Source: Minisyncoccales bacterium (GTDB lineage: Bacteria > Patescibacteriota > Minisyncoccia > Minisyncoccales > RBG-13-42-11). Taken from it: a stretch of 42,435 nucleotides of DNA. The stretch spans positions 1 to 42,435 of the forward strand of contig JBNAUV010000002.1 in NCBI GenBank assembly GCA_049700655.1, in the 5' to 3' direction. Made by a program: the position numbers and the translations under genes. Shown one piece after another: positions 1 through 42,435 of this stretch. The notes beneath the pieces are model-generated. The model made no database searches. It was not told the DNA's origin and saw nothing but the letters and a program-made list of their open reading frames with translations. Position 1 is the stretch's first letter, and the number at the start of each line of letters is the position of its first letter.

Positions 1-53
1 AAAGAAAATTTAATTTTCTCTAACGAATTAGAGTTCGCATCTAATACTACGAG

Positions 54-125
54 TGGGTGTGGAAGGAATCGAACCTTCGACCTCCATTTTATCAGAATGG
101 CGTTCTACCACTGAACTACACACCC
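54..125 (-). tRNA. tRNA-Ile (anticodon GAU)
   Basis: The reverse complement folds as a 72-nt cloverleaf. Acceptor GGGTGTG/CACACCC, D arm GTTC-AGTGGTA-GAAC, anticodon stem CCATT/AATGG with loop CTGATAA, T arm GAAGG-TTCGATT-CCTTC, discriminator A. No CCA is encoded. Confidence 0.9.
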
Positions 126-129
126 ATAA

Positions 130-166
130 AATGATTCAGAGCGTTCTAGCGCTGAACTACGCAGCC
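130..166 (-). pseudogene. tRNA-like 5' half remnant (acceptor 5' strand plus D arm, no 3' half)
   Basis: The reverse complement GGCTGCG-TA-GTTC-AGCGCTA-GAAC-G-CTCTG-AATCATT matches the first ~35 nt of a tRNA, with a D arm nearly identical to the adjacent tRNA-Ile. No complementary anticodon-stem 3' strand, T arm or acceptor 3' strand follows. Confidence 0.3.
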
Positions 167-223
167 ATCTTGCAGGCAAACCGACCTATACGCAGATTAA
201 TATTAAATTTTATCAAATTAAAA

Positions 224-246
224 TAAAAAAACAACCCATTGGGTTG
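224..246 (-). terminator. Intrinsic terminator after the 267..1256 gene
   Basis: On the minus strand: stem CAACCC / GGGTTG, 3-nt loop, then a run of T's (plus-strand A-run 224-231). Confidence 0.6.
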
Positions 247-266
247 AAATTTCCAATTACTAAGTT

Positions 267-1256
267 TTATTCTAATTTTTTTTCCACCTCTTTAATCTCT
301 TTATTAATAAATTTTTCTGAAAGATCTAAAGCCTCTTGAATTTGGTTGCGCACCCTTTTTTCCTCTTTGCTTAAATCAGCCTTTTTATCAAATAAAGAAA
401 CGCGTTCATCAATTTCTTCCCTTAAAGCGCGGAAAACAATACTGATTCTTTGGTCAATCTTGCCGATTTCTTTTTTTATTTGGTTGCGATATTTAATTTG
501 TCGGTAACGACAATAACAAATCATCATTAAAAGAATAATAATTAACAAAAGCAAAAGAATAATAATATTTTCGCAAGTCAACATTTGATTTAACCACGGC
601 CCCAAAACAGGAATACGCAATAAGAAATCGCGCCAAGTCAATTCTTTGGTTGGCACTACCACTGGTCTCACTTCTTCGGTTGGTGTGGCTACTTCTAATG
701 GCGCTTCCCCTTCTTCCACTTCTTCTTCTTTTTTTTCTTTTTCTTCTTCAAGCGGAGTAATTTCTTTCGCAATTAAAGTATAACTACCGCTACCAGTTGA
801 AGACAAAATATTGGTGCCCTTGCCATCATCAGCCAAGACTGAACCGCTGCTAAAACTCAGGTTAGCCGTGCCCGCGGTTTTGGCTTTAAAAGTAATACTT
901 AGTAGCGTGCCAGCAGCGCCAGTATAACCGGGCGTTGGTTTGCCGCCGGCAAAACTAATTGTGCCCAAGGCGTTAGAATAAGTCGGTTCTTGGACCCAAA
1001 GCGAAAAAACCGAATCAGTTTTAGAAACCCTGACTACTTCAATTTTATCTGGATCAAAAACCAAAGTGGCGTCAGCCGCGTTTATAGCCACACCGCCGGA
1101 ATTAACTTTGACCTGAACTAAAAAAGTATTGTTAACTGTATAAGTCCCGGTGGAAGGCACCACATATAACGATGCTTTCTGGGCTTTCGCTGTTAAAGGC
1201 AACCAGACCAAATAAACGCTAAAACACAATAAAATTAGAAACTTGTTGAAATTCAT
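267..1256 (-). CDS. Membrane-anchored cohesin-domain surface protein
   Basis: Signal peptide (LPLTAKA|Q). Cohesin-like beta-sandwich (LYVVPSTGTYTVNNTFLVQVKVNSGGVAINAADATLVFDPDKIEVV...LSITFKAKTAGTANLSF). Acidic Glu-rich linker, one TM helix (IIILLLLLIIILLMMI) and a Lys/Glu coiled-coil tail. Confidence 0.7.
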   Translation of the reverse strand: MNFNKFLILLCFSVYLVWLPLTAKAQKASLYVVPSTGTYTVNNTFLVQVKVNSGGVAINAADATLVFDPDKIEVVRVSKTDSVFSLWVQEPTYSNALGTISFAGGKPTPGYTGAAGTLLSITFKAKTAGTANLSFSSGSVLADDGKGTNILSSTGSGSYTLIAKEITPLEEEKEKKEEEVEEGEAPLEVATPTEEVRPVVVPTKELTWRDFLLRIPVLGPWLNQMLTCENIIILLLLLIIILLMMICYCRYRQIKYRNQIKKEIGKIDQRISIVFRALREEIDERVSLFDKKADLSKEEKRVRNQIQEALDLSEKFINKEIKEVEKKLE

Positions 1257-1323
1257 AGAAACTTATAGAAATTTATTCCAATGAATTTCTATTAATTTTG
1301 CAGCCGAAGGCTGCGTATTTCCA
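1257..1323 (-). repeat. Intergenic TAGAAAT-type motifs plus GC hairpin with UUCG loop
   Basis: Minus strand reads tggaaatac-GCAGCC-ttcg-GGCTGC-aaaattaatagaaatt...aatttctataagtttct-ATG. The hairpin lies at 1300-1314. There is also an inverted tagaaatt/aatttcta pair. Confidence 0.5.
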
Positions 1324-2259
1324 TCAGTTTCTATCAGTTTCTTCTTTTTTTCTTATCTTTGTAATAATAAGTATTATGACTGCTCCACCACCCAATAAAA
1401 TCAATGGTATTATCCAGTAAGGAAATGGTTTTATTGGCGGTACATACTCCACAATTCTTTCATTGCCCGCTTTATCCACTGCCTTCACTTTTATTATAAT
1501 GCCCAATCTCTGATTTTTCAACAAATAGGGACTACTTGCCCTCTGCCAGTCGGCCTCCCCTTCTTTTACCTCATAATAATCAATACCGCTTTGTTTGTCT
1601 TGAGCCTGAAAAACAATAAAGTATTTTCCTTCAAGAATTGACTTATCTCGGTTAAGTTTAATTTCAAATTGTTCGGGCGGAAGAGTATCTCTTATTAAAA
1701 TTGTTTCCCATTCATTTAATGGCTCTTCTCGTTTTTCCGGTAAAATAGTTAGGACAGCATTTTTAAAATTTAATTTAGCCGGCGTTCCCAAGCCGTCATT
1801 TAATAAACCTTGCGAGCTTTCCAGAAATTCCACTTTCGCGTAGTTTTGTGTTCTGTTTGGCGCGGTTTCGCGTACTTGAAAAGCAATTCTACCAAGCAAA
1901 TTTGGCTTTCCCAGCTCTCCGGGCAAAACCCCACAATAGCCGCCCGGAATTCCACCGGTAAAAGAAATTTTTCCTTCTTCTTGGTTAATTTTCGGACTTT
2001 CCAACCAAATGCTCAAAATTGAATTGCCAGTGCTAAAATCAACCACCTCTAAAATATCTTTAGAAAAACTCAAATCAACTTTAACTGTGTTAATACACTC
2101 GCCTTCGGTATCTATTCTCGTTTCAACTATAAAGATGTCACCCTGATAATATTGACCCTGGGAGGGCGCTAAATATAAAACTACTGCTTTTGTACCCAAG
2201 GGAATCAATGTGAAGAACAACAGAAGTATTGAAATTTGTAGAAACTTATTGAAACTCAT
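1324..2259 (-). CDS. Cohesin-domain surface protein with a second Ig-like domain and C-terminal TM anchor
   Basis: Signal peptide. Cohesin-like segment (VVLYLAPSQGQYYQGDIFIVETRIDTEGECINTVKVDLSFSKDILEVVDF...), paralogous in pattern to 267..1256. C-terminal TM (WIIPLILLGGGAVIILIITKI) followed by a basic tail. Confidence 0.7.
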   Translation of the reverse strand: MSFNKFLQISILLLFFTLIPLGTKAVVLYLAPSQGQYYQGDIFIVETRIDTEGECINTVKVDLSFSKDILEVVDFSTGNSILSIWLESPKINQEEGKISFTGGIPGGYCGVLPGELGKPNLLGRIAFQVRETAPNRTQNYAKVEFLESSQGLLNDGLGTPAKLNFKNAVLTILPEKREEPLNEWETILIRDTLPPEQFEIKLNRDKSILEGKYFIVFQAQDKQSGIDYYEVKEGEADWQRASSPYLLKNQRLGIIIKVKAVDKAGNERIVEYVPPIKPFPYWIIPLILLGGGAVIILIITKIRKKEETDRN

Positions 2260-2301
2260 TGAAATTTATTGTTTTTAGACTTATAAGTAGAAGAGATGAA
2301 A

Positions 2302-2671
2302 TTATTCAGTTTGATAGGCAATTTCTCGGCAATTTTTTTTGAATTCCTTATATCTCAACTCGTCTACCTTTCCTCTTTCCTTAAGTAATTCTATCCAATA
2401 ATCGTTGCATTCACTTAAAGAAGCTCTACTATTATAGAATAGAAAAATTTTATTTTCTCTTCTCTAAAAAATGAAATCTACCATACCCCTCTGCGATATT
2501 AGCTCCAACTGAATCTGTTGCCTCAATAAATTGATCCCCGCTAATCTTTTTTGTTTGCCAATCCAAAGAATTATAAATCTCCCATCCAATTTTAGACAAT
2601 TCTCTTGCTAATTGGTAAACCTCCAAATCCTTTAACAAAATATATTTATTTTTATTCCCACTAATTTCCAT
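2302..2671 (-). pseudogene. Four-helix-bundle protein (23S rRNA-IVS protein family) with a frameshift
   Basis: The N-terminal 73-aa ORF ends ...SVGANIAEGYGRFHFLEKRK*. The family-typical continuation (RRENKIFLFYNSRASLSECNDYWIELLKERGKVDELRYKEF...) reads in another frame, starting at a T-run (cattttttagag) near 2465. One indel in a homopolymer would explain it. Confidence 0.65.
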
Positions 2672-2726
2672 AAGTTTCTATTAATTTCAGCCCGAAGGGC
2701 TATATTTCTATGAAGTTTCCAAGATA
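2672..2726 (-). repeat. Intergenic TAGAAAT motifs plus GC hairpin with UUCG loop
   Basis: Minus strand reads catagaaatat-AGCCC-ttcg-GGGCT-gaaattaatagaaactt-ATG. The hairpin lies at 2689-2701. The layout matches 1257..1323. Confidence 0.5.
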
Positions 2727-3743
2727 TTAGCCCGTCCAATAATACATCAATATGGAAAAATCTGGCAAATTGACAATGCCATCGCGATTCATATCCACGC
2801 AAGGATTATATTTTCCCCACCAGTAAAGCATAATGGAAAAATCAATTAAATTCACTCGGCCATCTTTATTAAAATCAGCGCCCGGACAAACCTGGCCCTC
2901 TTCATATCGGCCAACATAAAAAGTCAATACATTAGAATAAGATGACTTTAATCCTTCTAAGGTTTCTGCCTTGGCGCGCGTTGTATGAGTGCCCTCTTCT
3001 AAAACAGCTGTGTTAAAAAGATATTGCCAGAAGCCCAATTTATCCGCCTGAGTATTTTTCATAATTTCGGTTGATTGAATTGAAATGCTTAATTGGCTTT
3101 CTGGCGCTGTTTGGCCTAAAATATTTAAAGATTCGCCTTTGGTTACTTTGGTTTTATCTAACTCAATTGTGGGCGGAATAAAAATATCAGATACAGTGGT
3201 GGTTAAATTGTTTTGTACGCTAACAGTAAAAGAAAAAGTAATTGACCGCCGTCCTTTTGTATCTTCAGCCCATAAACTAAAAGTGTAAATACCGCCATAA
3301 AGATCAGTAATTTCAGTTTTAAAATTAGCCAGAGCGTCAGCTGTAATCATTTTCACCACCCGGCCGTCCATTAAAATCGTAATTTTTGCCAAAGGATAAG
3401 CTTTACCTTCTAAAATTACCCGTGTTTCAGTGCTGGGCGGCACACCCCCGCCTCCGCCGCCGCCTCCGCCGCCGCCTCCGCCGCTAGTGCAATTAGCAGT
3501 ATTAAAAGTACAAGCCGGAGTACAACTTAAAGAGCCACCTGTATAGCCCAAAGTTTGACAGGTGGCTCCACCCAAATCCGTACCATCGCACTGCTCGCCA
3601 GTTTCTTTGATATTATTTCCGCAAACCGTGATTCTAATTGTGGCTTGAACAGTGGCGGTTTCAGCCGCAAAAACAAAAGAAAATTCGCTCCAGAAACCGA
3701 TTAATAATAAAGAAATTATAATAATTAGAAAAACTTTTTTCAT
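2727..3743 (-). CDS. Secreted protein: Cys-rich repeat, Gly13 linker, Ig-like region and C-terminal type-I dockerin
   Basis: Signal peptide. CGNNIKETGEQCDGTDLGGATCQ...C repeat (myxococcal Cys-rich-repeat style). A run of 13 Gly. Two C-terminal 22-residue Ca-loop segments, DFNKDGRVNLIDFSIMLYWW and DMNRDGIVNLPDFSILMYYW, give the dockerin signature. Confidence 0.75.
   Translation of the reverse strand: MKKVFLIIIISLLLIGFWSEFSFVFAAETATVQATIRITVCGNNIKETGEQCDGTDLGGATCQTLGYTGGSLSCTPACTFNTANCTSGGGGGGGGGGGGGVPPSTETRVILEGKAYPLAKITILMDGRVVKMITADALANFKTEITDLYGGIYTFSLWAEDTKGRRSITFSFTVSVQNNLTTTVSDIFIPPTIELDKTKVTKGESLNILGQTAPESQLSISIQSTEIMKNTQADKLGFWQYLFNTAVLEEGTHTTRAKAETLEGLKSSYSNVLTFYVGRYEEGQVCPGADFNKDGRVNLIDFSIMLYWWGKYNPCVDMNRDGIVNLPDFSILMYYWTG
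3444..3482 (-). repeat. GGC/GGA trinucleotide tract encoding Gly13
   Basis: Minus strand reads ggc gga ggc ggc ggc gga ggc ggc ggc gga ggc ggg ggt, with an internal 12-nt periodicity. Confidence 0.9.
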
Positions 3744-3768
3744 TCATCTCTTAATAAATAATAAAAGC

Positions 3769-3868
3769 AAACCTCAAAATGCAAATCTCAAAATGAAAAT
3801 TAAAAATGGAAAATTAATTTTTAACTTTGCATTGTCATTTTGAAATTTGAGATTTGAATTTTAAATTC
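3769..3868. repeat. ORF-less copy of the A/T-rich inverted-repeat scaffold that flanks the 5323..5667 4HB gene
   Basis: Left half (ctcaaaatgcaaatctcaaaatgaaaattaaaaatggaaaatt) is about 90% identical by eye to 5280-5322. Right half (ttgcattgtcattttgaaatttgagatttgaattttaaatt) matches 5676-5722 apart from a 7-nt indel. The internal 11-bp stem is caaatctcaaa/tttgagatttg. Only about 10 nt separate the arms. Confidence 0.7.
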
Positions 3869-3875
3869 CAATCAA

Positions 3876-4490
3876 TTACTTCCTCGCGATCTGAATCTTA
3901 AATCTTTTACCAATCAATCTAATCGCAATCGCCAAAACAATTAAAACCAAAATTATCGTGTCCCACGGATGATATTTTCTATATAAACTGATAAATCGGT
4001 AATAAATCCCTTGAAAGATATTGGCAGGCGCAACCGTGAAATAAAGCTTGGCAGCCGCCGCCACTCCTACTCTTGTCTGACCGCTTTCGGCTTTTTTAAC
4101 CGGATGGCCTTCCAGATAAGCAAAATAATTTCCCGGAACGGTTTTTGTCGGCAGGGTCAATGTAATTTTGACCTGCTGAACCTGACCCGGCTCCAAATGA
4201 AATGAGGTCGGTTCAAAACTAAACCACTCTTTGGCTGGTTTTAATCCCATCTCAGGATTTGTTTCCTGCCCTTCATGATATTCAAGGGAAACTCCATATT
4301 CTCCCGGCTCATCTCCAGTATTTAAAACCGGCAAAGATGGCAAATCATAAATCATTCCCGCTTTTAAGGGTTTATCAACCTGAATTTTGCCAACCCCAAC
4401 TCCCACTCCAATTCTGCCGAAAACTACCATCGGCAAAACCAAAACCAAACCAGCCAGCAATATTAAACTAACTCGCGTCAGTTTTCCCAT
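3876..4490 (-). CDS. Signal-peptide protein with Ig-like (PapD/DUF916-like) domain and C-terminal TM anchor
   Basis: N-terminal signal/TM. Beta-rich segment with FEPTSFHLEPGQVQQVKITLTLPTKTVPGNYFAYLEG, typical of Ig-like surface domains. C-terminal TM (TIILVLIVLAIAIRLI) plus a basic tail. No family assignment is possible by eye. Confidence 0.6.
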   Translation of the reverse strand: MGKLTRVSLILLAGLVLVLPMVVFGRIGVGVGVGKIQVDKPLKAGMIYDLPSLPVLNTGDEPGEYGVSLEYHEGQETNPEMGLKPAKEWFSFEPTSFHLEPGQVQQVKITLTLPTKTVPGNYFAYLEGHPVKKAESGQTRVGVAAAAKLYFTVAPANIFQGIYYRFISLYRKYHPWDTIILVLIVLAIAIRLIGKRFKIQIARK

Positions 4491-4559
4491 AAATTTCTAT
4501 TTTTATTATTTCTCTATATTTCTATGTATTTCTACGTATTTCTACCAGTTTCTATTCAA
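4491..4559 (-). repeat. Array of TAGAAAT-type motifs upstream of 3876..4490
   Basis: Minus strand reads aatagaaactgg-tagaaatacg-tagaaataca-tagaaatatagagaaataataaaaa-tagaaattt-ATG. That is five to six copies of TAGAAA(T/C). Confidence 0.6.
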
Positions 4560-5084
4560 TTAGCTAGCCACTGCCTGAACAGTCACATCAACTGATTGCT
4601 GAGTATAGTTAGAAGTAGCTGTTGGCGTGCCCAATCTCAATTGAAAATCAACTGTGCCGCTTGTCGCAATGCCGGTATCCAATGTCGCATAACTGGTGGT
4701 TAAAGCAGTATAATTGGTTGGCGGTGTTGAACAATCATTGTCCGTATCATTGCAGAATTGATGAGTGTATTGTTCAGAACCAGGCGAAGATGCCAATGTC
4801 CAGTTAGCGCTGTTTTGTCCCTTGATATTAAAGTTTTCAGTGACATTACCGTTGTTAGTGGCAGTTTGCATATCATTCAACTCACCAGGAAGCGTACTTT
4901 TCCAGGTATTGACTGCCATTGTCCCATAAGCCACCGAACCATCAGAAACTGAAACCGAGATATTCTGAACCGTCACTGTGGCTGTCACTGTTGCTGTGTC
5001 AGCTGCCCTAACTATTGTAAAAACCATCATTCCTGCCAAAGCCAAAATTCCAATTGTGGCAATTAATTTCTTCATATAGTTCAC
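4560..5084 (-). CDS. Small secreted beta-rich protein, paralog of the C-terminal module of the 5723..8146 protein
   Basis: Signal peptide (TIVRA|AD) and an SD-like aaggtga 6 nt upstream. Residues 42-174 are about three-quarters identical by eye to the last 137 aa of the large protein (LPGELNDMQTATN.GNVTENFNIKGQN...WTLAS...QFCNDTD.DCS.PPTNYTALTTSY...QQSVDVT.QAV). Confidence 0.8.
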   Translation of the reverse strand: MNYMKKLIATIGILALAGMMVFTIVRAADTATVTATVTVQNISVSVSDGSVAYGTMAVNTWKSTLPGELNDMQTATNNGNVTENFNIKGQNSANWTLASSPGSEQYTHQFCNDTDNDCSTPPTNYTALTTSYATLDTGIATSGTVDFQLRLGTPTATSNYTQQSVDVTVQAVAS

Positions 5085-5127
5085 CTTAATTTTATTTTAA
5101 CCTTTTATTAAACTCGACCTTTCAAAT

Positions 5128-5152
5128 AAAAAAGCACGCTAAAAATGCGTGC
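5128..5152 (-). terminator. Hairpin plus T-run between the 4HB cassette and the 4560..5084 gene
   Basis: Minus strand: GCACGC-atttta-GCGTGC followed by tttttt. Confidence 0.55.
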
Positions 5153-5181
5153 AAAAATTTGCCTCTTTTAAGAGTTGTCTC

Positions 5182-5197
5182 AGAGAGAGAGAGAGAG
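5182..5197. repeat. (AG)8 / (CT)8 dinucleotide microsatellite
   Basis: agagagagagagagag read directly from the sequence. It is intergenic, upstream of the 4560..5084 gene. Confidence 0.95.
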
Positions 5198-5234
5198 TAT
5201 CTATTTGTCTTAAAACCCATCATAGTTTTATTAT

Positions 5235-5262
5235 ATTATAGCAAAGATTGTAAGGCAAGCAA
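5235..5262 (-). promoter_or_regulatory. Candidate sigma70-type promoter (TTGCTT-16-TATAAT)
   Basis: Minus strand reads ttgctt gccttacaatctttgc tataat. Downstream lie the (CT)8 tract, the hairpin at 5128-5152 and the 4560..5084 gene. Confidence 0.4.
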
Positions 5263-5270
5263 CTGTGGAT

Positions 5271-5722
5271 AAAATTCAAATCTCAAAATTCAAATCTCAA
5301 AATGAAAATTTAAAATGTAAAATTATTTTTTACCTTTCATAGTTAATACACCAGCACCGATAATTTTGGCAATTTCGTCCACTTCTCGAAGTAGTTTATC
5401 GGCTTGCACTTTCAAATCGGTTAAACTTTCCCTAACAAGAATTAACCAATATTTTGTTTCATTAGCACTTTTAAGAGCGATTTGGAAAAATTTCAAATAA
5501 TCAAGTTTTGAACTCGATGCTTTGGCTTCAATAATATTGGCTCCAATTGAAGTAGCTGAGCGTATTAATTGATCGGCTATTGACCATAAGTTTCTATCCT
5601 TGCGAACTTCCTGGCAGAATTTAATTATTTCTAAAGAAAATTTAATAAGCCGTCTATTAAATTCCATTTTGAATTTTGAATTGTCATTTTGCATTTTGAG
5701 ATTTGAGGTTTGAATTTTAAAT
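5271..5722. repeat. A/T-rich inverted-repeat scaffold enclosing a 4HB ORF ('filled' cassette)
   Basis: Left arm 5271-5322 (aaaattcaaatctcaaaattcaaatctcaaaatgaaaatttaaaatgtaaaatt) and right arm 5668-5722 (tttgaattttgaattgtcattttgcattttgagatttgaggtttgaattttaaatt) are mutually complementary, built from caaaat/ctcaaa units. The ORF sits exactly between them. Confidence 0.7.
5323..5667 (-). CDS. Four-helix-bundle protein (23S rRNA-IVS protein family)
   Basis: MEFNRRLIKFSLEIIKFCQEV...LIRSATSIGANIIEAKASSSKLDYLKFFQIALKSANETKYWL shows the family pattern. I moved the start to Met35 of the tracked ORF, because the upstream part is the repeat arm and overlaps the preceding gene. Confidence 0.8.
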   Translation of the reverse strand: MEFNRRLIKFSLEIIKFCQEVRKDRNLWSIADQLIRSATSIGANIIEAKASSSKLDYLKFFQIALKSANETKYWLILVRESLTDLKVQADKLLREVDEIAKIIGAGVLTMKGKK

Positions 5723-6136
5723 TTACGGTTGCACTGCTTGTATTGTAACATCAACTGATTGCTGGCCAAAGCAACTTGAAGGATTGGGTGTGGTCAGCCG
5801 TAATTGAATCTGGACCGTGCCATTCACCGGAATGCCGGTATCAAGCGATTGATAGCTGGTGGTCAAGGCAGTATAGTTTGTCGGCGGTGAAGAACAGTCA
5901 TAATCAGTATCATTGCAAAACTGATGGACATATTGGTCAGAGCCGTTAGTTGAGGCCAAGGTCCAGGTGCAGCCTCCGCCACTGGCATTCTGTCCTTTAA
6001 TATTGAAATTTTCCGTCACATTGCCGTCATTGGTTGCTGTTTGCATATCATTCAACTCTCCAGGCAAAGTGCTTTTTGAAGTATTAGCCGGCATAATCCC
6101 ATAAGAAACCGTGCCATCAGAAACCGAGACAGAAAC
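5723..6136 (-). repeat. Paralogous module copy (the other copy is 4560..4961)
   Basis: The similarity is visible at nucleotide level too, e.g. gtttgcatatcattcaactc(a/t)ccagg and cccataag..acc...ccatcagaaac are shared. Confidence 0.8.
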
Positions 6137-8146
6137 AATCGCCGCTGAAGCAGTGGTAATTTCTGGAATCACGCTGTAGGTATTCAAAAGCGTGCCATCG
6201 GCTTTGACAACGCGCAAGCAATAGGTGGTACTTGCCGGAGCGTTGTTATCTTTGAGCGAGAAATCCCATTTGCCGTCCTGTCCCGAAGGAATGGCCGCGA
6301 CAGAGTTTGTAAAATTATTTAATTCCTCGTAGGTTTGGTTCACAATCGTATCCGCGCCGTGGGTGGGGTCATTGGTGTTGGCGGTCAAGGTCGCGCCATC
6401 AGCCGGAGTTGGATTATCATTATAAGCAATTACTGTTGAAGTTGCAACGTCATTATAAGTTTCACCGGAAAAAGCAGTATCGCATAAATTATCTGTTCCG
6501 CGTTGGGCAAATTGAAGTTTGAAACTTTGACCATTTAAAGCTAATTGATTGGCGCCGATATGCAAAAGCATTCTTAATCTGAAAGCCGCGCCGGAAGAAC
6601 CAAGAGTCGCCGCCGTATCCTGCGCCGCCAAAGGAGTTCCGACATCCGTAGAATCAAGATTATTAAACAAGCGGTAAGCGGATTGGGTAAAAGTAGGTGT
6701 GGGAATAAACCGCCAGTACGCGAAAGAAAACGGCTGGGCGATCGCCGCCGGCAGATTCGCTTGAAGCGCGGCGCCGCCGTCGGCATTTGTCCAAGTAAAT
6801 GTTGGAGTAGCATTCATAATCAAACGCTTGGCAAAAAGGTCGTTGTTCACATCCGAAAGAGTAAAAATGAGCCGGTCTTTGTTGAAAGGATCTGTCTGGA
6901 TGTCATACCATTTTTGAGGATTGCCAAAAGCCGGCGTGGGAGTAAAGTCGGTTTGAATGGTAAAGGTGCCGCCATTGCCTACAATCCAGCCGACATTTGT
7001 TGCCGCAGAGTCATTGTAAGTGCAGACGCTTCTTTTGGTCGCGCCGGAAGTCAGCCAGCCGCAGGCAACAAGTTTTGTGCCGGCAAGAGGTGTCGCGGCG
7101 GTAGGATCTAGGTTTGCAGTATTGGTCCAGGCAGAGCCTGACCAGTAACCAATCTGAAGGTCAGAGCCGGCATTCCCAATTGAGGCAAAAACCATTTCAT
7201 CGGTATTGGGATTGGCGGCTAAATCCATATTGGTTGCGTCATCAGCCCAAGTTGGCGGGGTTTGGACAGCGCTCCAGGTGCAAGTTGAGGTGCCGCCGGT
7301 GCAGGTGGCGTATCTTACGCCGTTTGTGCCGTTTGCGCCAACGGAATTTGCCCAAATAACCATTACATCGCCAGATACAGATTCATATTCAACTTCAAAG
7401 TCATCGGGTTGCGTCGTAGCTAGCTCAAGCGAGGTTTCCAGAGCAGCGGATGGCTCATTGCCCCAGGCAGTGCCTGACCAGACCATTGCTGAAAGGTCGG
7501 CGTTGGCATCAGCCCAAATAGCGGTAATAAGATTAGAAGTAGAGCGTCGGTCCCAAGCCATTTCTACCCATTGCACCACGCCCGAAGTCCGAATCGGGTC
7601 AAGATTGGTTGCCGCTGACCAGTTAGCAGTGCCGCAGCCAGTTGATCCGGCTTTGGTGCGATACGCAAGCTCGTTGGTGGTTGCAGCATTAGTTGAATAA
7701 AGCACCATCACATCTCCGCTATTGGTTTCGTAAGCAATATCAAAACGCCTGGTGGTGCCGGTGCCGCCCACAGTCACGCTCCACTCATTCGTCCACGAGG
7801 TGCCGTCATAGCACATCACTTGCAAAACACCGCTGGAATTGACATATCCAGCAATGGCTTCCTGTTTGGTGGGCGAGGTGCGCACCACAAAATTGAGGCC
7901 TGTTGCGCCGCTAACTGTTCCGGTTTCCGCACCGAAAGAGTTAGTCCCGCCGTTATACGTCCTCCACTGCGGAGTGGTGTTGCCGGAGATGCCATAAAGG
8001 ATGAGTCCGTCACCGTTTGCAACATCGAGCGCCTGCGCTTTTTGAATCTCCGGCGGAATCGCCGGATTTTGCCAAATCCTCGGAAAACCGCTGAATATCC
8101 AAGCCATTATTAAAATAAAAATAAGAAAAAACTTTGAAAAAGACAT
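5723..8146 (-). CDS. Large secreted surface protein: Trp-repeat (beta-propeller-like) region plus C-terminal shared module
   Basis: Likely start is MSFSKFFLIFILIMAWIF (signal/TM), since the tracked start at 8200 lies in a repeat arm. Recurrent G-[ST]-x-W-[TG]-N segments (GTSWTNEW, GTAWGNEP, GSAWTNTA). Thr/Ala/Gly/Asn-rich. The last 137 aa are paralogous to 4560..5084. Confidence 0.75.
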   Translation of the reverse strand: MSFSKFFLIFILIMAWIFSGFPRIWQNPAIPPEIQKAQALDVANGDGLILYGISGNTTPQWRTYNGGTNSFGAETGTVSGATGLNFVVRTSPTKQEAIAGYVNSSGVLQVMCYDGTSWTNEWSVTVGGTGTTRRFDIAYETNSGDVMVLYSTNAATTNELAYRTKAGSTGCGTANWSAATNLDPIRTSGVVQWVEMAWDRRSTSNLITAIWADANADLSAMVWSGTAWGNEPSAALETSLELATTQPDDFEVEYESVSGDVMVIWANSVGANGTNGVRYATCTGGTSTCTWSAVQTPPTWADDATNMDLAANPNTDEMVFASIGNAGSDLQIGYWSGSAWTNTANLDPTAATPLAGTKLVACGWLTSGATKRSVCTYNDSAATNVGWIVGNGGTFTIQTDFTPTPAFGNPQKWYDIQTDPFNKDRLIFTLSDVNNDLFAKRLIMNATPTFTWTNADGGAALQANLPAAIAQPFSFAYWRFIPTPTFTQSAYRLFNNLDSTDVGTPLAAQDTAATLGSSGAAFRLRMLLHIGANQLALNGQSFKLQFAQRGTDNLCDTAFSGETYNDVATSTVIAYNDNPTPADGATLTANTNDPTHGADTIVNQTYEELNNFTNSVAAIPSGQDGKWDFSLKDNNAPASTTYCLRVVKADGTLLNTYSVIPEITTASAAIVSVSVSDGTVSYGIMPANTSKSTLPGELNDMQTATNDGNVTENFNIKGQNASGGGCTWTLASTNGSDQYVHQFCNDTDYDCSSPPTNYTALTTSYQSLDTGIPVNGTVQIQLRLTTPNPSSCFGQQSVDVTIQAVQP

Positions 8147-8150
8147 TAAG

Positions 8151-8622
8151 GGGAATTTTGAATTTTTAATTCTGAATTTTGAATCAAATGCGAATTTCAT
8201 AATTTTGAAACATTATTTACATGACGATAGAATTTTGCCAAAAATAAGCGTTAATTCCTGCGCTTCCTGCCAAAGTTTTCGCAATTCATTCTTTTTCTCA
8301 GGTAGACAACGCGACATCATACGCAGCCAGTGTTTTGTTTCCTGAGCCTCTTTTTTATAAATAAAAATTTTATTCTTAAAATCCTTCTTGGAACTTGCGG
8401 CGTTCGCTTCCATATAATTGCGCCGATACTTGTGCCAGAACGAACAAGCTGACTGATAGTCGGTTTGGTAATCGCATCCTGCTTTATGGCTTTGCAAAAA
8501 TCAATAATATCTTCTCCAAATTTCGCCGTCCGTTCTTCAAAATCGTATTTAATTTTTCTTGTTTCAGTCATTTAAAAATAAATTATTCATTCGAAATTCA
8601 AAATTCAAAATTTAAAATTGAA
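8151..8622. repeat. A/T-rich inverted-repeat scaffold enclosing a second (frameshifted) 4HB ORF
   Basis: Left arm is gaattttgaatttttaattctgaattttgaatc. Right arm is cgaaattcaaaattcaaaatttaaaattgaac. They contain the complementary 12-mers tgaattttgaat/attcaaaattca. The unit style matches 5271..5722, but arm polarity relative to the ORF is reversed. Confidence 0.55.
8213..8571 (-). pseudogene. Four-helix-bundle protein gene with a 1-nt frameshift
   Basis: Frame A gives MTETRKIKYDFEERTAKFGEDIIDFCKAIKQDAITKPTISQLVRSGTSIGA. The family pattern then continues in frame B (NYMEANAASSKKDFKNKIFIYKKEAQETKHWLRMM...). The junction at about 8415 (ggcgcaattatatgg) looks like the loss of one A. Confidence 0.7.
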
Positions 8623-8770
8623 CTTAGGCCAGCCGGAAAAAATCCAGCCTGTCGCCATCAAAAAAATAAAACAAAACACCAAAAGGGGGCGAATAAAGCT
8701 TTTTTTTAATTATTTTCACCATTTTATTCTATTTTATATATATTTTATTATATTTTACCAAATCTTCCCC

Positions 8771-8795
8771 CTGTCAACAATTACTGTCAACAATT
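8771..8795. repeat. Tandem direct repeat ctgtcaacaatt x2 (13-nt period)
   Basis: Read directly from the sequence. On the minus strand each copy contains TTGACA, and TATAAT/TAAAAT lie 14-19 nt downstream. It may be a promoter or operator for the surface operon, but the spacing is non-ideal. Confidence 0.5.
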
Positions 8796-8828
8796 CCCAC
8801 CCCTATTTAACCCCCCCATACCGAGCTA

Positions 8829-8863
8829 TCCCAAGGTTCGACCTCGGGGCGGCAACCTTGGGA
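8829..8863. repeat. REP-like hairpin, degenerate inverted copy, 3' of the RAYT gene
   Basis: tcccaaggttcgacctcgggg differs at 2 positions from the reverse complement of the 21-mer at 9411 and 9639. The outer 10-bp stem is tcccaaggtt/aaccttggga. Confidence 0.6.
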
Positions 8864-8894
8864 CAGTAACCTTGATATGGTATGGTTCTATTAT

Positions 8895-9623
8895 CTATTC
8901 TAATTCTAAGTAAAATGAATTGTTAATAAATTCAGCTTTGTATTTTATCCAATTTTCTATACTCTTTTTAAACAGCTTAATACCACCTATTGATTTTATC
9001 AAAAAGTCTCTTTCCGACACTGAAGGAAAATTCTTTTTTCCAATATAATCTAGATAACTTGACCACCTGTATGTCTCCAGAAACTTCATTGTTTTTTTGG
9101 GATTTTTAATTCCTTTTTCTTTCCATTTTGGCTCTATTAAAGAAATAGGGTTAGTATGGATATATACAGAAACATTTTTCAATTGATTATTATCTTTAAT
9201 ATGAACGGTCCGAAAGCCCTGAAAGAGATGGCCCTTTCTATTATATTTTTTATTAAAATAAACTGCATAACCAGTTCCAACTTTTCTCATAAATTCAGTA
9301 ATGCCCCCATCTTTAATCTGTTTAACTAATAAGTGAATATGATTGGGCATTAAACAAAAACTTAATATCTGAACAAACTTTTCCCTTTTATCAACTTCCT
9401 GCGGCAGTTTTCCCGAGGTCGAACCTCGGGATTTCTTTTTTAAATTGGCACGGGCTTTTCGACGGTCTTTGATAGAAACTGATTTTGCATTATTAAATTC
9501 GTAAAGTGAAAAAATACCCCGATAATAATCGTCGATATTCTTAAAAATCAAAGAATCTCCCACACCCCGAATCACAAGATGATAAAATTCATTATTAATT
9601 AATTCTATCTGTTTTCTTGCCAT
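8895..9623 (-). CDS. REP-associated tyrosine transposase-like protein (IS200-like Y1/HUH transposase family)
   Basis: N-terminal FYHLVIRG, HUH motif LMPNHIHLL, GHLFQGFR, catalytic-Tyr motif YIHTNP, and YRWSSY. The start is set at MARKQIE. The tracked extension to 9704 runs through the hairpin and the 16S terminator. Confidence 0.75.
   Translation of the reverse strand: MARKQIELINNEFYHLVIRGVGDSLIFKNIDDYYRGIFSLYEFNNAKSVSIKDRRKARANLKKKSRGSTSGKLPQEVDKREKFVQILSFCLMPNHIHLLVKQIKDGGITEFMRKVGTGYAVYFNKKYNRKGHLFQGFRTVHIKDNNQLKNVSVYIHTNPISLIEPKWKEKGIKNPKKTMKFLETYRWSSYLDYIGKKNFPSVSERDFLIKSIGGIKLFKKSIENWIKYKAEFINNSFYLELE
9411..9431. repeat. REP-like palindromic 21-mer inside the RAYT coding sequence
   Basis: tcccgaggtcgaacctcggga (8-bp stem, 5-nt loop) is identical to 9639-9659. 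It is in frame and encodes SRGSTSG. Confidence 0.9.
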
Positions 9624-9638
9624 AATTGTACCAAGTCG

Positions 9639-9659
9639 TCCCGAGGTCGAACCTCGGGA
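9639..9659. repeat. REP-like palindromic 21-mer upstream of the RAYT start
   Basis: tcccgaggtcgaacctcggga is identical to 9411-9431 and lies 228 nt (76 codons) from it. Confidence 0.9.
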
Positions 9660-9684
9660 TAATTCTATTTTAACAAAATAAAAC

Positions 9685-9714
9685 AAAATAATAAACCCAG
9701 CCAAAATGGCTGGG
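9685..9714 (-). terminator. Intrinsic terminator downstream of 16S rRNA
   Basis: Minus strand: CCCAGCC-atttt-GGCTGGG followed by tttattatttt. Confidence 0.65.
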
Positions 9715-9727
9715 GTTGTTGAAAATT

Positions 9728-9752
9728 ATTAATTACTTTAAGTTGTCCCGAC
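9728..9752 (-). promoter_or_regulatory. 3' arm of the pre-16S processing stem
   Basis: Perfect 25-nt complement of 11547..11571. The two arms bracket the 16S gene, as RNase III processing stems do. Confidence 0.75.
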
Positions 9753-9853
9753 CAGTCGCGACTTGAAGGCTCCACGACCAACACCTTGAAATCAAAAAGA
9801 GAATTCTCGCTTTTCGATTTCAGTCGACACTATTTTCTAATTTTTAAAATTAG

Positions 9854-11510
<1,657 letters not shown>

Positions 11511-11546
11511 ATCCTTCGATCACCTGACGGTGTCTCAGGATAAATA

Positions 11547-11571
11547 GTCGGGACAACTTAAAGTAATTAAT
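11547..11571 (-). promoter_or_regulatory. 5' arm of the pre-16S processing stem
   Basis: gtcgggacaacttaaagtaattaat on plus is the perfect reverse complement of 9728..9752. Confidence 0.75.
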
Positions 11572-11619
11572 CCATTTTTAAATTTTTAAAGTACTCTATT
11601 TTCAAATTAATAAACTAAC

Positions 11620-11644
11620 GAAAAATCAGGAAGAATCTCCTGAT
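11620..11644 (-). terminator. Hairpin plus T-run upstream of the 16S leader
   Basis: Minus strand: ATCAGGA-gattct-TCCTGAT followed by ttttt. Confidence 0.5.
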
Positions 11645-11765
11645 TTCTTAATCGCTTCTTTCATTAAAATTAATTCTTTATTGACAACCGCAACAGCAGG
11701 CTGATTTTTTCTTTTTCTTCTTTTTTTGAGCCATATTTGATTTTTAAAATTTTTCCTTTCTTATT

Positions 11766-11793
11766 ATTTTAATCAACTAAAAACTTTTGTCAA
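11766..11793 (-). promoter_or_regulatory. Candidate sigma70-type promoter (TTGACA-16-TAAAAT)
   Basis: Minus strand reads ttgaca aaagtttttagttgat taaaat, just downstream of tRNA-Thr and upstream of the micro-ORF and 16S leader. Confidence 0.45.
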
Positions 11794-11804
11794 GACCATC
11801 CTAA

Positions 11805-11876
11805 AGCCAGGAGAGGGATTCGAACCCACGACCTACTGTTTACAAAACAGTTGCTCTACCACTGAGCTATCCTGGC
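11805..11876 (-). tRNA. tRNA-Thr (anticodon UGU)
   Basis: Reverse complement: GCCAGGA-TA-GCTC-AGTGGTA-GAGC-A-ACTGT-TTTGTAA-ACAGT-AGGTC-GTGGG-TTCGAAT-CCCTC-TCCTGGC-T. There is one U-U mismatch in the T stem. Confidence 0.85.
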
Positions 11877-11890
11877 CGAAATTTAAAATT

Positions 11891-12283
11891 TTATTTTTTC
11901 TTAAACTTTTTAATCTCCTGCCAATAATCATCTTGTTTTTTATTGTTGTTTTCTAAGACCTGATCATTGGTTGGTGTAGATAGATTTTCTTCGGTTTTCT
12001 TTTTCTTTATTCTCTCCCTTAAACGCTGCAGGCAATTTGCTATTTTATGATCTATTTTTAAGGTTAAAATTCTAATTTTAGACAGAATCTTTTGCAAAAT
12101 TTTTTCCAAAGAAAAATTTTTCCAAAATGGCCAGGTTTTAATTTTTAACCAACGCTCGCGCCAATTTAAAAAACTAGTGGTCGCAACTGGCAATTGAACA
12201 AGGATGGGTAATTGACGATAAACAATAAATACTAGACCAAGAAAACTGCTAATAAAAATAATTAAAGCGACAAGTTGAAGCAT
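11891..12283 (-). CDS. Hypothetical membrane protein (N-terminal TM, Lys-rich tail)
   Basis: ORF with TM helix LVALIIFISSFLGLVFIVY. It abuts the tsf stop. No family is recognisable. Confidence 0.5.
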   Translation of the reverse strand: MLQLVALIIFISSFLGLVFIVYRQLPILVQLPVATTSFLNWRERWLKIKTWPFWKNFSLEKILQKILSKIRILTLKIDHKIANCLQRLRERIKKKKTEENLSTPTNDQVLENNNKKQDDYWQEIKKFKKK

Positions 12284-12285
12284 AG

Positions 12286-12729
12286 TTATATTTCGTATCT
12301 GGTAAATCTTTTAACTGTAATATTTTCTCCCAACTTGGCAATATATTCTTTAATTAAATCATTAATGGTTTTACTCTGGTCTTTAATCCAAGGTTGTTCT
12401 AATAAAGCCATTTCTTCGCCCATTGCCGCAATTTGTAAACACAATTCATGGGCTAAGTTTTGAAAATCTTTTGAACGACTGACAAAATCTGTTTCGCAAT
12501 TTAATTCCAAAAGAACGCCAATTTTATTATTAGGATGAATATAACTGGCAATAACTCCTTGGCTGGTTTGACGATTAATTTTTTTTGCCGCCACTTCTTT
12601 CCCTTTTTTTCTTAAAATCTCTTTTGCCATTTCTAAATCCCCTCTTGATTCAATTAAGGCCTTACGACAATCGGAAATAGAAATCCCTGTCTCTTCCCGA
12701 AGTTGCTTGATTTGATTGATAGATATCAT
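12286..12729 (-). CDS. tsf: Elongation factor Ts (short form)
   Basis: The N-terminal UBA-like IKQLREETGISISDCRKALIESRGDLEMAKEILRKKG and LELNCETDFVSRSKDFQ are EF-Ts hallmarks. It lies downstream of rpsB, the conserved synteny. Confidence 0.85.
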   Translation of the reverse strand: MISINQIKQLREETGISISDCRKALIESRGDLEMAKEILRKKGKEVAAKKINRQTSQGVIASYIHPNNKIGVLLELNCETDFVSRSKDFQNLAHELCLQIAAMGEEMALLEQPWIKDQSKTINDLIKEYIAKLGENITVKRFTRYEI

Positions 12730-12831
12730 AAAAATTTTAAATTCTAAATTTTTAATTTTTAAATAATGTCTAATTTTTGATGTTTAAAAAATTTGAGTAT
12801 TAAAATTTATTTTAAAATTTGAAATTAAAAA

Positions 12832-13575
12832 TTATTTCACAGACTTGGGTTTTGCTTTTATTATCACCTCTTTAACCTTATCAAGAATATATTTCACCGA
12901 TGATATAGCATCATCATTTGTTGGGATGGGAAAATCAACTAACTCTGGGTTGGCATTGGTATCAACTATAGCAATAACTTTAATTCCTTTTTTTCTAGCT
13001 TCGGTTACGGCCGCCGCGTCTTTTTTTATATCAACCACAAAAACCGCATCGGGCAGGGTTGTTAAATTTTTAATTCCAGCGAATTTAATTTCCAGATTTT
13101 TTAATTCTTTGTCAAAAAGCGCTTTTTCTTTTTTGGTATACTTATCTAATTCACCTTTATTTCTTTTTTCCTCAAGGTTGTTAAAATAATCAATTCGCTT
13201 TTTAATTACTGGAAAATTTGTCAAAGTGCCCCCCACCCAACGCTCGGTCACATAAGGCAAACCGCACTCACTGGCTAATGATTTAATTAATTCGCGCGCC
13301 GGAATTTTAGTGCCCACCAAAAGCAAAATTTTGTTTTCACTAACCAACTGTTTGATAAAAATCAGGGCCTCTTTTAATTTTTCAATTGTTTTTGTTAAAT
13401 CAATCAGATGAATATTGTTTTTTATTCCACTTATATATGGTTTCATTTTGGGATGGAAATAAGAAGTCTGATGGCCCAAACAAAGACCGGCTTGGGTCAT
13501 TTCATTAATATCCAAACCAAAATCCTCTTCAGTATTTTGTTTTCTTGATTTTGTTTTAGTTTCTGTCTCTAACAT
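12832..13575 (-). CDS. rpsB: 30S ribosomal protein S2
   Basis: Motifs GLCLGHQTSYFHPKMKPYI, LLVGTK, WVGGTLTNF and VVDIKKDAAAVTEARKKGIKVIAIVDTN. The start is set at MLETE (13575). The tracked N-terminal 30 aa overlap the rpmE start and look spurious. Confidence 0.85.
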   Translation of the reverse strand: MLETETKTKSRKQNTEEDFGLDINEMTQAGLCLGHQTSYFHPKMKPYISGIKNNIHLIDLTKTIEKLKEALIFIKQLVSENKILLLVGTKIPARELIKSLASECGLPYVTERWVGGTLTNFPVIKKRIDYFNNLEEKRNKGELDKYTKKEKALFDKELKNLEIKFAGIKNLTTLPDAVFVVDIKKDAAAVTEARKKGIKVIAIVDTNANPELVDFPIPTNDDAISSVKYILDKVKEVIIKAKPKSVK

Positions 13576-13582
13576 ATAATTA

Positions 13583-13588
13583 ATTATA
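13583..13588 (-). promoter_or_regulatory. TATAAT box 7 nt upstream of the rpsB ATG
   Basis: Minus strand reads tataat-taattat-ATG. No good -35 element is seen. Confidence 0.35.
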
Positions 13589-13622
13589 TATCTATCATAA
13601 ACAAAAATAAAAGACAATACCC

Positions 13623-13651
13623 TTGCTTTATATGGAATGATGCTATATAAT
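13623..13651 (+). promoter_or_regulatory. Candidate promoter TTGCTT-17-TATAAT, 7 nt upstream of the rpmE ATG
   Basis: ttgctt tatatggaatgatgcta tataat aaaagat ATG. This geometry predicts a leaderless or near-leaderless transcript. Confidence 0.5.
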
Positions 13652-13658
13652 AAAAGAT

Positions 13659-13898
13659 ATGGCAAAAAAAGATATTCATCCTAAATATTATCCAAAAGCC
13701 AAAGCGCGTTGCGCTTGCGGTCAAACTTTTGAAGTTGGTTCAACCAAAGAATTTATTGAAGTAGAAATCTGCTCGAGTTGTCATCCTTTTTACACAGGCA
13801 AACAAAAAATTATTGATACTATGGGACGCGTTGAAAAATTTAGAAAAAAACTTACGAAAAAAGAAGAATTACAAAAAATGAAGTTAAAAAAATCTTAA
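13659..13898 (+). CDS. rpmE: 50S ribosomal protein L31
   Basis: [50 protein letters not shown], with a CxxC...CxxC zinc ribbon. Confidence 0.9.
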
Positions 13899-13950
13899 AA
13901 TTTTCTCTTTTCTTGTAATAATTTAGCCAATATTTCTTCTGAATGGTCTT

Positions 13951-15006
13951 ATGATTAATGTTGAAGATTTTAAAAAAGAATATAATGAACTATTGTCTCA
14001 ACTCAGCGACCCTGAGTTGATTTCTGATTGGGAGAAATTTGAAAAATTAAATAAAAGAAAGGGTATTTTAGAAAAGATTATGGAAAAAAACACGGAAATT
14101 GAAGAAATAAAGAAGAAAATTGAAGCTAATAAACAAATTTTAAAATCGCCCGACGATTTAGAACTAATTTCTCTGGCTGAAACAGAGATAGCTCAATTAA
14201 ATGAAAAATTAAAAATATTAGAAAAACAACTCCAAGATTTAATTTCAGAAAAAAACAAAAAAACTGATCAAGAAGCGCCTATAAAGGCCGTAATTGTGGA
14301 AATTCGGCCCGGCGCGGGCGGCGAAGAGGCCGCGCTTTTTGCCAGCGATTTATTTAGAGCATATTCAAAATACGCCCAAAAGAAAGGTTGGCAACAAAAA
14401 ATTTTAAATTTCCAACCCACTGATTTGGGCGGCATTAAAGAAATCAGTTTTGAACTAAAAAACAGCGATGTCTGGCCCTACTTTAAATATGAAGCTGGCG
14501 TGCATCGTGTCCAACGAATCCCCAAAACAGAAAAGGCTGGTCGTATTCACACCTCAACTGTTTCGGTAGTTGTTTTACCCAAGCCACAAAAGGGCAAAAT
14601 CGTTATTAATCAAAACGATTTAAAAATTGACACTTATAAGTCCTCTGGTCCGGGCGGCCAATATGTTAATAAAAGAATGTCGGCGGTTAGAATTACACAT
14701 TTGCCAACCGGCTTGGTGGTTACTTCGCAAACCGAAAGAAATTTACAGCAAAACAAAGAAAACGCTCTAAGTATATTGGAAGCCAAACTTTTAGAAAAAC
14801 AAAAATTAGAAGAAAGCGCTAAAATCAGCGCCACTAAACGTTCGCAAATTGGCCGCGGTCAAAGAGCAGAAAAAATCAGAACTTATAACTTTCCGCAAAA
14901 TCGGATTACTGACCATCGCATAAAAAAAACCTTCCATAATATTGAGGAAATTATGGAAGGCAATTTAGATTCGCTTATTACCCAATTACAAAAATCACTC
15001 GTCTAA
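13951..15006 (+). CDS. prfA: Peptide chain release factor 1
   Basis: PxT tripeptide context (RVQRIPKTEKAGRIHTST) and GGQ motif (SGPGGQYVNK). Confidence 0.9.
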   Translation: MINVEDFKKEYNELLSQLSDPELISDWEKFEKLNKRKGILEKIMEKNTEIEEIKKKIEANKQILKSPDDLELISLAETEIAQLNEKLKILEKQLQDLISEKNKKTDQEAPIKAVIVEIRPGAGGEEAALFASDLFRAYSKYAQKKGWQQKILNFQPTDLGGIKEISFELKNSDVWPYFKYEAGVHRVQRIPKTEKAGRIHTSTVSVVVLPKPQKGKIVINQNDLKIDTYKSSGPGGQYVNKRMSAVRITHLPTGLVVTSQTERNLQQNKENALSILEAKLLEKQKLEESAKISATKRSQIGRGQRAEKIRTYNFPQNRITDHRIKKTFHNIEEIMEGNLDSLITQLQKSLV

Positions 15007-15008
15007 TT

Positions 15009-16373
15009 TTAGATACCCTGATTAATCCAAAATTGCCATTGATCGGCTTTTTTTATTACTTCACTTCTATACCACTCGCCGCCCGCCCGTTTACAACTGC
15101 TTGTCATGGTTGTCGTGCCGCATAAATAAGCAGTAACCGCGCCAATTTCATCTTGTCTTTTTTGACTGGTGGCTCCTCGGTCAGCCAAATATAAAGCGGC
15201 TGCCAAAAAAGCATCGCGCGCCAACCACGGATTCGCTGGTTTAACGCCAGTAATACTCTCCACTCTTTCTTTATAACCTCCATAAAGCCAAGTATTGGGC
15301 ATAAATTGAGCCGGACCCATAGCGCCGCCCATTTGAACCGAACCGCCCCCAACATAACAAGAAACTGGCGTGGTGTTGGGATTTAATCCCAACTCTTGAG
15401 TAATGGTTAAAAAAGCACTCCATTGTTTACTGCTCATTACTTCTTTATAACTTAATTCTGGATGACGACAAATCGCTATACTACCACAATTACATTGTCC
15501 CACATTGGCGCCCAAAGCTGATTCAACTTCAATCAACCCCAAAATTAAAGCTGGTCGAACTCCCCCAGCGCTTTTGCCAGCCCAATTCGCTAATTCATAC
15601 AATTCTTTTCTTGTCTTCGGCACTTCCAATCCCGGCAAGGTTAATTCTAAAATTCTAGACATAATTTCTTGCGCCCGCTTCTCCAATTCTTTTTTCTCGG
15701 CAACATATTGCTGATATTGCGCCTCAGTCATCTTTAATAATTCTTCTTGTTCTTTTCTAACTGCCTCATTTTCTTTTTTTTGCAGAGTCTGAATTTTAAC
15801 TATATTTTCTAAATCACTTTTTTCGCTGTCTAATAAATCTTTCTGTTCTTCCAATGTCTTTTTGAGATTTTTAATCTCATTCAAAAATTCTTGGCTTTTT
15901 AGGTTTAATGTTTCCAAAGCCATTAAATTATCAAAAAAATCAGACAATGTCTCGCTGGAAAGCAATACCTCAATTAATGATTTTTGATCTTCTTCATAAA
16001 TTGTTTGCAAAATAGTGCTTAGTTTCTTTTTTAAATCTTCAATCTTTAATGAAGTTTTATTAATTGATTCCTCTGTATCTTTAATCTGTAAACCAAGATC
16101 TTTAATAATTAAATTACTTTTTTTAATTTGCAAATCTAACTCATTGATTTTGTTTCTTAAACTGGAAATTTTGGCCTTTAAACTTTGCTTTTGCGCTTCG
16201 GTTTTGGTAATATCTTGTTCATATTGTTTAATTTTTTCTTCTAATTCTTTTAATTCCTGCTCTAACTGCGCCCGTTCTTCTTCTGGTGAAAGTTGAGCCA
16301 AAATTAAAAAATTGGGCAAAAGCAAGCCCAATATTAAACTAAAGAATAAAATTATTTTGACCAAGCGATTCAT
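15009..16373 (-). CDS. Coiled-coil protein with C-terminal lytic transglycosylase-like domain
   Basis: Signal/TM, roughly 230 aa of heptad-rich Glu/Lys/Leu sequence, then LGLIEVESALG ... GAMGPAQFMPNTW, typical of SLT/MltB-type transglycosylases. Confidence 0.6.
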   Translation of the reverse strand: MNRLVKIILFFSLILGLLLPNFLILAQLSPEEERAQLEQELKELEEKIKQYEQDITKTEAQKQSLKAKISSLRNKINELDLQIKKSNLIIKDLGLQIKDTEESINKTSLKIEDLKKKLSTILQTIYEEDQKSLIEVLLSSETLSDFFDNLMALETLNLKSQEFLNEIKNLKKTLEEQKDLLDSEKSDLENIVKIQTLQKKENEAVRKEQEELLKMTEAQYQQYVAEKKELEKRAQEIMSRILELTLPGLEVPKTRKELYELANWAGKSAGGVRPALILGLIEVESALGANVGQCNCGSIAICRHPELSYKEVMSSKQWSAFLTITQELGLNPNTTPVSCYVGGGSVQMGGAMGPAQFMPNTWLYGGYKERVESITGVKPANPWLARDAFLAAALYLADRGATSQKRQDEIGAVTAYLCGTTTMTSSCKRAGGEWYRSEVIKKADQWQFWINQGI

Positions 16374-16383
16374 GCTATTAAAA

Positions 16384-17076
16384 TTATTCTTTTTTCTCTT
16401 CTTTCATCTCTTCTTCAGTTATTTTTTCTTCCTTTTTCTCCTCGCCCACCTTTTCTACTTCTTCAATTTTCTCTTCAACCGGTTTAGCTAATTCTTCCTC
16501 GACTTTTTGCGGTTGAGAAACAAAAACCACTATTTCATTGGGCTCTTTCAAAATTTTCACTCCGGCTGGTATATTTAAATCTTTAATAAAAATATGGTCG
16601 GTAAATGTTTTTAAACTATTGATCTCCACTTTAATTTCATGAGGCAGATTTTGTGGCAAGGCACGGATGTTCAATTGATGGATATTCTTTACCAGGGTAC
16701 CGCCTAATTCTTTCACTGCTGGCGCTTCACCTTCAAAGATAAGCGGCACAGCGACTGTAATTTCTTCGTCTAATCTCGGCTGATAAAAATCAATATGAAT
16801 TGGCTTCTGGGAAAGACTATCAATTTCTACAGCGTGAATTAAAACTAAATATTCTTTTTCTTTGGCGTTGTCCTCTTTGATTTTTAAGTTAATTAACGAA
16901 CTCTCGCCAACTTGCTGATAAATTTTTTCAAATTCTTTTAAGTCAACCGTTAAAAAAATATTATTTTTAATCTTTGGTCCATACAAAACCGCGGGAATTA
17001 ATCCTTTTTCCCTTAATGATTTCACTTTTTTGCCAGTAACTTTTCTAATTTGAGCTGCCAAATTTAATCTCAACAT
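16384..17076 (-). CDS. rplY: 50S ribosomal protein L25 / Ctc family
   Basis: RKVTGKKVKSLREKGLIPAVLYG... and an acidic C-terminal tail. Confidence 0.8.
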   Translation of the reverse strand: MLRLNLAAQIRKVTGKKVKSLREKGLIPAVLYGPKIKNNIFLTVDLKEFEKIYQQVGESSLINLKIKEDNAKEKEYLVLIHAVEIDSLSQKPIHIDFYQPRLDEEITVAVPLIFEGEAPAVKELGGTLVKNIHQLNIRALPQNLPHEIKVEINSLKTFTDHIFIKDLNIPAGVKILKEPNEIVVFVSQPQKVEEELAKPVEEKIEEVEKVGEEKKEEKITEEEMKEEKKE

Positions 17077-17082
17077 AGCGCT

Positions 17083-17110
17083 ATTATAATCTATTTAAAA
17101 AAGATTTCAA
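17083..17110 (-). promoter_or_regulatory. Candidate promoter TTGAAA-16-TATAAT, 6 nt upstream of the rplY ATG
   Basis: Minus strand reads ttgaaa tcttttttaaatagat tataat agcgct ATG. The -35 element overlaps the stop of the upstream aldolase gene. Confidence 0.5.
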
Positions 17111-17853
17111 GAGAAAATAATTTTTTTTATCTGTTGAGTAATTTTTAGAGGGTCTTTACTTTGCCAAACATTACGGCCCACTGCCACGCCTATAGCGCCG
17201 GCGGCCATTACACTTTCAACAATCTTTAAAAATTTCTCTGGTTTGGTTTTAGGCCCGCCGGACAAAACCACTTTTGTTTTGCCAGCCGCTTCAACTGCTT
17301 TTTGAAAAGATTTTTGTGAACCGCAGTATTTTATCTTCACAATATCAGCGCCCAATTCCAAACCGATGCGCGCCGCATAAGCCGTAATTTCTGGGCTAGC
17401 ATCATTTTTTATCGCTTTGCCTCGCGGATACATCCAGCCAATAACTGGCAATCCGGATCGGTGCGCCTCTTCCTCTATTTGGCCAAATTCTTTAAACATC
17501 TCTGACTCGTACTCGCTGCCCAGATAAACTGTATAACCAACTGCTTGGGCGCCTAATTGAATTGCTTCTTTAACTGAACAAATTTGCCGCGAGATTGGCT
17601 CGCCGCTAACTAATTTTGTTTTGCCGTTTAATTTTAAAATTAAGGCGATTTTATTCCGATAAGCTGCGTAATATTTTTCTGCCACTCCTTTCTGTAAAAC
17701 CACAGCATTATAACCGCCTCTCACAGCCAAATCTAAAATATATTCTGGATTTATGCTTTTGCCAGTTAAATCAACTGGTCCATGTTCAATACCATGATCA
17801 TAAGCCAAATACATTGCTTTGCCCTGGGTGGTAATTTTTGATAAATCAATCAT
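17107..17853 (-). CDS. Class I fructose-bisphosphate aldolase family protein (DhnA/FbaB-type)
   Basis: LAYDHGIEHGP near the N-terminus, ADIVKIKY (Schiff-base Lys context) and GVAVGRNVWQ. Confidence 0.7.
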   Translation of the reverse strand: MIDLSKITTQGKAMYLAYDHGIEHGPVDLTGKSINPEYILDLAVRGGYNAVVLQKGVAEKYYAAYRNKIALILKLNGKTKLVSGEPISRQICSVKEAIQLGAQAVGYTVYLGSEYESEMFKEFGQIEEEAHRSGLPVIGWMYPRGKAIKNDASPEITAYAARIGLELGADIVKIKYCGSQKSFQKAVEAAGKTKVVLSGGPKTKPEKFLKIVESVMAAGAIGVAVGRNVWQSKDPLKITQQIKKIIFS

Positions 17854-18830
17854 AATTTTTTAATTTTTACTTTAACCTTGGGCCATTTTTGATTCTTTTT
17901 TAATAAGCCATTTTTAGCGCCAATTTCTTGTAAACAGGCTGATGAATTGGCTATACCCAGCTGAATCGCGTAAGGAATGTGGCCTTGGGATTGAATAAAC
18001 CCGCTTAAAAATCCTGAATTAAAAGCATCGCCTGCTCCAGTCCGATCAACTACTTTGCTTTTTGGTGGCACGGCCTGATAAAGATATTGACCATCTGACA
18101 CCACCACGCCAGCCGGACCTTTAGTCATTATGGCGATCCCGGGACAGATTTCATCAATTTTTTTAAAAATTTTTTCCTCTTGAAAATAGGAGATATTGGT
18201 TAATAAAGAGGCCTCTTCTTGATTTAAAGCCAAAATATCAATTTTTTTTAATATTCTTTCCAGGACTCTTTTGGGCAAGGCAAGTTGACTATTCCCTGGA
18301 TTAACCATTATCTTAATTTTATTTTTTTGGGCAAAATCAACTAAAAATTCAAATAAACGGCAAAGTTTTCCAGAAAGCGGCGCCAAATAAAACCATTTTG
18401 CTTTCAGTTTAGACCAAGGAATAGCTTTTTTGGCTAATTCCTCAGAAGCGCCTCGATAAACTAAAATTGTTCTTTCTTGACCATCGCTGGTTAAAACAAC
18501 CGAAAGATTGGTTGGTTTTTTTCTCGTTTTCAAAACAAATTGTGATTCAATTTTATGCCTTTTTAAATCTCTAATCACTTCTTCACCCGCTGGGTCGTTG
18601 CCCACTATACCGCAATAAGCAGTTCTAAACCTCTGGTTGGCAAAGGTAGCGGCTGTGTTTGTTCCGCCACCGCCTGTTGAAAAATAAATGTTTTTAATTT
18701 CAATTTTTGAACCCAAGGAAAGATAAAGGCCCTTGCCTGTAATAAATTTTTTTTCGCCAACTATCTTAAAAGTTTTTGATTGCAGAAAAATATCTCGGGT
18801 GGCTGAACCAAAAGTAATAATATCAAGCAT
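17850..18830 (-). CDS. PfkB-family carbohydrate kinase
   Basis: N-terminal GGGGTN region and C-terminal DRTGAGDAFNSGFLSG signature. A 4-nt ATGA overlap links it to the downstream aldolase gene. Confidence 0.75.
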   Translation of the reverse strand: MLDIITFGSATRDIFLQSKTFKIVGEKKFITGKGLYLSLGSKIEIKNIYFSTGGGGTNTAATFANQRFRTAYCGIVGNDPAGEEVIRDLKRHKIESQFVLKTRKKPTNLSVVLTSDGQERTILVYRGASEELAKKAIPWSKLKAKWFYLAPLSGKLCRLFEFLVDFAQKNKIKIMVNPGNSQLALPKRVLERILKKIDILALNQEEASLLTNISYFQEEKIFKKIDEICPGIAIMTKGPAGVVVSDGQYLYQAVPPKSKVVDRTGAGDAFNSGFLSGFIQSQGHIPYAIQLGIANSSACLQEIGAKNGLLKKNQKWPKVKVKIKKL

Positions 18831-18844
18831 TTAATTTAAAAATT

Positions 18845-21232
18845 TTATTTGTTTTTTCGTGACATCAATAAAATGGTTTTCATCACAGTGTCAGGATTTA
18901 AAGAAATCGATTCAATGCCGGCCCTGGCTAAAAAATCAGCAAATTCTGGAAAATCAGAAGGCGCTTGACCGCAAATACCGCAGTATTTTTTTCTTTTTCG
19001 GCAAAAGACAATTACTTGCTTAATCATTTCTTTAACCGCTTGATTTCTTTCATCTCCCAAATAAGCAATTTTGGCATTGTCCCGATCCATTCCCAAAACC
19101 AATTGAGTCAAATCATTAGAGCCAATGCTCATACCATCAAAGATATTCAAAAACTGATTGGCCAAAATCACATTCACTGGAATTTCGCACATTACATAAA
19201 TCTTTAAATCTCGCAAACCAAATTTTTTAATTAAGGCGACAACTTGTTGACCTTCGGCAACCGTTCGACAAAAAGGCACCATCACCGCGATATTTTTAAG
19301 ACCAAAAACATCGCGACAGCGTTTAATGGCTTGGCACTCTAAAGCAAAAGCTGGTTGATACTTCGGATCGTGATAGCGCGAAGCGCCACGCCAACCCAAC
19401 ATAGGATTAGCTTCTTCCGGCTCAAATAACTCTCCGGCAATTAAAGCCCGGTATTCGTTTGTTTTAAAATCAGAAAATCTAACAATGACTGGTTTCGGAT
19501 AAAAGGCGGCGGCAATCTGCGCTATGCCCTCGGCCAATTCTTTAACAAAATGCTCTTTTTTATCTTTGTGCTCAACTGTAATTTCATCAATTTGTTTGAT
19601 AATTTCTCTTAATTTTCTGTCTTTTTTGCTTTGAATTTTAAGTTTCTGGTAATGGCACAAAGCCAAGGGATGAACTCGAATTTTTTCTGCTAAAATAAAT
19701 TCAATCCGAGCCAAACCAACTCCGTCAACTGGCAAAAATGAGGTTTGAAAAGCAATATCGGGCGCGCCAATATTGACCATTATTTTTGTTTTCAATTTGG
19801 GAATTTTCTTTAAATCATAAGTCTTTACCATAAATGGCAATTTGCCCTCAAAAATTCTTCCTTCCGAACCAGAGGTGCAATCAACCGTAACCTCCAGCCC
19901 ATTTTGCAAAATCTTTGTCCCTTTTTCCGTGCCAACAATGGCTGGAATGCCTAACTCACGACCAATAATAGCCGCATGACAAGTTTTTCCTCCTTCATCA
20001 GTAATAATAGCCGAAGCAATTCTCATAATCGGCACCCAATCAGGATCAGTCATTTTGGTTACCAAAACTTCTCCCTCGCGGAATTCGCTGATTTTAGAAA
20101 TATCTTCAATAATATGCACCTGGCCTTGGCCAATTTTATTGCCAATGGCAATACCGGTTAAAATTGGCGTTTTTTTGGTTTTAATTTGATATTCTTTGTA
20201 AACTTTTACTTTTTTAGCCGCATGAACTGTTTCGGGCCGCGATTGAACAATAAATAACTGACCAGTTTGCCCATCTTTAGCCCATTCAATATCTTGCGGA
20301 TAGTTATAGTGTTTCTCAATAATCACTGCCCACTTGGCCAGGGTTAAAATTTCCTCATCAGTTAAAGAAAATTTAAGTTGATCTTTTAGCGGAACATCTA
20401 CTTCTTTTACTCCGCCCTGTTTATTATAAATATATTTTTTAGTTTTCCGTCCTAAATCCTTTCTGATAATGGCCGGGCAGCCCTTTTCTAAGGTTGGTTT
20501 AAAAACCAAAAACTCATCAGGCGTAACTCGGCCCTTGACAATCATTTCGCCCAAACCAAAAACGCTATTAATCACTACGATATTGGGAAAACCGGTTTCT
20601 GTGTCTAAAGTAAAAATTATGCCGGCTGAACCAATATCAGAACGCACCATTTTCATTACCCCAACTGAAAGAGCAAATTTTAATTGATCTATTTTATGCT
20701 TATCGCGATAAGCAATGGCTCGATCAGTAAAAGTTGACATAATACATTTTTTAATTGCTTCCAATAAATTTTTTTCTCCGCGAATGTTCAAATAAGTTTC
20801 AAATTGCCCAGCAAATGAAGTGGTGGGCGAATCCTCAGCCACCCCTGAAGTCCGAATGGCCACATCTGGATTTTTTCCATATATTTTAGCCAATCGCTGA
20901 TAAGCATTTAAAATTTCTTCTTTTAAGTCCAGCGGAAAAACGGCGCGGCTAATGGCTTGGCGACACTGTTGGCCGGTCTCTTGAATACTTTTGATATCTT
21001 GAGGATTAAAATTCTGAAAAATTTGTCTTAAAGTTTGATTTAAGCCATTGGCTTTTAAAAAATGCCAATAGGCCTGGGTTGTCAAAGCAAAGCCATTTGG
21101 CACTCTCACTCCTTGACGGCCCAATTTGGAATACATTTCTCCCAAAGAAGCATTTTTCCCGCCAACCAAAGGAATATCTTTTTTTGATATTTCTTTAAAC
21201 CAAAGAATAAATTTTTGCGATTTATTAGTCAT
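18845..21232 (-). CDS. ppsA: Phosphoenolpyruvate synthase (pyruvate, water dikinase)
   Basis: VGGKNASLGEM ATP-grasp N-terminus, phospho-His segment TDEGGKTCHAAIIGRELGIPAIVG, and C-terminal PEP-utilising TIM barrel (SIGSNDLTQL). Confidence 0.9.
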   Translation of the reverse strand: MTNKSQKFILWFKEISKKDIPLVGGKNASLGEMYSKLGRQGVRVPNGFALTTQAYWHFLKANGLNQTLRQIFQNFNPQDIKSIQETGQQCRQAISRAVFPLDLKEEILNAYQRLAKIYGKNPDVAIRTSGVAEDSPTTSFAGQFETYLNIRGEKNLLEAIKKCIMSTFTDRAIAYRDKHKIDQLKFALSVGVMKMVRSDIGSAGIIFTLDTETGFPNIVVINSVFGLGEMIVKGRVTPDEFLVFKPTLEKGCPAIIRKDLGRKTKKYIYNKQGGVKEVDVPLKDQLKFSLTDEEILTLAKWAVIIEKHYNYPQDIEWAKDGQTGQLFIVQSRPETVHAAKKVKVYKEYQIKTKKTPILTGIAIGNKIGQGQVHIIEDISKISEFREGEVLVTKMTDPDWVPIMRIASAIITDEGGKTCHAAIIGRELGIPAIVGTEKGTKILQNGLEVTVDCTSGSEGRIFEGKLPFMVKTYDLKKIPKLKTKIMVNIGAPDIAFQTSFLPVDGVGLARIEFILAEKIRVHPLALCHYQKLKIQSKKDRKLREIIKQIDEITVEHKDKKEHFVKELAEGIAQIAAAFYPKPVIVRFSDFKTNEYRALIAGELFEPEEANPMLGWRGASRYHDPKYQPAFALECQAIKRCRDVFGLKNIAVMVPFCRTVAEGQQVVALIKKFGLRDLKIYVMCEIPVNVILANQFLNIFDGMSIGSNDLTQLVLGMDRDNAKIAYLGDERNQAVKEMIKQVIVFCRKRKKYCGICGQAPSDFPEFADFLARAGIESISLNPDTVMKTILLMSRKNK

Positions 21233-21243
21233 AATTTTGTTTT

Positions 21244-21735
21244 TTATTTTTTATTCTCTTCCCTTTTAATGGCTTCTTGAATCATCTTTTCTGCTGTCGC
21301 TCGATCGGCAAACTCTTTTAATTTTACCCATTTATTAGGCTCTAGTTTTTTGTAATTATCAAAAAACTCCTTAATCTCCAATTGCCAATGTTCTGATAGG
21401 TCATTGATGTCTTTTAATTGTTTTAGTCGGGGATCAATTTTCTCGGTTGGCCGGGCTAAAATTTTATGATCAATCCCCTCTTCATCTTCCATAATCAAAA
21501 TACCAATTGGTTCAGCCTCCACCACGCAACCGGGAAAAGTGGGAAATGAAGAAATCAAAACGCAATCCAAAGGATCGCCATCTTCACCGCGGGTGTTCAA
21601 AATAAACCCATATTCAAAAGGAAAATACATTGGCCCGTAAAGAGTCCGGTCTAATTTTATTTTTTGCAATTCTTCGTCAAATTCAAATTTCTGTTTGGAG
21701 TATTTTGGGATTTCAATAAAAATTTTGATTTTCAT
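21244..21735 (-). CDS. ppa: Inorganic pyrophosphatase (family I)
   Basis: EIPKYSKQKFEFD..., YGFILNTRGEDGDPLDCVLIS, DHKILA. Confidence 0.85.
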   Translation of the reverse strand: MKIKIFIEIPKYSKQKFEFDEELQKIKLDRTLYGPMYFPFEYGFILNTRGEDGDPLDCVLISSFPTFPGCVVEAEPIGILIMEDEEGIDHKILARPTEKIDPRLKQLKDINDLSEHWQLEIKEFFDNYKKLEPNKWVKLKEFADRATAEKMIQEAIKREENKK

Positions 21736-21756
21736 ATTTTTTAAATTTTATTTATT

Positions 21757-23688
21757 TTAAGACCTTGGTAAAATTTCTTTTATTTTATCAACACTTTCCG
21801 GATTTGCCAAAGTTGACAAATCACCCAAATCTTCTTTGGTGAGCAATTTCTTTAAAATCCGACGCATAATCTTGCCTGATCTGGTTTTGGGCAAATCTTC
21901 AACTAAATAAATTTCTTTGGGCAAAGCAATAGGACCAATCTCTTTTTTAATTAAATTAATAACTGACTGCTTGATAATGGCTAGTTCTTTTTCCTCGCCT
22001 TTATAAACCACAAAAATAACCGGCACTTCTCCTTTAATTTCATCTGGTATGCCAATAGCCGCGCACTCAGTAATATCAGGATGCAAATTAACCGCTGCCT
22101 CCAACTCGCCAGTGGCTAACCGATGACCAGCCACCTTAATCACATCATCAACTCGACCAGTAATTCTAATTAAACCATTTTTATCTCTTAAAGCGCCATC
22201 TGAAGTAAAATAAATTTGATCGCCATACTGGCTCCAATAGGTTTCCAAATATTTGGTTGGATTTTGATAAATGCCGCGAAACATACCCGGTGAAAATGGC
22301 GGCAAAATCACCAAATTGCCAATTTCGTCGCTGGCGCAAGATTTGCCTTCATTGTCTAAAATATCAACCTTAATGCCCGGCAAAGGCAATCCAGTATAGG
22401 CTGGCCGGAAAGGGCCCAAACCGGGTAAAGAAGTGATTAGAATGCCGCCCGTTTCTGTCTGCCACCAAGTATCAACAATTGGACAACGTTCCTGGCCAAT
22501 TTCGCGGGAATACCATTGCCAAGCTGACTGATCAATTGGTTCACCCACCGAACCCAATAAACGCAAAGTTTTAAATTGATTTTTTTGTAAAACCGCTGCG
22601 CTATATTTTTCAAACATTCGAATAGCTGTCGGCGCAGTGTAAAAAATTGTTACTTTGTGTTTCTCAATAATTTGAGCCCAACGATTTGGCGTTGGCCAAT
22701 CCGGCGCTCCTTCAAACATTAACGTAGTAATGCCATTTAATAGAGGTGAATAAATAGTATAGGTATGCCCGGTAATCCAGCCAGGATCTGAGGTACACCA
22801 AAGAATATCATTATCGCGAAAATCAAAAATCCATTTGCCAGTAATTTTTGCTTGGACCATATAACCACCGCAAATATGAACGCAACCTTTTGGTTTGCCG
22901 GTTGAACCAGAAGTATAGAGAATAAAGAAAATATCTTCCGCATCCATTATCTCCGGCTCCAATTCTGATTTTTCATTTTTTACCAATTCTTCATAATCAA
23001 AATCTCGGGACTTATCCCAACTAATTGGATTTTTTGCTCTTTTTACCACCACAATTTTTTCTATGTTAGTGTCTTTAACCGCCTCATCAGCATTTTGTTT
23101 TAAATTAACAATTTGTCCGCGACGATAATAACCATCAGCTGTAATTAAAATTTTCGCCCCTGTATCTTGTAAACGCAGTTGTAAGGCGTGCGGAGAAAAA
23201 GCGGAAAAAACCACACTATGAACCGCGCCCAGACGAGCGCAGGCCAACATCGCCACCACAATCTCAGGAATCACTGGCAAATAAATACCCACTCTATCTC
23301 CCTTTTTCACCCCCAGCTTCTTTAAAGCATTGGCCAACTTATTCACCATGGTGAATAATTCGTCGTAGGTATAAGTTTTAAACTTCTCGGTGGTGGGTTC
23401 GGGTTCCCAAATTAAAGCAATTTTATTTTTAATTTTTTCCCAGCCCAAAGTATTTTTTTCAAAAATATTAGAAGTAATATTCAATTTGCCGCCAATAAAC
23501 CATTGAAAATAGGGCGGCTTGTGTTCAAAAACTTTTCCCCATTTCTTTTCCCAATATAACTGCGCGGCTAAATCTTCCCAGAATTTAATTGGATCAGCTG
23601 AGGCTAATTGATAAATTTTTTCATCATTAATTACTGCTCTTTTTTTAAAATCCTCATTTGGATAATAATATTCGCCTATTTGACGCAT
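21757..23688 (-). CDS. acs: Acetyl-CoA synthetase (AMP-forming)
   Basis: YTSGSTGKPKG AMP-binding motif, WWQTETGG, and C-terminal LPKTRSGKIMRR. Confidence 0.9.
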   Translation of the reverse strand: MRQIGEYYYPNEDFKKRAVINDEKIYQLASADPIKFWEDLAAQLYWEKKWGKVFEHKPPYFQWFIGGKLNITSNIFEKNTLGWEKIKNKIALIWEPEPTTEKFKTYTYDELFTMVNKLANALKKLGVKKGDRVGIYLPVIPEIVVAMLACARLGAVHSVVFSAFSPHALQLRLQDTGAKILITADGYYRRGQIVNLKQNADEAVKDTNIEKIVVVKRAKNPISWDKSRDFDYEELVKNEKSELEPEIMDAEDIFFILYTSGSTGKPKGCVHICGGYMVQAKITGKWIFDFRDNDILWCTSDPGWITGHTYTIYSPLLNGITTLMFEGAPDWPTPNRWAQIIEKHKVTIFYTAPTAIRMFEKYSAAVLQKNQFKTLRLLGSVGEPIDQSAWQWYSREIGQERCPIVDTWWQTETGGILITSLPGLGPFRPAYTGLPLPGIKVDILDNEGKSCASDEIGNLVILPPFSPGMFRGIYQNPTKYLETYWSQYGDQIYFTSDGALRDKNGLIRITGRVDDVIKVAGHRLATGELEAAVNLHPDITECAAIGIPDEIKGEVPVIFVVYKGEEKELAIIKQSVINLIKKEIGPIALPKEIYLVEDLPKTRSGKIMRRILKKLLTKEDLGDLSTLANPESVDKIKEILPRS

Positions 23689-23743
23689 AATTAAATAACA
23701 TAATTAATAATTACAATTAAACCTTTAATTTATTATACCTTAA

Positions 23744-23772
23744 CAAAAAAATGGGACAAGCTTTTGTCCCAT
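23744..23772 (-). terminator. Intrinsic terminator after gap
   Basis: ATGGGACAA-(4-nt loop)-TTGTCCCAT flanked by an A-run and a T-run. It could act in both directions. Confidence 0.7.
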
Positions 23773-23791
23773 TTTTCATCATAATCACATC

Positions 23792-24808
23792 TTATTTCTT
23801 TAATTTTTTACCTATTAAATCAGCAAATTCAGCCAAACGGCAAGAATAAGCATATTCATTATCATACCAGGCCAAAACCTTAACAAAATCATGCTTCACC
23901 ATGGTCAAACTAGCGTCAAGAACAGCAGAAAAAGTAGTACCGATAAAATCAGAGGAAACCAATGGTTCTTCCTCAACTTTCAAGATATTTTTTAGTTGAT
24001 CTTTGGCTGCTTTTTTAAAAGTATTATTTACTTCTTCAACTGAAGTTTTTTTCTCAACCTGACAAATTAAATCAACAATAGAAACTGTAGGCACAGGCAC
24101 CCGCAAGGCAACCCCATCCATTTTACCCTCTAATTCAGGGATTACCTTGCCGATGGCTCGCGCCGCGCCCGTGCTGGTTGGAATAATGTTAAAAGCAGCG
24201 GCGCGCGCCCGCCTCAAATCTTTATGGGCCAAATCTAAAATTCTTTGATCATTAGTGTAAGCATGGCAGGTTGTCATAAACCCTTTGATAATTCCAAAAT
24301 TATCCTGAAGAACCTTAGCCACTGGCGCCAAACAATTGGTTGTGCAAGAAGCCATGTCAACAATATCATATTTGCTTAAATCCAATTTATCTTCATTCAC
24401 GCCAATCACATAAGAAGGAATTTTGTCCGGATCTTTGCTCGGCGCTGAAATAATAACTTTTTGCGCGCCGGCTGTTAAATGTTGCTTAGCGCCTTCATAA
24501 TCAGTAAAAACGCCGCTTGATTCAATTACCACAGCCACACCTAATTCTTTCCAAGGTAAATTAGCCGGATTTTTTTCAGCAAAAACTTTAATTTTTTTAT
24601 CGCCGATAACTAAAGAATCAGCAGTGGCTTCCACTGGTTTGGGATATTTACCATAAATTGAATCGTATTTCAAAAGATGGGCTAAAATTTTTGGTTCGGT
24701 CAAATCATTAATCGCTACCACCTCCAAGCCCGGATGATGTTCTAAAATCCGACGAAGGGTGGGACGACCAATGCGACCAAAACCATTAATAGCTATTTTA
24801 ATTGACAT
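23792..24808 (-). CDS. gap: Glyceraldehyde-3-phosphate dehydrogenase, type I
   Basis: INGFGRIGR, ASCTTNCLAP (catalytic Cys), WYDNEYAYS. Confidence 0.95.
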   Translation of the reverse strand: MSIKIAINGFGRIGRPTLRRILEHHPGLEVVAINDLTEPKILAHLLKYDSIYGKYPKPVEATADSLVIGDKKIKVFAEKNPANLPWKELGVAVVIESSGVFTDYEGAKQHLTAGAQKVIISAPSKDPDKIPSYVIGVNEDKLDLSKYDIVDMASCTTNCLAPVAKVLQDNFGIIKGFMTTCHAYTNDQRILDLAHKDLRRARAAAFNIIPTSTGAARAIGKVIPELEGKMDGVALRVPVPTVSIVDLICQVEKKTSVEEVNNTFKKAAKDQLKNILKVEEEPLVSSDFIGTTFSAVLDASLTMVKHDFVKVLAWYDNEYAYSCRLAEFADLIGKKLKK

Positions 24809-24820
24809 AATTTTTAAAAA

Positions 24821-25096
24821 TTAAATTTTTAAAAGTTTGCTTATTTTTTCACGATCAAAACCAACAATCAGCTGACCATCGATTTCAATAATTGGCGCCT
24901 CGGCCTTGCCGGTTTTTTTAATTAGATAATCAATCATTTCTTGATTTTCTGCTAAATTGATTTCTTCAAAAACAATCTGATGTTCTTTTAAAAATTCTTT
25001 TAAGGTAAAGCAGTACGGACAACCCGGCGTGGTAAAAACACGAATTTTTGTTGGTAATTTTTTTTCAACCATTGCTTGAAAAAAATTTATTGACAA
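24821..25096 (-). CDS. Glutaredoxin-like / NrdH-like small thiol-disulfide protein
   Basis: 91 aa with a CPYC active site (TTPGCPYCFTLKEFL) and thioredoxin-fold pattern. Confidence 0.7.
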   Translation of the reverse strand: MSINFFQAMVEKKLPTKIRVFTTPGCPYCFTLKEFLKEHQIVFEEINLAENQEMIDYLIKKTGKAEAPIIEIDGQLIVGFDREKISKLLKI

Positions 25097-26097
25097 CTAC
25101 CGCTATTGGTTGAGCCAGTTTCTAAACCAAAACCAGGCGAAGCGGTTTCATTAGACAAGGTCTGTGAACATTCGGCTGGCGCATTAACAAATGCCTGACA
25201 AACAATTTTTTTAAATTCTTCTGGCGAACGAGTGTTAATATTAACTACCTGATCATTAATAACTACAGTGGGTGATCCTCTGACTCCATATTTTTCATTT
25301 AAATCAGCGTGTACGTCAAATTTTGGATAATAGCCGTTTAACCAAGTGCTTTTGTCGTTGTAGGATTCGGTAATTTTATAATTTTTGTCGGTTTGCTCTA
25401 TACAGGTTGCCAATTTATTTTGATCAATTTGGGCTTCGCTTAAACATTTTTCATAATTACCATCTTTAACAAAACAATTTAAATAAGCGTAGTAATGGTC
25501 TTTTTGCTCTTTTTCAAGACAATATTGTCTTAGATTTTCATCAAGTTCCTGTTTATTATGCATTATATAATTAACAAAATAAATACCCATATCTGTTTTA
25601 TTTTTGAGTAAATTATAAACTGGCAAAAAGGCTTTTTCCATCTGCAAACCATAAGGGCAATAAGACATAACAAAAATTTTTATATCCGGCCTCTCCCGTT
25701 TTTCCACTGACGAAGAAGATTTATTTGATTGATTTTCTTGACTTTGATTTCCTTGATCCGTCAACTCTGTGTCTAAATTAATTGGTTCATAAACAAATAA
25801 ATATTTACCATCTTTAGAAACATAAGCCGGATATTCTTTTTCATTTATTTTAACAATTAACTTATAAAAACCGCTTTCTTCGGTTGTGCTACTTAAAGAT
25901 GCGCTCAACCCTTGCGGAGACAAATAATTTTTATTGAGATAATTAATAACTTTATCTGCTATCTGTTGAATAGATGAATTCTGTCCGCTTTTATGGCTTA
26001 CTTTATCCCAGTTGAAATAAATAATTGTTCCGCTAATTAATAAACCAACTGCTAAAATGGCAATCGGCGTTAAAAGCTTGCTTATTTTTTCATTCAT
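25087..26097 (-). CDS. Membrane-anchored thioredoxin-fold (DsbA-like) protein
   Basis: N-terminal TM, then FVMSYCPYGLQ (CxxG/CPYG site), several further Cys, and VRGSPTVVIND. Confidence 0.6.
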   Translation of the reverse strand: MNEKISKLLTPIAILAVGLLISGTIIYFNWDKVSHKSGQNSSIQQIADKVINYLNKNYLSPQGLSASLSSTTEESGFYKLIVKINEKEYPAYVSKDGKYLFVYEPINLDTELTDQGNQSQENQSNKSSSSVEKRERPDIKIFVMSYCPYGLQMEKAFLPVYNLLKNKTDMGIYFVNYIMHNKQELDENLRQYCLEKEQKDHYYAYLNCFVKDGNYEKCLSEAQIDQNKLATCIEQTDKNYKITESYNDKSTWLNGYYPKFDVHADLNEKYGVRGSPTVVINDQVVNINTRSPEEFKKIVCQAFVNAPAECSQTLSNETASPGFGLETGSTNSGSCQ

Positions 26098-26114
26098 ATA
26101 AATTGATTAATTAA

Positions 26115-26315
26115 TTATAATTTATTTAATTCTTTTAGTAAAGCTTCTAAATTTAATTGATACATTTGGCAAATTTGACCAATGGTCAACCGATCCATTT
26201 CAAATTTTGCCAAAACGCAACCCAAACAAGGTAAATTATATTTTTCAAGAATTTTTACCATTTTTGGATTTTTTAAAATTTCGGCTAACTTTGTATTTTT
26301 CGTGATTTTTCCCAT
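26115..26315 (-). CDS. DUF1858-type small redox-associated protein
   Basis: 66 aa. TKLAEILKNPKMVKILEKYNLPCLGC...TIGQICQMYQLNLEALLKELN matches the DUF1858 pattern from memory. Confidence 0.55.
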   Translation of the reverse strand: MGKITKNTKLAEILKNPKMVKILEKYNLPCLGCVLAKFEMDRLTIGQICQMYQLNLEALLKELNKL

Positions 26316-26317
26316 AA

Positions 26318-26629
26318 TTATTTCACTATCTTGCTCAACCAGCTTAAAAATTCAGAATTTCCCTCTTTAATTTCTAAAGAGATTATACAAGGAATTTCAA
26401 AAGAATGCAATTTTTTTATTCTTTTTATGATTTTTCCCACCAATTCTGCTTTTGTCTTAACCAACATAACTACTTCTTTCTCTTCAACAATTCTTCCTCG
26501 CCATTTATAAATTGAATTGATGGGCAAAATATTGCAGCAAGCAACTAATTTTTCTTTGATTAAAATTTTCGCAATTTTCTTTGCTTCTCTTATGGTTGGA
26601 AAAGTAATATAAATTATTCTAAATTTCAT
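26318..26629 (-). CDS. cutA: Divalent-cation tolerance protein CutA
   Basis: IYITFPTIREAKKIAKILIKEKLVACCNILP.INSIYKWRGRIVEEKEVVMLVKT. Confidence 0.75.
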   Translation of the reverse strand: MKFRIIYITFPTIREAKKIAKILIKEKLVACCNILPINSIYKWRGRIVEEKEVVMLVKTKAELVGKIIKRIKKLHSFEIPCIISLEIKEGNSEFLSWLSKIVK

Positions 26630-26780
26630 TATTTAACTCTTAACAAAATTTCATACGTTTTCACAATTTCTTGGGCTAATTTTTTAAAGCGCCGACATTT
26701 CTCGCTGAGCGATAAACTTTTTGCGCAGAAAAAAATTCTTTTTCTCCTTTCAAATTAATAACAAAAATTTTCCTTGGCAT
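26629..26780 (-). pseudogene. Short ATP-cone-like ORF interrupted by a frameshift
   Basis: MPRKIFVINLKGEKEFFSAQKVYRSARNVGALKN* continues in the next frame as KKLAQEIVKTYEILLRVK*. The G-EKE-F-S..KVYRSAR..GA pattern resembles ATP-cone N-termini. It is too short for the ORF track. Confidence 0.3.
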
Positions 26781-26816
26781 AAAAAGACCAATCAAACAAT
26801 TTTTTTTCAACTAAAG

Positions 26817-27578
26817 TTAAGTGGCCAACCAACCGCCATCAACCACGATTGTAGCGCCAGTCATATAAGAAGACGCGTCAGAAGCCAAGAATAAAACTAC
26901 ATTAGCAATTTCTTCTGGCTTGCCTATTCGTTTCAAGGGCAAACGAGCGATTAAACCTTCAAAACTAGCTTGATTACCTTTAACCGGGCCAATCATTGGC
27001 GTGTCAATCGCGCCCGGCGCAATGGCATTCACCCGAATATTATAAGGAGCCAATTCAATAGCCAATGTTTCAGTCATAGCCACAATGCCACCTTTGGAGG
27101 CTGAATAATGAGCCAACGTAGGAAAACCAACCCCTACTTGACCCATAGCCACTGAAGCAATGTTGATAATCGATCCACTTTTCTGTTTAACCATTTCTTT
27201 AGCCACTGCCTGCGCGCAAAGAAAATAACCTTTTAAATTAATATTTATTGTCCGCTCCCACTCCTCTTCAGTTAATTCTAAAAAAGGCTTAAATTGACAA
27301 ATACCGGCATTATTGACCAACACATCAATCTTCCCCCATTGAGCTATGGTTTTTTTAACCATTACCTCAACTTCTTGTTTTTGAGAAACATCACATTTAA
27401 TTGCCAAAGCTTCGCCGCCTAATTTTTTAATTTCCTCGACCACTAACTGACATTCCTCTTCTGAAATATCAGAAACCACTACTTTGGCGCCAGCTCGAGC
27501 CAAGAGTAAAGCATCAGCCCTGCCCATGCCTCGACGCGCGCCAGTAATAATCGCTACTTTGTTTTTTAAATCGAACAT
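26817..27578 (-). CDS. SDR-family oxidoreductase (FabG / glucose-1-dehydrogenase-like)
   Basis: TGARRGMG (TGxxxGxG), NNAG, YSASKGG (YxxxK), PGAIDTP. The start is set at MFDLKNK, because the tracked N-terminus overlaps the upstream gene. Confidence 0.8.
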
Positions 27579-27622
27579 AAAATTAGTTATTAATTTTATG
27601 ACTTTAACGACCTTTTGGTTTT

Positions 27623-27898
27623 TTATTGCCGCACAAATAAACCGCAAAGGCAATGACCATTTTTCTTAATTTCTTCTTGATGATAAACACAAGGACAAAT
27701 AATTTTTTTATCTTCTTCTTGATTGCCAGTTAGACGGCGGCAGGGGCAATATCTTTGACCAAATTTTTCTTCTCTTTCTAATAAACTCTTTATCACTGCT
27801 TCTACCAGCTGTTGGTTGGGGTTTAAAACAAAACCGTTTTTCCGAGCATAGACTTCATATTCTGTAATTAATTTTCTAATTTTTTCTTGGTTAATCAT
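27623..27898 (-). CDS. Ferredoxin:thioredoxin reductase catalytic-subunit-like protein
   Basis: The Cys pattern CPCR-x14-CPC-x12-CLC, embedded in ...RYCPCRRL...[23 protein letters not shown], is characteristic of FTR beta chains. Confidence 0.65.
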
Positions 27899-27899
27899 T

Positions 27900-28232
27900 T
27901 TATTTTAATAAATCATTTAACCAGTTTCTAATTTCCGCCAGTGGCCGAAAACCAACAAAACCGCTGATTGGCTGACCATCCTTAAAAAGAATTACAGTGG
28001 GCGCCGCATTAATACCTAATTTAGCCAAAACTAAAGGCGCTTCTCTAAAATTAACTTTGGCAAAAATAATTTCTTCCTTTAATTCTTGAGTAACTTTTTC
28101 TAAAATTGGGCCAATTAATTGGCATGGCCCACAACCTTCTAACCAAAAATCAACTAAAACTGGTTTGCCCATCCGAGAAATCTCTTTTTCAAAATTTTCA
28201 TCTGTTAAAACTAATGACATACGAAAAGACAA
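27900..28232 (-). CDS. trxA: Thioredoxin
   Basis: 110 aa with a WLEGCGPCQ active site and APTVILFKDGQ. Confidence 0.85.
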   Translation of the reverse strand: MSFRMSLVLTDENFEKEISRMGKPVLVDFWLEGCGPCQLIGPILEKVTQELKEEIIFAKVNFREAPLVLAKLGINAAPTVILFKDGQPISGFVGFRPLAEIRNWLNDLLK

Positions 28233-28278
28233 TTTTAAGATAATTTATTGTAATTAATAATCAAAAATAAATCAATGT

Positions 28279-29448
28279 TTATAAATAAAAAATGCTTTTT
28301 TCTTTAAATGATTTTTTAATTAATCTGTTTAAATTTAAATTTTTTTCCATTTTTTCAACCATCTCTAAATTACCTTGAGCTGTAACATGTTTGGGAGTAA
28401 ACAAAGTACAACAATCTTCTTGCGGTCTAATAGAGATTTCAAAAGTTTTAATTTTTTGCGCTAATTGAATAATTTCTTGTTTGTCTAAACCAATTAAAGG
28501 TCTTAAAATTGGTAATTTTACCACTGCATTGGTAATGCCTAGATTAGTTAAAGTTTGCGAACTAACCTGACCCAAGCTTTCACCTGTGACCAAAGCCAAA
28601 CATTTTTCTTGTTGAGCAATTTGCTCGGCGATTTTTAGCATGAGACGACGATAAAATAAAATTCGATAAGAGGGCGGAATTTTAGTTTTTATGGCCATTT
28701 GAATCTGACCAAAAGGATAAAAATAAATTTTTAGTTTTGGTTGATAATTTAAAAATCTCTGCGCTAATTCTTTGGTTTTTTCTATAGAGGCTGAAGAAAC
28801 CAAAGGAAAAGAATGGAAGTGAAGCCAAATATTCTCCGCGCCCCGTTTGGCCATTAAATAACTAGCCACTGGCGAGTCAATTCCGCCGGAAATTAAAGTC
28901 AAAACTCGACCGCTCGCACCCACTGGCAAACCGTCAGCACCTCTTTGTTTTTTGAAATATAAAAACCAGCCGACTTTTCTGGCTTCAAGATAAATTTCCT
29001 TTTTTGGTTTTTCTAGATCTACTTTTCGATTTATTTTCTGCGCCACTGTTTCAATAATTTTTTGACTTGATTCTTTTATTTCCGAACTCTTTTTTAGTCG
29101 CAAAGCAAAAGTTTCGTCCTTTTTTATCCATGTTTGATAATTTTTAGTAATAAATTTTACTAATTCCTTTAAACTAGCCCTCTCTAAAAAATAACTTTCT
29201 GAAAACCAAGCCACACCAAAAAGGTTTCTTATCAATTTAAGAATTAACCTGATTGGCTCTGTTTCAATAAAGATTCTTTCATGGCTAAGATAAATTTTAA
29301 ATTTCAAATTTTGCTTTTTTAAATAAAAGAGCAAATTATTTCTTAACTTTCTAACAAAATCTCTTTGTACGCCCGTTGACTTTAAAAACACTTCACTACC
29401 CAAGGCAATCAAAATTCCCTTTTTAATTTGAATGGCCATAAATAACAA
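28279..29448 (-). CDS. thiI: tRNA 4-thiouridine(8) synthase ThiI
   Basis: THUMP-like N-terminal half and PP-loop LISGGIDSPVASYLM. The start may be Met4 (29439). Confidence 0.8.
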   Translation of the reverse strand: MLFMAIQIKKGILIALGSEVFLKSTGVQRDFVRKLRNNLLFYLKKQNLKFKIYLSHERIFIETEPIRLILKLIRNLFGVAWFSESYFLERASLKELVKFITKNYQTWIKKDETFALRLKKSSEIKESSQKIIETVAQKINRKVDLEKPKKEIYLEARKVGWFLYFKKQRGADGLPVGASGRVLTLISGGIDSPVASYLMAKRGAENIWLHFHSFPLVSSASIEKTKELAQRFLNYQPKLKIYFYPFGQIQMAIKTKIPPSYRILFYRRLMLKIAEQIAQQEKCLALVTGESLGQVSSQTLTNLGITNAVVKLPILRPLIGLDKQEIIQLAQKIKTFEISIRPQEDCCTLFTPKHVTAQGNLEMVEKMEKNLNLNRLIKKSFKEKSIFYL

Positions 29449-29454
29449 AAAATA

Positions 29455-30603
29455 TTATTTAATTATCCCGCCGCCCAAAAGTTCTTGACCTTGATAAAAC
29501 ACAACTGATTGGCCAGGAGTAATGGCGCGCTGGGACTGGTTAAAAATTACTCGATATTGACGGCGTGACAATTTTATTATTTTAGCTGGTACTGAAGTAT
29601 GACGATAGCGGATTTTGGCTTGGACTTTTAAAGGAAGTTTTGGTTCTTTTGCCAAAACCCAATTAACATTTTTACAAATTAATTCTTTTTTATATAAATC
29701 CTTTTCGTTTTTAGTCACAATTAAAAAATTTTTCTTTATATTTTTATCCAAAACCCAAAATGGACCACCGGGCAAACCAATACCTTTTCTTTGACCAATT
29801 GTATAAAACCAAAGTCCGCAGTGTTGGCCCAAAATTTTTCCTTTGGCGTCAATAATTTTGCCTGGCTTTTCTTTTAAATATCTTTTTAAAAAATCATTAA
29901 TCGTCGTTCGAAGAGAAAAATCTCTTCTCTCACCTCGTCCGCCGACTGGCGGACTCGCTGTTTGAATAAAACAAATTTCAACTGATTTTCTGGCTTTTAA
30001 AACTGGCAATCTGAATTTTCTGGCTAAGTTTTCAACTTCAGCCCGAGTATAATCGCCAATGGGCAACAAAATACGCCTTAATTGGGCCTGATTTAACATC
30101 CATAAAAAGTATGATTGGTCTTTGTTTTTGTCTTTGGCTTTTAATAAATAAAACTTCTCCTTTTCTCTTTTAATTCTAGCGTAATGGCCAGTTGCCACAT
30201 ATTTAACGCCTAAGGCCAAGGCCTTTTTTAAGAGAAGTCCAAATTTTATTTCTCGATTGCAAAGCACGCAAGGATTCGGGGTAATTCCTTTTTGATAATT
30301 ATTTAAAAAACTATTAACAATTCTTTTTTTAAATTCTTCACTGAAATCAAAAACATAAAACGGAATCTTCAAAATCTTTGCCACTTTTCTTGCTCTAACC
30401 TCGGCAGCGGGCGAACAACAACGATTGGCCATACCGACCAAACCATTCTCAGTTGGCTCTGACCAAAATTTCATAAAAACTCCAATTACTGCAAAACCAG
30501 CCTTTTTTAAAAGCAAAGCAGCCACAGCTGAATCAAGACCGCCAGACATTGCTACCATAACTTGAGTTTGTTTATTTCTTTTTTCTCTTCTCATAATCAG
30601 CAA
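29455..30603 (-). CDS. mnmA: tRNA 2-thiouridylase MnmA, carrying a roughly 17-aa in-frame insertion
   Basis: PP-loop VAMSGGLDSAVAA, NPCVLCN, ATGHYAR, DQSYFL, ICFI ... FLKRYL, TIGQRKG. The exact start is uncertain, since the ORF overlaps the iscU 3' end. Confidence 0.85.
   Translation of the reverse strand: MLIMRREKRNKQTQVMVAMSGGLDSAVAALLLKKAGFAVIGVFMKFWSEPTENGLVGMANRCCSPAAEVRARKVAKILKIPFYVFDFSEEFKKRIVNSFLNNYQKGITPNPCVLCNREIKFGLLLKKALALGVKYVATGHYARIKREKEKFYLLKAKDKNKDQSYFLWMLNQAQLRRILLPIGDYTRAEVENLARKFRLPVLKARKSVEICFIQTASPPVGGRGERRDFSLRTTINDFLKRYLKEKPGKIIDAKGKILGQHCGLWFYTIGQRKGIGLPGGPFWVLDKNIKKNFLIVTKNEKDLYKKELICKNVNWVLAKEPKLPLKVQAKIRYRHTSVPAKIIKLSRRQYRVIFNQSQRAITPGQSVVFYQGQELLGGGIIK
29910..29954. 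repeat. Two adjacent hairpins (one GC-rich) inside the mnmA coding sequence
   Basis: gaagag-aaaaat-ctcttc at 29910-29927 and gtccgcc-gact-ggcggac at 29937-29954. They encode part of TASPPVGGRGERRDFSLRT. Confidence 0.8.
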
Positions 30604-30964
30604 CAGCTGCCTTTAGACCTTGCTCAGCCAAATAAGAACAATGCATTTTAATTGCCGGCAAATAACCCAGTTTTTTAGCAACTTGTTGATATTTAATTTT
30701 AAGCGCTTCTTTAATTGTCTTTCCTTTGGCTAAATCACAAATAATATCTGAAGTGGCGATAGCCGCAGCGCAACCCAAGGTATGAAATTTAATGTCTTTA
30801 ATAATCTCTTTTTTGCCCTTTTTTTCTATTTTTAAATACAATTTCATCACATCGCCGCAACGCACATTGCCCACCTCACCTACTCCATCAGCATTTTTTA
30901 TCTGGCCAAAATTTCTGGGATGGGTAAAGCGTTTAATAACTTCTTTTGAATAAAATGGTTTCAT
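30572..30964 (-). CDS. iscU: Fe-S cluster assembly scaffold (IscU / NifU N-terminal type)
   Basis: HPRNFG, GNVRCGDVM, FHTLGCAAAIATSD, and a C-terminal MHCSYLA. Confidence 0.85.
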   Translation of the reverse strand: MKPFYSKEVIKRFTHPRNFGQIKNADGVGEVGNVRCGDVMKLYLKIEKKGKKEIIKDIKFHTLGCAAAIATSDIICDLAKGKTIKEALKIKYQQVAKKLGYLPAIKMHCSYLAEQGLKAAVADYEKRKKK

Positions 30965-30970
30965 AAAAAA

Positions 30971-32143
30971 TTAAAAACCAGAAATTTTTCTTAATTTTTC
31001 AATAATGGGAGACAAAACCTTAATGACATAATTAATTTCTTTTTCGGTCGTCCAGCGACCTAAACTAATCCGCAAAGAACCATGGGCTTGTTCTGGCTTT
31101 AAACCAAGAGCCAATAAAATATGACTGGGTTCTAATTTAATTGAAGAACAAGCCGAACCAGTAGAAACAGCCACGCCTTTTAAATCTAATTGAATAACCA
31201 ATGATTCGCCTTCTACTCCTTTAAACCAAAAATTAACATTATTGGGCAATCTTTTTGTAGGATGACCATTAAGATGACTTTCCGGGATTCTTTTTAAAAT
31301 TTCTCTGATTAGTTTGTTTCGCAAACGCACCAATCTAACATTTTCTCTTTTTCTTTCTTTTTGATAAAGCTGGCAAGCAGTAGTAAAGCCTACAATGGCT
31401 GGCAAGTTAACTGTGCTCGATCTTAAGCCAAATTCCTGACCGCCGCCATGCAATAATGATTCTAAATTAGTCCCCCGCCTCACATATAACAGCGCTGCAC
31501 CCTTGGGACCGTAAATTTTATGCGAACTGGCAGTTAATAAATCAAGGTTCATTTGATCCACATTAATGGGAATTTTGCCAAAACTTTGCGCTGCATCAGT
31601 ATGAAAATAAACTCGGTTTTGGCGATTTTGCTGATTAAACTGTTGAATAATTTTGCCAATTTCGGCAATGGGTTGAATGGTGCCAATTTCATTGGAAGCA
31701 TGAATAATGGAAACCAAAATTGTTTTTTTGGTTAAAACTTTTTTTACCGCTTTTGGCAAAACCAAACCAAAATGATCAACCGGCAATTTGGTAATTTTAA
31801 AACCCTGCTTGGCCAACCAATTGGCGCTTTCCACAATACAAGGATGTTCAATGCTTGAAATAACTAAATGATTACCGCGAAAACGATTAGCCCAAGCAAT
31901 CCCTTTTAGGGCCAAATTATTGCTTTCTGTAGCAGAACTGGTAAAAATAACTTCGTCTGTCTTTGCGCCAATAAAATCAGCTATTTTTTGCCGGCAATCT
32001 TCTAAAATCTCTTTGGCTTCCTGACCCCAAGAATGCAAAGACATTGGATTACCAAATTTTTGACTCAAATAAGGCCTTAGAGCCTGCGCTACGCGCGGAT
32101 CAACTGGCGTAGTGGCTGCATAATCTAAATAAATCTTTTTCAT
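30971..32143 (-). CDS. nifS: Cysteine desulfurase (NifS/IscS family)
   Basis: The start is set at MKKIYLDYAATTP; the tracked 61-aa extension looks spurious. SSHKIYGPKG (PLP Lys), STGSACSS (active Cys), SLGRWTT. Confidence 0.9.
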   Translation of the reverse strand: MKKIYLDYAATTPVDPRVAQALRPYLSQKFGNPMSLHSWGQEAKEILEDCRQKIADFIGAKTDEVIFTSSATESNNLALKGIAWANRFRGNHLVISSIEHPCIVESANWLAKQGFKITKLPVDHFGLVLPKAVKKVLTKKTILVSIIHASNEIGTIQPIAEIGKIIQQFNQQNRQNRVYFHTDAAQSFGKIPINVDQMNLDLLTASSHKIYGPKGAALLYVRRGTNLESLLHGGGQEFGLRSSTVNLPAIVGFTTACQLYQKERKRENVRLVRLRNKLIREILKRIPESHLNGHPTKRLPNNVNFWFKGVEGESLVIQLDLKGVAVSTGSACSSIKLEPSHILLALGLKPEQAHGSLRISLGRWTTEKEINYVIKVLSPIIEKLRKISGF

Positions 32144-32186
32144 ATAATCTCTTTTAAATATAACAAGATAAATTGTCTTCGACAAG

Positions 32187-32219
32187 ATAAAAAGCCACTC
32201 GCAACCCGCGAGTGGCTTT
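32187..32219 (-). terminator. Intrinsic terminator after the 32224..32868 gene
   Basis: Minus strand: AAAGCCACTCGC-gggtt-GCGAGTGGCTTT followed by tta-tctt. The stem is 12 bp. Confidence 0.75.
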
Positions 32220-32223
32220 AGTT

Positions 32224-32868
32224 TTATTTTAGCGAACGTGGCAGAGTAATTTCTATCTCTTCCACTTCTTCCCTCTGCCATGACTCCCGCCACGACTTTA
32301 AAAAATCCAATGTGGCGGAAAAACATTGTTTCTCTTCTGTTAGTTTCTTTTCTGCCTCCGCTAGCTTCTTCTTCAAAAAACTGATCTCTTTCTGCAACTT
32401 TATCTCTTCTTCCACTGCTTCATGTAACTTCTTCTCTGCACTTTCTTTCTTTTTAATAAACTCTGCTTTTTCTTCCTTTAACTTCTCCAATTCTCGCTTC
32501 AACTCCAAAACCACCTCAGGATCTTCTAATTCCGACAATTCCTCCAATGTTATCACACTTTCCGGTTCGCGCCGCCGCTCTACTCTTTCTATTGCTTTGT
32601 ATAAAATATTGTTGATTCTAAACAACTCTTGAAATTCTTGCCAAATTTCCTCTGGAAGCGAAATCGACACCGCTTCTTTTGGATTAAATTCAGGTGGCAA
32701 GAATTGATTCCACGGCTGGCACAAAATACCATTTATTATTAATGGTTTTCCAGCTAATTCATTAGGAAAGCCATTAATAGCAGAGATTTTCAAAAAAACC
32801 TCCAATTCATAGTTCATAACCGGACTAATTCTAATTTTTATTTTTTGACTTTCTGTTTTTTGTTCCAT
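32224..32868 (-). CDS. Hypothetical protein with C-terminal Glu/Lys coiled coil
   Basis: ORF preceded by a strong SD-like aaaaaggaggagattatt-ATG, which is rare in this window. No recognisable family. Confidence 0.55.
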   Translation of the reverse strand: MEQKTESQKIKIRISPVMNYELEVFLKISAINGFPNELAGKPLIINGILCQPWNQFLPPEFNPKEAVSISLPEEIWQEFQELFRINNILYKAIERVERRREPESVITLEELSELEDPEVVLELKRELEKLKEEKAEFIKKKESAEKKLHEAVEEEIKLQKEISFLKKKLAEAEKKLTEEKQCFSATLDFLKSWRESWQREEVEEIEITLPRSLK

Positions 32869-33053
32869 AATAATCTCCTCCTTTTTCTTCTCAATTTTTA
32901 ACCTTACTTTCTAATTTTTCCCTATATAAGAATCCAGCTTAAAGCTGGTTATTAAAGAACTCTATCTAAATTAAAACATATTTAATATTTTCTGTCAAGA
33001 GTAAACCTCCCAACTAATTCTAAAAATTATATAAAAAAATATAATTATATAAT

Positions 33054-33151
33054 TATTGAAAAATATAATTTTATATTATTGAAAAAAAATATAATTTTAT
33101 TTTATTGAAAATTTATTTTATTGAAAAATATAATTATTGAAAAAATATAAT
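33054..33151. repeat. Five degenerate tandem copies of (t)attgaaaaa-tataatt
   Basis: Copies at 33054-33070, 33077-33096, 33103-33120, 33119-33135 and 33136-33151, in a 430-bp gene-free AT-rich gap. Confidence 0.8.
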
Positions 33152-33213
33152 GTTTAATAATTATACCTACGTATAATTATTCACCATCAAACGGAGAACA
33201 AAAAAATAATAAT

Positions 33214-33262
33214 TCTAATTCAATCTAATTTAATCTAATTTAACTAATTTAATCTAATTCAA
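33214..33262. repeat. Five tandem copies of a 10-nt unit tctaatt(c/t)aa
   Basis: tctaattcaa tctaatttaa tctaatttaa ctaatttaa tctaattcaa. The spacing follows the helical repeat. Confidence 0.9.
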
Positions 33263-33300
33263 TATTGTGTGATTAGAGGGGGTTGAGTGATTAAAGGAGG

Positions 33301-33948
33301 TTAAATCGGGAAATCATATTTTCTCATCCCGGCATAAGGAATTTCTAATTGCGGAATAGCTTCGTCAGGCACTTTTTCTAGATATTTCACCAAGGCGCGC
33401 AAACTATTATGACTGGCAACCACTAAAACATTTTTGCCTTTCTTTAAATCTTTCTCAATATATTGACGATAAAAAGGAATAACTCTTTGATAAGTGTCTT
33501 TTAAGCTTTCACCACCCGGCGGCCTCACAGTAAAACTGCGTCGCCACAATTGTACTTTTTCCTGACCATACTTTTTCATCATTTGCGCTTTATTCAGGCC
33601 TTGTAATTGACCATAATATCTTTCATTTAAACTTTCGCTAACATAAACAGGCCAATAGTTTTTATTTATTTTGTGAAAATGCCCCCATTCTTTCATTCTG
33701 CCTTTAAGATGAATAAAAAGCGGATATTTCTTTTTATCTAAATTTTCTAAAATTTTTAAAACTGTCATTTTGTTTCTAATTAAAGGCGAAGTATAAATCA
33801 CATCAATCTTTTTTCCTTTTAATTGTTGAGCCACTTTTTTTGTTTCCCGTAAGCCTACCCGGCTTAAGGGCACATCAACCCAGCCGGTAAAACGATTTTC
33901 TAAATTCCATTGGGATTGTAGGTGACGAACTAAAATTAGTTTGGGCAT
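33301..33948 (-). CDS. gpmA: Phosphoglycerate mutase family protein (dPGM-like)
   Basis: LILVRHLQSQWNLENRFTGWVDVPLS and a C-terminal SHNSLRAL. The usual RHG is RHL here. Confidence 0.75.
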   Translation of the reverse strand: MPKLILVRHLQSQWNLENRFTGWVDVPLSRVGLRETKKVAQQLKGKKIDVIYTSPLIRNKMTVLKILENLDKKKYPLFIHLKGRMKEWGHFHKINKNYWPVYVSESLNERYYGQLQGLNKAQMMKKYGQEKVQLWRRSFTVRPPGGESLKDTYQRVIPFYRQYIEKDLKKGKNVLVVASHNSLRALVKYLEKVPDEAIPQLEIPYAGMRKYDFPI

Positions 33949-33957
33949 AAATTTATT

Positions 33958-35160
33958 TTAAATATTTAATTTATTTTCTATTTGAACTAAACGCTGATAT
34001 TTGATCATTCTTTCTGGCGGATAAGGCGCGCCGGATTTTATAAAATCAGCGCCAAGACCCACAGCTAAATCAGCAATAAAATCATCTAATGTTTCGCCAG
34101 AACGATGAGAAACCATAATGCGCCAGCCAAAGGAACGAGCTAATCGCACGGCCTCTAAAACTTCAGAAACTGTGCCAATTTGATTAGGTTTAATAATCAC
34201 TCCTGAACAAGCTTTTTTTTGTTGAGCCAATCTAATTCTCTGCGGATTAGTCACGGTTAAATCATCGCCAATAATCAAAATATTAGTTTTCTTTTTTAAT
34301 TTAGACCAAGCTGACCAATCATGTTCAGCAAAAGGATCTTCGACGGAGATAATGGGATATTTCTTAATTAAACTCAAATAATAATTAATCAAACTATCAA
34401 CATCAAATTTTCCAAATTTAGTTTGATAATAACCACGTTGATAAAATTGTGAAGCGGCCACATCTAAAGCAATCTTAATTTTTTCTTTAATGCCGGCTTT
34501 TTTGACAGCTATTAAAATTAATTCAATGGCCTGTTCCGGTTGTTTAATAGGTGGCATAAAACCACCTTCAGCGCCCAATTTAATGGCTATAGAACCGAAT
34601 TTATCCAATAAAATCTTTTTTAATTGCTGATAAACTTTAATTCCGATTTTTAAATTTTCTTGAAATGACTGGCTTTGTGGCGCTAATAAAAATTCTTGAA
34701 AATCTAAACCATTTTCAGCGTGCGCTCCGCCATTAATGATATTAAAACAGGGTTTAGGTAATTTTGTTTTCTTTCCTTGGTAAAGAAGTTGAATATATTG
34801 ATAGAGCGGTAGTTTTTTTAAAGCAGCGCCAGCCCGACAAACTGCTAAAGAAACAGCTAAAAGAGTATTGGCGCCCAACCGACTTTTATTTTTTGTGCCA
34901 TCTAATTTAATTAAAAATTGGTCAATTTTTTCTTGTTGGGTTAAATCCCAATTTTTAAAAAGAGGTGCAATAATTAAGTTAATGTTTTTGATGGCTTTCT
35001 CTACTTTAACTGGTTTAGCCTCAAAACGGCCAGCTGATGTGCCAGCTGGCACAGCTGACCAGATTCTTTTCTTGCCCAAAATTAATTCCACAGCCAAAGT
35101 CGGTCTCTTTTTTGAATCTAAAATTTTCTGCGGCTTAATTCTTACTGTTGATTTAAACAT
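33958..35160 (-). CDS. eno: Enolase (divergent)
   Basis: ILDSKKRPTLAVEL, NGGAHA, and SHRSGETLDDFIADLAVGLGADFIKSGAPYPPERMIKYQRLVQIE. Confidence 0.85.
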   Translation of the reverse strand: MFKSTVRIKPQKILDSKKRPTLAVELILGKKRIWSAVPAGTSAGRFEAKPVKVEKAIKNINLIIAPLFKNWDLTQQEKIDQFLIKLDGTKNKSRLGANTLLAVSLAVCRAGAALKKLPLYQYIQLLYQGKKTKLPKPCFNIINGGAHAENGLDFQEFLLAPQSQSFQENLKIGIKVYQQLKKILLDKFGSIAIKLGAEGGFMPPIKQPEQAIELILIAVKKAGIKEKIKIALDVAASQFYQRGYYQTKFGKFDVDSLINYYLSLIKKYPIISVEDPFAEHDWSAWSKLKKKTNILIIGDDLTVTNPQRIRLAQQKKACSGVIIKPNQIGTVSEVLEAVRLARSFGWRIMVSHRSGETLDDFIADLAVGLGADFIKSGAPYPPERMIKYQRLVQIENKLNI

Positions 35161-35675
35161 TGCAAAGAATAAAAAGGTATGTCAATTATCCGACCCTCAT
35201 TATAAAACTTTCCAATCATACCCCAAAAGTCTTTTTCAAAATCGCTCCAATTATAAGGTCCTAAAGAGGCTACAATATCTTTTCGGCAATCAGCCTCTCC
35301 ACCCTCTAACTCATTCTCATCTATAGCATAATATTTTCCCCAAGGATCAAGAATCGCGCCACCTAAGCCCAAGGCCTGAAAACTGGCTTCCATAGTTTGA
35401 CGACACTCTTCGCATTGAAAATTACAGCTTACTGTCGAACAACTACAAACTGAACAATTATTCTTGGTAATATCTTTTAAAACTTTATCTTCATTAATCC
35501 GGGCAATTTCAATTGCTTTTCTAATCGTAGCCAAATCTGATTGCATTTTAGCGATTCTGGCTTTTTCCCGCGCGTTCTGAATATTCACAAAAACCACTAA
35601 AGAAAGAAGTCCAATAATAGCAATCACCACCAAAAGTTCAATTAAAGTAAAACCATTTTTATTTTTTAATAGCAT
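35142..35675 (-). CDS. Type IV pilin / pseudopilin-like protein with a Cys-rich insert
   Basis: Class III signal and methylation site KNG|FTLIELLVVIAIIGLL. The globular part contains CSVCSCSTVSCNFQCEEC. It overlaps both neighbouring genes by 17-19 nt. Confidence 0.8.
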   Translation of the reverse strand: MLLKNKNGFTLIELLVVIAIIGLLSLVVFVNIQNAREKARIAKMQSDLATIRKAIEIARINEDKVLKDITKNNCSVCSCSTVSCNFQCEECRQTMEASFQALGLGGAILDPWGKYYAIDENELEGGEADCRKDIVASLGPYNWSDFEKDFWGMIGKFYNEGRIIDIPFYSLQCLNQQ

Positions 35676-36591
35676 GTTGGCGTAAATAATTTACGGCAGA
35701 CAAAGCAGCCTTAGCGCCTTCGCCAGCCGCAACAACAATCTGTTTATAAGGCACATTATCCGCATCGCCAGCCGCAAAAAGGCCGGGCGTGTTTGTCTCG
35801 CCAGTAAAAGGATCGACCTTGATTTCGTCTTTTTCATTAAATTCTGCCAAACCTTTAACAAAAGCAGTGGCTGGCTGGGTGCCAATTTCAATAAAAATAC
35901 CATCTACCGGCAATTCTTTTTCTTGTTGAGTTTTTCTATCTAAATAAACTAAACTTTTAACCATTTGCTCGCCTTTGATAGTTTGGCTTTTAGCGTTTAA
36001 AATTAGTTCCACCTTGCCGGTTTTTTGGGCTCGTTCCTGATTTTCCGCATCTGCTATAATTTTATCGCCATATTCTAAAATATAAATTTTCCTCGCCCAT
36101 TGGGCCAAAGCAACGGCTGCCTCAAAGCCAGCATTGCCACCGCCAATTATTGCCACTGTTTTATTGGCAAACAAAGGCGCGTCGCAAACTGTACAATAAC
36201 TGACGCCTCGACCCAAAAATTCTTTTTCACCAGCAATTTCCAATGGCCGCGGATCAGCGCCAGAACAAACAATCACTGCTTTACTTTTAAAATTCTCTTT
36301 TTCTTTGGTAGTAATGATAAATTCATCACCAACTTTCTCAACCTTTTTTACTTCACCAGTTTTTATCTCAATAACTTGTTTCCTTAAATGATTTTCTAAT
36401 TTTTGAATTAATTCTAAACCGCTAATTTCTTCAAAACCGGGATAATTCTCAATCTGCACAGCCTTGCGGGCAATCTGGCCGCCAAAACCTTTGGTAATTA
36501 AAAGAGTTTTAACTCGCTGCCGCGCAGCATAAATTCCTGCGGTAATGCCCGCTGGTCCGCCGCCAACAATGACTAATTCATAATTATTCAT
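35659..36591 (-). CDS. Low-Mr thioredoxin-reductase-like flavoprotein lacking the NADPH HRRxxxR motif
   Basis: VIVGGGPAGITAG (FAD), redox CTVCDA, second GGGNAGFEAA dinucleotide fold, AAGDA. Where E. coli TrxR has HLIHRRDGFRA, this protein has IYILEYGDKIIA. Confidence 0.8.
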   Translation of the reverse strand: MNNYELVIVGGGPAGITAGIYAARQRVKTLLITKGFGGQIARKAVQIENYPGFEEISGLELIQKLENHLRKQVIEIKTGEVKKVEKVGDEFIITTKEKENFKSKAVIVCSGADPRPLEIAGEKEFLGRGVSYCTVCDAPLFANKTVAIIGGGNAGFEAAVALAQWARKIYILEYGDKIIADAENQERAQKTGKVELILNAKSQTIKGEQMVKSLVYLDRKTQQEKELPVDGIFIEIGTQPATAFVKGLAEFNEKDEIKVDPFTGETNTPGLFAAGDADNVPYKQIVVAAGEGAKAALSAVNYLRQHAIKK

Positions 36592-36603
36592 AGATTTAGA
36601 AAA

Positions 36604-37881
36604 TTAATGAGTGGCACAAGAAATACAGGGATCGTAAACCCTGATCAACGACCTGATTTTTTTAATTTTTTCTTTTGGCGATAGATTCATAATTTGCGGT
36701 AAAAAAATTTTTAAATCTTCTTCTAAATTATTCAAAAATTGTGCTGTGGGAGTAATAATATTGCAATTAAGAATGCGGCTATTTTTATCAATCTCAAAAT
36801 AAGTGAAAAGAGTGCCGCGCGGCGCTTCCATGGCTGATAAACCAGAACCTTTATTAATTTTAACCTCCTTAATCTCTTCTGACAAATCTAATTGAACCAA
36901 TTTTTCAATTAATGCTTTACTCAACTCTAAAAAGTGTAAAATTTCAATGCCTTGCGAAAAAAGATTATAGAAACGATTTTGGAAGAATTCCTCCTTGGTT
37001 AAATTTTGTTCTTTTAAAAATTTTTCCAATTGCGACCGGGCAACTTGATTTAAATTCTGAAAACTATTTTTAATTCTGCCAGCCGCACCCAACATATAAA
37101 CCTTACCTTTATATTTGGTTCTTTTCACTGGTGGAATTTTCAAATCCTCTTCGATTTCATTGGAATAAAAATCTCCAATCGACATTACTTCTTGACCAAT
37201 TTTAACTCTTTCTGCTCGATAAAAAGCGTAATCCTGAGGCATAAATAAAGAAAGGTAATCGGTTGATTTTAAAAGTTGCGGATAATTAATTTTAGCCAAA
37301 GTTTCAATCAAAAAAAGAGCTAACTCAAAAGTAGCTGGATAATCAGCTAAAACCTTTTTTAATTCTTTTTTATCGGGATATCGCCGAAAACCGCCAATAG
37401 TTGGCGTTACTGGATGGACTTTACGACCGCCAATAATTTTAGTAATGGTCAAAGCAAAATCTCTAATTTTAATCGCTGCCTCGCTTTCTTTTTTAAATTT
37501 TTTGAATAAATCTAAATCATTTTCAATATTCAGAAAATCAGGCAAAGACATAAAAAACAAATGCAAAGCATGACTATGAATAATTTGACTGGCTAAAAAC
37601 AATTTTCTTAATAAGGTTGTAACTTCTGAAACTTGAATTTCCAGGGCTTTTTCTAAAGATAAACAGGCGTTAAGAATGTGTACTACTGGACAAATCCCAC
37701 AAATTCGTGAAACCACAATGGGCACATCCTGCGCTCTTCGCCCCACCAAAATTCCCTCGATCTGCCGCAAACCCAGTTGCGTAGTTAATTTCAATTTTTT
37801 AATTTGGCCAGTTCTGGCCACCTCGGCAAAAAAACCCATCTCACCTTCAATTTTATGAATATGTGGAATGCTAACTTTCAT
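36604..37881 (-). CDS. [NiFe]-hydrogenase large subunit (short, group-3-like)
   Basis: N-terminal RICGICPVVH (RxCGxCxxxH) and C-terminal DPCISCATH (DPCxxCxxH), which is followed directly by the stop codon. Confidence 0.85.
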   Translation of the reverse strand: MKVSIPHIHKIEGEMGFFAEVARTGQIKKLKLTTQLGLRQIEGILVGRRAQDVPIVVSRICGICPVVHILNACLSLEKALEIQVSEVTTLLRKLFLASQIIHSHALHLFFMSLPDFLNIENDLDLFKKFKKESEAAIKIRDFALTITKIIGGRKVHPVTPTIGGFRRYPDKKELKKVLADYPATFELALFLIETLAKINYPQLLKSTDYLSLFMPQDYAFYRAERVKIGQEVMSIGDFYSNEIEEDLKIPPVKRTKYKGKVYMLGAAGRIKNSFQNLNQVARSQLEKFLKEQNLTKEEFFQNRFYNLFSQGIEILHFLELSKALIEKLVQLDLSEEIKEVKINKGSGLSAMEAPRGTLFTYFEIDKNSRILNCNIITPTAQFLNNLEEDLKIFLPQIMNLSPKEKIKKIRSLIRVYDPCISCATH

Positions 37882-38626
37882 ATTTTGCTATATCGTCTTT
37901 AATACCAAAAATTTCTAAATTTTCCTCTAGTTCTTCAGATTGAGGCAAACTTTTGACCAAAGCCAAATAATTTTTAATATTAGCCTCTTTCAGTAAACCG
38001 CGACAACCTAAACATAATAAACCATTATTTGGGCAAACCGCTTCGCAACCAGCTAAAGTAACTAAACCTAAACAAGGTTTCTTTTGGATCAAAAAGCAAT
38101 CTTTACTACCTCGCCGAGAACATTCAACACAGACTGGTTTGGAAGGAATTTGCGGAATCTCTCCTTTAATTAATTGCTGGCCGTATTGCAAAAATTCCTC
38201 GCCATTAATTGGACAACCCGGTATGACAAAATCAACTTTAACAAAGTTATCTATCTCTTTAATTTCCGGATTAGCGATATTTTTTAATTTTTTATAAATA
38301 AAACGAATAGTTTTTTCTTTCCCTTGATAATTTTTCATTTCCGGAATGCCACCCAAAGCTGCACAATTACCCAAGGCAACTAAAATTTTTGCTTTTTTTC
38401 TGACTTCTTTTAAAAACTTTATTTCTTCTTTATTAATTGGCACTCCCTCCACAAAAACCACATCAATTTTCCCTTTGGGAAAAGGCCTATCTTCAATCAA
38501 GGCAAAATCAACCAGCTCCACTTGTTTTAAAAAATCAAAAAGTTTTTTACCTAAATCCAAAAGAACAAATTGACAACCCTCATCAGAGGTTAAAGAAACA
38601 ATGGCGACTTTTGCCTTTCTGACCAT
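37871..38626 (-). CDS. [NiFe]-hydrogenase small subunit (NuoB-fold plus extra Fe-S Cys clusters)
   Basis: SDEGCQF, LGNCAALGGIP and IPGCP (proximal cluster ligands), then CVEC...C...C...GC..VCP...C..C. An 11-nt overlap links it to the large-subunit gene. Confidence 0.8.
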   Translation of the reverse strand: MVRKAKVAIVSLTSDEGCQFVLLDLGKKLFDFLKQVELVDFALIEDRPFPKGKIDVVFVEGVPINKEEIKFLKEVRKKAKILVALGNCAALGGIPEMKNYQGKEKTIRFIYKKLKNIANPEIKEIDNFVKVDFVIPGCPINGEEFLQYGQQLIKGEIPQIPSKPVCVECSRRGSKDCFLIQKKPCLGLVTLAGCEAVCPNNGLLCLGCRGLLKEANIKNYLALVKSLPQSEELEENLEIFGIKDDIAKYES

Positions 38627-38658
38627 ATTTATTCAATATAACATAAAAAAAGGAAAGG

Positions 38659-39303
38659 TCATAACCTTTCCTTTTGATTTAATTTTTCAATTAAAAGTTC
38701 ATCAACCACATTTAGATATTCAACCTCGTTTCTGTCTAAAATTTCTCGCCCCTCTCCCCAATGAAAAGAAACCAAATCGCCTTCTCTTACTTTTTTTAGC
38801 AAACCTTTTTTCATTATTAAATCACATTCTTCTTTAAAAATTTTTTTCTGATTAGAAATTAAAAGAGCTATTTGTACTCGCAGTTTGTCATTCTTTATCT
38901 CTTTAACCTTACCAACGGAAATTTTACAAGAATTCAAATTAGCCAATATCGCTGGCCAGCCAAAATGTTGAGAAAAAATTTCTGCATCGTTTAAAATGAC
39001 TAAATTATGATGAGGTAAATTGGGAGTTAAAAATCTGTCTAACAATTCATTGCCCAGCCAATAGGCTTTAATGACTGGCCAAGAAAATGGATCTTTAATC
39101 TGGCATTTCGTGGCAATCTTTACATAATAAAAAAATGGTTTCAAATAAATCAATCTTGCTTTTAATTGTTTAGTAATTTTATCCGATTTCGACGATTTCG
39201 ATTGTAAAAGAGCGGCCAAAAGAGCACAAATTTCTAACTCTTTGGCTTTAAGACAGGCCCCATAAGAATAACGGGCTGCCAACTCCACACCATTTCTTTT
39301 CAT
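38659..39303 (-). CDS. Hypothetical protein with a HypC/HupF-like C-terminal segment
   Basis: SD-like aaaggag upstream. The C-terminal part CKISVGKVKEIKNDKLRVQ...VREGDLVSFHWGEGREILD resembles HypC (C-x-[GA]-I-P-G-x-V...GD.V.VH.G.A). The N-terminal ~125 aa are unassigned. Confidence 0.45.
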   Translation of the reverse strand: MKRNGVELAARYSYGACLKAKELEICALLAALLQSKSSKSDKITKQLKARLIYLKPFFYYVKIATKCQIKDPFSWPVIKAYWLGNELLDRFLTPNLPHHNLVILNDAEIFSQHFGWPAILANLNSCKISVGKVKEIKNDKLRVQIALLISNQKKIFKEECDLIMKKGLLKKVREGDLVSFHWGEGREILDRNEVEYLNVVDELLIEKLNQKERL

Positions 39304-39342
39304 TTTTTCTCCTTTCGTTATTTATTTAATTTATACTATCTA

Positions 39343-39554
39343 ACCAATTCAGTAACCAAAGAGCGAGGACGACCTTGCCGAAGGGTGTATATCGCAGCCG
39401 AGCCCGCCACAAAGCCTTGTCTTTCAGTTAAGGGTCTGGGAGGCTCGGCGAGATATAGCAGCGCCAGGAGATATAACCTTTTATTACCTTCTTACGGCGA
39501 CTGCGTGCTCCCTGAGGCAAGGCGTCCGAGCGATTAAATGTTACCAAATTGGTT
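39343..39554. ncRNA. GC-rich structured intergenic element; candidate ncRNA or leader, class unresolved
   Basis: A GC-rich island in an AT-rich spacer. The ends pair (aaccaatt/aattggtt, gtaac/gttac, ccttgcc/ggcaagg, with tandem G-A mismatches). Inner hairpins are tatatc-gc-agccgagcc/ggctcggc-ga-gatata and gcagcgcc/ggcgactgc. Together these suggest a three-way junction. Confidence 0.5.
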
Positions 39555-39565
39555 GGCAATTATAT

Positions 39566-40432
39566 TTAATTTTTAATTACTTCTGGTATGGCCTCAATTA
39601 AATCAGTAGCCATTAATCCTTCTTTTAATTTATTCGCTGCTCGCTCGCCTGCCCGATCATTAATATAGATGCCAGCCTGCGCTGCCTCAAATACATTCAC
39701 GCCCCGCGCCAACAAAGCGCCACAAATGCCAGCCAAAGTATCACCGCAACCGCCTACTGTCATATAAGGACTGCCTGCTCGATCAATAGCTGTTTCCTGA
39801 CCATTGGAAATAATATCTACCGGTCCCTTTAATAAAATAGTGGTTTTTAAACGGCCCGCTTCTTCTTCCACTGCTTTAATTTTTTCTGCTTCTGATAATT
39901 TATCTACCCGACGACCAGTTAAAACAAAAAATTCATAACTATGCGGTGTAAATAAGAAATTTTTGCCAGTAATAATTTGCTGGTTTTGACCAACTGCATG
40001 AATAGCATCAGCATCAATCACGGCTGGCACATCAATTTGCGACAGATACTCTCTGATCGCCTCTTGTGTTTCTCTGCTTCGACCCAAGCCGCCGCCAATA
40101 ACCACAGCTATCTTGCCATAAGATACAGCCTTGGCTGACTCGGTCATGGCTAATAAAGTTGAGACAGATTTCTTGGTTAACCATTTTTCATCTAAGGGAT
40201 AAGCTGCCAAATCAGGTGAAAAACTAGCAATAATATCAGCCGCTCTTTTTGGCGCAATAATTCTGACCATATCTACGCCGGCCCGAAAAGCTGCTAGGGC
40301 TGACAAAGCCGGTGAACCAGAATAAAAATCAGATCCGCCAATCACCAATAAAAGACCGAAGTCGTATTTCTTGGCCTCTTTTGGTCTGGGTGGATAAATC
40401 TTTTTTAAAATTTGTTTGGTTATTTTGATCAT
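39566..40432 (-). CDS. nnrD: ADP-dependent NAD(P)H-hydrate dehydratase (YjeF C-terminal type)
   Basis: GGSDFYSGSPALSALAAFRAGVDMV, LLKGPVDII, and GGCGDTLAGICGALLARG. Confidence 0.8.
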   Translation of the reverse strand: MIKITKQILKKIYPPRPKEAKKYDFGLLLVIGGSDFYSGSPALSALAAFRAGVDMVRIIAPKRAADIIASFSPDLAAYPLDEKWLTKKSVSTLLAMTESAKAVSYGKIAVVIGGGLGRSRETQEAIREYLSQIDVPAVIDADAIHAVGQNQQIITGKNFLFTPHSYEFFVLTGRRVDKLSEAEKIKAVEEEAGRLKTTILLKGPVDIISNGQETAIDRAGSPYMTVGGCGDTLAGICGALLARGVNVFEAAQAGIYINDRAGERAANKLKEGLMATDLIEAIPEVIKN

Positions 40433-40451
40433 TGTTTTATTATTTTATTTT

Positions 40452-41867
40452 TTATTTATTATTAAAAAATTTTTTTCTTAAAAAAGCAGGTGTTTCCCAA
40501 ATTTTTTCTTTCTCAATTATCTCTTTTTCCATCTCCTCAATTTCTCTCTTAACCTCTAATCCATTCCTTCTTATTTCTTCTTTATTTTTTATCTCGCTTG
40601 GCTGATCTTGTTTACTCGTTTTTAAATCAACTTTTATTTTTATCTTTTGTCCAGATGAGCTGGTTTTTTTCTGTTTTCTCTTGGTTGTTTTTTTCTTTGT
40701 TTTTAATTTTGTTTCTTTTTTGGCTTCAACCGAAAGAGATTTCTTCGGAGGTTTCTTTGGACTTGCTTTCTTTTTTGTCTTTTTATCTTGTTCTCCGTTA
40801 CTTAAAAATTTGGCTCCACAGCCAGTGGCCAACAACATAATTTTTATCTTATCAGATTGTTTTTTGTTTGGCGCCACGCCAAAAATAATTTTTGCTTCAG
40901 AACTAGCCAATTCAGCAATTGATTTAGAAATATAATTAACATTGGCTAAAGAAATATCTTTCTCGCCAATAATGTTAAACAAAACACCTCGGGCTGATCG
41001 CATGGTATAAGGATAAAAGGGCGAATTTAACACTTTAATAATTGCTTCTTTAATTAAATTATTCTCCTCTTTCTTTTTTTCATTGCGTGAAACTTCAACA
41101 GTATTCAAATAAGCCAGACGTCCCCGACCCTGCAAAATAGTTCTAAAATCAGCAAAATCAATATTAATTAAACCGGGCCCATAAAGAGTTTCAATTAAAC
41201 CGCCCAGGCTTTCAGCCAAAAACTTATTAATGGCAGATAGGGCTTCTTTTAATGGAGTATCTTTATCAATAACCTGAAAAACGCGCTCATTGGGAATAAT
41301 GCTTAAAATATTTAAATGATTTTTTACTTCTTTTAAAGCATTAAGGGCGATCTCCATTTTCTTTTCCCCTTCAAATTTAAAAGGCAAGGTAAAGATACCA
41401 TAAGTAAGATTACCCAAGTTTTTACAAACTCTGGCAAAAGTAGTAATAGCGCCAGAACCAGTGCCGCCACCCAAGGCAGCAACCAAAATACATAAATCTT
41501 GGCCTTGGCAAATTTTTTTAATTTTTTCTTTTTCACTCTCAGCCGCTGCCCGGCCCAATTCCGGATTCATGCCAGTTCCTAAATGATGGGTTAAATTCTG
41601 ACCAAAAAGAAATTTTATTGTCCGCCGGCTACCAATTTTTAATGCCTTCAAATCAGTGTTGGCTAAAACAAAACTGGCTTTGCCAATCTGCCCAGCAATC
41701 TCAGAAACAATATTACAACCGCCACCACCCAAACCAATCAATCTAATTTTAGTTCTCTTAATAGTATCGCCCTCTAATTGAGTTTTTTCTGGTTTCAATT
41801 TCTTAATCGGCTGGCTAATCTTCTTTTTTATCTTCTTTTTTGGTTTTTTCTTTATTTTTTTGGTCAT
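40452..41867 (-). CDS. ftsZ: Cell division protein FtsZ with Lys-rich N- and C-terminal extensions
   Basis: GLGGGGCNIV and GGGTGSGA tubulin signature, plus a long KKxK-rich tail. Confidence 0.9.
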   Translation of the reverse strand: MTKKIKKKPKKKIKKKISQPIKKLKPEKTQLEGDTIKRTKIRLIGLGGGGCNIVSEIAGQIGKASFVLANTDLKALKIGSRRTIKFLFGQNLTHHLGTGMNPELGRAAAESEKEKIKKICQGQDLCILVAALGGGTGSGAITTFARVCKNLGNLTYGIFTLPFKFEGEKKMEIALNALKEVKNHLNILSIIPNERVFQVIDKDTPLKEALSAINKFLAESLGGLIETLYGPGLINIDFADFRTILQGRGRLAYLNTVEVSRNEKKKEENNLIKEAIIKVLNSPFYPYTMRSARGVLFNIIGEKDISLANVNYISKSIAELASSEAKIIFGVAPNKKQSDKIKIMLLATGCGAKFLSNGEQDKKTKKKASPKKPPKKSLSVEAKKETKLKTKKKTTKRKQKKTSSSGQKIKIKVDLKTSKQDQPSEIKNKEEIRRNGLEVKREIEEMEKEIIEKEKIWETPAFLRKKFFNNK

Positions 41868-41873
41868 TATTAA

Positions 41874-41902
41874 AGTATAACCTTATAAAAATTTTTGTCT
41901 AA
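41874..41902 (-). promoter_or_regulatory. Candidate promoter TTAGAC-17-TATACT, 6 nt upstream of the ftsZ ATG
   Basis: Minus strand reads ttagac aaaaatttttataaggt tatact ttaata ATG. Confidence 0.4.
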
Positions 41903-41940
41903 TTTTATATAATTATAACAAGAAATAATTAATAAATAAA

Positions 41941-41972
41941 GAAAAAGATCTCTCGCTATAGCGAAAGATCTT
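41941..41972 (-). terminator. Intrinsic terminator after the 41987..42283 gene
   Basis: Minus strand: AAGATCTTTCGC-tata-GCGAGAGATCTT followed by tttc-ttt. Confidence 0.6.
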
Positions 41973-41986
41973 CTAAATTTTCTAAA

Positions 41987-42283
41987 TTAATAATTAATAC
42001 TTTTTACTGGGGCGATTACTTCAATACTCCAGTAATCGCACTGCTCTTTTTGCGCTGGAGTTAGATAAAAATTATCTAACTCCTTTGCCCATTCTTGCCA
42101 CTGATAACACTCCCGCTGTTCTTCTCTTTTTAACCCTTCAACAAATAACCAGTTTATCAAAATGAAAAAAATTACAAAAATTAATATGCCAAAAAAATTC
42201 TTAACCACTGACCAACGCCATTTCTCTTTCTGCCACTTACTCAACCACTTTTTTCTCTCCATCTCGTAAAAATCTCTTTCCAT
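41987..42283 (-). CDS. Hypothetical small membrane protein
   Basis: 98-aa ORF with one TM (FGILIFVIFFILINWLFV) and SD-like ggaggtg upstream. No family is recognised. Confidence 0.5.
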   Translation of the reverse strand: MERDFYEMERKKWLSKWQKEKWRWSVVKNFFGILIFVIFFILINWLFVEGLKREEQRECYQWQEWAKELDNFYLTPAQKEQCDYWSIEVIAPVKSINY

Positions 42284-42435
42284 CTTCCACCTCCCCGTTT
42301 TTTTATTTTATAAGGTCTAATTTAGACATAAAATAAATTTTCAAAAAAGTCAAGGTTTTGCCTAGGATACTAACATTTTGGAAAATCAAGGTTATTGATT
42401 AAGTATTGGAGGAGTTTTTACGGAGACCCGATCTC

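Follow-up and report, generated by a model that had tools for sequence, protein, structure and literature searches.

The question raised by this locus is what cohesin and dockerin modules hold together when they are encoded side by side away from any cellulosome. The window, i.e., the whole stretch of DNA analyzed, comprises 42,435 nt (Minisyncoccales bacterium, GCA_049700655.1, contig JBNAUV010000002.1, positions 1 to 42,435, forward strand). Searches of the ORFs of these 42 kb turned up no glycoside hydrolase or multi-cohesin scaffoldin, in keeping with the earlier note, and no CBM; the setting is non-cellulosomal. One dockerin and two cohesins are the only such modules in the window. Their genes, g4 to g6, were found at the expected coordinates, all on the minus strand, and are listed here with their neighbors.

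232..246, minus: terminator-like hairpin and T-run directly past the g6 stop codon
267..1256, minus: g6, 329 aa, membrane-anchored cohesin with a PF00963 match
1324..2259, minus: g5, 311 aa, membrane-anchored paralog of g6
2450..2671, minus: truncated four-helix-bundle gene in the g4/g5 gap, 73 aa spanning roughly half the PF05635 model; outside the system
2727..3743, minus: g4, 338 aa, secreted, dockerin-tailed stalk or adaptor
2736..2876, minus: g4 dockerin module (residues 290-336), two EF-hand-like Ca loops with a helix after each
3876..4490, minus: g3, 204 aa, proposed membrane-tethered chaperone or assembly factor
4560..5084, minus: g2, 171-174 aa, secreted, proposed major fiber subunit
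5323..5769, minus: inserted four-helix-bundle gene (TIGR02436 / PF05635, "23S rRNA intervening sequence protein"); outside the system
5723..8200, minus: g1, 825 aa ORF, proposed tip or head subunit

We have very little doubt that the cohesin and dockerin modules are real. The g6 protein matched Pfam Cohesin (PF00963) at 33.3 bits (gathering cut-off, 24.1; E 6.7e-08) over residues 33-156 (nt 789-1160; model positions 5-134 of 139). It consists of a signal peptide (a hydrophobic N-terminal segment), the cohesin, an acidic linker, a TM helix at about residues 222-254, and a cytoplasmic coiled-coil tail (~75 aa) that is conserved. The usual g6 orthologs (~575 aa) have in addition an Ig-like middle part of ~250 aa that is missing here. 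Cohesin was matched by 8 of 11 g6 orthologs, and some of the 310 g6 homolog clusters are labeled “cohesin domain-containing protein.”

The g5 protein carries a signal peptide, a cohesin-like module (about residues 25-175, nt 1735-2187), an Ig-like domain of the “PPExF...SGIDxYEV...KAVDKAGNE” type, and a TM helix at 278-303; an NCBIfam OmpL47-type domain at 216-267 scored under its cut-off. The Pfam check suggested earlier held for g6 and g4 but not for g5, which itself gave no direct Cohesin match above threshold in the Pfam search. Its assignment comes from g6: the N-terminal 160 residues are 34% identical (BLASTP E 2e-23), and the two ortholog profiles aligned with an hhalign probability of 100 (E 1.9e-46). 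PF00963 was matched unaided by two of the 10 g5 orthologs, and the only PDB entries matched by the g5 profile were four cellulosomal cohesins, weakly (E 0.035-0.55). As paralogs that each span the membrane once, g5 and g6 expose a cohesin module, in line with the earlier note's call of a cohesin-like domain and a membrane anchor in each.

In g4, a signal peptide is followed by an N-terminal strand (ETATVQATIRITV), a six-Cys module, a poly-Gly linker, two Ig-like domains, and the C-terminal dockerin. The duplicated dockerin that had been proposed was borne out, with Dockerin_1 (PF00404) matched at 25.8 bits (cut-off, 22.9) and both quoted segments (residues 290-309 and 317-336) recovered letter for letter. 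Each repeat has the Ca-loop residues D1, N3, D5, and D12, without variation across 12 orthologs, 11 of which matched Dockerin_1 (best E 2.7e-10). The match to the cellulosomal dockerin 2y3n_B was weak (E 0.013). g4 is a secreted stalk protein with a canonical two-loop dockerin at its end.

The genes g1 to g6 (267-8200, minus) are a six-gene surface operon whose distal half is g4-g6. The order is repeated in L001, L002, 12 GTDB genomes, and 80 metagenome loci, and the operon keeps it in ~80 Patescibacteria contigs. Names on the relatives (Parcubacteria, Nealsonbacteria, Minisyncoccia, WWE3, and WS6) agree with the CPR-type organism surmised from the letters, and the operon is conserved across these ultra-small bacteria. 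Genes downstream of g3 were counted in 79 distinct related loci, with loci having enough downstream sequence as denominators. The dockerin protein was present in 45/47 loci, at least one cohesin in 26/27, and two cohesin ORFs in 17/22. Because the first two are so regularly found, the cohesin-dockerin adjacency is not chance. All 68 dockerin matches in the loci fell in g4-type ORFs, and when the search was started from the cohesin, g4 lay directly upstream in 3/3 loci. In the WWE3 and WS6 clusters, g4 is minimal and only one cohesin protein is encoded (29.4 bits in WWE3; cut-off, 24.1).

The g4-g6 trio also recurs behind different upstream genes. Two variant clusters (L100 and L102) follow the same logic with a subunit, an Ig/TM protein, a dockerin-tailed protein, and a TM cohesin; L101 has g4-g6 without recognizable g2-g3, and L013 has g2-g3 without g4-g6. 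Synteny, recurrence, and co-divergence make it very likely that the trio is a functional unit. The part of the earlier reading that did not stand is the “minimal” stand-alone system, as the trio is the distal half of a larger operon.

Co-divergence was seen in the distance matrices. Dockerin and g6-cohesin distances correlated at r 0.80 (partial r 0.79 given g3; 0.78 inside the largest cohesin cluster), and none of 2000 permutations was as high. The correlation of the dockerin was 0.51 with the g5 cohesin, 0.16 with g3, and 0.12 with g2. Inheritance and divergence are thus shared by the members of the trio, although the correlation could reflect exchange of the g4-g6 block rather than co-evolution of an interface.

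We infer that g4 probably binds the cohesins directly. It could be instead that the modules do not pair, with the EF-hand pair serving as a Ca-dependent stabilizer or as a binder of, e.g., a wall polymer or host surface and the cohesin-like sandwiches binding the g2 fiber, carbohydrate, or peptidoglycan. Type I dockerins of C. thermocellum use a Ser-Thr pair for recognition; at these positions the sequence of the g4 helices has Leu-Ile and Leu-Pro, unlike cellulosomal dockerins. This, the sub-threshold g5, and the degenerate, asymmetric dockerins of WS6, WWE3, and L090 fit such a view, as does the description of non-cellulosomal cohesin and dockerin function as unknown, as given in PMC5244752 with reference to Peer et al. 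2009. However, dockerin and cohesin co-occur (both are absent in L013), co-diverge, and are neighbors in three different cluster types, and the Ca-loop residues are invariant. We consider the absence of pairing quite improbable.

If the modules do pair, is g4 the only ligand? The earlier note had seen a question of partner specificity in the two different cohesins and one dockerin. The arrangement proved to be conserved, with g5-type and g6-type cohesins always paired and both types in tandem in one ORF at four loci (L004, L057, L068, and L081). A search with the g4 dockerin returned 3536 protein clusters (E<=1e-3), 436 of them at E<=1e-10. Many have a 60-70% identical C-terminal dockerin and the same Gly-linker and Ig-Ig stalk under unrelated heads of 200-900 aa; therefore, g4 need not be the sole ligand. 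By extension, g5 and g6 might be sockets for several dockerin-tagged surface proteins encoded across the genome, much like cellulosome anchoring scaffoldins on a small scale and without enzymes, with g4 as the in-cis ligand. The consistent retention of two distinct cohesin types agrees with this, and in L102 a 581-aa dockerin-tailed protein lies two genes upstream of a g6-like cohesin. We nevertheless find general sockets unlikely: these 42 kb hold a single dockerin, no dockerin outside g4 was found within +/-6-10 kb of ~90 loci, and the tight dockerin/g6-cohesin co-divergence is more in keeping with a dedicated pair than with a promiscuous socket.

The proximal genes suggest what a dedicated pair might hold. 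In g2, a signal peptide precedes an alternating N-terminal strand (ADTATVTATVTVQN) and a beta-sandwich, and a W-x-L motif is invariant; none of the 987 homolog clusters of g2 has a Pfam family or name. The AF2 model of g2 (pLDDT 92.7) had as top Foldseek PDB matches donor-strand fiber subunits, namely, CanX cannulae (9h8b), FimG, PapE, and FimA, and further the PapG pilin domain, Csu, and AbpA, all of them weak (E 8e-3 to 0.1, none at 1e-3; TM 0.35-0.5). g3, the most conserved gene of the cluster, encodes a protein in which one PapD-like (MSP-type) Ig domain lies between a signal peptide and a C-terminal TM helix (174-199). Its model (pLDDT 85.5) gave 136 PDB matches at E<=1e-3, topped by the chaperone-usher chaperones FaeE, DraB, Caf1M, PapD, FimC, and CfaA, and three relatives bear the JGI label “P pilus assembly chaperone PapD.” Against Pfam there were weak matches to PapD_N (sub-threshold), NEW3, and fn3_5, and the PapD/MSP fold, an Ig-type sandwich of a generic kind, also had eukaryotic proteins among its Foldseek matches. 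In g1 (335 to ~1400 aa across loci; no Pfam family found), a conserved N-terminal hydrophobic segment precedes ~600 variable residues, rich in T/A/G/N and containing W-x-G-x-x-W repeats. The C-terminal ~135 aa, matched in relatives, are homologous to g2 without its N-terminal strand motif.

Since the operon also has pilus-subunit-like and pilus-chaperone-like genes, the cohesin-dockerin pair probably ties a fiber or stalk to the cell. Our best reading overall, in which we place about equal belief and doubt, is that the trio is the anchoring half of a six-gene Patescibacteria surface operon, its cohesins holding g4 on the membrane. The Ca-loaded g4 dockerin would plug into the membrane cohesins and fix g4 to the cell. 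A g6-type cohesin is the best candidate partner, and the g5 type may offer an additional site or bind a different ligand. At its other end, g4 has a beta-strand like the N-terminal extension of g2, followed by the Cys-rich head, and this end would join a fiber of g2 subunits capped by g1, with g3 helping to fold or assemble the g2 fiber. The pair would then stand in for the usher of Gram-negative chaperone-usher pili and for the sortase/LPxTG of Gram-positive surface complexes, keeping an adhesive appendage attached to a cell envelope that has no outer membrane. That a fiber is anchored through g4 is the more tentative part of this reading, and we consider it less likely than not.

The resemblance between the g2 and g4 strands speaks for the fiber, but it is modest. 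At a score of at least 4 bits, an HMM of the g2 strand matched 17 of 77 g4 N-termini and one of 637 unassigned ORFs, itself a truncated g4, with no match among the g1, g3, g5, and g6 ORFs of the loci (44 g1 ORFs included); the median score on g4 was -3 bits. Covariation of the g2 and g4 N-termini was barely higher within loci than between them (24.6 versus 23.0), with a median rank. Also counting against our best reading are the hydrophobic dockerin recognition positions, g5 under the Pfam threshold, the weak g2 Foldseek matches, the generic one-domain fold of g3, and the separability of g2-g3 and g4-g6 (L013 and L101).

That separability, together with the decoupling of g4-g6 from g2-g3 in the distance matrices, would also suit a simpler view. 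Here, the membrane cohesins display g4 itself as an adhesin or host-contact protein, its conserved Cys-rich head could bind a ligand, and g1-g3 are a separate neighboring surface system. We think this improbable. Across three CPR classes and in almost every locus, the six genes are tightly spaced and their order is constant, L100 and L102 swap g1-g3 for analogous genes rather than losing them, and the g4 N-terminal strand is similar to that of g2. In addition, minimal g4 orthologs of ~175 aa (L005, L012, L068, and L079) retain only strand, Cys module, linker, and dockerin, and this is more adaptor-like than adhesin-like.

We then compared the anchoring reading with known systems. In cellulosome anchoring, a type II dockerin of the scaffoldin is bound to cohesins of SLH- or sortase-anchored proteins such as SdbA, OlpB, and ScaE. 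Similarly, the C-terminal dockerin of a secreted protein would be held here by a cell-bound cohesin, and some relatives have two cohesins per polypeptide. In contrast, this locus has no enzymes, CBM, or multi-cohesin scaffoldin, uses a membrane helix and not SLH or LPxTG, has hydrophobic rather than Ser-Thr recognition positions, and has a stalk protein, not a catalytic complex, as cargo. PMC10066038 and PMC5244752 cite Peer et al. 2009 (FEMS Microbiol Lett 291:1) on non-cellulosomal cohesin- and dockerin-like modules. There, too, PF00963 and PF00404 modules occur away from any cellulose-degrading apparatus, on surface or secreted proteins with a suspected adhesion role. Relative to those summaries, the present locus differs in its fixed side-by-side trio of one dockerin protein with a g5-type and a g6-type cohesin, in anchoring the cohesins by TM helices, and in the operon with pilin-like and PapD-like genes. 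We found no description of this arrangement, a fixed trio with a pilin-like/PapD-like operon, in the searchable literature.

Chaperone-usher pili (Pap, Fim, Caf, and Csu) share with the operon the PapD-like fold of g3, nearest solved folds of g2 that include FimG, PapE, FimA, and the PapG pilin domain, the alternating N-terminal strand of g2, and the adhesin layout of g1 (a variable head and a C-terminal subunit domain without N-terminal extension). However, there is no usher or outer membrane here, g3 has one tethered domain where true chaperone-usher chaperones have two, family matches at the sequence level are missing (PapD_N sub-threshold, g2 structural matches weak), and a cohesin-dockerin pair would serve as the anchor. 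TasA, archaeal bundling pili, and cannulae are donor-strand-complemented fibers of monoderm cells (bioRxiv 10.1101/2024.12.30.630787). With these the locus shares a monoderm envelope and Sec-secreted subunits, and the best g2 Foldseek match is a cannula subunit (9h8b), along with Hyper2 (9bab), TLP-1, and AbpA (7ueg). No sequence similarity of g2 to them was detected, nor a Peptidase_M73/TasA Pfam match, and those fibers need no PapD-like partner and are not known to use cohesin-dockerin.

The Csc/WxL cell-surface clusters of Firmicutes (Siezen et al. 2006, PMC1534035; Hassan and Williamson 2022, PMC9772566) share this cluster layout. The small secreted subunit CscB resembles g2; CscC resembles g1 as a large variable protein with a related domain at its end; CscA/DUF916 resembles g3 in its signal peptide and C-terminal TM; and the LPxTG protein CscD resembles g4 as a short dedicated anchor. 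The g2 W-x-L motif, a faint DUF916 match in the L102 sister cluster, and a WxL-like sequence at the end of the large L101 protein are further likenesses. At E<=0.1, g2 orthologs did not match Pfam WxL (PF13731) and g3 orthologs did not match DUF916/DUF3324. The differences are a single W-x-L motif in g2, not two, and a dockerin-cohesin anchor in place of sortase/LPxTG.

Past g6, the hairpin and T-run at 232..246 is a possible operon end ahead of tRNA-Ile (54-125). It is weak evidence because the number of terminator-like sites in the region is not above the shuffled expectation. The four-helix-bundle gene at 5323..5769 is missing from most orthologous clusters, with L037, L041, L051, and L055 carrying one at the same g1/g2 site, and intact copies of the truncated gene at 2450..2671 occupy that g4/g5 site in L039 and L040.

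The earlier note singled out three genes as a minimal, noncellulosomal docking system. This trio, comprising g4 (a secreted protein with a dockerin tail) and g5 and g6 (membrane-anchored cohesin-type paralogues), instead belongs to a conserved cluster of six genes. All genes in this region lie on the minus strand.

8200-5723, minus: g1, 825 aa, variable head followed by a g2-like domain
5769-5323, minus: intact inserted four-helix-bundle gene between g1 and g2 (TIGR02436/PF05635, "23S rRNA intervening sequence protein")
5084-4560, minus: g2, 174 aa, small secreted subunit-like protein
4490-3876, minus: g3, 204 aa, PapD-like domain and transmembrane (TM) helix
3743-2727, minus: g4, 338 aa, dockerin-tailed protein
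2671-2450, minus: truncated four-helix-bundle fragment between g4 and g5 (TIGR02436/PF05635)
2259-1324, minus: g5, 311 aa, cohesin-type protein
1256-267, minus: g6, 329 aa, cohesin-type protein
246-232: terminator-like hairpin after g6
125-54: tRNA-Ile(gat), beyond the hairpin

Judged by hydrophobicity, all six proteins have an N-terminal signal segment, g3, g5, and g6 have a C-terminal TM helix, and g6 carries a tail of about 75 residues beyond its helix. A signal scan found 51 promoter-like sites against 25.4 expected from shuffling, while terminator-like sites were not above the shuffled expectation (11 versus 11.0). The remaining window encodes housekeeping functions (ribosomal proteins, glycolysis, Fe-S assembly, NiFe hydrogenase subunits, and FtsZ). 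At 35142-35675 and 36604-38626 are a type IV pilin-like gene (N_methyl motif) and the large- and small-subunit genes of the NiFe hydrogenase; thus, the organism also has type IV pilin-type surface proteins. Four-helix-bundle genes of the TIGR02436/PF05635 type occur at the same two intergenic sites in related loci (L037, L039, L040, L041, L051, and L055) and are absent from most g1-g6 clusters, a pattern suggestive of a small gene that is mobile or has been inserted repeatedly.

The dockerin proposed at the C terminus of g4 was borne out by Pfam, with Dockerin_1 (PF00404) matching residues 290 to 333 at 25.8 bits (gathering threshold, 22.9). The same family matched 11 of 12 g4 orthologs (best E value, 2.7e-10). 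Both segments quoted in the earlier note are present as two tandem repeats of about 22 residues, each consisting of a textbook 12-residue, EF-hand-like Ca loop followed by a helix. The loops are DFNKDGRVNLID and DMNRDGIVNLPD, and loop positions D1, N/D3, D/N5, and D12 are invariant in the 12 orthologs. Cellulosomal type I dockerins are expected to have Ser-Thr at loop positions 10 and 11. In g4, these positions are Leu-Ile and Leu-Pro, and the recognition pair of the Clostridium thermocellum-like kind is absent. Ahead of the dockerin, the g4 orthologs all keep a signal peptide, a short alternating strand, a six-Cys module, and a Gly-rich or Pro/Thr-rich linker. The two Ig domains of g4 are dispensable, since forms of about 175 aa occur in four loci (L005, L012, L068, and L079). 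Pfam and NCBIfam gave no family for the Cys-rich head; a likeness to myxobacterial Cys-rich repeats was dropped as no match supported it.

The cohesin call held for g6, which matched Pfam Cohesin (PF00963) at 33.3 bits (gathering threshold, 24.1) over model positions 5 to 134 of 139, as did 8 of 11 g6 orthologs. For g5, a cohesin module is probable by descent. The protein itself has no PF00963 match, but it is a clear g6 paralogue (34% identity across 161 residues; BLASTP E value, 2e-23), and 2 of 10 g5 orthologs match PF00963 on their own (best E value, 1.2e-05). Profiles built from g5 and g6 orthologs align with a probability of 100 and an E value of 1.9e-46 (hhalign), and the alignment extends over a second Ig-like domain ("PPExF...SGIxxYE...KAVDKAGNE") common to full-length g6 orthologs. 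Against the PDB, the g5 profile matched four cellulosomal cohesins and nothing else, all weakly (E values of 0.035 to 0.55). The g6 profile had no PDB match, and direct PDB sequence searches with g5 and g6 gave nothing useful.

Homologs of g6 fall into 310 clusters, mostly proteins of about 575 aa with Cohesin and Big_13 domains from Parcubacteria lineages. Some already carry the NCBI name "cohesin domain-containing protein." The g6 of the window is shorter, at 329 aa: where typical orthologs (P0003-P0120) have an Ig-like middle of about 250 aa (the Big_13 region), it has an acidic linker. L001 and L002 carry the gene as two separate open reading frames (ORFs), one of 337 aa and the other of 229 or 261 aa. 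Residues ~255 to 329 of g6 (window 267-500) make up its cytoplasmic tail, a conserved coiled-coil-like segment that is 30 to 45% identical across distant orthologs (L001, L002, L009, L014, and L099-L102). Such conservation is a hint that the anchor protein has a partner inside the cell. We found no family for the tail.

Using dockerin and cohesin hidden Markov models (HMMs) built from the orthologs, we searched all six frames of the 42 kb, and only g4, g5, and g6 matched. This stretch of the genome therefore has one dockerin and two single-cohesin proteins; further dockerin proteins may be encoded outside these 42 kb. The window ORFs scanned contained no glycoside hydrolase, carbohydrate-binding module (CBM), or SLH domain, in keeping with the earlier remark that neither a glycoside hydrolase nor a scaffoldin is nearby. 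With no hydrolase, CBM, or scaffoldin among these ORFs, we rejected a cellulosome-like role.

A survey of related genomes, which had been proposed as a check, found the order of the trio conserved within the six-gene cluster. The same six genes stand in the same order on two long contigs with close relatives, at an unrelated genomic place. We seeded the locus survey with g3 to avoid selecting on cohesin or dockerin. This search returned 12 loci in GTDB genomes (Staskawicz-, Wildermuth-, Komeili-, and Wolfebacteria, among others), and 80 metagenome loci were taken out of more than 316. Counts refer to 79 distinct loci, with each fraction computed over loci with enough flanking sequence. A g2/g1-like gene lies directly upstream of g3 in 57 of 57 loci. 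A g4-like gene adjoins g3 in 46 of 47, and its C terminus is dockerin-like in 45 of 47; in one of the two exceptions, L090, a degenerate dockerin is visible by eye. At least one cohesin ORF is present in 26 of 27 loci and two are present in 17 of 22. Four loci (L004, L057, L068, and L081) have a single ORF with two tandem cohesins, g5-type and then g6-type; thus, the pair of cohesin types is conserved, and the fusion argues that the two act together. The reverse start, from three g6 homologs on long contigs, placed g4 immediately upstream of g5-g6 in all three. The cluster is also found in WWE3 and WS6 genomes, where a minimal g4 with an asymmetric dockerin accompanies a single cohesin protein anchored by N-terminal TM segments (29.4 bits in WWE3). 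In a higher-GC relative (L013, 6135-9353), g2-like and g3-like genes are followed by a 671-aa protein in place of g4-g6, so the g2-g3 pair can exist without the cohesin-dockerin trio. The gene upstream in this relative encodes an ECF-type-sigma-factor-like product, judging from its translation only.

The membrane cohesins could be general sockets serving several dockerin-tagged proteins. For this, the g4 dockerin matches 436 protein clusters (E value of ≤1e-10), with 60 to 70% identical dockerins at the C termini of proteins whose heads are unrelated. Within the surveyed loci, all 68 dockerin matches fall in g4. We consider general sockets unlikely.

Pairwise distance matrices from 22 nonredundant loci separated the cluster into two modules. 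One consists of g2 and g3 (r = 0.65 between their distances), and the other consists of the g4 dockerin, g4 stalk, g5 cohesin, and g6 cohesin (r = 0.51 to 0.80). Dockerin distances show almost no correlation with those of g2 (0.12) or g3 (0.16). No pair was stronger than the dockerin and the g6-type cohesin, with an r of 0.80 (partial r of 0.79 given g3) that 0 of 2,000 permutations reached; inside the largest cohesin cluster, the correlation was 0.78. When the loci are ordered by their g6 cohesin, the dockerin subtypes fall together (e.g., the "YWWGKYNPCVD" type of the window), although g3 types do not separate these subtypes. These sequence correlations may reflect coevolution at an interface and fit equally well with g4-g6 being inherited or exchanged as one block. 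Under either reading, the trio is a unit. We regard it as very improbable that cohesin and dockerin do not pair at all.

The trio also recurs behind other upstream genes. In L100, these encode a 1,627-aa DUF2341/Laminin_G_3 protein, a divergent subunit-like protein of 312 aa, and a third protein (308 aa) that combines a signal peptide and Ig-like domains with a TM helix. In L101, the upstream gene encodes a 1,451-aa DUF7483 protein with a WxL-like end. In a third type of cluster, L102, the cassette of Gly linker, Ig-Ig, and dockerin reappears in a 581-aa protein whose gene is two genes upstream of one for a g6-like cohesin. Three paralogous signal-peptide/Ig-like/TM proteins, one with a faint DUF916 match, are encoded upstream of this 581-aa protein. 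Given the conserved six-gene setting, we consider it unlikely that the trio works by itself with g4 displayed as the adhesin.

No curated family in Pfam or NCBIfam covers g1, g2, or g3, and the 987 clusters of g2 homologs are all unnamed. The g2 and g3 profiles matched no PDB sequence. The AlphaFold2 model of g2 (pLDDT of 92.7; 86 sequences) has as its nearest solved structures almost exclusively donor-strand-complemented fiber subunits, namely, the Pyrodictium cannula subunit 9h8b, FimG, PapE, FimA, the PapG pilin domain, Hyper2, TLP-1, Csu, and AbpA, although these Foldseek matches are weak (E values of 8e-3 to 0.1 and TM scores of 0.35 to 0.5, none at 1e-3). Hydrophobic and small residues alternate in its mature N terminus, ADTATVTATVTVQN, and the monomer model does not show residues 19 to 40 as a strand. 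A g2-like domain also ends g1; copies of it in relatives share about 50% identity with g2. The N-terminal motif of g2 is missing from this domain (0 of 44 g1 ORFs), and the region ahead of it spans 300 to 1,200 aa and varies between genomes. In the window, the g1 variable region encodes a T/A/G/N/S-rich protein with three W-x-G-x-x-W motifs. Its G+C content is 0.51 (6001-8000) against about 0.32 to 0.39 across most of the window, a jump that may mirror this amino acid composition and not foreign origin.

The most conserved protein of the cluster is g3 (52 to 58% mean column identity). Its model (pLDDT of 85.5) gave 136 PDB matches at an E value of ≤1e-3, topped by the chaperone-usher chaperones FaeE, DraB, Caf1M, PapD, FimC, CfaA, SafB, and CupB2 (8e-6 to 2e-4 for the first five); eukaryotic MSP/ASH "PapD-like" domains match as well, the PapD/MSP fold being generic. 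The protein has a single PapD-like Ig domain followed by an amphipathic helix and the TM helix. Pfam matches were weak (PapD_N in 2 of 15 orthologs, E value of 0.0055; NEW3; fn3_5), and three relatives carry the JGI name "P pilus assembly chaperone PapD."

An HMM of the g2 N-terminal strand was run on g4 N termini and the other ORFs of the cluster loci with a cutoff of ≥4 bits. It hit 17 of 77 g4 N termini, a modest likeness given a median g4 score of −3 bits. Among 637 unassigned ORFs, the one hit was a truncated g4, and none of the g1, g3, g5, or g6 ORFs reached the cutoff. Covariation between the g2 and g4 strands was negligible (24.6 within genomes versus 23.0 between genomes, with the diagonal at median rank), an excess too small to be counted as support for g2-g4 contact.

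We put at about even the chances that g5 and g6 hold g4 via its dockerin, with g4 as the basal adaptor of a g1/g2 appendage assembled with the help of g3. The analysis establishes domain identities, hydrophobicity-based topology, synteny, modular codivergence, and fold similarities, whereas binding, fiber formation, and strand donation are inferred. In this scheme, the membrane cohesins would grip the g4 dockerin, a pairing to which synteny and codivergence point indirectly. Our hypothesis is that g4 contributes a strand to the terminal g2 subunit and, because it lacks an acceptor domain, would close the fiber and tie it to the membrane cohesins. A more specific version, which we consider less likely than not, is that Patescibacteria build an usher-less, chaperone-assisted fiber of the donor-strand type, with g1 as the head, g2 as the shaft, g3 as a membrane-tethered chaperone, and g4 as a strand-donating adaptor held at the cytoplasmic membrane by its dockerin, docked into the TM cohesins g5 and g6.

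The cluster follows the same logic as chaperone-usher pili, with a variable head joined to a subunit domain (g1), a small subunit with an N-terminal extension (g2), and a PapD-like partner (g3). However, chaperone-usher chaperones are two-domain, periplasmic proteins, whereas g3 has one Ig domain and a TM helix. We found no usher-like gene in the window or related clusters and no chaperone-usher family membership at the sequence level. CPR cells are regarded as monoderm. A sortase-type pilus was rejected, as Pfam found no sortase among the window ORFs scanned and none of g1-g6 has an LPxTG end.

The Csc/WxL clusters of Firmicutes, in which CscC, CscB, and CscA are joined by a short LPxTG anchor, CscD (PMC1534035), resemble g1-g4 only in cluster architecture. 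The WxL domain has two W-x-L motifs, whereas g2 has a single invariant one, and CscD ends in LPxTG, whereas g4 ends in a dockerin. At an E value of ≤0.1, PF13731 (WxL) matched none of 14 g2 orthologs, and PF06030 and PF11797 matched none of 15 g3 orthologs. We rejected membership of this family at the sequence level and kept it as an architectural analogue.

Cohesin and dockerin modules are themselves not new, as noncellulosomal examples occur across the three domains of life (Peer et al. 2009, as cited in PMC10066038 and PMC5244752). The latter still describes the function of these modules outside cellulosomes, where they have been catalogued since 2009, as unknown. Our literature searches found no account of a fixed set made up of a dockerin protein plus two TM cohesins, nor of such a set being linked to pilin-like and PapD-like genes in CPR bacteria. 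Full-text searches on cohesin/dockerin or donor strand in Patescibacteria/CPR (for donor strand, also in Parcubacteria) turned up nothing but CAZyme surveys and CPR ecology papers on other matters. On hundreds of CPR contigs, the operon sets a single dockerin protein and a dedicated pair of membrane cohesins beside pilin-like and chaperone-like genes and thereby gives noncellulosomal modules a defined, testable context. CPR bacteria need contact with host cells, and the molecular makeup of their attachment structures is largely uncharacterized; a widely conserved surface operon whose head protein, g1, is hypervariable could plausibly serve in attachment and might mark host range. If the anchoring model is true, it would be a new way to fasten a noncovalent fiber to a monoderm envelope and would link the logic of the chaperone-usher, Csc/WxL, and cellulosome systems. 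The usher-less fiber, if true, would add a third pilus-anchoring route besides usher and sortase, a defined function for noncellulosomal cohesin-dockerin pairs, and a candidate host-attachment organelle of CPR cells.

The cluster and an IS200-like gene lie between the 16S rRNA gene (9854-11509, minus) and tRNA-Ile(gat) (54-125), a position normally occupied by just the short 16S-23S spacer of an rRNA operon. The order of 16S, cluster, and tRNA-Ile (then tRNA-Ala) recurs in at least three other contigs (L055, L051, and L085/L086), one of them 53% identical in g3. In other genomes, the cluster is elsewhere, e.g., downstream of dnaK/dnaJ in L001/L002. The IS200-like ORF (8895-9704; Y1 transposase domain, PF01797, E value of 5.6e-10) is between the 16S gene and g1. 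Its upstream part contains two near-identical G+C-rich hairpins (TCCCGAGGTCGAACCTCGGGA) at 9411-9431 and 9638-9660, which may be element ends or REP-like repeats. Just upstream of tRNA-Ile, a stretch at about 133-165 (GCGTAGTTCAGCGCTAGAACGC...) resembles the 5′ half of a tRNA and may be a remnant of rearrangement or insertion at the tRNA gene. The 16S gene carries about 120 extra nucleotides, since it spans 1,656 nt against a model of 1,533 positions; such insertions are common in CPR 16S genes.

Follow-up and report, generated by a model that had tools for sequence, protein, structure and literature searches.

Results

A 4HB gene between heptamer arms and its gene-less copy

The window, a stretch of 42,435 nt from a Minisyncoccales bacterium (contig JBNAUV010000002.1), contains two intergenic scaffolds that enclose four-helix-bundle (4HB) genes, a gene-less hairpin, and an insertion in the 16S rRNA gene:

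3769..3868, minus strand: ORF-less derivative of element A, with both arms and remnants of the first and last codons (alignment, fold)
5230..5258, minus strand: promoter-like site TTGCCT-17-TATAAT of the downstream 174-aa gene (conserved at orthologous loci)
5270..5722, minus strand: filled element A, composed of 5' arm, 4HB ORF and 3' arm (arm complementarity, fold, alignment)
5270..5322, minus strand: 3' arm, U-rich on the sense strand, complement of the 5' arm
5323..5694, minus strand: 4HB gene, 123 aa, 23S_rRNA_IVP / TIGR02436 (family HMMs, PDB relatives)
5668..5722, minus strand: 5' arm, A-rich on the sense strand, with heptamer units CAAACCT, CAAATCT, CAAAATG and others
8151..8622, minus strand: element B, in which weaker heptamer arms (8153-8190 and 8589-8622) flank a second 4HB gene (8213..8571)
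11269..11430, minus strand: 162-nt ORF-less insertion in the helix 6 region of the 16S rRNA gene

Element A fits exactly between the TAA stop codon (5723-5725) of an 825-aa gene and the promoter-like site of the next gene, which forms the downstream edge of the insertion site. Its arms (5270-5323 and 5666-5719) are 81% complementary over 54 nt, and they pair with each other in the fold of the complete 481-nt unit (z = -4.0, equalled by 0 of 100 shuffles). The sequence-only reading had placed the 4HB gene exactly between two complementary arms; the complementarity stands and the gene boundary moves, the conserved start being the in-frame ATG at 5694, which gives the usual homolog length of 123 aa and puts the start codon and first nine codons (5668-5694) inside the 5' arm. 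The 114-aa version begins at the second ATG, at 5667. This shorter ORF (5323..5667, minus strand) matches PF05635 with E 1.2e-21 and 77.3 bits (cut-off 33.8), and the element A protein scores 90.7 bits against TIGR02436 (cut-off 24). We assign the product to the 4HB class of ~110-130 aa by sequence match to solved structures (2rld_A, E 1.1e-13; 2gsc_A, E 2e-4, in a PDB sequence comparison), and these PDB relatives have five chains per entry. Scans of Pfam, NCBIfam, PADLOC and PHROGs matched the ORF to its own 4HB family and to no transposase or nuclease family; a look-up of the exact protein returned no contig, and a search returned 5,260 relatives at E <= 1e-5.

The gene-less copy occupies the spacer between the stop codon of a 204-aa gene (3876) and the next ATG (3743), with 47-nt arms (3769-3815 and 3816-3862) that are 74-79% complementary and 0-10 nt apart (fold z = -2.8). 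Searching the 42-kb window with blastn-short, we found the left arm of element A (5277-5337) at 3768-3828 (90% over 61 nt, E 3e-16) and its right arm (5692-5723) at 3836-3867 (94% over 32 nt, E 1.6e-8). In global alignment, the gene-less and filled copies are identical at 105 of 120 positions (87.5%) outside a single 340-nt gap (5338..5677), in good agreement with the 85-90% arm identity first estimated by eye. The ORF, initially described as absent, is not wholly gone: the missing stretch is slightly shorter than the whole ORF because both of its ends leave remnants, namely the N-terminal 'ATGACAAT', the final four codons and the stop codon. With up to two mismatches allowed, the double unit CAAATCTCAAAATG has 10 occurrences in the window where 1.5 would be expected; eight of them lie in the filled and gene-less scaffolds, the only two units of this arm family in the window. 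Terminal inverted repeats, a length of ~100 nt and the lack of a transposase ORF are MITE traits of the 3769-3868 hairpin, which, judged by its alignment, is an internal-deletion, MITE-like derivative of the filled element.

The third scaffold, element B, is real and weaker than element A. Its arms (8158-8184 and 8596-8622) are 89% complementary over 27 nt, with an inverted-repeat (IR) score of 43, and because a frameshift near 8413-8419 breaks the ORF, the product reaches only 29.1 bits against PF05635, below the cut-off. The arm polarity was read by eye as reversed relative to the ORF, with the T-rich arm 5'; the A-minus-T measure is just -0.09, which makes the polarity ambiguous. A Y1_Tnp ORF (8895..9704; PF01797, E 5.6e-10) lies 273 nt from element B and scores 39 bits against the model of the REP-associated tyrosine transposase, RayT (cut-off 80). 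In and around this ORF, a 19-nt G+C-rich palindrome occurs in three copies, with none expected.

Occurrence in related genomes and metagenomes

Orthologous loci in five related genomes, whose anchor protein is 72-84% identical in amino acids, lack the gene-less hairpin, and the spacer that corresponds to 3769..3868 measures 8-47 nt without a hairpin in L081, L082, L083 and L084. The four relatives that cover the element A site (L081, L082, L083 and L085) have 94-125 nt there and no 4HB unit; in L081 and L085, the stop codon is followed by 7-10 nt and TTGACA-N17-TATAAT. Both window units are absent in this comparison, made among species-level relatives (72-84% amino acid identity) rather than among strains, and orthologous alignment shows them to be insertions relative to related genomes.

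A metagenome scan with one 22-nt arm pattern found at least 120 exact matching stretches, and we examined 80 loci. Classified as filled or empty, the matches listed (85 at these 80 loci) include 25 gene-less hairpins, 6 filled units and 31 single arms, a class that is partly a threshold effect, as L093 and L094 are diverged gene-less hairpins and L142 was wrongly paired with an in-gene tract. Among these listed matches, ORF-less copies are commoner than filled ones, multi-copy and present in either orientation. One 187-kb contig carries at least five exact arm matches, an ORF-less family with an identical loop recurs at seven or more unrelated sites, two identical deletion derivatives lie 3.4 kb apart, independent deletion derivatives with ORF remnants occur at L123 (two copies) and L149, and one copy is nested (L135). 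Many of the 31 single arms among the matches listed lie within genes, and we found in-frame arm copies in TatD, GatA, LigA, MiaB-like, TrxB-like, GyrA and YjeF-type genes of related metagenomic loci. These in-gene copies are single A-rich arms of ~54 nt rather than entire palindromes and are not clearly present in this window.

No target-site duplication (TSD) was detected at the window sites, in aligned copies, or on comparing filled with unfilled orthologous sites. With heptamers differing in number and type, the outer arm ends vary by whole heptamer units and are fuzzy. No sharp outer boundary was found, and the elements encode no transposase or recombinase. We therefore use 'insertion/excision' for presence versus absence only and not for a mechanism. 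With respect to MITEs, the units are multi-copy and dispersed in metagenomes; TSDs, defined ends and a transposase-encoding parent were not found. The original proposal of a MITE-like derivative of an ORF-carrying unit nevertheless agrees with the 340-nt internal deletion, the ORF remnants, the absence in relatives and the multi-copy ORF-less arms of metagenomes. A phage or defence origin was rejected, as PADLOC and PHROGs gave no match and the arm pattern and close 4HB relatives are absent from 2.9 million viral contigs.

Inverted heptamer arms across the 4HB family

We surveyed 80 genome loci with 4HB genes from many phyla, using 481 ORFs of the same loci as controls. The median IR score was 39.5 for the 80 4HB ORFs and 16 for controls (Mann-Whitney p = 1e-39); 81% of 4HB genes exceeded the control 95th percentile for flanking inverted repeats and 70% the 99th. 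Autocorrelation within arms was 0.64 at lag 7 and 0.59 at lag 14, compared with 0.25-0.48 at lags other than multiples of 7, and the heptamer periodicity holds in non-CPR phyla too. Beyond what the sequence-only reading had noticed, the arms are phased heptamer arrays, and the pattern spans the whole protein family. Spacers between complementary heptamer tracts are bimodal (350-425 nt in 47 of 78 pairs, 0-75 nt in 12 of 78), and 55 of the 58 tract pairs with a 300-500-nt spacer contain a 4HB gene by tblastn, two more enclosing truncated 4HB-like ORFs.

On finished plasmids of cultured bacteria, inverted heptamer arrays flank 10 of 11 4HB genes. Those of Nostoc, Planktothrix, Bernardetia and Treponema have the same arm-gene-arm design with STRR-like heptamers, including perfect (GTAATTC)n and similar arrays around cyanobacterial 4HB genes and G+C-rich heptamers such as GGAGGTC around those of Nostoc. 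Both arms of an element always bear the same heptamer, whose type varies in step on the two arms and with 4HB protein similarity; CAACAGT x4 was found only at locus L019. Arm and ORF are conserved jointly across unrelated flanks. The impression that the units always adjoin surface-protein genes is accurate for this window and fails elsewhere, where neighbours include tpiA-like, rpsL/rpsG, groEL, gyrA, cas1/cas2 and helicase/methylase genes.

In its full-length form, the element consists of a PF05635 gene (the Avd/S23p family) of ~370 nt inside two inverted heptamer arms of ~45-55 nt, with the A-rich array 5' of the gene, where it carries the start codon.

Orientation, selection and pairing

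The A-rich arm lies 5' of the ORF in 58 of 62 elements. Units occupy tight intergenic spacers right after a stop codon, and filled ones share the direction of the genes around them (upstream, 73 of 77, median spacer 47 nt; downstream, 63 of 74, median spacer 62 nt); gene-less copies are oriented at random (9:9 and 6:10 among the matches listed). The 4HB genes have dN/dS of 0.04-0.2 against homologs, and the element A arms keep 78-91% identity to those of elements with just 36-60% identity at 4-fold sites, values which indicate that both ORF and arms are under purifying selection.

Mismatches in the stems show no sense-strand enrichment of G:U-compatible types (63 vs 80, p = 0.18), and duplex energies are equal for sense and antisense strands (44 of 83, p = 0.41); with both the G:U versus A:C asymmetry and the energies negative, we rejected RNA-specific selection on the stem. 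Within the closest subfamily, arms score 39 with their own partner and 32 with arms of other elements, with broad ranks and weak pairwise covariation. This modest advantage indicates that sequence conservation outweighs pairwise covariation within the subfamily.

Copies in rRNA genes

At the core of the 16S insertion (11300-11411), two heptamer tracts of the GTGAAAA/GTAAAAT type form an inverted pair without an ORF, and at metagenomic locus L116, the arm family of element A lies within a 170-nt insertion in the loop that caps a 23S rRNA hairpin. These two have the location of an intervening sequence (IVS), inside an rRNA gene at a helix tip; the three scaffolds (A, B and the gene-less copy) all lie between protein genes and have the complementary termini of IVSs, which form a long stem around an ORF or loop. 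The suggestion that the hairpin-plus-ORF logic of rRNA IVSs recurs in intergenic DNA is strengthened by both rRNA copies. Linkage to rRNA as a general rule was rejected: no 16S gene lies within 6 kb at the 80 genome loci, and an arm lies inside an rRNA gene at 1 of 20 metagenome loci scanned.

Discussion

We propose that the three scaffolds represent one family of palindromic, hairpin-forming selfish elements of the rRNA-IVS type with MITE-like gene-less derivatives, and we put the probability of this reading at about 60%. The same arm family is found between protein genes, at a 23S rRNA helix tip and in frame inside proteins. The 4HB gene appears to have no space for a promoter of its own and would depend on read-through transcription of the gene upstream. 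When transcription has passed the 3' arm, the two arms may anneal into a long A-U stem, with the start codon masked inside it. By analogy with rRNA IVSs, RNase III would cleave this stem, and such a cut would explain how the element can persist without harm inside rRNA helices as well as between cistrons. The 4HB oligomer may recognise the heptamer arrays of its own element. We know of no DNA-cleaving or DNA-joining activity of the 4HB fold. The 31 single arms among the matches listed, many in genes, are not accounted for by palindrome insertion.

An alternative to which we give roughly a one-in-five chance holds that nothing here is mobile: the hairpins would be resident cis-acting intercistronic RNA stem-loops, grown by heptamer slippage, that act in transcript stability, processing or translational coupling, and the 4HB gene would exploit them as a small gene with a regulatory or RNA-binding role. 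The 95% co-orientation of filled units with upstream genes, the exact filling of spacers, the start codon within the stem, the purifying selection on the arms, and the variable heptamer copy number without TSD or sharp ends all fit this explanation, and stability or coupling roles have been proposed for 7-bp STRR hairpins (PMC2670836), as has slippage for heptamer excess (PMC4692102). It does not readily explain why both window units are missing at orthologous sites of relatives, why a same-loop ORF-less family stands at seven or more unrelated sites, why two identical deletion derivatives lie 3.4 kb apart, why one copy is nested, or why one arm family occurs in rRNA, intergenic DNA and ORFs. 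The conservation of arm and ORF together despite unrelated flanks, the sense strand without G:U excess and the random orientation of gene-less copies argue against it as well.

It is far less probable that the arms are non-autonomous hairpin DNA moved in trans by a Y1 (HUH) transposase of the IS200/IS605-RayT type, such as ORF 8895..9704, with the 4HB gene as a passenger. Y1 transposases work on hairpin DNA without producing a TSD, in line with the missing TSDs here, and the ORF close to element B has the PF01797 domain and a weak RayT match. However, its protein has only two tblastn matches in 1.5 Mb of element-rich loci, no GTAG/CGTC REP head is apparent on reading the ~50-nt arm sequences, and the 4HB ORF, under strong purifying selection and constrained in orientation, does not resemble a passenger. 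The 19-nt palindrome is a likelier partner of the Y1 gene than the heptamer arms are, and with no co-occurrence and a score (39 bits) under the threshold of 80, we rejected a RayT/IS200 link.

We give very little credence to the view that there is no element at all, just low-complexity A/T-rich sequence and a single local duplication. The window's 36.7% G+C, the simple, internally repetitive arms whose registers consequently slip, and the fuzzy outer ends, which leave consistent boundaries lacking, are as this explanation predicts; it is refuted by the E values of the arm matches within the window (3e-16 and 1.6e-8), the 10 motif matches against 1.5 expected and their clustering in scaffolds, the far lower scores of control ORFs from the same A/T-rich loci, the at least 120 exact 22-nt metagenome matches, and the G+C-rich GGAGGTC heptamers of Nostoc in the same architecture. 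Equally improbable, and rejected, is a role of the 4HB genes as Avd accessories in a diversity-generating retroelement (DGR) that diversifies adjacent surface proteins. In its favour are the resemblance of PF05635 to Avd (PMC10053308), the secreted or surface-protein neighbours and a 409-nt repeat that the 174-aa gene shares with the 825-aa gene, in the latter at the 3' end. Against it, Pfam found no reverse transcriptase in 25 ORFs of at least 200 aa (seven other such window ORFs lay outside the scan), and substitutions of every kind, with transitions in the majority and no adenine specificity, separate the copies of this paralog repeat. Most examined 4HB loci have no nearby reverse transcriptase and share the arm architecture instead.

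More tentatively, and with appreciably less confidence than in the family of selfish elements itself, we speculate that 4HB genes and inverted heptamer arrays belong together as the two components of a single ancient, cross-phylum element class, in which the 4HB oligomer would read its own arrays and drive spread or retention without a classical transposase. Such a class could account for rRNA IVSs, for the heptamer repeats that have long puzzled observers in cyanobacteria (STRR), Xanthomonas and other groups, and for in-frame peptide insertions in proteins of CPR bacteria. The present data connect three puzzles so far handled apart: the origin and spread of rRNA IVSs, a question since 1990 (PMC4990558), the role of the very large 4HB family, and the excess of heptamer repeats in bacterial genomes together with the nature of STRR hairpins (PMC2670836; PMC4692102). 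Inverted heptamer arrays almost always enclose the gene, gene-less hairpins are deletion derivatives of such units, and one arm family is shared by rRNA, intergenic DNA and coding sequences. For culturable hosts such as Nostoc punctiforme and Mucilaginibacter, we predict binding of the 4HB protein to its cognate heptamer, RNase III processing of the arms, and gain and loss among strains. In practice, the units break assemblies, give spurious N-terminal extensions and long ORFs, and add peptides to conserved CPR proteins.

Comparison with known systems

Our search of the open-access literature found no link of 4HB/S23p genes to inverted or heptamer repeats outside rRNA, which is not proof of absence. 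Among known systems, the REP/RayT type consists of 20-40-nt palindromes with a GTAG/CGTC head and a flanking RayT gene, unlike the ~50-nt arms with no apparent head described here. Avd of DGRs is a homologous small four-helix-bundle protein; here no reverse transcriptase and no TR/VR pair was found, and inverted heptamer arrays enclose the gene. Rickettsia palindromic elements (RPE) are likewise small repeats found in frame in conserved genes, at loops, and also in intergenic DNA and RNA genes, whereas the in-gene copies described here are single A-rich arms (~54 nt) known from related metagenomic loci. MITEs with RNase III-sensitive hairpins, such as the Correia elements of Neisseria, resemble our units as small, ORF-less, multi-copy intergenic inverted repeats that are co-transcribed with neighbours and derived by internal deletion from a longer ORF-bearing form; the units described here differ in having no TSD, fuzzy rather than defined ends and a parent ORF that is not a transposase.

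Heptanucleotide repeats (cyanobacterial STRR; GGGAATC in Xanthomonas, GGGGAYT in Nostoc, TAACTGA in Beggiatoaceae) share with the arms their tandem 7-nt units, a mostly intergenic location, often convergent hairpin-capable pairs, lengths that vary among relatives, and an occurrence inside a structured RNA gene (RNase P RNA). The canonical STRR units of heterocystous cyanobacteria, CCCCAGT, TTGGTCA and CAACAGT, are not those of the window, which has CAAATCT, CAAAATG and the like, and the host here is a CPR bacterium with imperfect A-rich heptamers instead of perfect repeats. Three papers on such repeats (PMC2670836; PMC4692102; PMC4679880) make no mention of an enclosed 4HB gene, and the 4HB genes of Nostoc, Dolichospermum and Planktothrix are flanked by STRR-type heptamer arrays.

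The 23S rRNA IVSs of Leptospira and Coxiella burnetii, with their S23p ORF, differ in that the three scaffolds lie between protein genes and have phased heptamer arms, not described in the IVS literature searched. In Coxiella and others, RNase III has been established experimentally to cut the stem of S23p-bearing IVSs, and the Coxiella S23p protein is apparently not produced in vivo (PMC4990558); excision without religation is likewise an IVS feature of other organisms (PMC4990558) and is putative for the scaffolds here. IVSs and our units share PF05635, an ORF within complementary long-stem termini, a sporadic distribution and the existence of ORF-less hairpins. The arm family of element A lies in a 23S loop (L116), and the window's own 16S gene carries a like-built ORF-less insertion.

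Scaffolds downstream of the 16S rRNA gene

The window, at 36.7% G+C, is part of the chromosome of a CPR/Patescibacteria bacterium. Its proteins have their nearest relatives in Staskawiczbacteria and Minisyncoccia assemblies, and rpsB, prfA, enolase, GAPDH and ftsZ are among its housekeeping genes. The genes for 16S rRNA and tRNA-Ile(GAT) usually adjoin in an rRNA operon; here 9.7 kb lie between tRNA-Ile(GAT) (53-125) and 16S rRNA (9854-11509) on one strand, and all the genes between them, three scaffolds included, are on that same strand. No 23S rRNA gene occurs in the window.

Features downstream of the 16S rRNA gene, in order
9854..11509, minus strand: 16S rRNA gene
8895..9704, minus strand: IS200/Y1-like ORF, first after the 16S rRNA gene
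8151..8622, minus strand: element B, the third scaffold
5723..8200, minus strand: gene for an 825-aa secreted protein
5270..5722, minus strand: element A, the filled unit, before the promoter of the 174-aa gene
Downstream of that promoter, minus strand: 174-aa gene, then 204-aa gene
3769..3868, minus strand: gene-less hairpin
After the hairpin, minus strand: gene for a 338-aa dockerin/Ig-like protein, then two further genes, then tRNA-Ile

The sequence-only reading placed a gene for a four-helix-bundle (4HB) protein between complementary arms in element A, and our analysis confirmed this anatomy: the ORF matches the PF05635 and TIGR02436 profiles, the 54-nt arms are 81% complementary, and the minimum-energy fold of the whole element pairs them (z = -4.0). 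Because some homologs have no ATG corresponding to the second one, at 5667, and 123 aa is the length of most homologs, we place the conserved start at the ATG at 5694, giving 123 aa; the 5' arm therefore contains the start codon and first nine codons of the gene. The same arms had been described as joined without the ORF at 3769..3868, and this gene-less hairpin does align with element A at 87.5% identity (105/120) flanking one 340-nt gap (window 5338..5677), with within-window E-values of 3e-16 and 1.6e-8 for arm similarity, but it retains N-terminal codons and the last four codons and stop of the 4HB ORF. Its sequence suggests a filled unit that lost its interior rather than a virgin site. 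A 14-nt double unit occurs 10 times in the window versus 1.5 expected, nearly all in these two copies. Element B, proposed as a third scaffold of opposite arm polarity, is genuine, yet its 4HB ORF is frameshifted and its arms are weaker; its T-rich arm lies 5' of the ORF by eye, while the composition measure is ambiguous.

The 174-aa protein (4560-5084) and the C-terminal domain of the 825-aa protein (5723-6300) are paralogous, with 70% nucleotide identity over 409 nt; the differences between them are ordinary substitutions and not the adenine-specific kind that a diversity-generating retroelement makes. The leader of the 174-aa gene (5085-5270, minus strand) carries a AAGGTCGAG box kept in all orthologs (contigs L081-L085 of relatives), and a (CT)9 tract and terminator-like hairpin (5134-5152), between promoter and start codon, that are found in the window only. 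The 19-nt G+C-rich palindrome CCCGAGGTCGAACCTCGGG is present in three copies (8830-8848, 9412-9430 and 9640-9658; 0 expected by chance) in or beside the IS200/Y1-like ORF at 8895..9704; two copies fall within the ORF as listed and encode SRGSTSG in frame, and for one of them the likely true start lies further downstream. It is a second small palindromic repeat, unrelated to the heptamer hairpins.

Insertion polymorphism at orthologous sites

Orthologous loci, the comparison that the sequence-only reading had proposed, were reached through homologs of the 204-aa protein, which gave five contexts on six contigs with gene order kept and 72-84% amino acid identity. In the window, the 132-nt spacer from the stop of the 204-aa gene to the next start holds the gene-less hairpin; the corresponding spacers of four relatives measure 8 nt (L081), 25 nt (L084), 28 nt (L083) and 47 nt (L082), none with a hairpin, and that of the fifth context (L085/L086) is 86 nt with a solitary (TAGAAAA)4 tract where the window has the hairpin. 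The tract may be a sign that different heptamer families repeatedly land or grow in spacers of this kind. Element A is likewise absent from L081 and L085, where the upstream gene's stop is followed by 7-10 nt and the promoter TTGACA-N17-TATAAT of the 174-aa gene; the window has TAA, the 453-nt element A, 8 nt and TTGCTT-N17-TATAAT. From these spacer comparisons, element A and the gene-less hairpin are therefore extra DNA directly 3' of a stop codon. No target-site duplication is visible at either site relative to the orthologous contexts.

Inverted heptamer arms accompany the 4HB family

A survey of one genome per species yielded 80 loci with relatives of the window 4HB protein (42-83% identity) in CPR lineages, Omnitrophota, Verrucomicrobiota, Bacteroidota (Mucilaginibacter isolates), Planctomycetota, Ignavibacteriota, Chloroflexota and others. 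For each gene we aligned 165 nt around the start with the reverse complement of 165 nt around the stop, using 481 other ORFs of 80-200 aa from the same 80 loci as controls for this inverted-repeat (IR) score. The association is family-wide: the median score was 39.5 for 4HB genes versus 16 for the controls, and 81% of 4HB genes exceeded the control 95th percentile and 70% the 99th (p = 1e-39). The arms, with a median of 46 nt at 81% identity, are by their sequence arrays of 7-nt units, their base autocorrelation reaching 0.64 at lag 7 and 0.59 at lag 14 versus 0.25-0.48 at lags not multiples of 7, alike in CPR and non-CPR hosts. An A-rich array precedes the ORF in 58/62 elements, and none is clearly reversed.

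The spacers of complementary heptamer-tract pairs in the 80 loci and the window are bimodal, with 47/78 at 350-425 nt, 12/78 at 0-75 nt and few between. Among the 58 pairs with 300-500-nt spacers, 55 hold a 4HB gene by tblastn and two more a truncated 4HB-like ORF. The cargo of heptamer-arm pairs is thus specific, and gene-less copies are general. The tie to surface-protein genes suggested for the window is not general.

Finished plasmids of Nostoc, Dolichospermum, Anabaena, Planktothrix, Bernardetia, Treponema and Chlorohelix also carry 4HB genes (tblastn), with IR scores above the control 95th percentile in 10 of the 11 examined and above the 99th in eight of those; an artefact of metagenome bins is rejected, since these finished plasmids show heptamer-armed 4HB genes too. 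Their heptamers, for example (GTAATTC)n, (GCAATTC)n, GGAGGTC/GGAAGTC, AAAAGTA, GTGATTA and AATCGTA, are always identical on both arms of a unit and track 4HB protein similarity, not host, one Nostoc strain having two different heptamers. These arrays are repeats of the STRR kind of heterocystous cyanobacteria, 7-bp units found between genes that can form hairpins and have no known function (PMC2670836); by the title of a study cited in PMC2858038, STRR are present in the RNase P RNA gene as well.

Operons of defence and mobile-DNA genes seem to contain 4HB units often. In plasmids of Anabaena cylindrica and Nostoc TCL26-01 (L208, L213) a unit lies between cas2 and cas1 on the opposite strand; three further plasmids with units in defence or mobile-DNA surroundings are L209, L216 and L217. 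In three phyla a unit is flanked by a helicase-related gene on one side and a DNA methylase gene on the other, and in two Nostoc plasmids a unit adjoins xisH/xisI.

Multi-copy derivatives in metagenomes and rRNA helices

A search of metagenomes for one exact 22-nt sequence of the 3' arm yielded at least 120 matches, several of them within single long contigs. We classified 85 arm matches in 80 loci; among the matches listed, short hairpins account for 25, arms around a 4HB gene for 6 and arms next to one for 3; a further 31 lack a partner arm and 18 are unresolved at contig ends. Independent deletion derivatives with recognisable 4HB ORF ends occur in the metagenomic loci L149 and L123 (twice, 3.4 kb apart), and an ORF-less hairpin family with a shared loop of ~45 nt occupies at least 7 unrelated sites among the matches listed. 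Presence and absence had been read as the mark of an insertion/excision unit or a MITE-like derivative of an ORF-carrying element, and both the extra DNA relative to relatives and these multi-copy ORF-less forms support insertion and MITE-like derivation. In locus L135, ~300 nt upstream of the matched arm, a CAAATCT-type hairpin has a second one, of AAAGCGC type, nested within its loop. Loops of hairpins may, like the tips of rRNA helices, be favoured targets.

The proposal that the hairpin-plus-ORF logic of rRNA intervening sequences (IVSs) recurs in intergenic DNA gains support from the metagenomic locus L116, where a CPR 23S rRNA gene of 4.2 kb (4926-9161, minus strand) carries a 170-nt insertion with CAAATCT-type arms in the apical loop of a 23S hairpin (model positions ~283-288). 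Because this insertion has the same arm family, intergenic units are directly linked to rRNA IVSs. A group I intron and a separate insertion of 114 nt lie in the same gene. In a published survey of insertions in CPR rRNA genes, 23S_rRNA_IVP ORFs were noted in insertions of both 16S and 23S, alongside many short insertions of no assigned class (PMC11270868). In the window, our heptamer-tract scan flagged the following insertion as a short-spacer pair:

11269-11430, minus strand: 16S rRNA insertion, helix-6 region, 162 nt, within the 16S gene (9854-11509)

At its core (11300-11411), two heptamer tracts of GTGAAAA/GTAAAAT type face each other in inverted orientation with no ORF between them; the design is that of the intergenic hairpins, but the heptamer units differ.

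Single arms and hairpins inside genes

Open frames of 171-715 codons span 19/31 partner-less arms, and ~12 of these 19 sit well within conserved genes, both among the matches listed. Read in the A-rich sense, such arms encode peptides such as KFKMQNANLKMTIKNSKL, in genes for TatD, GatA, LigA, a MiaB-like enzyme, a TrxB-like reductase, GyrA, a YjeF-type dehydratase and others.

In-frame single A-rich arms (~54 nt) in metagenomic loci
L120; L133 (9705-11177, 12493-14457); L097; L096; L129; L148; L142; L146; L112

The peptides fall at loops and their presence differs between orthologs: the TatD tract coincides with ~11 extra residues in a loop relative to solved TatD 2gzx, and the YjeF-type protein of the window lacks the 19-26-aa segments found in L129 and L148. 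They resemble Rickettsia palindromic elements in being in-frame but consist of one arm only. The ThiI gene of the window (28279-29448, minus strand) has a short heptamer-periodic tract at 29291-29319, encoding KKQNLKFKI near the N-terminus, which may be a small or decayed tract of this kind. At the 5' ends of secreted-protein genes in L110, L137 and L143, whole hairpins overlap gene starts, the A-rich arm encoding K/Q/N-rich KIQNSK... and the U-rich arm hydrophobic (F/L/I/C) ILHFALSFCVLIFAFCIL; some 5'-terminal hairpins thus appear, from the encoded residues, to supply signal-peptide-like N-termini.

Selection on ORF and arms, and orientation rules

Purifying selection acts on the 4HB ORF (dN/dS 0.04-0.2). 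Between elements with only 36-60% identity at 4-fold degenerate sites and unrelated sequence beyond the arms, the arms themselves remain 78-91% identical; they are therefore constrained in sequence, not merely young. In the closest subfamily, arms pair slightly better with their own partners than with those of other elements (39 versus 32, p = 0.005), and between subfamilies the heptamer switches on both arms together. G:U-compatible mismatches in the stems show no sense-strand preference (63 versus 80) as an RNA-type signature, and stem stability does not differ between sense and antisense.

Filled units share the direction of the upstream gene in 73/77 cases and that of the downstream gene in 63/74, in median spacers of 47 nt upstream and 62 nt downstream that the arms occupy; gene-less hairpins have no preferred orientation. 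All four reverse-polarity copies seen (element B, L104, L123 and L165) are pseudogenes or remnants. Taken together, the selection, arm, orientation and reverse-polarity data suggest that insertion or persistence is orientation-blind, and that the ORF lasts only with read-through transcription and an A-rich leader, decaying otherwise to a hairpin.

Mechanism and relation to known systems

By analogy with IVSs (PMC4990558 and work cited there), transcription of the 3' arm would complete a long A-U stem that could serve RNase III as a substrate, and cutting would detach the unit from flanking RNA, rendering it harmless at helix tips and between cistrons. The fold and start-codon position predict that the 4HB protein could be translated mainly before the 3' arm is made. 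Conservation of the arms, the identical heptamers on both and their tracking of the protein lead us to propose that a 4HB oligomer may read heptamer arrays; solved 4HB relatives form five chains in crystals, and the PF05635 family takes in the nucleic-acid-associated Avd (PMC10053308). On what cuts and joins the DNA, the results are negative: the neighbouring Y1-like ORF has no association with heptamer units in other loci, no reverse transcriptase was found among the window ORFs scanned, and no close relatives of the window 4HB units occur in viral contigs.

The sequence-only interpretation of the scaffolds is supported. IVSs with and without ORFs, their stems and their excision by RNase III are already known, and IVSs have long been proposed to be mobile-element relics (PMC4990558). 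Heptamer tandem repeats, often in convergent pairs, have been described in cyanobacteria, Xanthomonas and Beggiatoaceae, and no function is generally accepted for them (PMC2670836, PMC4692102, PMC4679880). In the open-access literature we found no connection of 4HB/IVS elements with heptamer repeats, no description of flanking arrays as a general trait of non-rRNA 4HB genes and no report of in-frame heptamer tracts in CPR proteins. Set beside these known systems, the scaffolds are best read as IVS-type elements that live elsewhere than in rRNA, have arms of defined heptamers and give rise to MITE-like derivatives.

What the first reader, a model, noticed from the sequence alone, without database searches (positions are those of the whole stretch)
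8829..9659. RAYT-like transposase whose REP-like hairpin also sits in frame inside its own coding sequence
The Y1/HUH transposase-like gene has the motifs HIH, YIHTNP and YRWSSY. A perfect palindromic 21-mer, tcccgaggtcgaacctcggga, lies 15 nt upstream of its ATG (9639-9659). An identical copy lies 228 nt (exactly 76 codons) downstream within the ORF (9411-9431), where it encodes SRGSTSG. That copy falls in a linker that is about 35-40 aa longer than in RAYTs I know, between the N-terminal strand and the HUH motif. A degenerate inverted copy, embedded in a larger hairpin, follows the stop (8829-8863).

So the enzyme's presumptive DNA substrate has been inserted into the enzyme's own gene without breaking the frame. 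That could permit self-regulation, with the transposase binding or cleaving its own gene or mRNA hairpin. Alternatively it shows that these GC-rich hairpins tolerate in-frame insertion into proteins. The whole unit lies immediately downstream of the 16S terminator.
Basis: partly seen in the sequence, partly recalled or inferred. Interest (0 to 1): 0.65.

Follow-up and report, generated by a model that had tools for sequence, protein, structure and literature searches.

The report
Transposase-like gene carrying its own hairpin
A transposase-like (RAYT-type) gene of an ultra-small bacterium carries, inside its own coding sequence, a third copy of the DNA hairpin that flanks it; the same layout is conserved and co-evolving across a large gene family, so it is not a one-off insertion, although a similar case is already published for another RAYT group.

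Summary
The gene at 8895-9623 (-) encodes a Y1/HUH protein. Its best structural match is the E. coli REP-associated transposase, PDB 4ER8. An identical 9-bp-stem, 3-nt-loop hairpin lies 15 nt upstream of the ATG and at codons 65-71, and a degenerate inverted copy follows the stop.

What is new is the scale. Among 81 homologous genes from Patescibacteria, 65 share a 10-mer between their flanks and one spot in the ORF, at +180 to +240. The stems differ between loci and between paralogs in one genome, but they match within a locus. All 9 in-ORF base pairs show compensatory changes. The hairpin centre keeps the same codon phase in 42 of 45 genes.

So this is an ancestral, concertedly evolving feature of a REPtron-like unit, not a chance insertion. 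The hairpins lack the GTAG foot of canonical REPs and are only sparsely dispersed; the 42-kb window has no further copy. Genes that encode identical proteins always sit in the same neighbourhood.

In-frame REPs inside RAYT genes were already reported by Quentin et al. 2018 for subclass 2.4, at a different position. I therefore call this a new variant of a known kind. Self-regulation remains untested.

The parts
9639..9659 (-). Upstream copy of the cognate hairpin (9-bp stem, 3-nt loop). It ends 15 nt before the ATG.
   Evidence: Exact 21-mer. The family-wide folding-energy dip centred about 30 nt upstream of the ATG corresponds to it.
8895..9623 (-). RAYT-like Y1/HUH gene of 242 aa. HUH motif H95-I-H97 at 9333-9341, catalytic Tyr154 (YIHTNP) at 9147-9164, YRWSSY at 9054-9071.
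   Evidence: AlphaFold model with pLDDT 90.9. Top Foldseek match is 4er8_A, E = 7e-6.
9411..9431 (-). In-ORF copy of the hairpin, codons 65-71 (SRGSTSG). The loop is exactly one codon.
   Evidence: Exact 21-mer. Shared 10-mers with the flanks in the family pile up here. Covariation supports the pairing.
9384..9494 (-). Family-specific insertion of about 36 aa (residues about 44-80) between helix alpha-A and the strand before HUH. It holds an extra basic helix (51-65) and a lower-confidence loop (66-83) that contains the hairpin-coded peptide.
   Evidence: hhalign against E. coli RayT. AlphaFold secondary structure and pLDDT.
8826..8866 (-). Downstream copy. A degenerate hairpin in inverted orientation at 8829-8849 (2 mismatches), nested in a 13-nt-arm hairpin with arms 8826-8838 and 8854-8866. 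It begins 28 nt after the stop.
   Evidence: I2, I3, I16. The family-wide folding-energy dip just after the stop corresponds to it.
9696..9714 (-). Context only: a terminator-like hairpin followed by a T-run, lying downstream of the 16S gene and upstream of the unit.

Best explanation
This is a self-contained unit that resembles a REPtron. A RAYT-like Y1/HUH single-strand DNA nuclease gene carries its cognate hairpin three times: just before the start codon, just after the stop codon (these two usually inverted relative to each other), and at an ancestral site inside the coding sequence, in fixed codon phase. That internal site encodes a poorly conserved surface loop within a family-specific insertion of about 36 aa.

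The three copies are kept alike by concerted evolution, that is, by copying among them rather than by independent substitutions. This implies that the internal copy is recognised as a folded single-strand DNA hairpin by the same machinery as the flanking copies, most plausibly the encoded enzyme acting in cis when the locus is single-stranded during replication or transcription. The most likely consequence is that the enzyme binds or nicks within its own gene, giving negative feedback on its own expression. A by-product would be the homogenisation of the three sites.

Shown:
- the anatomy of the unit;
- its conservation across the family;
- covariation in the stem;
- the fixed codon phase;
- matching within a locus against divergence between loci;
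- the RAYT-like fold and an intact active site;
- the fixed genomic position.

Inferred:
- that the enzyme binds these hairpins;
- that the copying depends on the enzyme;
- that binding to the internal copy lowers expression.

The confidence of 0.5 is for the whole package. The descriptive part alone I would put at about 0.85, and the feedback step alone at about 0.35.
For: - **Window anatomy:**
- **Sharing with the flanks:** 65 of 81 genes share a 10-mer between the 100-nt flanks and ORF +150 to +280, and 52 share with both flanks. The shared 10-mers are concentrated at +180 to +240: 622 and 622 positions, against 0-7 per bin in nearly every other 30-nt bin (17 and 22 in the adjoining +240 bin).
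- **Folding energy:** three dips are seen in 76 genes. The in-ORF zone reaches -10 kcal/mol or lower in 74% of genes, against 7-20% in control zones.
- **Covariation:** the in-ORF segments were chosen by sharing with the flanks, not by pairing. 88.9% of cells are paired, against 55% when shuffled and 36-49% when slid. All 9 pairs show changes on both sides. The score is 0.76 against 0.18, and 0 of 500 shuffles reach it.
- **Codon phase:** the hairpin centre is at the same phase in 42 of 45 genes.
- **Gradual divergence:** close relatives (72-83% aa identity) differ by whole base pairs, for example AGAGAA/TTCTCT against GGAGAA/TTCTCC or AGAGGA/TCCTCT.
- **Locus specificity:** paralogs in one genome carry different hairpins.
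- **Breadth:** a second subfamily, about 40% identical, has the same layout.
- **Enzyme:** HUH and Tyr are invariant. The fold best matches the E. coli RAYT-REP complex 4ER8.
- **DNA rather than RNA:** G.T and A.C mismatches are equally frequent, 13 against 15, so there is no wobble bias on the sense RNA.
- **Published enzymology:** TnpAREP enzymes bind, cleave and transfer strands at perfect 8-bp-stem, 3-nt-loop REPs (PMC8266576).
Against: - There is no biochemical or expression evidence of any kind.
- The only run holding this sequence is available as contigs at low depth, so nicks or joints could not be looked for.
- 12 of 74 genes keep matched flanks but have lost the in-ORF match, with an unchanged linker length. 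The internal copy is therefore dispensable in some lineages.
- HUH cleave-and-join chemistry does not by itself explain copying between sites. Template switching during replication could homogenise the hairpins without the enzyme.
- The position of the upstream hairpin relative to likely promoters varies from 3 to 128 nt before the ATG. No single regulatory geometry is evident.
Confidence: 0.5

Rival explanations
1. Tolerated passenger. The cognate hairpin, a selfish REP-like element, landed in the only permissive loop of the gene. It persists or is re-inserted there, like Rickettsia RPEs or the REPs in subclass 2.4 RAYT genes, and has no role for the gene.
For: - In-frame intragenic REPs and RPEs are documented (PMC3733652; PMC6006769).
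- The peptide encoded by the hairpin is variable and lies in a lower-confidence loop.
- The linker varies from 39 to 70 aa, and some ORFs hold doublets, for example L024 and L053.
- 16% of genes have lost the internal match.
- Solo tandem copies occur after unrelated genes.
Against: - The same site and the same codon phase are seen in 42 of 45 genes and across subfamilies only 40% identical.
- Linker length is the same with and without the hairpin, so there is no insertion or excision polymorphism.
- The pool of dispersed copies that could act as donors is tiny, about 0.02 per kb.
- About 80% of genes retain a perfect or near-perfect stem in a weakly constrained loop. That requires a maintaining force.
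Confidence: 0.25
2. RNA-level element. The three stem-loops act in the mRNA as a 5' stabiliser, an internal attenuator or RNase III or protein-binding site, and a 3' terminator.
For: - Two copies lie at the 5' and 3' ends of the transcription unit.
- 27-30% of the upstream and downstream copies have a T-rich 3' flank.
- REPs are known to act in mRNA stability and termination (background in PMC3733652).
Against: - RNA roles at three different positions do not require identical sequences, yet the copies match at the 10-mer level.
- G.U-type mismatches are not favoured over A.C: 13 against 15.
- Only 4% of in-ORF copies have a T-rich tail on the sense strand.
- In several loci a -10-like sequence lies between the upstream hairpin and the ATG. 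In the window a TAGAAT lies 2 nt before the hairpin, so the full 5' arm may not be transcribed.
- Loop orientation flips between loci.
Confidence: 0.1
3. Terminators or insulators against antisense or read-through transcription. The A-run plus hairpin reads as a hairpin plus T-run on the opposite strand.
For: - Both window copies score as terminator-like on the + strand, which is antisense to the gene.
- The 5' flank on the sense strand is A-rich at all three sites: 6 or more A in 10 nt in 39-52% of cases.
Against: - This does not explain why the three copies in a locus are identical while loci differ.
- The A-rich flank of the in-ORF copy is the conserved Lys/Arg-rich helix coding sequence.
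- The genome is AT-rich in any case.
Confidence: 0.05
4. Selection on the peptide (consensus RGxxS), with the DNA palindrome as a by-product.
For: - The codon phase is conserved.
- The protein alignment shows an RGxxS consensus.
Against: - The peptides differ widely (SRGSTSG, NREQFS, DRDRVSV, GGQSS and others), while the nucleotides match the non-coding flanking copies.
- Selection on the peptide cannot explain the non-coding copies or the compensatory base-pair changes.
Confidence: 0.03

Closest known systems
REPtron: TnpAREP/RAYT gene flanked by its REPs (E. coli RayT, PDB 4ER8; subclass 2.2 of Quentin et al. 2018)
   Same: - Y1/HUH fold, and the best structural match.
- The Y---NP tyrosine motif.
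- The gene is bordered by cognate hairpins, usually in inverted orientation.
- The gene sits at a fixed locus rather than hopping.
- The S. maltophilia REP is likewise a perfect 8-bp stem with a 3-nt loop (PMC8266576).
   Different: - No GT[AG]G foot.
- Hairpins are only sparsely dispersed.
- A third copy lies inside the ORF.
- There is an insertion of about 36 aa before HUH and a long C-terminal helical extension.
- Several divergent paralogs occur per small genome, each with its own hairpin.
- The NCBIfam RAYT model scores 39.7 bits, below its cut-off of 80.
TnpAY1 subclass 2.4 (Bertels group 4): REPs inserted in frame within the tnpAREP gene (Quentin et al. 2018, PMC6006769)
   Same: The enzyme's own flanking REP is also found inside its coding sequence without breaking the frame, in a variable peripheral region. 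[quoted passage not shown]
   Different: - There the insertions lie between HuH and Y, are highly variable in length and sequence, and are canonical GTAG or double-foot REPs. The hosts are mainly Cyanobacteria and Bacteroidetes. The median HuH-Y distance is 88 aa, with WQ and YIxNNP motifs and no C-terminal tail.
- Here the site lies N-terminal to HuH and has a fixed codon phase. The HuH-Y distance is 59 aa. The motifs are FQ and YIHTNP, with a WSS tail. The hosts are Patescibacteria.
TIRYT/TIRtron, subclass 2.1 (Di Nocera et al. 2013, PMC3733652; Quentin et al. 2018)
   Same: - Similar length (median 238 aa).
- An NHxH motif, an FQ variant of the W motif, Y[IV]HLNP-like tyrosine motif and an SS-containing tail (table).
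- Flanked by inverted repeats that are not canonical REPs and are rarely dispersed.
- Several distinct genes per genome, each with its own repeats.
   Different: - Published TIRs share GGGGWSAS and are not reported inside the gene.
- Subclass 2.1 was described as lacking flanking secondary structures.
- Membership could not be tested here because no 2.1 sequences or models were available.
IS200/IS605 TnpA (IS608, ISDra2)
   Same: Same catalytic fold, and subterminal hairpins border the gene.
   Different: - The tyrosine motif is Y---Q there and Y---NP here.
- IS copies are many and nearly identical. Here, identical proteins always sit in one neighbourhood and paralogs are at most 83% identical.
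- No tnpB lies next to the gene in the window.
Rickettsia palindromic elements and other intragenic REPs
   Same: Short palindromic repeats translated in frame within functional proteins (background cited in PMC3733652).
   Different: Those elements are scattered in unrelated genes at unrelated sites. Here one orthologous site lies in the gene of the presumed cognate enzyme and co-varies with the flanks.
HUH replication initiators whose nick site lies in their own gene (phiX174 gene A, pT181 repC). Cited from my own knowledge, not checked here.
   Same: An HUH enzyme's DNA substrate lies inside its own coding sequence, which couples enzyme action to its own gene.
   Different: Those are replication origins of phages and plasmids. 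Nothing here suggests a replicon.

Membership tests
Y1/HUH transposase superfamily (Pfam PF01797) | Profile match above the curated cut-off | tested here: met
   40.2 bits against a cut-off of 23.
Y1/HUH transposase superfamily (Pfam PF01797) | HUH motif and catalytic Tyr present and conserved | tested here: met
   H95, H97 and Y154 are invariant in 121 sequences.
Y1/HUH transposase superfamily (Pfam PF01797) | TnpA-type fold | tested here: met
   The AlphaFold model has pLDDT 90.9. Foldseek matches 4er8_A at E = 7e-6, then IS608 and ISDra2 TnpA.
RAYT / TnpAREP (class 2 of Quentin et al. 2018) | Tyrosine motif Y---NP, as opposed to Y---Q | tested here: met
   YIHTNP, with N158 invariant. The criterion comes from PMC6006769.
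RAYT / TnpAREP (class 2 of Quentin et al. 2018) | NCBIfam REP_Tyr_transpos equivalog score at or above the cut-off | tested here: not met
   39.7 bits against a cut-off of 80.
RAYT / TnpAREP (class 2 of Quentin et al. 2018) | Gene flanked by cognate hairpins (REPtron arrangement) | tested here: met
   The upstream and downstream flanks share a 10-mer in 67 of 81 genes. They are inverted relative to each other in 19 of 27 scorable cases. By my reading, this holds in all 6 loci with asymmetric loops of 5-7 nt.
RAYT / TnpAREP (class 2 of Quentin et al. 2018) | REP carries a 5' GT[AG]G foot or guide | tested here: not met
   8 of 111 hairpins, equal to the random expectation of 6.6%. None is present at the window copies.
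RAYT / TnpAREP (class 2 of Quentin et al. 2018) | Cognate REPs dispersed genome-wide at high copy number | tested here: not met
   - 0 extra copies in the 42-kb window.
- 10 in 559 kb of flanks.
- 6 elsewhere in other loci of the same genomes.
- Whole genomes could not be scanned, so sparse dispersal is all that can be stated.
RAYT / TnpAREP (class 2 of Quentin et al. 2018) | Fixed locus, with no high-identity copies within a genome | tested here: met
   P0181 and P0068 were each read on 24 contigs and always have the same neighbours. The highest pairwise identity in the sample is 83%.
TnpAY1 subclass 2.4 (REP inside tnpAREP) | Motifs NH[IFV]H, WQ and YIxNNP, with no C-terminal tail domain | tested here: not met
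   NHIH fits. The others do not: FQ instead of WQ, YIHTNP, and a WSS-containing tail of about 80 aa.
TnpAY1 subclass 2.4 (REP inside tnpAREP) | Variable insertion or REP between HuH and Y, with a median HuH-Y distance of 88 aa | tested here: not met
   The HuH-Y distance is 59 aa, and the insertion and hairpin lie N-terminal to HuH.
IS200/IS605 insertion sequence | Y---Q motif, many near-identical copies, often a tnpB partner | tested here: not met
   The motif is Y---NP. The locus is fixed. The neighbouring ORFs in the window are a 23S_rRNA_IVP fragment and an ORF with no Pfam match.
TIRYT / subclass 2.1 | Subclass HMM or clustering with known members; TIRs with GGGGWSAS | not tested
   Only the resemblance in motifs and length to the published table could be noted. 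No reference sequences were available.

The most novel reading that the evidence does not exclude
The internal hairpin is a functional, self-addressed target. The Y1 enzyme binds or nicks its own coding strand, which sets its own expression level. Through that activity it also drives the copying that keeps the three hairpins identical. This would be the first natural system in which RAYT-type activity at a defined, single-locus substrate set could be read out directly, and in which enzyme and hairpin specificities co-diversify among paralogs within genomes of about 1 Mb.
Probability: 0.3. Interest if true: 0.75.

Novelty: new variant of a known kind. Interest (0 to 1): 0.55.

Why it matters
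What RAYTs do, and how they stay matched to their hairpins, is still unsettled. PMC8266576 states that the mechanism by which REPs spread remains to be elucidated.

This family offers an unusually clean system. It has three cognate sites per gene and almost no genomic background of other copies. It is large: each of two searches, one per subfamily, returned more than 4,000 hits, each hit representing a cluster at 90% identity (the two hit lists may overlap). Paralogs within one tiny genome carry distinct hairpins. That makes specificity, cis action and concerted evolution testable with simple oligonucleotide and reporter assays.

It also shows that nucleic-acid structure can be the conserved feature of a protein-coding segment. 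Finally, it cautions that the variable linker of these proteins is really a translated DNA element.

Tried and rejected
1. **Reads for excision or inversion joints.** The only run holding the sequence is kept as Logan contigs, with a 0.12 share of sampled words and patchy depth. Nothing can be concluded from it.
2. **First AlphaFold run.** With 30 close homologs the model reached only pLDDT 49 and was unusable. Adding the second subfamily fixed this.
3. **A TAGAAT or 'LE-stop' motif next to the hairpins, as a guide, cleavage or promoter signal.** TAGAAT is present upstream of the hairpin in only some loci. TTAGAATAA at the 3' end is what AT-rich codon usage would give anyway. I dropped the idea.
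4. **Partial gene copies beginning at the internal hairpin.** This turned out to be an artefact of how I merged scattered 10-mers. blastn found none, apart from one weak 54-nt match in L004.
5. **Link to rRNA or tRNA genes.** Only the window has a 16S gene nearby, and 3 of 83 genes have a tRNA within 600 nt.
6. **Sequence search of the PDB.** It gave only a marginal ISDra2 match, E = 0.03. The fold search was needed.
7. **Population variants of two loci.** There were 0 to 1 variable sites, so no hairpin polymorphism could be exploited.
8. **Synteny with the closest homolog, L122.** Only the gene itself aligns. The two organisms are too distant for this to say anything about mobility.
9. **Metagenome scan for the 19-mer.** It found about 60 contigs with solo copies, with G+C from 0.31 to 0.70, and half of the copies lie inside long stop-free frames. 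The set is heterogeneous and cannot be tied to the window's organism.
Full report
**1. The observation**

The - strand ORF from the ATG at 9623 to the stop at 8895-8897 encodes 242 aa with PNHIHLL, YIHTNP and YRWSSY. It matches Pfam Y1_Tnp above the cut-off, at 40.2 bits.

The 21-mer TCCCGAGGTCGAACCTCGGGA has 9-bp arms and a 3-nt loop. It is exact at 9639-9659, ending 15 nt before the ATG, and at 9411-9431, codons 65-71, SRGSTSG. None is expected by chance. A copy with 2 mismatches and the loop inverted lies at 8829-8849 inside a larger hairpin, 8826-8866.

The 16S gene (9854-11509, -) and a terminator-like hairpin (9696-9714) lie upstream.

**2. The protein**

A profile comparison with E. coli RayT aligns residues 76-160 with RayT residues 40-121. 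The part before the HUH motif is therefore 94 aa against 58 aa, about 36 aa extra.

An AlphaFold model built on 121 sequences reaches pLDDT 90.9. It places an extra basic helix (51-65) and a lower-confidence loop (66-83) between helix alpha-A and the strand before HUH. The hairpin-coded residues 65-71 sit at that helix-loop junction.

The best structural match in the PDB is the E. coli RAYT-REP complex 4ER8 (E = 7e-6), followed by the IS608 and ISDra2 transposases. HUH and the catalytic Tyr are invariant. The NCBIfam RAYT model matches only below its cut-off, 39.7 against 80 bits. The protein is RAYT-like in fold and motifs (Y---NP) but belongs to a distant branch.

**3. The layout is a property of the family**

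The search with the window protein found 4,275 homologs, each representing a cluster at 90% identity, nearly all from Patescibacteria. I fetched 79 genomic loci.

- **Hairpin scan.** It showed the same layout again and again: a GC-rich hairpin a few to about 50 nt before the ATG, a matching one at ORF nt +183 to +226, and a matching one 0 to about 50 nt after the stop. The stem sequence differs from locus to locus (CAGAGAA, GGCGAAG, AGCGGAGG, TGTTGTAT, GGTAAAG, TTGTGAGC and others).
- **Test that assumes no hairpin.** 65 of 81 genes share a 10-mer, on either strand, between their 100-nt flanks and ORF +150 to +280, and 52 share with both flanks. The shared words fall almost only in the +180 and +210 bins: 622 positions for the upstream flank and 622 for the downstream flank, against 0-7 in nearly every other bin. 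88% of those shared ORF segments fold into 6 or more base pairs.
- **Sliding-window folding energies.** Three dips appear. 74% of genes reach -10 kcal/mol or lower in the in-ORF zone, against 7-20% in control zones.
- **Covariation.** On an alignment of the 65 flank-matched ORF segments, 88.9% of cells pair, against 55% when shuffled and 36-49% when slid. All nine pairs show changes on both sides. The covariation score is 0.76 against 0.18, and 0 of 500 shuffles reach it. The core GAG/CTC and a C-N-G loop are conserved, while the outer and innermost pairs vary.
- **Close relatives.** Proteins 72-83% identical carry hairpins that differ by whole base pairs.
- **Paralogs.** Those within one genome, for example the six loci of CAYIJU01, each have their own hairpin.
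- **Second subfamily.** It is about 40% identical and is also Patescibacterial (Minisyncoccota, Kaiserbacteria; the search with it returned 4,727 hits). It has the same layout, in some members with the very same 19-mer and the same SRGSTSG peptide.

**4. An ancestral site, not recurrent insertion**

The hairpin centre falls on the middle base of a codon in 42 of 45 genes with perfect stems, and this holds in the second subfamily too. The linker from YEFN to MPNH has a median of 46 aa both in the 61 genes that keep the internal match and in the 13 that do not. Of those 13, 12 still have matched flanks.

So the internal copy is lost by decay, not by excision. There is no presence/absence length polymorphism of the kind that recurrent insertion would leave. 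Rare in-ORF doublets (L024, L053) show that the site can also gain copies.

**5. How REP-like are the hairpins?**

They lack the GT[AG]G foot that defines canonical REPs: 8 of 111 have one, which is the random rate.

They are scarcely dispersed. There are no further copies in the 42-kb window, even allowing 3 mismatches. There are 10 in 559 kb of flanks and 6 elsewhere in other loci of the same genomes. Where solo copies occur they look like REPs: tandem hairpins just after the stop codon of an unrelated gene.

The window's 19-mer also occurs alone or as doublets in about 60 metagenome contigs of very varied G+C. I could not assign these to an organism.

The flanking copies are usually inverted relative to each other, in 19 of 27 scorable cases. 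By my reading, that includes all six loci with asymmetric loops. This is the REPtron arrangement. The internal copy matches either one.

**6. Mobility**

Two proteins, each found with identical sequence on 24 contigs from many samples, always sit between the same neighbours. The highest identity between any two genes in the sample is 83%. This is the behaviour of a resident, RAYT-like gene and not of an insertion sequence. The position next to the 16S gene is incidental.

**7. DNA or RNA?**

In imperfect stems, G.T mismatches (tolerated in a sense RNA) and A.C mismatches are equally common, 13 against 15. Only 4% of in-ORF copies have a T-rich tail on the sense strand. The upstream hairpin lies from 3 to 128 nt before the ATG, and in some loci a -10-like sequence lies between it and the ATG. 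These points lean, weakly, towards a role as folded single-strand DNA. That is what Y1 enzymes are known to recognise (PMC8266576).

**8. Mechanism**

Shown:
- three matched hairpins per locus;
- covariation in the stem;
- the fixed codon phase;
- an intact RAYT-like enzyme;
- a fixed genomic position.

Inferred:
- Changing one base pair at three sites needs six coordinated substitutions, and close relatives differ by several pairs. The copies must therefore be homogenised by copying.
- The internal copy is accordingly an active partner in whatever acts on the flanking copies, most plausibly the encoded enzyme working in cis on single-stranded DNA.
- Binding or nicking within its own gene would give negative feedback.

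I put about 0.5 on this package. I put about 0.25 on the alternative that the internal copy is a tolerated passenger maintained only by copying, and about 0.1 on an RNA-level role. Terminator and peptide-selection readings are unlikely.

**9. What is known**

Quentin et al. 2018 (PMC6006769) already reported that in TnpAY1 subclass 2.4 REPs are inserted in frame within the tnpAREP genes. They called this remarkable and unique to that subclass.

The present family differs from subclass 2.4 in several ways:
- position: before HuH here, against between HuH and Y there;
- HuH-Y distance: 59 aa, against a median of 88 aa;
- motifs: FQ, YIHTNP and a WSS tail;
- regularity: one site with a fixed codon phase;
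- hairpin type: no GTAG foot;
- host phylum.

By motifs and length it looks more like subclass 2.1 (TIRYT), for which no flanking secondary structures were reported. I could not test that.

In-frame palindromic elements in other genes are known, both RPEs and intragenic REPs (PMC3733652). HUH initiators with their nick site inside their own gene (phiX174 A, pT181 RepC) are a conceptual parallel that I cite from memory.

**10. Verdict**

The finding is real and turned out richer than described. The headline idea, a RAYT's own hairpin sitting in frame inside its gene, has a published precedent. It is a new variant of a known kind and of moderate-to-good interest. It gives a compact, low-background system for testing how RAYT-type enzymes and their hairpins recognise each other and co-evolve.

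Noticed in passing
window 9854-9875 (- strand, 3' end of the 16S gene): The 16S rRNA ends ...GGATCACTACATTTCTA. The usual anti-Shine-Dalgarno CCTCC is replaced by CTACA, which suggests translation initiation that does not depend on a Shine-Dalgarno sequence in this organism.
   Followed up: no
window 9854-11509: The 16S match spans 1,656 nt against a 1,533-nt Rfam model, so about 120 nt of extra sequence lies somewhere inside the gene. I did not locate it.
   Followed up: no
window 53-125 and 9854-11509: The 16S gene and tRNA-Ile(GAT) lie on the same strand but 9.7 kb apart, with protein-coding genes between them. There is no 23S gene in the window, so the rRNA operon is split or unlinked.
   Followed up: partly
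window 8213-8571 (- strand): A gene for a four-helix-bundle '23S rRNA intervening sequence protein' is split over two overlapping frames (ORFs 8317-8571 and 8213-8497). Pfam PF05635 scores 29 bits, below its cut-off of 33.8. This is either a frameshifted pseudogene or an assembly error.
   Followed up: partly
window 5723-8200 (- strand): An 825-aa ORF with an N-terminal hydrophobic segment and no Pfam match. Its G+C is 0.47-0.54 against about 0.35 around it, so it may have been acquired from elsewhere.
   Followed up: no
window 8771-8795: A perfect tandem 12-mer, CTGTCAACAATT twice, lies between the downstream hairpin and the next gene. On the - strand each unit contains TTGACA.
   Followed up: no
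L024:3066-3110 and L053:10222-10290: In these homologs the ORF holds two inverted copies of the hairpin, a REPIN-like doublet, translated in frame. This explains the longer linkers.
   Followed up: partly
L080-L146 (metagenome contigs): The exact 19-mer CCCGAGGTCGAACCTCGGG occurs as solo or doublet copies in about 60 contigs with G+C from 0.31 to 0.70. Many have stems extended by locus-specific bases, and half lie inside long stop-free frames. Their origin and meaning are unclear.
   Followed up: partly
L012:7630-7680 and 7800-7835: Tandem solo copies of that locus's hairpin sit immediately after the stop codon of an unrelated ORF, next to an assembly gap. This is the typical REP position.
   Followed up: partly
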